Assembly (NCBI RefSeq): GCF_000143415.4
Contig: NW_003314478.1
Location: forward strand, 1-42,361
Origin: Selaginella moellendorffii
Lineage: Eukaryota > Plantae > Lycopodiophyta
Direction: 5' to 3'
DNA length: 42,361 bases
Position numbers and translations under genes: made by a program. Shown piece by piece: positions 1-42,361 of the stretch. The notes below the pieces were generated by a model. It was given only the letters and a program-made list of their open reading frames with translations. It searched no databases and was not told the origin of the DNA. The stretch's first letter is position 1; each line of letters begins with the position of its first letter.

Positions 1-238
1 CCTTTCCCGGGAAGAATGCCAAGAATGCCAGGCTCGCGGCGGTGGTCTGGAGGAGGAGCGCCAGGAGGATTGTGAGCGCCGCGGAGCGCCATGAGCAAGA
101 ATTGTGCGTAATCCCTGATTTGTGGAAGAAATGCAGGAGGAAAAATGGTTGGAGCCAAGAACAAATTGCAACAGATTGGAAACCAGAGAAGAAAGTGCAC
201 GCCACCGAGAGAATGGCCAACACTGCCACCTTCTTCAT
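1..238 (-). CDS. 5' end of Lnt-like (apolipoprotein N-acyltransferase / CN-hydrolase family) membrane protein, unit 0 copy; continues beyond the left edge
   Basis: ATG at 238; open frame MKKVAVLAILSVACTFFSGFQSVAICSWLQPFFLLHFFHKSG... to the window edge; paralogous to ORF 39189..39785. Confidence 0.75.
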   Translation of the reverse strand, partial: MKKVAVLAILSVACTFFSGFQSVAICSWLQPFFLLHFFHKSGITHNSCSWRSAALTILLALLLQTTAASLAFLAFFPGK

Positions 239-1469
239 GTCTCTTGGTGCTTGTTTGAATGTAGGTGGTAATTTATATTCTTATTATATTCATAAAAAAT
301 TAAAATATTTATAAGGTGAAACGAAAATACTATAAATATTTAGGGAATATACCTTAATCTAGCCGTTTAAATTTTTTCACTCAAATCAGTGTTTAATACT
401 ATATCTTAAATAGAACAACCGTCTAAAGTTAACTAAAATCTCTCAAAGGAAAACAAATTGTACTATTTGACTTTTTTGTAATACAAGACTCCTATCCACT
501 TGCCTATATTTACATCTTCTTTTCCACTTGTATTTTTTGGATTACAAAATGTTAAAACCATAAAATAATTATATTTGTTTAAGCTGCCACTTAGAGGTCA
601 TTAATGTTTGATATAGCCATAGAGATAACTCACTATCATTTAAAGAACTTTTTTTGATTCTTGGACTACAAATCTTTGAATTTTTGTTTTGTTCCCATTA
701 AATTGCAAAAGTTATTGGAAGCAATCTAAAAAAATATGATATTCAAACAGGGTATTATTCCTAGAATAATCTAACCACACTAGTTGCATAATTGTTTTAA
801 CTTATTTGTAGATTGTAAGTAATAAAAAAATGATTTACATAAAATTTAAAATATATAAAAAAAGAATCAATTATACTCTATTTTTTAATCAGTTAAGAAT
901 TTTGGGATATTTGGGATTAAATATTCTCATGTTTGAATAATAATGGGTTAGATAACTTCCTAGAAATTTAAACTATATTGGTTGGTTAGGAGAATCATAT
1001 TATATGTTTAATTAACATCTAGTAAAAGAGTGGCATTCTCAGGAGAGTGCTATTTAAAAAAATAATTAAATATAAAAGGAAAAAGTTTATAAATAAAAAT
1101 GCACATCTTTTTCCAATTAGTTAAAGATTTCGAGATATTATAGTGAAATATAGAAAGAAAGAGCATATGAATAAAACATAATTGATTAAGGGTATTAGGA
1201 TATTGAGTGTTAGGATAACCACCTTTACCACTAACTTTGATATTTTAAAATATTCTACCATTTAATAATTAAATTTGTTTTGTATTTAAACACTATTTTG
1301 GTATATTCTGGTTTATTCTACGATTGATCAATTAGGTTAATAAATAATACTAAACAGTGTTACAAACTAATTATTCTTCTCATATAAAGTTTTTATTATT
1401 ATCATTAAATATTCTTTAATCTAGGCACGTTCTTACAACAATCTTGAGTCCAATATTTTGGGTTGGACT

Positions 1470-3260
1470 ATGAAGAGGAACTCTAACATTCATTTTATTC
1501 AATCCTGCAAAAGCCTTTATGAAGCAAGAGAGATTTACTTGAATCTTCAAAGGAATCATCCACTTGCTGATGATTCCTTCCTCAGCAACAAGCTCATTGA
1601 GATGTTTGGCAAATATGGAAGCCCACAAGAGGCACGCCAAATCTTTGATACCATCAAACACAAAGATTCCTTTTCGTGGGCTTTCATGTTTCAAGCTTAT
1701 GCCCAAAACTCCCATCTTAAACATGCAAAAGAGATCTTCGACAAAATGCCGCAAAAGGATGTCTTTGCATGGACATCCATGCTCTTGGCATATGCCCGAA
1801 CTGGGCATGTTCTCAATGCCCAAAAAACATTTGATGAGATGCCGCAACACAGCCTTCTCTCATGGAACGCAATCCTGTGAGTCCACGCACATGGCTGGGA
1901 TCTAAAAAATGCCCAGAGGATTATCTCCGGGATGCCCGAGTATGATCTCGTGTCTTGGAATTCCATTCCTGCGGCATATGCCTGGAACGGGCATGTAGAG
2001 GGATCGAAACGTGTTTTCTATTCAATGGAGGCTCGTGACCTTGTGTCATGGACGACAATCTTGGTTGCCTTGTCGCAGGGCGGAGATTTGCACGGAGCAA
2101 AGCTTTTGTTTGATGTAATGCCGCAGCACGATCTCGTCGCCTGGACCGCGATGCTTAGCGCGTACGCACTGAACGAGGATGTCGATTCGGCACAAAGGAT
2201 TTTCCGCGAGATGCCTGAGATAGATCTCGTTTCGTGCAACACCGTGATGCGATGCTGCCGTGATGCTAGACAATCAAATCTTATATTTGACTCCATGCCG
2301 CAGAGAGCTCTCTCGTCGTGGACAACAATGCTCGCTGTTCTTGCCAAGAACAGCCCCGGGGAGGAAACCAAGAGCTTTTTCTATCAAATGCCGGAGCTTG
2401 ATCTTACTTCCTGTACGATAATGCTGCTCTCACAACCCTCAGACTTGGAGCCTGTGAAGGCCACCTTTGATCAAAAGCCGCAGCGAGACCTGTGCTCTTG
2501 GAACTCTGTTCTGTCGGTGTATGCCCAATCAGGGCATTGTGACTTTGCTCTTAGACTCTTTAACAAGATGCCCGAAATGGATATGGTTTCGTGGAACACA
2601 ATGTTAAATGCGTTTGTTCTAACTAGCAAACTACGTGAAGCTGCTTTACTCTTTCATAGCATGCTAGAACGCAACCTTGTGACCTGGGATGCTTTGATAT
2701 CTGCATTTTCCCGAGAAGGCCATATTGTATACGCAAGGAAACTTTTTGATACAGCCCCTGACAGAGACCAAATCTTGTGGAGCTCCATGATAGCTTCATA
2801 TGCACAAGTAAGCACCACTGCCAGCAAGGCCTTTCATCTCTTCAACGAAATGCAGGCCGTCGATTCCCCAAACACATCGTGCTTCGCATCCATCCTGGCC
2901 GCAAACAGCCACAAAGGCAGCTTTCAAGCGGGAAAGAGCTTCTTCGCTTCCATGGTTGTGGATCACGCCATTGAGCCCACAAGGCAGCACTACAGTTGCA
3001 TGGTAGATCTCTTGAGCCGAGCCGGCCACCTTCACGACGCCAAAGATCTAATCTTAAGCATGCCGTTCGTTCCCAGTGCTCTCGAGTGGACGTGCCTTCT
3101 CGGAGCATGCAAGAGCCACGAGGATTATAACAGTCTTAGACTGGGAGACGATGTAGTGAGATCTGTAATGAACGTAACCGACGCAACTCCCAAGACACCC
3201 TATGCTTTACTAGCAAACGTCTACACAAGCTCCCAAACAAAAAATCCACACTATATGTAA
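1470..3260 (+). pseudogene. PLS-class PPR protein with E domain (organellar RNA editing factor type), one in-frame premature stop
   Basis: ORFs 1458..1880 and 1932..3260 are in the same frame; TGA at 1878-1880 is TCA in copies B and C; tandem ~31-aa FDxMPxxDLVSWxxML motifs; C-terminal HYSCMVDLLSRAG...WTCLLGAC (L2/S2/E); no DYW domain. Confidence 0.88.
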
Positions 3261-3300
3261 AATCTAAGGACTTACTCTCTCCTGTACACATGAAGTCATT

Positions 3301-3510
3301 TTAATCACCTCCGCCACCGCCACCTCCTCCGCCACAGCCCCCACCGCCACAGCCTCCGCCACCACCACAGCCTCCTCCACCGTGGCCTCCACCGTGGTCA
3401 CCACCAGAGCCTCCACTGTGGTGGTGGCCACCGCTAAACATTGCTCCCACGAAATCGGATCGCCTTCTTGGCTTTCGCCTTTTTGGAGATGGAAAGAAAC
3501 TGAAACACAT
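3301..3510 (-). CDS. Small (69 aa) Met-Cys-starting, polybasic, Gly/His/Cys-rich protein (divergent pair, gene 1, unit A)
   Basis: MCFSFFPSPKRRKPRRRSDFVGAMFSGGHHHSGG...GGGCGGGGGCGGGGC...D; frame is also open in copy B despite indels; homologous N-terminus to the + strand partner. Confidence 0.65.
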   Translation of the reverse strand: MCFSFFPSPKRRKPRRRSDFVGAMFSGGHHHSGGSGGDHGGGHGGGGCGGGGGCGGGGCGGGGGGGGGD

Positions 3511-3877
3511 TTTGGATTGATTGCTTGCAAGGGGGCATAATCTTCTGCTTGTATACAAGGCTAGAAGGCAATGTGAGACTTTGACTCAGAGGAAGCCACG
3601 AAGAAAGCAATGATAGCGCGTGGACCTGGAGAAGTTTATGCAATCAGTGCCACGTCGTGACACTTCATCAGAGTGTTCAAGAAACGCAAGACGTAACACT
3701 ACAAACGTGCATTTGTCTATCCAATCTTTGAAGAATACGTGCATAAAATCTCGTCAAATTGCGCGTGAAGGAAGTTGCTTTGCTTGCTCCATATGGGGCC
3801 AATCAGATGTTCTCCTGCCTACTATATAAGCGCAAGCCTCCTCGCATCAATCATACCTTTATCTTGCGCAATCCAAG
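3511..3877. promoter_or_regulatory. Putative bidirectional promoter between the two Gly-rich genes
   Basis: TATATAA 3823-3829 about 50 bp before ATG 3878; CCAAT 3799-3803; ABRE-like GCCACGTC 3649-3656; CGCGTG at 3617 and 3762; all retained in unit B. Confidence 0.5.
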
Positions 3878-3948
3878 ATGTGTTTCGGTTTCTCTCAATC
3901 CTCTAACAGGCGAAAGCAGAGGCGAAGGCGCCCGTCTGCAGCAACGGG

Positions 3949-4098
3949 TGTTGAGAGTGGCCCTGTGCCACGTGGTTAGTCCACGTGGAGAGACACGAGT
4001 CTTCATTGGTTCACCATGTCACACATATGTACATTTTTCATTCCATATATGCTATGACGGATCTTGAGCACCATCACACGGTTTCACCTTTCGTTAGA
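3949..4098 (+). repeat. Copia 5' LTR (TG...GA), with two G-boxes
   Basis: Identical to 8354-8503; CACGTG at 3969 and 3982. Confidence 0.95.
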
Positions 4099-4110
4099 TG
4101 GTATCGGAGC
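4099..4110 (+). other. Primer binding site for tRNA-iMet
   Basis: TGGTATCGGAGC versus canonical TGGTATCAGAGC (one G:U), directly abutting the LTR. Confidence 0.9.
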
Positions 4111-4111
4111 A

Positions 4112-4252
4112 ATGCCTGGGAGAGCGCAAAGAATACGAAACCGTAGAATCAGGGCGACACTCGCTAGGGTGAATCGGAGCCTCCGTCTACGTAGACAGAG
4201 GCGTGCCCTAATCCAAACGCTCCAGGCCTTGCAAGAGGCACTGGACGACTAA
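4112..4252 (+). CDS. Putative 46-aa Arg-rich/Leu-rich upstream ORF of the copia element
   Basis: ATG immediately after the PBS; MPGRAQRIRNRRIRATLARVNRSLRLRRQRRALIQTLQALQEALDD*; different frame from gag-pol. Confidence 0.4.
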   Translation: MPGRAQRIRNRRIRATLARVNRSLRLRRQRRALIQTLQALQEALDD

Positions 4253-4301
4253 GAACCTGGACCTAGACTTGAACGAGTGGTGGGATTGGGTGTCGGCACC
4301 C

Positions 4302-7300
4302 ATGGCAGCCACTGTTCCTACAAATCCGCCTCCAAATCCACCACCTATTTCCCCTCCCATCACAAATCCGACTGTGCCTACAGCGGATATCATTTCAGTG
4401 GACGCAAATCCACCAAAATTTGATGGGAGGAACTGGCGCTTCTGGAAGACAAAATTCGAATCCTATATGGATGAACGAGGCCTCTGGGACATCACCACAG
4501 GAACTGAGACACTTCCAGATACAGCTACAGTGGATGAAACTGCGAAGTATCGCAAGAAGGACCTGAGAGCTTTGGGCAAATTCCATGCAGCGCTGGAGGG
4601 GCGAGAATTCCATTGCATTGGACGGTGCAAGAGTGCAAAGGAAGCGTGGGAGGCCATGAAGCAGACTTACCAGATCCCTTCAACATCCCATCGCATATTT
4701 TTACGGAAGCAGCTTCATGCATTGGTGATGGCTGAAGGGGATGATCTCAAGGATCATCTTGCTGGTGTGAGAACCATCTTAGATGATCTTAAGGATGTAG
4801 GTGCAAACATAGAGGATGAAGAAGAAGCAGAGCTGGTGCTCGTCACACTTCCTCCATCCTTTGATCCTCTCATACGTAGCCTCACTACCACTGGAACTCC
4901 TCTAACCCTGAATGGCGTGATCAGTAGCCTCCAGGACGATGATCTGAGACGAAGAGCAACAACAGGATCAGAGGCCGTTGCATTCTACTCTTCTCTCAGG
5001 AAAGAAACAGTGAACAAAGGGAAACAAGGAGCCTCTTCATCCAAGAAGCCCAAGTGTTCTCATTGCAACAAGAAAGGCCATGACGAAGCTCAATGCTGGG
5101 TGAAAAATCCATCTCTCAAGCCTGTAAGGAACAATGCAAAGAAAAAGGTGGTACACGCCTTCATCTTGTCACGAGCTATGGCTGTGGCAGCACTGTCTGC
5201 AGAGTGCATCTACCTGGATTCTGCTGCCACAGACCATATGTTCAACAGTGATAAGTACTTTGAAGCCTATGTTCCTACAGCCACAGAGGAGTATGTCATC
5301 GTTGGCAATGCCCAGCAGCTTGCTGTGAAAGGAATTGGAACCATCAAGTTCACTTTACCACAAGGAATAGTCGTAAAGATCCACGAGGTTCTTTATATTC
5401 CTGGTTTATGTGCTAATTTGTTCTCTGTGGGACAATTTGCTGAGGATGGGTATCAGTTCGCCATTACACCTCGCCAATTCCAGCTGATCTCGACCACAGG
5501 AGCCATCCTCACAGCGTCCCGGCCTGGACGGCGTGACCTCTACCGCCTTACCATGCTGCCAGATCTTGCTGGACGGAGTCTGGGCCTACACGCACAAAAG
5601 ACAACGACCAGTCACTCACTGGAGCTTTGGCACGCACGCCTGGGGCATCCTAGTGCTGATAGAATCAAGCAGCTCGCACGCGAGCAGATGGTTGAAGGTC
5701 TAGATCTGGACCCAAGAGCCGTTCTTCCATTTTGCCAGGGCTGTCAGCTCGGAAAATCTACTCGCCAACCTTTCCCCAAGACTGGAGCATCTCGAGCTAC
5801 AGAGCTCATGGAACTTGTACACACTGATGTGTGTGGCCCGATGGCCACCACAGCAGTGGGAGGTATCCAATACTTTATCAGTTTCATTGATGACTACAGT
5901 CGTCGCACTATGATCTACCCTATGGCTCGCAAATCCCAATCGTTACACTACTTCCAGACTTTCAAGGATATGGGAGAAAAACAAACTGGGAAAAAGCTCA
6001 AGCGATTGAGAAGTGATGGTGGAGGCGAATTCACTTCCAATGCTTTCAACCAGCTGTGTGAGCAAGGAGGGATTGTGCGAGAACTTACAACGCGAGAGAC
6101 TCCACAACAGAATGGCGTAGCTGAGCGCAAGAATCGCACACTAGTGGAGAGTGCTCGGGCAATGCTACTTTCCAGTGGTTTGCCTCGCAGCTTCTGGTGT
6201 TACGCTGTCTTGACGGCGAACTATCTCCAGAACCGGCTCCCCACCTCTGCCCTTGCTGACATCACTCCTGAAGAAGCATGGAGTGGCAAGAAACCTACAG
6301 TTACGCATCTGAGAATATTCGGGTGTGAAGCGTGGGCACACATCCCTGATGGAATGCGCAAGAAATTGGACCCCAAGAGCCAGAAGGCTGTGTTTGTGGG
6401 CTACAGCCTCGATCACAAAGCCTATCGTCTCTGGAATCCAATCACGAAGCAGGAGATCCTGAGCAGAGATGTGGTTTTCAACGAGAATTCGTTTCTTCCT
6501 TCTAGTCAAGGTTCTACTTCCAGACCTACCTTGACCGAAGAAAATGACGTTGAAGCGGAACAAGATCAGTTGACTGTCGGCACGATCACTGTGCCGCTTC
6601 AAACAGTCCCTATGCAACAATCTATGCCCGCTTCTACTCCAACACCACCAACCCTGCCGCCTCCTCCAGATCCTCTACGCAGATCGAACCGCACAAGGCG
6701 GCCTACTGAGCGTCTCATCGAGACAATGGTCTCCTCTCGTGCAGCTGGGACTCCTACTGTTCCGAGGACCTATGGAGAAGCCATGGCCTCACAGGAAGCG
6801 TCTTACTGGCGTGTAGCAATGGAAGCCGAGATTGCTTCACAGCAAAAGAACGAGACACATGTTCTTGTTCCAACTGTGCCTTCCAATCGCCAGATTATCA
6901 AGAGCATGAGGGTGTATGCTCTGAAGCTTAATCCTGATGGCTCGGTTCGCTACAAGGCGCGATTGGTGGCGAAAGGATGCTCGCAAGTTCCTGGACTTGA
7001 CTACAACGACACCTTTGCTCCAGTGGTTAAGCATTCTACTCTTCGTTCCTTGATTAATTTTGCTGCGGTGGGAGACTTTGATCTGGAACAGATGGATGTG
7101 ACCACGGCGTTTCTTTATGGCGCGCTTGAAGAAGAAATCTATATGGCACAGCCAGAAGGATTTCTAGCCGCTGGAAAAGAGGATCATCTCTGGCTTCTCA
7201 AGAAAGCTGTCTACGGCTTGAAACAAGCACCCAGATCTTGGTACAAATGCTTTGACGATTTTATACTAAGTGTGGGCTTTTCCCGTAGCGAGGCAGACCC

Positions 7301-8384
7301 CAATCTTTATATTCGGGTGGAGGGTGAATCATTTGTGATCATCGCTCTTTATGTTGATGATACTCTTGTCATCCATAATCATCACTTAATGTTTCTCCAG
7401 GTTAAGCGAGATCTTTGCAGCCAATTTGAGATGAAAACTCTTGGCTCAGCTTCCTACTTTCTTGGCATGGAACTTGTGCATGAACGCTCTCAACGCACTA
7501 TCTATCTTCACCAAGCCAAGTATATAGAAGAGATGCTGGCCAGGTTTTCTATGACGAGCTCTAATCCAGTGGCGACACCAATGGAACTAGGCTGCCACCT
7601 TTCACGAGCCATGTCTCCTGAGACAGAGGACGACAAGAGAGCCATGGACTCCATCCCTTACAGACAAGCTGTTGGCAGTCTCATGTATCCAGCTGTTTGT
7701 ACGCGCCCAGATATTTCTTTTGCCATCAGCAAAGTTAGCCAATTCCTGGCTAATCCTGGATCTCAACATTGGGCAGCGGTGAAACGCATCTTCAGGTACC
7801 TTCGAGGTACTACTTACCTTGGATTGTGCTACCAGGGAAAAGAGCTTACCCTCACGGGCTACTGTGATGCTGATTTTGGGGGAGACTGTGACACACGCAA
7901 GTCCACCTCTGGCTATTCGTTTTCCCTGGGCAGTGCGGCAGTCTCGTGGTGCAGCAGGAAGCAAAGTACAGTGGCAACCTCTAGTACTGAAGCAGAATAT
8001 TTGGCAGCCTCACAAGCTACCAAAGAAGGTGTGTGGTTACGCTCACTACTTTCTAACCTTGGTGTGAGTGTGAAGACTCCCACTCGCCTCTTCTGTGACA
8101 ATCAAAGCTGCATTGCGTTAGCGGCCAATCCTCGCTTTCATTCACGCACCAAACACTTTGGGATTCATCATCATTTTGTTCGTGAGAAAGTGGAAGATGG
8201 CACAATTGAGCTGATCTACTGCGACACGACCACTCAGGTTGCAGATATCTTCACAAAAGCACTACCCCGAGATCGATTTCAAGTCCATCGCGAAGGGCTG
8301 GGACTTTCTCCACTGATGAGCATCACTCGTGATGGCCACAGTGCCAGTGGGAGTGTTGAGAGTGGCCCTGTGCCACGTGGTTAG
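4302..8384 (+). CDS. Copia Gag-Pol polyprotein (Gag, zinc knuckle, protease, integrase, RT, RNase H)
   Basis: First ATG at 4302 (the track start at 4269 is TTG); CSHCNKKGHDEAQC; YLDSAATDHM; WHARLGH..CQGC; HTDVCGP/RSDGGGEF/NGVAERKN; YKARLVAKG, QMDVTTAFL, LYVDD; YCDADF, ADIFTK; integrase precedes RT; stop lies inside the 3' LTR. Confidence 0.97.
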   Translation: MAATVPTNPPPNPPPISPPITNPTVPTADIISVDANPPKFDGRNWRFWKTKFESYMDERGLWDITTGTETLPDTATVDETAKYRKKDLRALGKFHAALEGREFHCIGRCKSAKEAWEAMKQTYQIPSTSHRIFLRKQLHALVMAEGDDLKDHLAGVRTILDDLKDVGANIEDEEEAELVLVTLPPSFDPLIRSLTTTGTPLTLNGVISSLQDDDLRRRATTGSEAVAFYSSLRKETVNKGKQGASSSKKPKCSHCNKKGHDEAQCWVKNPSLKPVRNNAKKKVVHAFILSRAMAVAALSAECIYLDSAATDHMFNSDKYFEAYVPTATEEYVIVGNAQQLAVKGIGTIKFTLPQGIVVKIHEVLYIPGLCANLFSVGQFAEDGYQFAITPRQFQLISTTGAILTASRPGRRDLYRLTMLPDLAGRSLGLHAQKTTTSHSLELWHARLGHPSADRIKQLAREQMVEGLDLDPRAVLPFCQGCQLGKSTRQPFPKTGASRATELMELVHTDVCGPMATTAVGGIQYFISFIDDYSRRTMIYPMARKSQSLHYFQTFKDMGEKQTGKKLKRLRSDGGGEFTSNAFNQLCEQGGIVRELTTRETPQQNGVAERKNRTLVESARAMLLSSGLPRSFWCYAVLTANYLQNRLPTSALADITPEEAWSGKKPTVTHLRIFGCEAWAHIPDGMRKKLDPKSQKAVFVGYSLDHKAYRLWNPITKQEILSRDVVFNENSFLPSSQGSTSRPTLTEENDVEAEQDQLTVGTITVPLQTVPMQQSMPASTPTPPTLPPPPDPLRRSNRTRRPTERLIETMVSSRAAGTPTVPRTYGEAMASQEASYWRVAMEAEIASQQKNETHVLVPTVPSNRQIIKSMRVYALKLNPDGSVRYKARLVAKGCSQVPGLDYNDTFAPVVKHSTLRSLINFAAVGDFDLEQMDVTTAFLYGALEEEIYMAQPEGFLAAGKEDHLWLLKKAVYGLKQAPRSWYKCFDDFILSVGFSRSEADPNLYIRVEGESFVIIALYVDDTLVIHNHHLMFLQVKRDLCSQFEMKTLGSASYFLGMELVHERSQRTIYLHQAKYIEEMLARFSMTSSNPVATPMELGCHLSRAMSPETEDDKRAMDSIPYRQAVGSLMYPAVCTRPDISFAISKVSQFLANPGSQHWAAVKRIFRYLRGTTYLGLCYQGKELTLTGYCDADFGGDCDTRKSTSGYSFSLGSAAVSWCSRKQSTVATSSTEAEYLAASQATKEGVWLRSLLSNLGVSVKTPTRLFCDNQSCIALAANPRFHSRTKHFGIHHHFVREKVEDGTIELIYCDTTTQVADIFTKALPRDRFQVHREGLGLSPLMSITRDGHSASGSVESGPVPRG

Positions 8385-8503
8385 TCCACGTGGAGAGACA
8401 CGAGTCTTCATTGGTTCACCATGTCACACATATGTACATTTTTCATTCCATATATGCTATGACGGATCTTGAGCACCATCACACGGTTTCACCTTTCGTT
8501 AGA
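8354..8503 (+). repeat. Copia 3' LTR
   Basis: Identical to the 5' LTR; preceded by a short purine tract (AGTGGGAG). Confidence 0.95.
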
Positions 8504-8739
8504 ACGGGCGCCTTCGTGAGTGGTGGCGGAGCTTGTGCTGGCACTGGCGGCAGAGGCTGTGGTGGCGGTGGCGGCGGCGGCGGTGGTGGTGGCTGCGGAG
8601 GAGGTGGCGGCGGTGGAGGCTGCTAAATACTCTGTATGAGAAATAGCCATGCATATGAATGTTTGTAAATATGCATAATCTCAAACTTCCTCAAATAATA
8701 CGTACAATTTGTTTGTATTTTTTTACAGCCAAGGATTGA

Positions 8740-10992
8740 TGCAACGTGTATGTACATTTCTCCAAGTCCCTTAGGGACTGATACAAAAAGCAAGAATCCC
8801 TTAGTGCTGTTCACTCAACTACGCTGTCCTGCAATTCTCCACCTAATAGTGATCGCTGCCCTCCAATCGTGGCTGCAGTGGTCGTCGCCTCCGCAGTGCA
8901 TCCAGTGCCAGATCGCCACGTCGAGCCTCCTTTGTTACCGTGTCCGAAGGTCTCCATTTCCACTTGACCTCCCCCTCGTGTTCAGTACCGTAGCACAGAG
9001 TCCATAGTCGTCGCCAAGCTGTGAGTGCCTCCCTGTTTTTCCCATGCTCCTGGAGCAGCGTATCCCTCAAGCGGATAGCAGCTAGTGTGAGCCTCCACCA
9101 GTTCGCCATGATCGCTGAAATCCGAGCGCACTGCCCTTCAAAGTGGTTGTGGTTCCGAGCCTCCCAGAGTGCCTGTACCCCGGAAGCCCGCCATACCTCC
9201 CATCTCACCCGTCCAAGGGCCTCCCACACTGTAGTCCCAACTTCGGCGCCTACCGCGTCCCATCTAACTCGGGTGCCCCATCCTGAGCGTCCCCAACACC
9301 CGATCTTCCGCCAAGCTGCTCCTGTGCTTGGTCTCCTTGCCTCTAGAAACCATTGGGTGACATCCCCTTCTCGAATTTCGAACTCCTGCTTGTCCCCTAG
9401 TTCCCTCGTCGCTTTTGCTACCTGCCGCCACGTCTCCTTGGCCACGTCACAATCCCAGAGGAGGTGTGTGACTGTCTCCAGTTCCCTGCATTCCAGACAC
9501 TTGCGAGCATTCTCCGCTTGAAATCGCTGGCCTACTAGCAGCCCATTCGTCGCCACGAGCCAAGAGGTTACCTTTGATTTTTCCTGGATCGGTAGTTTCC
9601 AGAACGCCACGGTATTGTCAATCACCTGGTCCGCCTCCACTCCTAGCGCGATCCACTTTTGCCACAGTCGTGGGATTTCTTCTCTCTCAAATTCCCTGTT
9701 CACCATCAAACCGTTCCGCGCATCCTTGACCTCGTAAGTGAAGAAGCTGTTCGCCCCGCGTCTCCACGCTGCTGGGTCCCAGTCCAGGTCTTCTATTAAC
9801 TCTTTCCTCCACCATATTAGCCGTCCCTCTCCTTCTAGCCAGCATGGTGACTCTACCACTTCTGTCCGAGTTGCTGTCTGTCTTAGAACCCGGATTCGTC
9901 CTTTCACTTCATCGTCCGTGACCTGCGGCATCTGTTGGGGATTCCCCACCTCGAGGAGTGTGTCGCCTCTCACTACACGAAAAGGCCTACCGAGGTTCTG
10001 GTCTGGGTCTGTCACAAACCACACCTCAATCTCCCCCTCATTCCACGCTGGGGTTGGCATCGTGAATGCCCGAGTCCATTTCCCAAGTGGTACTTGCTCG
10101 CCGTCCGACGTTTCCTCCCTTTGAATTGCCACAAAGTCCCCAGCGTGTAGTCTTCTTGCTGGCCATTTATCCACTGTCCGTGCCTCTATCACAGCCCGCA
10201 GTAGCTTCAGTAGATCCCACTTCACGTCCCGCCACTTCCCTGGCCCGAAAACTTGGAAGCGCCGGGACGATTTCTGTGGATCCGGATCTACCACTCCAAC
10301 TAGTTGTTTGACTGTCCTGAAGCCTCCTTGGTGTACCCGCCTCCATATGGTGTAGTGGTTCTCTCGACCTAGTGTCCTGTCTCCTGCCTTGAACAACTCA
10401 TTGAAAAATAGCGGCTGGTTCAGCCAGTCCTCTGCCCTGTTTGGGATGACCTGCGTCACTGGAAATGACTTCCAGAGCCGATGGAGACCCTGGACCAACT
10501 GGCCTCCCCCTACCACCTGTGTTTGGCCCTCCGCAAACATCCAGCGGGGGTCCTCATCCCACACTCTTGCGAATCCGTGCTTCGGCCTAATGGCTAGCAT
10601 GCTCTGCCTGAACAAGAGCTTCCAAACTTGGGCCCCCGGTTGAAGGCCCATTAATATGACTTTGTACCTCAGCGCCTTGCTCATGTCACTTGGGTCGATT
10701 ATCCCCAAGCCGCCTAGAACTCGTGGTCTCGCCGTCGACTGCCATGCCACCTTGGCCATCGTCCGGCCACTGACCAGCGCTCCCTTCCACACATACATGC
10801 GCACCATGGACCTTATGTGCTTGAGTGTTGTCTCTAGAACCGGCCATACTGAGAGGTGGTACCACGTACTCGGCAACACAATGCTTTTCGCCACCACCAC
10901 CCTTGCCGGCAGTCCCAGTTTCCGTGGCGCCCATTTCTGAATCGCAGTTCTGGTCCTCCGCAGCAGCGCTGAGTCCTGTGTAGAAGCTTTGA
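8740..10992 (-). mobile_element. 5'-truncated non-LTR retrotransposon (L1/Tx1-like LINE)
   Basis: 15-bp TSD ACAGCCAAGGATTGA at 8725-8739 and 10993-11007; empty site at ~32952 in unit B; single open frame. Confidence 0.92.
8843..10990 (-). CDS. C-terminal part of LINE ORF2 (post-RT region plus CCHC zf-RVT finger); RT and endonuclease lost
   Basis: KWAPRKLGLPARVVVAKSIVLP, KVAW...PRVLGGLGIID, CLECRELETVTHLLWDC, ALWEARN; frame is open up to the truncation point. Confidence 0.88.
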   Translation of the reverse strand, partial: KASTQDSALLRRTRTAIQKWAPRKLGLPARVVVAKSIVLPSTWYHLSVWPVLETTLKHIRSMVRMYVWKGALVSGRTMAKVAWQSTARPRVLGGLGIIDPSDMSKALRYKVILMGLQPGAQVWKLLFRQSMLAIRPKHGFARVWDEDPRWMFAEGQTQVVGGGQLVQGLHRLWKSFPVTQVIPNRAEDWLNQPLFFNELFKAGDRTLGRENHYTIWRRVHQGGFRTVKQLVGVVDPDPQKSSRRFQVFGPGKWRDVKWDLLKLLRAVIEARTVDKWPARRLHAGDFVAIQREETSDGEQVPLGKWTRAFTMPTPAWNEGEIEVWFVTDPDQNLGRPFRVVRGDTLLEVGNPQQMPQVTDDEVKGRIRVLRQTATRTEVVESPCWLEGEGRLIWWRKELIEDLDWDPAAWRRGANSFFTYEVKDARNGLMVNREFEREEIPRLWQKWIALGVEADQVIDNTVAFWKLPIQEKSKVTSWLVATNGLLVGQRFQAENARKCLECRELETVTHLLWDCDVAKETWRQVAKATRELGDKQEFEIREGDVTQWFLEARRPSTGAAWRKIGCWGRSGWGTRVRWDAVGAEVGTTVWEALGRVRWEVWRASGVQALWEARNHNHFEGQCARISAIMANWWRLTLAAIRLRDTLLQEHGKNREALTAWRRLWTLCYGTEHEGEVKWKWRPSDTVTKEARRGDLALDALRRRRPLQPRLEGSDHY

Positions 10993-11219
10993 ACAGCCAA
11001 GGATTGAGCTGGCCACGATCTTAGCACTGTTTTGGAACTAGTAAGTAGAATCTCGTAGAATCTATTCAGCAATTCTATGTACTTCAGGTACTATAGTGAT
11101 TCAAGTAAAATCCAAAAAAAAAGGGAAACATCTACAATACAACGTTTTGAGCGCTCTTCTCTTGTCTTCTCTCGAGTAAAAGCTTTGATTCTTCTAGCTC
11201 TCTCTTGCCTCCTGTTTTC

Positions 11220-12712
11220 TTACGATTCGCGTCGGGTTCTCCTTTGACAGGCGCCCTCGCCTTCCTTCTCAATCTCGTTGCCTGTCGCGTCGTCCTCCGC
11301 CTTGTCCTTGGAATCGTCCGGGCTGGAGATGTCTTCCTTCTTGGACTTCTCTACAGTCACCTGAACCATGAGAATCCAAAACTAGCGCAACTCTATTGCT
11401 AATTGTACCTTCGTCTTGTTGGGGGGCGATTTCTTGCCACCAAAAAGAATCTTAAACAGCGTGACCACCAAGATGAGCGGGATCAAAGCTATGGTGCTCA
11501 AAGAAATGGTTGGGAACTTCTCGGCCTTCTCCAGAAGATCCTGTGTGTCACAAACGAAAAGAAAGTAAGAATACGAGACAAAGTCCATGCTCATGTGTTT
11601 TACTTACAAGAATCTTTTCCTTCTGTGACGCCAAAGCCGGGATGTCGGCAACCTTGCGCAGGTACTCAAACATCTTTGCCTGAAAAGATTCAAGGTCGTC
11701 ACACACACACACAAGAAAGAAAACAAAAGACAGACAAAAGAAGACAAAGGAAAAGTACCTGGATGCCGTCAGGACTCGGAGTCGCTTCTTCAATTTTTTG
11801 CTTCTCCCTCTCAGCCTCGTACTTGGGCTTCCATTTCGTCTCCCTGTACTCTGCTGCCACAGCCTCGTCGGTCGCCACCAGGATGTTGTCAAAAAGAATG
11901 CCGTCCTGCATCGTCCAGATCTCGATCCCTATCGCCGAGATCGGCTCTAGATCCGGCCTGTCCAACTCGAAGTACTCCGGGTTCGGTATTTGCTTCGGAG
12001 CCCAGATCCCCTTGTAAGCCGGGTTGTCGATCACTTCGGAGGATACCACTTCCCCTTGTAGTCCGGGTTCCTCTTCATGGGCCTCTTCCATTCTCCACAC
12101 CCAGACGCTTCCTCACACTTTGGGTTGCTGATCTTCGGGGGCTCCCACTCGCCATCCTCTTCGTCGTCCCAGTTCGCGGGCTTGCTAGCTTCCGGATCGT
12201 CAACCTCGTCCGGCTCGTTGTCCAGCCAGTCATCGGGCTTGACCGCCTCCGCGTCCTCGATCTCCAGTGGAGCGTCCTCGTCCCAATTCTCGGGCTTGGT
12301 CGCTTCCGGATCGGGGATCTTCGCCCGCTCGTCCCAGTCCTGGGGCTTCTTGTCGTCGGGATCGGAGATGGTCTTGGGCGGGATCACGGCCGGCTCGAAG
12401 TCGCTCGAGAGGAGGTCGACGCTCTTCTCCTCCTTGCCGTCGACGAGGATCTTGAGCGTGTTGTTCGGGTAGATCACTGCCGTGTAGACGTGAGAGAGCT
12501 TGTCAGCCACTGGCGGTACTTGAGGTGATGCTCGATGTGCTTGTCGGATTTGGGGCCCTTGTGCTTGTAGATGAATTGCACCTTGTTGGTGTTTCCACAT
12601 TTGTCTGGCCCAAACATGATTGAGTAGGGGGATTCATTACTGAAATTGCTGGGCGTCCATTGCAAGAGAAGGAACTTGAGATAGGCGATGCCACACTCTA
12701 ATCCCTTCTGGA
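11220..12712 (-). pseudogene. CNX: Calnexin pseudogene, unit A (5' part missing, frameshifts)
   Basis: FQKGLECGIAYLK, PYSIMFGPDKCG, P-domain repeats KPEDWD/GEWEPPKI, IGIEIWTMQDGILFDNIL, TM segment, RRTRRES* end; three short GT-AG introns; frameshifts near 12518 and 12045. Confidence 0.9.
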
Positions 12713-13260
12713 ATTATAAAGATTGGGTTTAAACCTTAGTCAAACACAGAATAAGGGAGTTAAATTATGCTTTAAGTTAGTCATCCATGTTTAGCTTACC
12801 CAGTATCTTTATTATATTTTTGGAATTCATCAAAAACTAAAAAACTCAAAAGTAGTTTTATGGTGAAAAACCTTAAGAGAATATTAGATTTTGTCAGATT
12901 ATAACATTGGTATTGGAGCCTAATTTAATTCTCATGGCTGACAAATATGGAAGGAAAACCAAGGTTATGGTGACTAGAGGATAACTTAAATATGATTGTA
13001 GATGATCATTCCTAAAGGATTGTTAAGCACCAAATTAAGGTAATAGAATAGAAAAAAGGCTTGTAAACAAAACCCTCCTTTGTAAAAAAAATACATGCTT
13101 TAAGATTTTACTTTAGTCCCAAAAATTAATTTTTAAAACAATCACAAAAGCTTACTAAATATAAAATGACACTAGATTGCAAATTTAAATGCAAGAATGA
13201 CAAAGTGTATATTTGACAAAATGATATGTTAAAGTTTAGTACTGTGGAGTCCACTATTGT

Positions 13261-13940
13261 ATGTCTACACAGGATCAAGAGATATGGACTTTGACACGAC
13301 GATTTTTTGATAAAATGCCATACCAACAGCTAGTTTCTTGGAACACCATGCTTGATGCTTATGCCCAACACGGGTATATGGTAGAAGCAAGGGTCATGTT
13401 CAATTCAATGGTGGAGAAGGACGTAATTTCTTGGACTAGAATGCTTGCTGCCTATGGCCTTAGTGGCCAGAGTTCACTTGCAAGAAAAACTTTTGCCCAG
13501 ATGCCAGGGAAGAATGAAGTTTCTTGGGATGCAATGCTCAGTGCATGTACCCAAGCAGGGGATTCGGTTTCTGTGTTTAAGATGTTTCACACTATGCAGA
13601 TGGCCGGCATTTACAACCAAGTTGGATTTGTCTCCGCCCTCAATGCTCACGGCCAAGTTGGCAGTGTTAAATGTGCTAGAAGTTGCTTTGTTTCGATGGC
13701 TTTTGACTGTGGCATTCAGCCTGCATAATCGATGGCTTGGCAAGAGCTGGTTACATTGACAATGCAAGAGAACTCATCGGAAACATGACATTTGTTCCCA
13801 CTTCTTTGAATTGGCTGTGCCTTTTAGCTGCATGTCAGAGCCTCGAGTGTGGAACCTGCATATCAAAATGGGTGTCTGGACTTGCGAGCAGCAGAGCTAT
13901 GTATCCTCTCCTGGCAAATGTATGGGCTTGGCATTGTTAG
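13261..13940 (+). pseudogene. Short PLS/E PPR gene, unit A, frameshifted
   Basis: PPR motifs; 19-nt deletion (CATGTCACCAGCATTACTC) at ~13720 relative to open copy 34984..35679. Confidence 0.85.
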
Positions 13941-16900
13941 AATCTAAGGGGAAAAAAACTGCTGCCTAGATTATGTTGTCAAATTGCTCAAGAATTTAAG
14001 ACTAGAAGTACCAATTGCGTTTCATGCTTGATAATTTCAAATATTGACAAAATGGGAAAAAAACTAAAAATCATTTGTCTATATAACACCCAACATTCCC
14101 AGGATCTGAGGGTGGACCTCCTGGACCAAAGAGGCTCTGAGAGATCGCGAGCAACTTCAATCAGACAGATACCTTGCAATACCTAGCGATTGAGGTGTGT
14201 GGAAAGTGCAGCAGGCGAAAATTGTGTTTGATGATCCGCCTGAGGGAATGTGTTTGATTCTATGTGAATGTTCTCAAAACTCTTCATGGAAAACTAGAAA
14301 ACGATCAATGTTTGATGCCTGACGACGATACTTGCTGCCATGATAGGTACTAACAAAGCAAATATTCCTTTGTGCCATGATGCTCACATGAAGCTCTTCA
14401 GAGCGATGGAGATGGAATGCGATGCCCTTGTCATGGCAGCGTGGGGCTGCTTTCTTCTGCAATCGACACTCCAGCCGACTCGATCCATCGCCTTGGACTC
14501 CTCCAAATCGTGCGGTCCTTCGGTATCTGACCTAGTCTCGCTGCACCAAACGACGATTAAGTCAATGCAAGTGCTATGTCCATATCACCCATGTTTTGTA
14601 TTACAGATTGGGCTTTACAGGAATCTTAGACAAGCACTCTTGATTCCTCTGACAACAGCACGCAATGTAGCTCCGACCTCTCAAACTCCTTGTCCATAGG
14701 ATAGTGGTGTGAGGTTCAGGGCCTTGGGCCACTGAACGAAGTATTAATGCTAAACTCCCAAGCATGGAGCTAAGGAGTGATGGAACCGGACTATGGAGCA
14801 ACTCTTGGGCATACAGCCTAAAGAGTGAAGGGACAGGAACCAAGAGTAATTTGGAACAATCCTAGAGTATCTAACATCCCAATGCTAGGACTAATATGCA
14901 AAACGGAGTTAAATGGAGTCTGGCACTATTTCGGCATACCAATGGCCTAATGCAAGGACATGGGTACTTTACCAGCTAGCATGGAATGGAAGTTGGGCTT
15001 ATACCCAAGCTAGACGCAGAACAAGGACAAGCATGCAAGTGAGAGCTAAACTATGCCGCAGGTTAGTCGGCCATGCTCTACCTACCCACTATCCCTACTA
15101 TACATTTGAAACCCCTCACAGCCGGAGCAAAGAAACCAAACCCATCGGTAAGGTTTAGATAGATTATTGTAAACAGGCAAATAGAGTTGTTTACACAGTC
15201 ATGCTCGATAGAGAGGCGAGTTATGTGACTAGTCGACAATAACTACCCCATGACTAAAGATTTCACCATGCACACGAAGTGCCGAAGCCAATCTGCCGAT
15301 ACTGGCCCAAATTCAAAGATCAATAGATGGACCATATCAAAGTCAGAGACAATGATATCTTAGAGACTTAAGTATCAGTGATTAAATCTTAGATTAAAAC
15401 ATAAAAGTATTCCAAGTAAGTTATCATCCGATAAACCAGTATTATAGTATAGAAACCACCAAGATCATCATGATTGGAAAACATAAGATTCACTATCCAA
15501 CAAAATTCAATAGTTAATGTATCATCAAGAAACCTCAATGATAAAACTTAACGATCAAATACTGTAGATAGAATGCCAAATAACTTATAAAAGATAACTC
15601 AAAGAACACAAAGTAACATTGATTGGTAAGCAAAATGCTCGTGAATGTATCAATCAAAGGAGAGAAATATCATAACTAACTCGAGCAACAATCAATAGAA
15701 TAAAATGAATGTTGCAGAACCAACAAATATTGTTTATGTCAACTATCACACTAGCCAATGCAAATAAATCCCAGGCAACAACACCAAGGAACTTAAGTTG
15801 CCTAAAGCAGTGTCAGTAACATCCTATTGATATCTCAACCCAAGAGATCATTCCAGAGCAAACCACAAGGAACTGTGGATATTGGGAAAAGCTATAAGCC
15901 ATCAAGGAGAATAACTAACCATCACGAAAGATCATCAATCATTCTATAATAAAGAGAGATGTATAATCATTGTCGAAGAAAGAATCTACCATCCCGAAGA
16001 ATAACAAATCATTCTTGATCAACAATAATCAAGCAAAACCTTTTGACAAAGATAATTCTTAGATGATAATCAATTATCACCAATGATTGCTAGATGCAAA
16101 AGCCAACTTCAGCATTGAAGCTAATGAGCCAAAAATGTTTTCCCTAATAACTTATAACAAATGGAACAATGAGCATAAAAACTCAAAGAACCAAAAGTTT
16201 GAAGAAGTCTATAGCCAAGTCTTGCCTAAAATGATCACAAGTCTTACATGAACTCATTTCAATACCAAAGAAGAAATCATGGCATAACCCACAATATCCC
16301 CCTCAACACATCCATAAGTTAAACTTCAAAATGTAAAGCTAATGAAAAGCATAATTGCATCAATCCAAAAGTCAAGCACAATGAAGCTATGCTCAACAAG
16401 TGATCACTAAACGATCCTTCATGAATTCATTTATAGCAAGACGTAACTCACTTCATAACAAGCATAAGAAAAATCATCAATGATCAATATATTTTAACTC
16501 AAATCTAACAAAGATTCAAACATTCCAATATCAATCATTAACTCTTCATCTCGTAAAGCTAGCATAGTTCACGACTAAATCACTTTTCAAGGAAAAGTCA
16601 AAGCTCAACCCCTACTAAATAATCTCGTCTAGAACACAACTAACTCAAACTTGCCACTCAATTTATTTGAATATCAACATAGTTGCTAACTAGCAAATGC
16701 ACAAATGCCAATAATATAAAGCCATAGCCAAATCATCAACACTATTTTCATCGAGACTAATGAAATTCAACATCAATCTTTCGGAGAGATATTTTATTTC
16801 ACTCAAATCTCAACATTAACAATGTCAATGATAAGGCATTACTTCAATGTCATCAACACCATAACAAAGCTAGAAGAAAGCACGAGTGAAAACACTTCCT

Positions 16901-19206
16901 CAAGGAGTAAATCACCACATCCAAGACTCAATGAAATCTAACACCACAGACTAGACATAACCAAATGATATCAACAGAGATAGAGTCAATATGCTAACAT
17001 GGAAAACCCATGTAAGTCTAACGACACGATTCTTCGCAACACCATTCAGTAAAGCAAGTCCATCACCGCTAAATCATTATCGAGCAAAGCAAGTATCAAA
17101 AGTCCTCAATGAAGTCTACAAGCAATTATTAGTCGCTAAGCAACTAACAATCACTCTTTCAACTTGCCTTCAAAGGACCCAACACTAAACTCATATCATC
17201 AAGTATGAGATAAAGGACAAACATAAACTAAATGACCCCTCGAATCCAACTTAGCTGTAATAAGCTCATTATCACATTTACCCAATAGCTCTAAGCATGC
17301 CTTGAAGAAGCTAGCTACACATGATCAACACTTAGTCGAAACAAAAATGAAGATTATAAGATGGACTCATATTGGTACATAACCTCCACTTAGACAAGCT
17401 ATAGTACAGGTACTAATATCTTAAACTCAAACAACTAAGTTGGACATTACTATCCTTAGCTAAGGTGCAGGACCATCAAGATCAAGTCAAGATCAGTGAG
17501 AGCTCACTACTTTTATAGAGTTTAACGAAATGCAAGGTGCAACCTGCTACTAAACATAATGCTACAGAAAAAAGGCACAAGGGTCACCCTTCTTCGAAAA
17601 GTGTAATAGCCACTTTTCTACACCAACTCCAGACTTTATCCAACTTAATTGCCTTAGCTTTAAAAGTTAACATCCTTTTTAGGCCGCATCATAAAAACTA
17701 CATACTAAGGTCTAAGGTAACTAAAGTCAACTCCAACCCTTTCACTAGTTTGTGTTGACTTACGAAAATGGAATGGTTTTCAAGCAAAGTGATCAATAAA
17801 TCAGCCATTGGAAAAGTCTAAGAAAATTTGTGGAAATTTTCTATCCTAGAGAAAGAATGATTTTCAGTCTAGAAGTGCAAACTTTCAAGACTCAATCAAC
17901 TTCTTCCTACTAACAAGTTCACATAGGTTCCCCTTAACATAAATTTTCAAGACCCAACAGCATGCTAAACAGTGAATATCTTGCCCATATTTCAAACATC
18001 CAACACCGACATCCACAAAATGCAAAATGAACATCCAAGACTTGATCACGAAGACTATATCTTCAGATATCTACATTGCATTAACACTCTTCTTTAATCA
18101 TTTTCAAGATCTAATGTAAAGTCAAAACACTAACAAAAAAAATGACATGGAAAATCAAGCTCTAAGGAAAATTCCTCATCACTCGAAATAACAATGCCAC
18201 TTCTACTAACACAAGTGCTAGTGATGTCAATGCCTCAAGTACATATCTTCATCCAACAATCTACTCCAAGTGCTAACGGATAAACTAACAAGCCATAGAA
18301 AGTGAATGCTATAACCCTTTCCAACATTTTATGGGCAACCTCTCACGGAAACAAGGAACTAACTTAAGCTTAGCATAATGGACCACTATCGAGAACCCAG
18401 TCAAAGTTACTAAAATGCTACTTCATGCAAGTAGACTAGCTTCACCATCAACCACTTTAGGGTTGATCATCATTTAACTAAGCAACTTCGTAAACACATT
18501 GATCATAATTATATGGATATGATAGAAATATCACAATGACTTGATCATCAATTGAGCAACACTTCTCTCATAAACTTTCTTAGATTGGACTGAAGGCAGT
18601 GTGAACGAAAGCCTAAGGTTTAGTCAAAGATGAGACCAAAAAGAGAGTTGTCAGGAACGAAGGATCAAACACGTAAATCATTTTCTCTTCTTGGAGAAAT
18701 GATTCGCAACGAGGTGCTAACTCATTTTGCTCATGTTCACATCATGCAATCAAGAGTCCCTACCTTGATGCATGTTGGAAATGATAGTCTTGTAAATGGT
18801 GAGTCATGGGATGGATAACAGTGAAGTGCTAAACCATTTTGTCTAAGCTTGCTATTAAAAGACTTAGGTTACAATACTCAATTCTTTTCCGGGGAACCTT
18901 GCTATTGCTCCTGGAGTAGCTTGGTGTTGGATTAGTTTTGAGTTTGGTTGGATAGAGAGCGACATGAGTTTGTCTGTTTTGTGAACAAAAAGTTAGTGGT
19001 GTTTAGTGTTATAAGTCTCTATTGGTGGAGTGTGGCATTTATATTGCACTTTGTCAAATCAAGTTTACATTTGATACTCACATAAACCTTTGAAGTAATG
19101 ATAATGGCATTGCTTGTACGGCAATGACTACTTGAACCAATAGATTAATCTTTATAGTCTTTAATTGATCCACTTATAATCATGCCTTGAAAGGATCCAC
19201 TAGTGC

Positions 19207-20355
19207 TGTTGCGAATATGACTTCGGGTATCGAAAGTTACCTGTCAGCTAGTCTTTACGGACACTCTTTCCTTACTGCTACGATGGCAGAAGGTCGGTAT
19301 TACTGGTTCCCTTTATTAGCCCCTCTTGTTCAAGTGTTAGTAAGCTGGGTTTAGCACATGTACTTAGCCAGATGGACATAAGGTAGGAACTCCTATGTAT
19401 TTTTAGCTGAGCATACTCAGCCTGGCTCTTAGTTCTCTTTTGCTCTGTTTTGCATTAGCTTGACAAGAACCCTTGCGTATTGAAATTAGTCCCTTAATAT
19501 CACTGGATGATAATTTACCGTGTTTGCCAAACACCCTCGCTATCATGCCCTTTGTGTTAGTCTCATTTCGGTCCCAAATGCTATTTATGGAAAGTGTCCA
19601 GATTTGCTTATTTGGCATATCTACGGAATGTAGAGATTGTCCTGAACACAATGGTGTTCGTCCTGTGTCCAAATTCGCAATCTAGCACCATTCCATATTT
19701 AGTAAATTTCGAGCTTGTCCTAGAGACTAACTCCTGATACTAAGTGAAGCTTGGGGTGAAAGCCCAAAACATGTGTTCCTCAAGGGGGTGGGGGGGGGGG
19801 GGGGCTGTGGGGTGTTCCAAATATATAGTAGGGATAATGGGTATGTCAGGCATGGCTAACCAACCTGAGGCATAGTCTAGCTCCCGCTTGCGTGCCTATC
19901 TTTGTTCTGTGTCCAACTTGGGTCTAAATCCAAGTTCCATTCTATGTTAGCTGGTGGAGTACCCATGTCCTTGTGTTAAGCCACTGGTATGCCAAAATAG
20001 CGCCAGACTTTGTTTGGCTCCATTTTGCGTGTTGGTCCTGGCATTGGGTTGCTGGTTGCTCCATGACTGTTCCAGGTCGCTCCAGGCTTCTGTCCCTGTG
20101 CTCCTTGGGCTGTATGCTTGGGAGTTGCTCCGTGGTCCGGTTCCATCACTCCTTGGCTCCACACTTGGGAGTTTGGCATTGTTCCCTTGTTCAATAGCCC
20201 AAGGCCTTGAACCTCGGGTTCTGCACCACTATCCTTTGGACACGTGGCATGTGACATGTGGCATCTATCACGTGGCATAAAGAGGGTTTATGTTCCGCTT
20301 TGTGGTGTTATCCTATGGTAAATCACCATAAGAGGTAAAAACCACATACGCTACA
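19207..20355 (+). repeat. Element Y 5' LTR (1149 bp)
   Basis: Homologous to 26076-27046 and to the revcomp of 27656-28824; poly-G tract ~19783-19804. Confidence 0.9.
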
Positions 20356-22043
20356 TTTGGTATCAGAGAATGAGTTTTGGCGAGTACTATCCAATGAGAT
20401 TGGGCAACTAGTCTCGTTGCATACGCAGAGATGAAAATGATGATCCGAATGGGTACACGTTTGGGTGCAAAGGCTTTGCAATTGTTCCTTGGATATGGAT
20501 TTGGTTACCTTTTTGTACCTTATGATGTGAACTTGCTCTTGGGCTCATAGAATGGATTTGAGGTGTACCGTTTTACATGAGTTTACGCTTGGGCTCGTGA
20601 GTGAGGCACATTAGCAACTCGAGGTTACACTTTGAGTTGGTAGGATTAATGTTAGTTTATCGGTGGTTTCATAAGTTGTTCCATGTACCATGAGTGAAAG
20701 TAAACTTTCCTTGGGTTTGCTATGAGTGGCAAATAGGCTGGTCCATAGCTATTTAACACGGCACTAGTGGATCCTTCCTAGGCATGATTATAAGTGGATC
20801 AATCAAGACTGTAGGGATTAGTCTATTGGTTTAGGTAGTTATTGCCGTGCTCTCTCATAAACTTTTCTTGGATTGGACTGAAGGCAGTGCGAAAGCAAGC
20901 TTGAGGTTTAATCAAAGTAAAGACCAAAAAGAAGGTTGTCAGGGACGAAGGATCAAACACATAAATCATCTTCCCTTCTTGGAAAGATGATTTGCAATAA
21001 GGTGTTAACTCATTGCTCGTGTTCATATTATGCAATCAAGAGTCCCTACCTTGATGCATCTTGGAAATGATGGTTTTACAAATGGCGAGTTGTGGGATGG
21101 ATAGTGGTGAAGCACTAATCCATTTTGTCTAGGCTTGCTATTGAAGATTTGGGTTGCAATGCTCAATTCTTTTCCGAGAAACCTTGCTATTGCTTTTTGA
21201 GTAGTTTGGTGTTGGATTAGTTTTGAGTTTGGTCGGAAAGAGAGTGGCATTACTCGTAGTGTTGCTCAATTGATGATCAAGCCATTGTGATTATTATATT
21301 ATATCCATGTGATAGTGAGCAATGTGTTTACTAAGTTGCTTGGTTAAATGATGATCAACCCCAAAGTGGTTGATGAAAAAGCTAATCTATTTACACATAG
21401 TAGCATTGTAGTAGCTTTGACTAGATTCTTAATGATGATCCATTATGCTAAGTTTAAGTTGGTACCTTGTTTCCTTGAGGGGTTGCCCATTGAGGTGTTA
21501 GAAAAGGGTTATAACATTCATTTGCTATAGCTTATCGGTTTATCCGTTAGCATTTGGAGTAGATTGTTAGATGGAGAAGGTGTGTAGTTGAGGCATTGAC
21601 ATCACTAACACTTGTGTTAGTGAAAGTGGCATGTTATTTTGAGTGATGAGAGGTTTTCTTTAGAGCTTGATTTTCCATGTTATTTTTCTTGTTAGTGTTT
21701 TGGCTTCACATTAGATTTTGAAAGTGGTTAAAGAAGAGTGTTAATGCAATATGGATATCCGAAGATGTGGTCTTCATTAAACGGGGCCTTTTATTTTCCA
21801 GCAAAACACCAAAAAACCGGGTGTGGTTTTGTTAAGCACGAAACCAGCAAAGAGCCTTTATCTAGAGGAGCTTACAATGAAAGTACCTATGGAAAGGGGG
21901 GTTGTACGTGAACTAGAGCCTAAAGGTCTTTTGAGATGTGGTCTTCGTGATCAAGCCTTGGATGTTCATTTTGCCTTTTATAGATGTCGGTGTTGGAAGT
22001 CGGAAATATGGGCAAAGATGTTCGATGCTTAAGTATACTATGG

Positions 22044-22143
22044 NNNNNNNNNNNNNNNNNNNNNNNNNNNNNNNNNNNNNNNNNNNNNNNNNNNNNNNNN
22101 NNNNNNNNNNNNNNNNNNNNNNNNNNNNNNNNNNNNNNNNNNN
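22044..22143. other. Assembly gap
   Basis: Run of 100 N. Confidence 1.
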
Positions 22144-22562
22144 GTTTGCATTCCTAGACTGAGAGTCATTCTTTCTCTAGGATGGAAATTTTCCACAAAT
22201 TTTTTAGACTTTTCCAATGGCTGATCTATTGATCACTTTGCCCGAAAACCATTCCATTTTCGTAAGCCAATACAAATTAGTGAAAGGGTTGGAGTTGAAT
22301 TTAGTTAATTTAAACCTTAGTAGGTAATTTGTATGATACGACCCGAAAGGGATGTTGACTTTTAAGGCTAAGGCAATTGAGTTGGATAGAGTCTAGAGTT
22401 GGTGTAGAAAAGTGGCCGTTGCATTTTTGTAGAAAGGTGACCATTGTGTTTTTCTTTTATAGCATTATATTTGGTGGTAGGTTGCACCTTGCATTTTGTT
22501 AAACTTTATGAGAGTAGTGAGCTCTCATTGATCTTGATTTAGTCTTGGTAGCCCTGCGCCTT

Positions 22563-23236
22563 TGTAGCGCATGTGATCATGGGATGAAATTTGGATATAC
22601 TGTCACCATGGATCCTTGGAACCTTGGGGGATAAATGGGGATAAAATAGCCACTAAGGGCTCTCTCATCAAGCAATTGCCCCTTTTAAAGTTGGCTTAAG
22701 GGGAGAGAGATAAGGTGTGCTACAGTTGGTATCGGAGCAAATGGCACGGGTTCGATTCTCATTGATTAGTGGCTACTTAAAAGTATAATATACCCTTGAG
22801 CAAGGTATATTCCTACCCCTAAATTTGAAATCGTACGTATTGGGCATCCATGCGTACGTCCTTCCTCTTGTATGGTGTATCCATGGACGAAGGTATCCAC
22901 CGTGGGACTGCGGTACGGGTGGATGACTAGTTGCCTCACATGGAATAACTAGTCTACACAATGGAAGGATTGGTAGATTGAGTGCGGAAATGGAAGTGTT
23001 GGTTCCCCTTGGCTCAGTAGGGGTTGTTAATCAATAGTCAATGAGGACATTAACATCTCTGAAGGGGGGGTGAGTGTAGCGCATGTGATCATGGGATGAG
23101 ATTTGGATATACTGTCACCGTGGATCCTTGGAACCTTGGGGGATAAATGGGGATAAAATAGCCACTAAGGGCTCTCTCATCAAGCAATTGCCCCTTTTCC
23201 AGTTGGCTTAAGGGGAGAGAGATAAAGTGCGCTACA
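22563..23236 (+). mobile_element. TRIM (terminal-repeat retrotransposon in miniature), 674 bp, nested in Y
   Basis: 162-bp LTRs 22563-22724 and 23075-23236 (TGTAGCGCA...TGCGCTACA); PBS 22727-22738; PPT 23061-23074; TSD GCCTT/ACCTT; empty site ACCTT in copy X (~17462, minus). Confidence 0.95.
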
Positions 23237-26075
23237 ACCTTGGCTGAGGATAGTGATGTTCAATTTAGTTGTTTAAGGTTAAAATGTTGGTACCCATACT
23301 ATAGCTTTGTCTATGAGGAGGTTGTGTACCGATATGAATTCATCTCATGGTCTTCACTTTAGTTTTGACTAAGTGTTGGTCATGCATAGCTAGCCTCTTT
23401 AAGGCATGCTTAGAGTTGTTGGCTAGACGTATCGGTAAGCTTATTGCAATTGAGTTGGATTCGAGTGGTCATTTAGTTTGTGCTTGTCCATGAACATTTA
23501 TCTTGTACCTGGGGTATTACATTCATGTTAGATGAGTATATGACTTGATGGCACGAGTTTAGTGTTTGGGTCTTGTGAAGGCAAGTTGAAAGAGTGATTG
23601 TTAGTTGCTTTACAACTAGTGATTGCTTGTAGACTTCGTAGAGGACTGTTTGACACTTGCTTCACTCGATGATGATTTAGCAATAATAGGTTTGCTTTAC
23701 CGGATGGTGTTGCGAAGGATCGTATTGTTAAATTTGCATGGTTTTTCCATGTTGACATAATGACTTTACCTTTATCGATATCATTTGGTTGCGTTTAGTT
23801 CATAATGTTGAATTTCATTAAGTCTTGGATGTGGTGATTCACTCCTTGATAAAGTGTTATCTATAGCTGAGTATTGTTGAAGAACTAATCTCAGATACTA
23901 AGTATAGTATTTTCAACTTTGATTAGCTTGGTTGCTAGAGAGCTTTGGGTGGTGATTCACTTTTGCTTTCTTTTAGCTTTGTTTTAGTGCTGATGGCATT
24001 GAAGTGATGCCTTGTCGTTGACATAGTTAATATTGAGATTTGAGTAAAATGAGATATCTCACATAAAGATTGATGTCGAGTTTCATTAGTCTCAATGAAG
24101 ATAGTGTTGATGATTTGGCTTTTGCTTTATGTTATTGGCATTGGTGCATTTGCTAGTTATTAACTGTATAGATGTTCAAATGAGCTGAGTGGCAAGTTTG
24201 AGTTAGCTGTGTTCTAGATGAGATTGTTTAGTAGGGGTTAAGCTTTGAGTTTTTCCTTGAAAAGTGATTTAGTCGTAGACTATACTAACCCTACAAGCGG
24301 AAGAGTTAATGATCGATATTGGAATGTTTGAATCCTTGTTGGGTTCAAGTTGGGATATATCGATCATTGATAGTTCTTTTTGTGCTTGTTATGAAGTGAG
24401 TTACGTCTTGCTATAAATGGATTCATGGAGGATTGTTTCGTGATCACTTGTTGAGCATAGTTTCATTATGTTTGGTTTTTGGATTGATGCAAATCTGTTT
24501 TTCATTAGCTTTGCATTATGAAGTTTAGATTATGGATGTGTTGAAGAGGATATTATAGGTTGTACCATGATTTCTTCTTTAGCATTGAAATTAGTTCATG
24601 TGAGACTCGTAATCATTGCTAAGCAAAAACTTGGCTATAGGCTTCTTTGAACTTTTAGAGTTTTCATGCTCATTATTCCATTTGTTATGAGTTGTTAGGG
24701 AAAACATTTTTGGCTAGTTAGCTTTAATGTTAAAGTTAGTATTTTGCGTTTGGTGATTATTGGTGATAATTGACTATCATCTAAGATAGTTGATTATCCT
24801 TATCAAAAAGTTTTGCTTGATTGTTGTTGATATAAAATAATTCATTATTCTTTGGGATGGTGGATTCCTTCTTTGACGATAATTATGCATATCTCTTTTT
24901 GATGGGATGATTAATGATCTTTCATGATGGTTAGTTATTCTCTTTGATAGCTTTTGGCTTTTCACAATACCACATGTTTTTTGTGGTTTGTTCTAGATTG
25001 GTCTTTTGGGTTTGAGACATTGGTAGGATGTTGCTGGCACTTGCTTAAACAACTCTGATTCCTTAGTATTATTGATTGGGATCTATTCAAATTAGCTGAT
25101 GCAATAATTAGCATGAATGAGTGTTTGTTGGTCTTGCCATATTCATTTTGTTCTATTGATTATTGCTCAAGTTCGCTTTGATAGATTCGGATGTTATTTC
25201 CTTTGGATGATACATTTGCAAACATTTTGCTTGCAAGTCAATGATACTTTGTGTTCTTTGAGTTATCTTTAGTAAGTTGTTTGGCATACTGTCTGCCATC
25301 TTTGATAGTTAAGTTTCATCATTGAGTTTCCTTGATGATATACTTGCTCTTGAATTTTGTTGGATGGTGATTCTTATGTTTACCAATTATGATGATCATG
25401 GTGGTTCCTATATTATAATACTAGTTTATCGAATGATAACTTACTTGGAATACTTTTGTGTTCTAATCTAAGATATATTCACTAATAATTAAGTCTCTAA
25501 GATATCATTGTCTATGACTTTGATATTGTCCATCTATTGATCTTTGCGTTTGCACCAGTATAGGTAGACTGGCTTCGACACTTCGTATGCATGGTGAAAT
25601 CTCTTGTCATGGGGTAGCTATTGTCGATTGGTCACATAACCTGCCTCTTTGTCGATATTCCTTATTCCGTTGAAAGGGTGTGACCGTGTAAACAACTCTA
25701 ACTACCTGTTTACAGTAGTTTATCTAAACCTTACCAACGGGTTTGGTTTCTTTGCTCAGGAGGGTTGGGGCCTCTGGCTTCTCTTTCTATGTCCCTACGG
25801 GTAGGGGCGTATCAAACTTTTGTAAGCTGAGTGACACCCAGAGCAGCAAGGGTGGCTGACTTTGTTGGTCATTTCCTTGTTAGCGACGGCCGGAAGGTGT
25901 CTGAATTGGTAGCGCATCTGTGTTAGACAAAGAGGTTACCCCTTAACTCATTTAAGTTGGTGCATTTCTCACATAGTGTGAGTACCGTGAACTTTTTATG
26001 GAGTTGTTTCCTTGGCGGTATTCTAGACTGGAGTATGCATCGACGAGGACGTCGATCTTCCCTAGGGGGGGAGAG

Positions 26076-27046
26076 TGTCGCGAATGTGAGTTCAGGTATC
26101 GAAAGTTACCTATCGGCCAGTCCTTACGGACACTCTTACCTTACTGCCACGATGGCAGGAGGTCGGTATTGCTGGACCCTTTATTAGTCCCTCTTGTTCA
26201 AGTGTTAGTAAACTGGACTTTGCATCTGTACTTGGCCGGATGAGCATAAGGAAGGAATTCCTAAGTGTCTATTTAGCTGAGCATACTTGGCCCGGCTTGT
26301 TAGTTCTCTTTTGCTCTGTCTTGCACTGGCTTGACAAGAACCCTCGCATATTGAGATTAGTCCCTTAATATCGCTACATGATAACTTACCGTGTTTGTCA
26401 AACACCCTCGCTATCATGCCCTTTGTGTTAATCTCATTTCAGTCCCAAATGCTATTTATGGAGAGTGTCCAGATTTGCTTGAATCAGGGGGGGGGGGTGC
26501 CGAGCTGTGGGGGTTTCCAAATGCATAGTAGAGATAGTGGGTAGGTCAAGCATGGCTGACCAACCTGACATATAGTTTAGTTCCCACTTGCATGCCTGTC
26601 CTTATTCTGCATCCGGCTTGGGTCTAAGTCTAAGTTCCATTCCATGCTAGCTGGTGGAGTACCCATATCCTTGTGTTAGGCCACCGGTATGCCGAAATAG
26701 CATCAGACTCCGTTTGGCTTCGTTTTGTGTGCTGGTCCTGGCATTGGGATGCTGGTTGCTCTAGGACTATTCCAGGTTGCTTCGGGCTCCTGTCTCTTCA
26801 CTCCTTGGGCTGTATGCTTGGGAGTTGCTCCGTGGTTCGGTTCCACCACTCCTTAGCTCCACACTTGGGAGTTTGGCACCATTCCTTCGTTTAGTGGCCC
26901 AAGGCCCTGAACCTCGGGTTCCACACTATTGTCCTTTAGACACGTGGCATCTGTCACATGGCACAAAGAGGGTTTAAGTTCCACTTCGTGGTGTTATCCT
27001 ATTGTAAATCACCATAGGATAAAAGGTAGAAACCACGTGCGCTACA
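26076..27046 (+). repeat. Element Y 3' LTR (971 bp, internal deletion near 26480)
   Basis: Follows the PPT; ends GCTACA, then TSD. Confidence 0.9.
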
Positions 27047-27225
27047 AGTGCCATGCTAAACAGCTACAGACAAGCCTATTTGCCACTCATAACAAACCCA
27101 AAGAAGGTTTACTTTCACCTATGGTACAAGGAACAACTCATGGAACCACCAATAAGCTAACATTAATCCTGCTAACTCAAAGTGTAACCTTGAGTTGCTA
27201 ATGTACTTCACTCACGAGTCCAAGT

Positions 27226-27640
27226 GCAAACTCGTGTAAACGGAACAACTCAATCCCTCTTATGAGCCCATAAGCAAGCTCACATCATATGGTACAAAAA
27301 GGTAACCAAACTCTATACCCAAGGAACGAATGCGAAGTCTTAGCACCCAAACGTGTACCCACTCGGATCATCGTTTTCATCTCTACGTATATAACGAGAT
27401 TAGTTCTTCAATCTCATTGGATAGCACTCGCTGAGACTTGCAAACTCATGTGAATGGAACAACTCAATCCCTCTTATGAGCCCATGAGCAAGCTCACATC
27501 ATATGGTACAAAAAGGTAACCAAATTCCATACCCAAGGAACGAATGCCAAACGTGTACCCACTTGGATCATCATTTTCATTTCTACATATACAATGAGAC
27601 TAGTTGCCCAATCTCGTTCGATAGTACTCGCTGAGACTCA
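27226..27640 (-). repeat. ~200-bp tandem duplication in the leader of element X
   Basis: GCAAACTC..GGAACAACTCAATCCCTCTTATGAGCCCAT..CTCGCTGAGACT occurs twice; single copy in Y (20370-20590). Confidence 0.85.
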
Positions 27641-27655
27641 TTCTTTGATACCAAA

Positions 27656-28824
27656 TGTAGCACACGTGGGTTTTACCTTTTATCTTATGCTGATTTACCA
27701 TAAGATAACACCACAAATCAGAACCTAAACCCTCCATATGCCACGTGTCATATGCCATGTGTCATATGCCACATGTCCAAGGGCCGGGGGTGGGGACCCC
27801 AGGTTTCAGGCCCTTGGCCCTTGAAAAAAAGGACGGGGCCCAACTTCTTAGGCTGGGGTTTAGGGGGGGATGGACTGGGCCCAGGGACCACTTCTGGGGT
27901 TTCCCCCCCAAAAAGGAAAGGGCCGGGGCCCGGAACCATTTGGGAACATTCTTGGGGTATTTAACTTCCCAATCCCGGCCCCCTTTGGGCTCCTTTTTGT
28001 AGGTTATTTTGGGCGTTTTTTGGCCATCCCGGGGCCTTACCCCAGGGACATGGTTACCTGGGAAGAAAATTTGGGTTTAGCCCCAGCCGGGCCCCAGAAA
28101 AAAGCCCCCCCCTTAACCGGGGGTTAAATTTTTTCCCGGGTTGGGGGGCCAAGCCAAAAAGCCCCCCCTTTCTTTTATAAACATTTGGGACCCCCCAAAG
28201 CTTAAAAAACCCCCCCCCCCCCCCCCCCCCTCCCCCTTGCCCCCTTGGAGGAACACATGCTTTGGGCTTTCACCCCAAGCCTCCCTTAGCATCAGGAGTT
28301 AATCTCTAGGACAAACTCAAAACTTACTAAATATGGAATGTCCTTAGATTGTGAATTTGGATATGGGACAAACACTATTGTGTTTAACACAATCTCTACA
28401 TTCTATAGATATGCCAAATGAGCAAATCTAGACACTTTCATAAATAACATTTGGGACCGAAATGAGACTAACACAAAGAACATGATAGCGAGGGTGTTTG
28501 GGAGACACAGTAAGCTATCATCCAACGATATAAAGGAACTAATTTCAATACGCAAGGGTTTTTGTCAAGCGAGTGCAAGATAGAGCAAAAGAGAATTAAC
28601 AAGCCGGGCCAAGTATATTTGGCTAAATAGACACTTAGGAATTCCTTCCTTACATTCATCTGGCCAAGTACAGATGCAAAGTTTAGTTTACTAACACTTG
28701 ATCAAAAGGGACTAATAAAGGAGTTTAATAATACCAACTTCCTGCCATCGTGGCAATAAGGAAAAAGTGTCCATAAGGATTGGCCAACAGATAACTTTCG
28801 ATACTCGAAGTCACATTTGCGACA
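27656..28824 (-). repeat. Element X 5' LTR (middle part looks like low-quality sequence)
   Basis: Revcomp of the Y LTR, from TGTAGCAC to ATTTGCGACA. Confidence 0.85.
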
Positions 28825-29019
28825 AATGGGATCCCTTAGATTTCCATACCACTCCATAAATGGAACTAAGTGGGCTTTCCTGTAGCTAGCCATCAGGAAG
28901 AATGAGGTCAAAATAGTTCCCGACTCTTCTAGTGCTCACGTCCTTGTACTCGTAAGTGACGCCAACATAAGCGCCATGCTAGGAAGCGATCTATCTGGCT
29001 TTGAATTGAAGAGAATCCC
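28825..29019 (-). pseudogene. Remnant of the unit A Lnt-like gene (a further remnant lies just before 14691)
   Basis: Homologous to 37000-37195; encodes YRKAHLVPFMEWYGNLRDPI; 5' half of the gene is deleted. Confidence 0.8.
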
Positions 29020-30253
29020 AATGTAGGTGCCATGCTTGTTTGAATGTAGGTGGTAATTTATATTCTTATTATATTCATCAAAAATTAAATTATTTATAAG
29101 GTGAACGGATTATACTATAAATATTTAGGTATATTTAAAATATACCTTAATCTAGCAGTTTTATGTTTGTAATCAGTGTTTAATACTATATCTTAAATAT
29201 AGACCAAACCTCTAAAGTTAACTAAAATCTCTCAAAAGGAAAAAAAAATGTATTATTTGATTTTCTTGTAATACAAGACTCCTATCCCTTTGCCCATATT
29301 TACATCTTCTTCTTTCCCACTTGTTTTTTTTTATTATAAAATATTAAAACCATGAAATAGTTATATTTGTTTAAGCTGCCACTTAGAGGTTATTAATGTT
29401 TGATATGGCCATGAGATAACTCACCATTATTTAAGGAATTCTTTTGATTTTTAAATTGCAAATATTTGAATTTTTGCTTTGTTCCCACCAAGTTGCAAAA
29501 GCTATTGGAAGCAATCCAAAAAAATATTATATTCAAACAAGGCTATTGTTCCTAGAATAATCTAATCACACTAGTTGCATAAATTTTTTAACTTATTTGT
29601 AAATTGTAAGTAATCAAAAAGAATAACTTACATAAAAGTTCAAATATAAAAGGTAAGAACTCTACTTTTCAATTAGTTAAAAATTTTGGGATATTTAGGG
29701 TTAACTATTCTTAGATTTAAATAGTAATAGGTTATATGACTTCTCGGAAATCTAAACTCTATTGATTAGCTAAGGGAATCATACTATATATTTGATTAAC
29801 CTTTAGGAAAAGAATGGGGCTCTCAAAATAGTGTTACTTAAGAGATGATCAAATATAAACAGGAAAGGGCTTATGAATAAAAATGTGCATTTTTTTCCAA
29901 TTGGTTAAATATTTTAGAATATTACAATGAAATATAAAAAGAAAGAGTGTATGAATAAAACTGATTAAGGGTATTGGGATATTGAGTCTTGGGATAACCA
30001 CCTTTACCACTAACTTTGAGATTTTAAGATATGCTACTATCTAATAATTAGATTAGTTTTGTATTCAAACACTTTTTTAGTATATTCTAGTTTATTCTAC
30101 TATTTAATTTGGATTGGTCAAATAGGTTCAAATAATACTAAACAAAAAATTAACAAAACAGTCTCATAATGAGTTTCTATTATTATCATTAAATATTATT
30201 TAATCTAGGTATGTTCTTACAACAATCTTGAGTCCAATATTTTGGGTTGGACT

Positions 30254-32006
30254 ATGAACAGAAACTCTAACATTCATTTTTATTCAATCCTGCAAAAGCC
30301 TTTATGAAGCAAGAGAGATTTACTGGCTTCCATATTTGCCAAACATCTGGATGAGTTTGTTGCTGAGGAAGGAATCATCAGCAAGTGGATGATTCCTTTT
30401 AAGATCCACCAAATCTTCTCCTTTTCGTGGGCTTTCATGTTTCAAGCTTACGCCCAAAACTCCCATCTTAAACATGCAAAAGAGATCTTCGACAAACTGC
30501 CGCAAAAGGATGTCTTTGCATGGACATCCAGGCTCTTGGCATATGCCCGAACTGGGCATGTTCTCAATGCCCAAAAAACATTTGATGAGATGCCGCAACA
30601 CAGCCTTCTCTCATGGAATGCAATCCTGTCAGTCCACGCACCAGCTGGGATCTAAAATATGCCGAAAGGATTATCTCCGGGGTGCCCGAGTATGATCTCG
30701 TGTCTTGGAATTCCATTCTAACGGCATACGCCCGGAAAGGGCATGAACGGGAAAAACGTGTTTTCGATTCAATGGAGGCTCGTGACCTTGTGTCATGGAC
30801 GACAATCTTGGTTGCCTTGTCGCAGGGCGGAGATTTGCACGGAGCAAAGCTTTTGTTTGATGCAATGCCGCAGCACGATCTCGTCGCCTGGACCGCGATG
30901 CTTGGCGCGTACGCACTGAACGAGGATGTCGATTCGACACAGAGGATTTTCCGCGAGATGCCTGAGATAGATCTCGTTTCGTGCAACACCGTGATGCCAT
31001 GCTGCGTGATGCTAGACAATCAAAGCTTATATTTGACTCCATGCCGCAGAGAGCTCTCTCGTCGTGGACAACAATGCTCGCTGTTCTTGCCAAGAACAGC
31101 CCCGGGGAGGAAACCAAGAGCTTTTTCTATCAAATTCCGGAGCTTGATCTTACTTCCTGTACGATAATGCTGCTCTGACAACCCTCAGACTTGGAGCCTG
31201 TGAAGGCCACCTTTGATCAAATGCCGCAGCGAGACCTGTGCTCTTGGAACTCTGTTCTTTCGGTGTATGCCCAATCAGGGCATTGTGACTTTGCTTTAAG
31301 TCTCTTTAACGAGATGCCCGAAATGGATATGGTTTCGTGGAACAATATGTTAAATGCGTTTGTTCTAACTAGAAAACTACGTGAAGCTGCTTTACTCTTT
31401 CATAGCATGCTAGAACGCAACGTTGTGACCTGGGATGCTTTAATATCTGCATTTTCCCGAGAAGGCCATATTGTATACGCAAGGAAACTTTTTGATACAG
31501 CCCCTGACAGAGACCAAATCTTGTGGAGCTCCATGATAGCTTCATATGCACAAGTAAGCACCACTGCCAGCAAGGCCTTTCATCTCTTCAACGAAATGCA
31601 GGCCGTCGATTCCCCAAACACATCGTGCTTCGCATCCATCCTGGCCGCAAACAGCCACAAAGGCAGCTTTCAAGCGGGAAAGAGCTTCTTCGCTTCCATG
31701 GTTGTGGATCACGCCATTGAGCCCACAAGGCAGCACTACAGTTGCATGGTAGATCTCTTGAGCCGAGCCGGCCACCTTCACGACGCCAAAGATCTAATCT
31801 TAAGCATGCCGTTCGTTCCCAGTGCTCTCGAGTGGACGTGCCTTCTCGGAGCATGCAAGAGCCACGAGGATTATAACAATCTTAGACTGGGAGACGATGT
31901 AGTGAGATCTGTAATGGACGTAACCGACGCAACTCCCAAGACACCCTATGCTTTACTAGCAAACGTCTACACAAGCTCCCAAACAAAAAATCCACACTAT
32001 ATGTAA
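30254..32006 (+). pseudogene. PLS/E PPR pseudogene, unit B
   Basis: Paralogue of 1470-3260; micro-inversion 30325-30407, frameshifts, TGA at 31176-31178. Confidence 0.9.
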
Positions 32007-32046
32007 AATCTAAGGACTTACTCTCTCCTGTACACATGAAGTCATT

Positions 32047-32229
32047 TTAATCACCTCCGCCACAGCCCCCACCACCACAGCCTCCTCCACCGTGGCCTCC
32101 ACCATGACCACCACCAGAGCCTCCACTGTGGCCTCCACCATGGTGGCCACCACTAAACATTGCTCCCGCGAAATCGGAGCGTCTTCTTGGCTTTCGCCTT
32201 TTTGGAGATGCAAAGAAACTGAAACACAT
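32047..32229 (-). CDS. Small (60 aa) Met-Cys/polybasic/Gly-rich protein gene 1, unit B
   Basis: MCFSFFASPKRRKPRRRSDFAGAMFSGGHHGGGHSGG...GGGCGGGGCGGGD. Confidence 0.65.
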   Translation of the reverse strand: MCFSFFASPKRRKPRRRSDFAGAMFSGGHHGGGHSGGSGGGHGGGHGGGGCGGGGCGGGD

Positions 32230-32596
32230 TTTGGATTGATTGCTTGCATGCAAGGGGGCATAATCTTCTGCTTATACACAGGCTAGAAGGCAATTTGAGA
32301 CTTTGACTCAGTGGAAGCCACGAAGAAAGCAATGATAGCGCGTGGACCTGGAGAAGTTTATGCAATCAGTGCCACGTCGTGACACTTCATCAGAGTGTTC
32401 AAGAAACGCAAGATGTGCATTTGTCTATCCAACCTTTAAGGAATACGTGCATAAAATCTCGTTAAATTGCGCGTGAAGGAAGTTGTTTTGCTTGCTTCAT
32501 ATGGTCAGGCCTTGTGGCCAATCAGATGTTCTCCTGCCTAGTATATAAGCGCAAGCCTCCTCGCATCGATCATACCTTTATCTTGCGCAATCCAAG

Positions 32597-32851
32597 ATGT
32601 GTTTCGGTTTCTCTCAATCCTCTAACAGGCAAAAGCAGAGGCGAAGGCGCCCGTCTGCAGCAACGGGCGCCTTCATGGGGGCTGCCGGCAGTGGTGGCGG
32701 AGCTTGTGCTGGCACTGGCGGCGGAGGAGGCTGTGGTGGCGGTGGTGGTGGTGGTGGTGGTGGCTGCAGAGGAGGCGGTGGTGGTGGCTGCGGAGGAGGC
32801 GGTGGTGGTGGCTGCGGAGGAGGCGGTGGTGGAGGCGGTGGAGGCTGCTAA
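32597..32851 (+). CDS. Small (84 aa) Met-Cys/polybasic/Gly-Cys-rich protein gene 2, unit B (intact)
   Basis: MCFGFSQSSNRQKQRRRRPSAATGAFMGAAGSGGGACAG...(GnC) repeats ending in C; TATA box at ~32543. Confidence 0.7.
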   Translation: MCFGFSQSSNRQKQRRRRPSAATGAFMGAAGSGGGACAGTGGGGGCGGGGGGGGGGCRGGGGGGCGGGGGGGCGGGGGGGGGGC

Positions 32852-33181
32852 ATACTCTGTATGAGAAATAGCCATGCATATGAATGTTTGTAAATATGTG
32901 GTTTTCCAAAACTCGTACAATTTGTTTGTATTGAACTTGTTTGTTTTTCTTACAGCCAAGGATTGAGCTGGCCACGATCTTAGCACTGTTTTGGAACTAG
33001 TAAGTAGAATCTCGTAGAATCTATTCAGCAATTCTATGTACTTCAGGTACTATAGTGATTCAAGTAAAATCCAAAAAAAAGGGAAACATCCACTTACAAT
33101 ACAACGTTTTGAGCGCTCTTCTCTTGTCTTCTCTCGAGTAAAAGCTTTGATTCTTCTAGCTCTCTCTCGCCTCCTGTTTTC

Positions 33182-34418
33182 TTACGATTCGCGTCGGGTT
33201 CTCCTTTGGCGGGCGCCCTCGCCTTCCTTCTCAATCTCGTTGCCAGCCGCGTCGTCCTCCGCCTTGTCCTTGGAATCGTCCGGGCTGGAGATGTCTTCCT
33301 TCTTGGACTTCTCTACAGTCACCTACGCAAGACAAACGACCATGACAGTCCAAAACTCGCGCAGGGTATTGCTAATTGTACCTTCGTCTTCTTGGGGGGC
33401 GATTTCTTGCCACCAAATAGAATCTTAAACAGCGTGACCACCACGACGAGCGGGATCACAGCTATGGCGCTCAAAGAAATGGTTGGGAACTTCTCGGCCT
33501 TCTCCAGAAGATCCTGTCACAACGAAAAGAAAAAGTTAGAAGACGAGACAAAGTTCATGCTCGTGTGTTTTACTTACAAGAATCTTTTCCTTCTGTGACG
33601 CCAAAGCCGGGATGTCGGCAACCTTGCGCAGGTACTCAAACATCTTTGCCTGAAAAGATTCAAGGTCGTCACACACACACACACACACACACAAAAAAAA
33701 GACAGACAAAAGAAGATAAAGGAAAAGTACCTGGATGCCGTCAGGACTCGGAGTCGCTTCTTCAATTTTTTGCTTCTCCTTCTCAGCCTCGTACTTGGGC
33801 TTCCATTTCGTCTCCCTGTACTCTGCTGCCACAGCCTCGTCGGTCGCCACCAGGATGTTGTCAAAAAGAATGCCGTCCTGCATCGTCNNNNNNNNNNNNN
33901 NNNNNNNNNNNNNNNNNNNNNNNNNNNNNNNNNNNNNNNNNNNNNNNNNNNNNNNNNNNNNNNNNNNNNNNNNNNNNNNNNNNNNNNNNNNNNNNNNNNN
34001 NNNNNNNNNNNNNNNNNNNNNNNNNNNNNNNNNNNNNNNNNNNNNNNNNNNNNNNNNNNNNNNNNNNNNNNNNNNNNNNNNNNNNNNNNNNNNNNNNNNN
34101 NNNNNNNNNNNNNNNNNNNNNNNNNNNNNNNNNNNNNNNNNNNNNNNNNNNNNNNNNNNNNNNNNNNNNNNNNNNNNNNNNNNNNNNNNNNNNNNNNNNN
34201 NNNNNNNNNNNNNNNNNNNNNGCGATGGCGGGTACTTGAGGTGATGCTCGATGTGCTTGTCGGATTTAGGGCCTTTGTGCTTGTAGATGACGTGCACCTT
34301 GTTGGTGGTGCCACATCTGTCCAGCCCAAACATGATTGAGTAGGGGGATTCGTTGCCGAAATTGACGGGTGTCCATTGCAGGAGAAAGAACTTGAGATAC
34401 ACTCTAATCCCTTCTGGA
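33182..34418 (-). pseudogene. CNX: Calnexin pseudogene, unit B (5' part missing; spans an N gap)
   Basis: Same exons and introns as unit A; 10-nt deletion after GLEC; truncated at the same 5' point. Confidence 0.85.
33888..34221. other. Assembly gap
   Basis: Run of N. Confidence 1.
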
Positions 34419-34983
34419 ATTATAGAGATTGGGTTTAAACTTTAGTTAAACACCATAAGTATAGAGTTAAATTATGCTTTAAGTTAGTCAACCGTGTTTA
34501 ACTTACCCATTATTCTTATTATACATTTGGAATTCATCAAAAATTCAAAAGCTCAAGGGTGGTTAAGTGGTGAAGAACCTTAAGAGAAGATTAAATTTTG
34601 TATTTTCACACTAAATTATAACATTGGTATTGGAGCCTAATTTAATTCTCATGGCTAACAAATATAAAACGAGAACCAAAGTTGGTAAACCTTAAGAGAA
34701 GTACCATTGGTGACTAAAGGATAGCCTAAATATGATTGTAGATGATCATTCCTAAAGGATTGTTAAGCACCAAATTAATGTAATAGAATAGAAAAAAGGT
34801 TTATAAACAAAACCTCCATTTGTAAAAAAAATGCATGCTTTAGGATTTTACTTTAGTCCCAAAAATTAGTCTTTAAAACAATCATAAAAACTTATTAGAT
34901 TGTAAATTTAGATGCAAGAATAACAAAGTGTATATTTGACAAAATGCCATGTTAAAGTTTAGTATTGTGGAGTTCACTATTGT

Positions 34984-35679
34984 ATGGATACACAGGATCA
35001 AGAGATATGGACTTTGACACGACGATTTTTTGATAAAATGCCATACCAACATCTAGTTTCTTGGAACACCATGCTTGATGCTTATGCCCAAAACGGGTAT
35101 ATGGTAGAAGCAAGGGTCATGTTCAATGCAATGGTGGAGAAGGACGTAATTTCTTGGACTAGAATGCTTGCTGCCTATGGTCTTAGTGGCCAGAGTTCAC
35201 TTGCAAGAAAAACTTTTGCCCAGATGCCAGGGAAGAATGAAGTTTCTTGGGATGCAATGCTCACTGCATGTACCCAAGCAGGGGATTCGGTTTCTGTGTT
35301 TGAGTTGTTTCACACTATGCAGATGGCCGGCATTTACAACCAAGTTGGATTTGTCTCCGCTCTCAATGCTCACGGCCAAGTTGGCAGTGTTAAATGTGCT
35401 AGAAGTTGCTTTGTTTCGATGGCTTTTGATTGTGGCATTCAGCCATGTCACCAGCATTACTCCTGCATAATCGATGGCTTGGCAAGAGCTGGTTACATTG
35501 ACAATGCAAGAGAACTCATTGCAAACATGCCATTTGTTCCCACTTCTTTGGATTGGCTGTGCCTTTTAGCTGCATGTCGGAGCCTCGAGTGTGGAACCTG
35601 CGTATCAAAATGGGTGTCTGGAATTGCGAGCAGCAGAGCTATGTATCGTCTCCTGGCAAATGTATGCGCCTGGCATTGA
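34984..35679 (+). CDS. Short PLS/E PPR protein (231 aa), open frame, probably N-terminally truncated
   Basis: About 3 S-type motifs, then HYSCIIDGLARAG...WLCLLAAC; no obvious transit peptide. Confidence 0.7.
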   Translation: MDTQDQEIWTLTRRFFDKMPYQHLVSWNTMLDAYAQNGYMVEARVMFNAMVEKDVISWTRMLAAYGLSGQSSLARKTFAQMPGKNEVSWDAMLTACTQAGDSVSVFELFHTMQMAGIYNQVGFVSALNAHGQVGSVKCARSCFVSMAFDCGIQPCHQHYSCIIDGLARAGYIDNARELIANMPFVPTSLDWLCLLAACRSLECGTCVSKWVSGIASSRAMYRLLANVCAWH

Positions 35680-37500
35680 CAGAATATAAGGAAAAAAAAA
35701 CTGCTGCCTGGATTATGTTGTCAAATTGCTCAAGAATTTAACTAGAAGTACCAATTGCGTTTCATGCTTGATAAATTCAAATATTGACAAAATGGGAAAA
35801 AAAACAAATCATTTGTCTATATAACACCCAACATTCCCAGGATCTGAGCGTGGACCTCCTGGACCAAATCACCAGGGGCTCTGAGAGATCGCGAGCAACT
35901 TCAATCAGACAGATGCCTTGCAACACCTAGCGATTGAGGTGTGTGGAAAGTGCAGCAGGCGAAAATTGTGTTTGATGATCCGCTGAGGTGTTTGATTCTA
36001 TGCGAATGTTCTCAAAACTCTTCATCGAAAACTATCAAACGACCAATGTTTAATGCCTGACGACGACCATGATAGGTACTAACAAAGCAAATATTCCTTT
36101 GGGTCACGATGCTCACACGAAGCTCTTTGGAGCGATGGAGATGGAACGCGATGCCCTCGTCATGGCAGCGTGGGGCTGCCTTCTTTGCAATCGATACTCC
36201 AGCCGACTCGATCCAACGCCTTGGACTTTTCCAAATCGTGCGGTGCTTCGGTATCCAGCCTAGTCTCGTTGCACCAAACGACGATTAAGTCAATGCAAGT
36301 GCTACGTCCATATCACCCATGTTTTGTATACACTTCCTTACAGATTGGGCTTCACAAGAATCTTAGACAAGCACGTTTGATTCCTCTGACAATGGCACTC
36401 AATGTAGCTCCGACCTCTCAAACTCCTTGAAGGATCGGTCACCAGTGATGTAGAACACAAAGGCGGGAGGGGACGTGTCAAGGATATACATCACTGCTCC
36501 AAGAGGGAGGCAGAGCATGGAGACGTGTACCGCAGCGAGTGCTGCCACTAGCCAAGCGAAACGAAAGCCGTAGCCTGTAAAGTGTCCAGGCCTTCCCGAG
36601 TACTGGGAGCGCCATGGCGAAGACCGAGTCGGAGATACCTTCCCTGCCAAAGAAACAGAAGAACATTAGAGAGCTTTGATTGATCAAAACTGTCACACCT
36701 GTAATCGAATGTCTGGAGAGATGGATCTACAACCGCTGAAACGCCTCCCGTGGAGCATCGAAACCAACTGAAGCCATTCTCCACGACACGGAAAGCATCG
36801 GCCTCTTTCGCCCGGGGACTGCTTGCTCCCCAAGTCGCGGTTGATATCAATCCTAAAAGCATTCACCAGAAACTTAGAGAACACCATCATAACTGCGCTC
36901 TACCTCTTTTTCCCGGCCTGGCGCATCAGGTCTGGGAACTCGAAATCGTAACAAATAGCTCCTCCAATCCGGCCGAGCTCGGTCTTGATGACAGGAAGAA
37001 TGGGATCCCCTGGAGTTCCATACCAATGGAACCAAGTGGGCTTTCCTGTAGCTAAATCCAATGGAGCCATCGGGAAGAACGAGGTCGAAATAGTTCCCGA
37101 CTCTTCCAGTGCTCACGTCCTTGTACTCGTAAGTGATGCCAACGTAGGTGCCGTGCTGGGAAGCGATCTGTCCGGCTTTGAATTGGAGAGAATCCCTCTC
37201 CTGTTTGAGGTCGAGTTTCACCGCAGCCTCGGACCAGAGGACCAATCGATCGCCGGCTCGGAAGTGCTGGCTCGTCCTGTTGAGCATCACATCCATGTCC
37301 TCGTAGAAGAGGAACTTGCCCAGGACGCAAGAGACCAGCACTGTTTTCTTCATCGTGAGGGCGATGTCCTTCTGGAAGAAATCACCCGAGAAAATGGAGA
37401 CCCTGGCGCTGCTGTAGAACAAGATTGAGAAAGCAATGGCCCCAAACGCCAGGGAGTGGCCCACGATGCAGCTGTGTAGCATGCTTCTCGTCGGATTTTT

Positions 37501-38147
37501 CCTTAACGGGCTGTGGCTCACCTGTTAACTTGATTCAACCGTTGGCAGTCGTCAGATTGGCCACAGCCCGTTAACTTGATTCAACCGTTGGCAGCCGTCG
37601 GATTGAGTCAGGTTCTCTGCGAGAATGTGGCTGACAATTGCCAGGTTCTCCAGAACCTAGCTGCCAGCTGCCAGGTTCTGGAGAACTAGGCTACCAGTTG
37701 CCAATTCTAGAGAACCCTCTCATCCTCCAATAACATTATTCCACGTGTCTGTTAACGGTCTCACCACAGCCCGTTAAGGCTGTTCCCGGGTACAGCCACG
37801 GTGACAGTATATTCAAATGAGGACATTGACTATTCCATTGTGTAGACCAGTTATTTTTACCAATCCTTCCATTGTGTAAACCAGCTATTCCATGTGAGGC
37901 ACTAGAACCTAGCTGCCAGTTGCAGGTTCTGGAGAACCAGGCTACCAGTTGCAGGTTCTGGAGAACCAGGCTACCAGTTGCCAATTCTAGAGAACCCTCT
38001 CATCCTCCAATAACATTATTCCACGTGTCCGTTAACGGTCTCGCCACAGCCTGTGTCCGTTAACGGTCTCGCCACAGCCCGTTAAGGCCGTTCCCGGGCA
38101 CAGCCACGGTGACAGTATATTCAAATGAGGACATTGACTATTGACTA
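37501..38147. repeat. Patchwork of inverted and direct repeats at the left junction of the TRIM-derived insertion
   Basis: CCTTAACGGGCTGTGG (37501) is inverted at 37560, 37764 and 38071; duplicated block at ~37652 and ~37904; short TRIM fragments. Confidence 0.75.
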
Positions 38148-38947
38148 CCATGTGAGGCAACTAGTCATCCACTCGTACCGCAGTCCCACGGTGGATACCT
38201 TCGTCCGTGGATACTCCACACAGAAGGACGTACGCATGGATGCCCAATACGTACGATTCCAGACATATGCATGGATGCCCAATACGTATGATTCCATGTG
38301 AGGCAATTAGTCATCCACTCGTACTGCAGTCCCACGGTGGATACCTTCGTCCGTGGATACTCCACACAGAAGGACGTACGCATGGATGCCCAATACATAC
38401 GATTCCATGTGAGGCAACTAGTCATCCACTCGTACCGCAGTCCCACGGTGGATACCTTCGTCCGTGGATACTCCACATAGAAGGACGTATGCATGGATGC
38501 CCAATACGTATGATTTCAAATTTAGGGGTAGGAATATACCTTGCTTAAGGGTATATTATACTTTTAAGTAACCACTAATCAATAGGAATCGAACCCGTGC
38601 CATTTGCCCATAAGCAAGGTATATTATACTTTTAAGTAACCACTAATCAATAGGAATCGAACCCGTGCCATTTGCCCAATACGTACGATTCCATGTGAGG
38701 CAATTAGTCATCCACTCGTACCGCAGTCCCACGGTGGATACCTTCGTCCGTGGATACTCCACACAGAAGGACGTATGCATGGATGCCCAATACGTACGAT
38801 TCCAGACATATGCATGGATGCCCAATACGTACGATTCCATGTGAGGCAATTAGTCATCCACTCGTACCGCAGTCCCACGGTGGATACCTTCGTCCGTGGA
38901 TACTCCACACAGAAGGACGTACGCATGGATGCCCAATACATACGATT
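38148..38947 (-). repeat. Five 111-bp tandem units derived from the TRIM internal region
   Basis: Units start CCATGTGAGGCAA at 38148, 38294, 38405, 38691 and 38837; 35-bp linkers at 38259-38293 and 38802-38836. Confidence 0.92.
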
Positions 38948-39213
38948 TCAAATTTAGGGGTAGGAATATACCTTGCTCAAGGGTATATTATACTTTTAAG
39001 TAACCACTAATCAATAGGAATCGAACCCGTGCCATTTGCTCCGATACCAACTGTAGCGCACCTTATCTCTCTCCCCTTAAGCCAACTAGAAAAGGGGCAA
39101 TTGCTTGATGAGAGAGCCCTTAGTGGCTATTTTATCCCCATTTATCCCCCAAGGTTTCAAGGATCCACGGTGACAGTATATCCAAATCTCATCCCATGAT
39201 TACATGCGCTACA
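38148..39213 (-). mobile_element. Rearranged copy of the same TRIM: single 5' LTR, PBS and tandemly amplified internal region
   Basis: LTR 39052-39213 (162 bp); PBS revcomp 39038-39049; no intact 3' LTR. Confidence 0.9.
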
Positions 39214-39799
39214 ACGGCCCTGTCGTGGAGAATCGCCGAGAACCACACCATGAGGAATGAGATCCCATCGATCCCCCACACGCCGGCGCTCATCACCAGC
39301 GGCAAGATTGTAACCTGGGAAACGGCGGGATGGAGGAAGGAGCCAACGCCGCCGAATCGATTCCACAACAACCACGCCGTGGTCCAGATCGACGCGAATA
39401 CCAGCGGCTGGGACGTTCTTGCTCGGTCAAAACGCTTCCTGTAGCCGATGCTTGCAACAAATGGGAGGAGAAGAAACATCCACAGCGCCAGTGCCCAAAT
39501 TCTTCCCACAATTGGCACGCTGCTGGTGGTGGAGTTGTCCAGGCTCACCTTTCCCAGGAAGAATGCCAGGAACGCCAGGCTTGTGGCAGTGGTGTGGAGG
39601 ATGAGCATCAGGAGAATTGTGAGCGCCCCAGAGCTCCATGAGCAAGAATTGTGCGAAATCCCTGATTTGTGGAAGAAATGCAAGAGGAAAAATGGTTGGA
39701 GCCAAGAACAAATTGCAACAGTTTGGAAACCAAAGAAGAAAGTGCACGCCACCGAGAGAATGGCCAACGGTGCCACCTTCTTCATGTCTCTTGGTGCTT

Positions 39800-42361
39800 G
39801 TTTAATTTATATTCTTATTATATTCATAAAAAATTAAAATATTTATAAGGTGAAAGAAAAATACTATAAATATTTAGGGAATATACTTTAATTTATTTGT
39901 TTTAATTTTTTCACTCATAAAATTCGTTTGTAATCAGTGCTTAATAGTATATCTTAAATATAGACTAAACGTCTAAAGTTAACTGAAATCCCTCAGAGGA
40001 AAAAAAAAATTGTCCTACTTGACTTTCTTGTAATACAAGACTCCTATCCCCTTCCCGATATTTACATCTTCTTTCCCACTTGTATTTTTTGGATTATAAA
40101 ATATTAAAACCATGAAATAATTATATTTGTTTAAGCTGCTACCTAGAGGTCATTAATATTTGATATGGCCAAAGATAACTCACCATCATTTAAAGAAATT
40201 TTTTGATTTTTGGACTACAAATTTTTGAATTTTTGCTTTGTTCCCACCAAGTTGCAAAAGTTATTGAAAACAATCTAAAAAAATGTTATATTCAAACAGG
40301 GCTATTATTCTGATTTACATAAAAGTTTAATATAAAAAGAAAGAACCAATTATACTTTATTTTTCAATTAGTTAAAAATTTTGGGATATTTTGGATTAAA
40401 TATTCTTAGGTTTGAATAATAATGCGTTAGATAACTTCCCAGAAATTAAAATTATATTAGTTGGCTAGGGGAATCACACTATATGTTTAATAAACATCTA
40501 ATAAAAGAGTGGGGTTCTCAGGGGAGTGCTACTTAAAAAAATGATCAAATATAAAAAGAAAAAGTTTATGAATAAGAATGCATATCTTTTTTCAATTAGT
40601 TAAAGATTTTGGGATATTATTGTGAAATATAGAAAGAAAGAGCATATGAATAAAACATTTCATTTTGCAACTGATTAAGGGTATTAGGATATTGAGTGTT
40701 AGGATAACCACTTTTAGCACTAACTTTGATATTTTAAAATATTCTACCATCTAATAATTAAATTCATTTTGTGTTTAAACACTTTTTTAGTATATTCTAC
40801 TTTATTCTACTATTTAATTTGGATTGATCAATTAGGTTAATAAAAATACTAAACAGTGTTACAAACAAATTATTCTTCTCATAATGAGTTTTTATTATTA
40901 TCATTAAATATTATTTAATCTAGGCATGTTCTTACAACAATCTTTATTTTGGGTTGGATTATGAACACTAACATTCATTTTATTCAATCCTGCAAAAGCC
41001 TTTATGAAGCAAGAGAGATTTACTTGAATCTTAAAAGGAATCATCCACTTTCTGATGATTCCTTCCTCAGCAACAAACTCATCCAGATGTTTGGCAAATA
41101 TGGAAGCCCACAAGAGGCACCCCAAATCTTTGATACCATCAAACACAAAGACTCCTTTTCGTGGGCTTTCACTCAAAACTCCCATTCTAAACTCCCATCT
41201 TAAACATGCAAAAGAGATCTTCGACAAAATGCCGCAAAAGGATGTCTTTGCATGGACATCCATGCTCTTGGCATATGCCCGAAATGGGCATCTTGTCAAT
41301 GCCCAAAAAACATTTGATGAGATGCCGCAACACAGCCTTCTCTCATGGAGTGCAATCCTGTCAGTCCACGCACACAGCTGGGATCTAAAATATGCCGAAA
41401 GGATTATCTCCGGGATGCCCGAGTATGATCTCGTGTCTAGGAATTCCATTCTTGCGGCATACGCCCGGAACGGGCATGTAGAGGGAGCGAAACGTGTTTT
41501 CGATTCTATGGAGGCTCGTGACCTTGTGTCATGGACGACAATCTTGGTTGCCTTGTCGCAGGGCGGAGATTTGCACGGAGCAAAGCTTTTGTTTGATGCA
41601 ATGCCGCAGCACGATCTCGTCGCCTGGACCACGATGCTTGGCGCGTACGGACTGAACGAGGATGTCGATTCGGCACAAAGGATTTTCCGCGAGATGCCTG
41701 AGATAGATCTCGTTTCGTGCAAAACCGTGATGCGATGCTGCCGTGATGCTAGACAATCAAAGCTTATATTTGACTCCATGGCGCAGAGAGCTCTCTTGTC
41801 GTGGACAACAATGCTCGCTGTTCTTGCCAAGAACAGCCCCGGGGAGGAAACCAAGAGCTTTTTCTATCAAATGCCGGAGCTTGATCTTACTTCCTGTACG
41901 ATAATGTTGCTCTCACAACCCTCAGACTAGGAGCTTGTGAAGATTTTATCAAATGCCGCAGCTAGACCTGTGCTCTTGGAACTCTATTCTTTCGGCGTAT
42001 GCTCAATCTGGGCATTGTGACTTTGCTTTAAGACTCTTTAACGAGATGCCCGAAATGGATATGGTTTCGTGGAACACAATGTTAAATGCGTTTGTTCTAA
42101 CTAGCAAACTACGTGAAGCTGCTTTACTCTTCACGACGCCAAAGATCTAATCTTAAGCATGCCGTTCGTTCCCAGTGCTCTCGAGTGGACGTGCCTTCTC
42201 GGAGCATGCAAGAGCCACGAGGATTATAACAATCTAATACTGGGAGACGATGTAGTGAGATCTGTAATGGACGTAGCCGACGCAACCCCCAAGACACCCT
42301 ATGCTTTACTAGCAAATGTCTACACAAGCTCCCAAACAAAAAATCAATGATAGCGCGTGGA
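39800..42361 (+). repeat. Tandem segmental duplication unit C (partial)
   Basis: AT-rich spacer plus PPR, collinear with units A and B. Confidence 0.9.
40961..42350 (+). pseudogene. PLS/E PPR pseudogene, unit C
   Basis: Frameshift near 41175-41195; TAG at 41928-41930; ~380-bp internal deletion at ~42130. Confidence 0.9.

Follow-up and report, generated by a model that had tools for sequence, protein, structure and literature searches.

A pseudogene of an Lnt-like family in the genome of Selaginella moellendorffii

Lnt is treated as a bacterial enzyme, which N-acylates S-diacylglyceryl-Cys apolipoproteins after Lgt and LspA have acted. We know of no Lgt/Lsp pathway described in plants, and a diacylglyceryl-Cys lipoprotein acceptor therefore cannot be assumed in them; a literature search for a eukaryotic or Selaginella Lnt returned no relevant paper. 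What, then, is the Lnt-type gene found at 36399-39785 (minus strand) of the window, i.e. the whole 42,361-nucleotide stretch of S. moellendorffii DNA analysed here? A reading made from the sequence alone (hereafter the sequence-only reading) had taken it for a domesticated, possibly horizontally acquired gene. The copy proved instead to be a silent pseudogene. The best explanation, of which we are confident, is that it is a non-functional tandem duplicate of an Lnt-like gene whose family reached Selaginella by descent in the green lineage. The window lies on scaffold GL377603.1 and is contiguous with the stretch termed L002 (window positions 1-668 are 100% identical to L002 668-1).

Parts and lesions of the focal copy

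All the pieces of an Lnt-type gene (membrane domain, nitrilase-fold domain and C-terminal helix) are present in the focal copy, arranged as follows:

39213..39785, minus strand: first part of exon 1, with the ATG at 39785-39783 and 191 open codons; N-terminal membrane domain through TM6, matching LNT_N
37503..39212, no strand assigned: composite repeat insertion of 1,710 bp, missing from all four paralogous copies
36904..37502, minus strand: second part of exon 1; TM7, then the nitrilase domain up to two thirds of its length
36853..36903, minus strand: intron 1, 51 bp, GT..AG, phase 2 (placed by alignment with the intact copies and with P0001)
36699..36852, minus strand: exon 2, carrying the FRVVENGFSWFRCSTGGVSAVVDP motif; 11-bp deletion between 36844 and 36843
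36644..36698, minus strand: intron 2, 55 bp, GT..AG, phase 2 (from alignment to the intact copies)
36399..36643, minus strand: exon 3, the last membrane helix and tail (from alignment to the intact copies)

The two introns of about 50 bp and the motifs that the sequence-only reading had quoted are there (WSE, YRKAH, ICYD, FRVVENGFSWFRCSTGGVSAVVDP and WTLY..FAWL), and the full Lnt architecture it had claimed can be traced across the interrupted pieces. The HMM search proposed along with it agreed: the minus-strand pieces matched the Pfam families LNT_N (PF20154, E 7.7e-5) and CN_hydrolase (PF00795, E 1.6e-6) and, weakly, the NCBIfam model TIGR00546 lnt (23.8 and 13.8 bits). The central piece was 92% identical (E 6e-79) to P0001, an intact Selaginella protein of 545 aa.

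Alignment to four paralogous copies revealed six lesions with respect to the intact ones: the 1,710-bp insertion, a frameshift (+1), three deletions (8, 11 and 2 bp) and a premature stop, four of these being frame-breaking indels. The insertion and the frameshifts noticed from the sequence alone are therefore real. The +1 frameshift is an extra G within the run 37462-37460. The catalytic Glu (37230-37228), Lys (37044-37042) and Cys (36953-36951) codons, all in the second part of exon 1, survive but no longer in one frame, and the 8-bp deletion (between 37026 and 37025) has taken F-V-E and with it the codon of the fourth catalytic Glu. In exon 3, a private 2-bp deletion lies between 36578 and 36577, and an early TGA (36401-36399) stands about ten codons short of the stop of a neighbouring copy, unit 0. 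The 8-bp and 11-bp deletions are common to the focal copy and to a broken copy on the same scaffold (P0002). On the preferred explanation, the focal copy was already broken by both at the time it last shared sequence with P0002; the repeat insertion of 1.7 kb, the +1 frameshift, the 2-bp deletion and many private substitutions were gained later. Such substitutions are most numerous in the focal copy (39, compared with 5-31 in the others). A reading of selection from its private synonymous and non-synonymous counts was dropped: the numbers were too small, and alignment into the insert confounded them in part.

The insertion, which replaces 23 bp of coding sequence at the cytosolic TM6-TM7 loop, is a composite, dispersed repeat. 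Its components include a 162-bp unit that has terminal inverted repeats (39052-39213), tandem arrays of 111/146 bp and duplicated units of ∼300 bp, and further copies of its sequence lie in the window at 22558-22946 (94.6%) and 23075-23236 (97.5%). No tRNA was found in it, nor did it match any Rfam family. RNA depth over the insertion was almost nil (zero from 37752 to 39082, save a trace in one bin).

Likeness of the family to bacterial Lnt

In the family alignment, E290, K352 and C385 vary in no member, and E360, at position +8 from the Lys, is nearly invariant. TIGR00546 lnt was the NCBIfam model most widely matched (27 of the 27 members; best E-value 4.2e-24) and the top match of P0001, the one member tabulated, although P0001 (the only one for which bit scores were available) scored 67.7 bits, under the equivalog cut-off of 132.9. 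The best PDB match of the family profile was Pseudomonas aeruginosa Lnt, membrane domain included, and hhalign against bacterial Lnt-like proteins gave a probability of 100 (E 3.5e-64, 441 columns). Lnt was found in the PDB only with the family profile: P0001 alone retrieved soluble nitrilases, and a single 152-aa focal piece retrieved nothing. The structural comparison with Lnt suggested by the sequence-only reading gave a full-length alignment of the P0001 AF2 model (pLDDT 88.3) with solved Lnt structures, the top 24 Foldseek matches all being Lnt, aligned over the full length (TM 0.61-0.74); an Atlas structure search gave TM values of 0.80/0.86 to bacterial Lnt clusters, and such clusters also made up most of the ESM feature neighbours.

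The intact P0001 thus shows the whole Lnt architecture: LNT_N membrane domain, nitrilase domain and final TM. Its K/R-rich loops (41-49, 119-125 and 191-212) fall where Lnt faces the cytoplasm. The parent family encodes a membrane protein of eight helices whose nitrilase-fold domain would be extracytosolic, and which is homologous to bacterial Lnt from end to end.

Bacterial Lnt, as known from Escherichia coli and P. aeruginosa (5N6H, 5N6M, 5XHQ, 6NWR), has the same eight-helix domain with the nitrilase fold between TM7 and TM8, the same aromatic and then acidic residue after the Cys, and the same invariant Asn. The E-K-C triad is also common to both, as is a fourth Glu, placed precisely eight positions past the Lys; in E. 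coli Lnt these residues are E267, K335 and C387, plus E343 in loop 5 (PMC5500890). In contrast to bacterial Lnt, the family is eukaryotic and intron-bearing, its member P0001 falls below the TIGR00546 cut-off, and the eukaryotic proteins have motifs of their own, QPSWTWG and Y-x-K-A/S-H-P-V. The soluble amidases (Nit2, N-carbamoylputrescine amidase, formamidase), which include the best single-sequence PDB matches of P0001, share the alpha-beta-beta-alpha fold and the triad, but lack the membrane domain and cover only ∼250 of the 545 residues (TM by query 0.32-0.38). Each family member scores better against lnt than against the soluble-amidase models.

Descent, transcription and rival explanations

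Membrane proteins annotated as 'CN hydrolase domain-containing' in other eukaryotes (Sphagnum, Calypogeia fissa, Klebsormidium nitens, Volvox carteri, Paulinella, Mucochytrium, Mucoromycota, Basidiobolus and Gigaspora) are 25-44% identical to the Selaginella proteins over their full length, share the invariant residues and fall into one clade with them; the Selaginella genes differ in their long stem branch, of 1.1 changes per column, and in being tandemly amplified, with birth-and-death turnover. In the tree, which unit 0 entered (as it did the pairwise comparison) as its natural three-exon translation, the Selaginella genes belong to a starred streptophyte clade with Klebsormidium, a eukprot protein of locus SM000170, Sphagnum and the liverwort Calypogeia (support 96, starred). 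Its sister is the clade holding Volvox, the all-green clade having a support of 98 (starred), and eukaryotes and bacteria are split by a starred branch with support of 96-100. A search with a six-sequence alignment found the signature motifs of the family in no prokaryotic species genome. Horizontal acquisition is thus not supported: all the green sequences group in a single clade, well apart from the bacterial Lnt-like proteins, and these comparisons indicate that Selaginella inherited the family within the green lineage, with no recent bacterial import. Judging from the named matches, a minority of all, the family is apparently absent from seed plants. From chlorophytes to lycophytes and in early fungi, the family is conserved with every catalytic residue kept and, as far as is known, without the substrate pathway of Lnt, and it poses a testable question: what is N-acylated in these organisms?

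Only two of 182 RNA reads were at least 99% alike to the focal copy, and at the focal-private sites 37115, 37149, 39247 and 39260 all or nearly all reads carried the paralogue letter. The RNA reads at the focal locus are therefore not focal transcripts. The splicing expected by the sequence-only reading does occur, but in paralogues: the 55-bp joint of intron 2 was seen in three RNA reads of run X22 and one X1 contig, which, being only 95-99% alike to the focal copy, must come from them. Of the two marks of a functional gene, a single frame after splicing and transcripts with its own letters, the focal copy shows neither. It is not detectably transcribed in the ∼12% of each of two RNA runs that was read, a fraction with which weak or tissue-specific transcription would still be compatible.

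Were the focal copy a working, horizontally acquired gene of the bacterial type, its breaks would have to be introns or sequencing noise. The matches to LNT_N and lnt and the mostly bacterial ESM neighbours would suit such a gene, but the insert has no canonical splice ends (GT..TG or TG..TG at its joints on the gene strand), two of the four separate frame-breaking indels recur in another copy, the eukaryotic motifs occur in no prokaryotic genome, and the plant sequences group with algae. For this copy the idea is largely refuted, and we consider it extremely improbable. It is just as hard to believe that the lesions arose in the assembly of a draft genome rich in repeats and containing two haplotypes, the true copy being intact. 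The window does have an N gap (at about 33.8-34.2 kb) and many repeats, and one contig of the DNA run X18 shows a 515-bp length variant within the insert; however, another X18 contig runs across 36577-37262, which includes both shared deletions, without a gap and with a single mismatch (in a run that may share its plant line with the assembly), and the 8- and 11-bp deletions are found independently in the P0002 copy, 47 kb away.

Very unlikely, too, is a truncated product of the 198-aa frame 39785-39189, which would contain TM1-6 and no catalytic domain and might regulate the intact enzymes or serve as their decoy. In its favour, the frame starts at the native ATG and is open, the region upstream is ∼90% identical to that of unit 0, and there is some RNA depth at 39204-39808; yet reads bear non-focal letters at 39247, 39260, 39345 and 39458, not one of the 126 X22 reads reaches 99% likeness to the focal copy, and no other copy is so rich in private changes. 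The state of a decayed, silent duplicate remains the reading that we prefer.

Neighbouring copies and the possible role of the intact ones

The three copies that the sequence-only reading had placed in the window were found there, and its guess that unit 0 might be intact turned out to be right. Besides the focal copy, they are:

1..238, minus strand: 5′-end of the unit 0 copy (first 79 codons), the remainder lying to the left of the window (L002:431-2186)
28825..29019, minus strand: 195 bp left over from another array copy, from the central nitrilase part (SYRKAHLVPFME) and containing stops and frameshifts; the remainder of that copy is missing

Window positions 1-361 are 89.8% identical to 39548-39895, and 28825-29019 are 82.5% identical to 36999-37196. 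In unit 0 (L002:431-2186), the three exons join into an open frame of 549 codons, where a CN_hydrolase gene of 549 aa has been called. Also intact are two L001 genes, a pair 290 kb away. The P0002 copy (L002:10001-11173) is broken despite its annotation; annotators should be warned that LOC112349345 is not a 373-aa protein. The segmental repeat unit, of roughly 10 kb, comprises an Lnt-like gene, a PPR gene, a Gly-rich low-complexity stretch, a calreticulin gene and a short PPR gene. Low-complexity Gly/Cys-rich ORFs at 32047-32253 and 32597-32851 have no evident signal peptide, and the sister unit has no gene call for them.

Because residues and fold are conserved, the intact relatives (unit 0, the L001 pair and P0096) would be expected to work as Lnt does. 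By analogy, an acyl chain drawn from a membrane glycerophospholipid would first be bound to the Cys as a thioester and then handed on to an amine at the non-cytosolic face. Tentatively, and with rather less than even confidence, we propose that these relatives and their algal, bryophyte and early-fungal kin are active Lnt-type enzymes that N-acylate a luminal or extracellular amine from membrane phospholipid. If so, the acceptor might be a protein N-terminus or an aminolipid head group, the family would represent a so far undescribed lipidation route of eukaryotes, which seed plants have apparently dropped, and the array would be a record of how rapidly such genes arise and die in Selaginella.

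The focal locus itself is an ordinary decayed duplicate, of value as a marker of the Lnt-shaped family of Selaginella; the array around it shows tandem turnover, with intact and transcribed family members only a few kb from the relic. Between the 28825-29019 remnant and the 3′ flank of its copy lies a 14-kb block that consists largely of two long inverted arms.

Gene remnants and their repeat array

The minus strand of window positions 36399-39785 holds the remains of a single gene (hereafter the focal copy). Its N-terminal open frame of 198 codons, from the ATG at 39785, matched the membrane domain of the bacterial apolipoprotein N-acyltransferase Lnt (PF20154 LNT_N, E 7.7e-5), while pieces downstream matched CN_hydrolase (PF00795, E 1.6e-6) and, weakly, the NCBIfam equivalog model TIGR00546 lnt. 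The motifs WSE, YRKAH, ICYD, FRVVENGFSWFRCSTGGVSAVVDP and WTLY..FAWL were present. When a 152-aa central piece was searched against 1.84 billion representative proteins, it matched P0001, an intact 545-aa paralogue (92% identity, E 6e-79), P0002, annotated as a 373-aa protein (89% identity), and 93 further, more distant relatives. The sequence-only reading had placed pieces of an Lnt-type gene and its motifs here and had proposed an HMM search; the domain matches, motifs and P0001 match bear it out.

The genes for P0001 and P0002 both lie on scaffold GL377603.1 (assembly GCA_000143415.2), and NCBI names P0002 and P0096 (a close intact paralogue) as Selaginella moellendorffii proteins. Window 1-668 matches an end of L002, a locus on that scaffold, at 100% identity, so the window continues GL377603.1. 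Self-comparison of the window revealed a segmental repeat of ∼10 kb per unit, which contains an Lnt-like gene (-), a PPR gene (+), a Gly-rich low-complexity stretch, a calreticulin gene (-) and a short PPR gene (+). The Lnt-like members of the array are:

L002:10001-11173, left of the window: the P0002 copy
Window 238-1 (first 79 codons) and L002:431-2186 (remainder): the unit 0 copy, straddling the window's left edge
28825-29019: a 195-bp remnant, the remainder of the copy missing
36399-39785, minus strand: the focal copy

Unit 0, guessed earlier to be the intact copy, proved to be so: its three exons give 549 open codons in which WSE, YRKAHLVPFVE and ICYD are kept, and P0096 is 94.7% identical to it. 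At the Lnt-like site of the second unit, a 14-kb block (14691-28824) lies between the 195-bp remnant and that copy's 3′ flank; much of the block consists of two long inverted arms (∼14.7-18.6 kb versus 21.2-26.9 kb, 76-86% identical).

Other elements were noted in the array. The first repeat unit carries an inserted Copia-type retrotransposon, whose polyprotein ORF of 1,371 aa (4269-8384, +; gag, integrase, RVT_2) appears intact. Adjoining this insertion is an ORF of 685 aa in which a zf-RVT domain is found (8843-10900, -); it probably represents the tail end of a LINE-like element. Gly/Cys/His-rich low-complexity ORFs overlie 12-24-bp tandem repeats at 32047-32253 (-) and 32597-32851 (+), with similar arrays at 3306-3421 and 8534-8619; these ORFs recur in every repeat unit with the PPR gene on one side and the calreticulin gene on the other, and the matching place in L002 carries no gene call. 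The calreticulin gene pieces at 11699-12600 (-) and 33536-34402 (-) were duplicated along with the unit, the latter being broken by an N run that marks an assembly gap (∼33.8-34.2 kb).

Lesions and transcription of the focal copy

Alignment of the focal copy with four paralogous copies revealed six lesions:

37503-39212: insertion of 1,710 bp, replacing 23 bp that code for the TM6-TM7 loop (lesion 1)
37462-37460: one extra G in a G run (lesion 2)
Between 37026 and 37025: 8-bp deletion, F-V-E lost (lesion 3)
Between 36844 and 36843: 11-bp deletion (lesion 4)
Between 36578 and 36577: 2-bp deletion (lesion 5)
36401-36399: TGA, about ten codons early (lesion 6)

The Glu lost with lesion 3 is the counterpart of Lnt's fourth catalytic residue. 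A gapless contig from the DNA run X18 over 36577-37262, which may depend on the assembly, supports the 8-bp and 11-bp deletions. The focal copy also bears the most private substitutions (39, versus 5-31 in the other copies). Its insert is a composite repeat: one component, 162 bp long, ends in terminal inverted repeats, and others are 111/146-bp tandem arrays and ∼300-bp units that are duplicated. The insert holds no tRNA and no Rfam match, and further copies of the repeat occur within the 14-kb block (22558-22946 and 23075-23236).

Lesions 3 and 4 are also found in the P0002 copy, together with additional deletions of 68, 9, 13 and 47 bp and an intron-2 donor mutated from GT to AT; the 40 C-terminal residues of P0002 are frameshifted sequence. 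LOC112349345, the source of this annotated protein, is a broken Lnt-like copy. Given the two shared deletions, the focal and P0002 copies either descend from one broken ancestor or have undergone exchange by conversion, and the split affinity of the focal copy (3′ part nearest the P0002 copy, 97.8%; 5′ part nearest unit 0, 95.6%) is consistent with this.

RNA-seq reads over 36300-39900 were taken from ∼12% of each of two runs. Of 182 RNA reads, 180 were only 95-99% alike to the focal copy, and at focal-private sites all or nearly all carried the paralogue letter (21/21 and 30/30 reads at 37115, 20/20 and 33/33 at 37149; likewise at 39247 and 39260). Depth over the insert was almost nil, being zero from 37752 to 39082 bar a one-bin trace, with traces at both edges. 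Loose read ends at 39213 read L-D-E-N-L-S-K-M-E-K, the P0096 form of the TM6-TM7 loop, while those at 37025 matched the genes of L001, another locus on the scaffold. A 55-bp joint at 36644-36698 in the cross-mapping reads shows intron 2 to be spliced in paralogue transcripts. Together, the paralogue letters, loose ends and joint show that the intact paralogues yield spliced transcripts, and that transcription of the focal copy is not detectable in ∼12% of each of the two runs; the splicing looked for was thus seen, although in the paralogues. The focal copy is an ordinary pseudogene in a birth-and-death tandem array, a relic doing nothing.

Most of the RNA reads cross-mapping to the focal nitrilase region originate from an intact tandem Lnt-like pair on GL377603.1, ∼290 kb from the focal copy (L001:10001-11760 and L001:16778-18531; 545 and 543 aa, 96% identical in DNA).

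Likeness of the family to Lnt

In a 27-member alignment of the family, E290, K352 and C385 were invariant and E360, eight residues past the Lys, nearly so; the equivalent spacing in E. coli Lnt is K335 to E343 (PMC5500890). TIGR00546 matched all 27 members, exceeding every other model, and was the top match of P0001, which at 67.7 bits fell under the 132.9-bit cut-off and so outside the Lnt equivalog by this score. Among PDB entries the family profile matched Pseudomonas aeruginosa Lnt best (E 1.7e-12), in an alignment that takes in the membrane domain, and hhalign against eleven bacterial Lnt-like proteins gave a probability of 100 (E 3.5e-64, 441 columns, residues 21-499). The AF2 model of P0001 (pLDDT 88.3, pTM 0.89) has a nitrilase fold amid eight long helices. 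Its best 24 Foldseek matches were all Lnt structures (524-564 columns, TM 0.61-0.74), whereas soluble nitrilases covered only ∼250 columns; the structure prediction proposed earlier thus gave a full-length alignment with Lnt. ESM Atlas neighbours were Lnt clusters (TM up to 0.80/0.86). These results show that the likeness to Lnt spans the full length, catalytic residues included. The family to which the focal locus belongs is a eukaryotic, uncharacterised Lnt variant.

If the intact members work as Lnt does, Cys385, with Glu290 as its activator, would draw an acyl chain from a membrane glycerophospholipid to form a thioester; the intermediate would be stabilised by Lys352 and Glu360, and an amine would then receive the chain. 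In P0001, the loops rich in K/R (41-49, 119-125 and 191-212) coincide with the positions of the cytoplasmic loops of Lnt, which suggests that the catalytic domain should face the lumenal or outer side. Plants are not known to have an Lgt/Lsp pathway.

Relatives and origin

Named green relatives were found in Sphagnum species, Calypogeia fissa, Klebsormidium nitens and Volvox carteri; seed plants were absent from the named matches, which are a minority of all matches. Further relatives were a eukprot protein of locus SM000170 and sequences of Paulinella, Mucochytrium and many early-diverging fungi (Mortierella, Basidiobolus, Rhizomucor, Gigaspora, Dichotomocladium and others). In maximum likelihood trees (quick search), a starred branch divided eukaryotic from bacterial sequences (100* and 96*). 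Selaginella fell inside a starred streptophyte clade (96*), joined to a clade containing Volvox at 98*. The signature motifs of the family were absent from the genomes of 185,579 prokaryotic species. This clade structure and the absence of the motifs in prokaryotes make the pattern that which would be expected of descent within Viridiplantae. The horizontal acquisition earlier considered possible is not borne out: with the green sequences clustered together, the bacteria behind the starred branch and the motifs in no prokaryotic genome, import into Selaginella from bacteria or fungi does not fit. A much older transfer, at the root of eukaryotic groups, may have taken place. Of the sequence-only reading, then, the Lnt-like family, the intact unit 0 and, as transcribed genes, the paralogues stand; the import does not, and the focal copy is a pseudogene.

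The bacterial MAG loci L003-L011 represent a scattered bacterial Lnt-like subfamily related to P0098, with members in Terriglobia, Acidimicrobiia, Xanthobacteraceae, Spirochaetota, Myxococcota and Saprospiraceae. This subfamily gave the best prokaryotic E-value against P0001 (3.5e-19, word search), and its branch lengths, almost the same from one phylum to another, suggest that the gene moved between bacteria by transfer.
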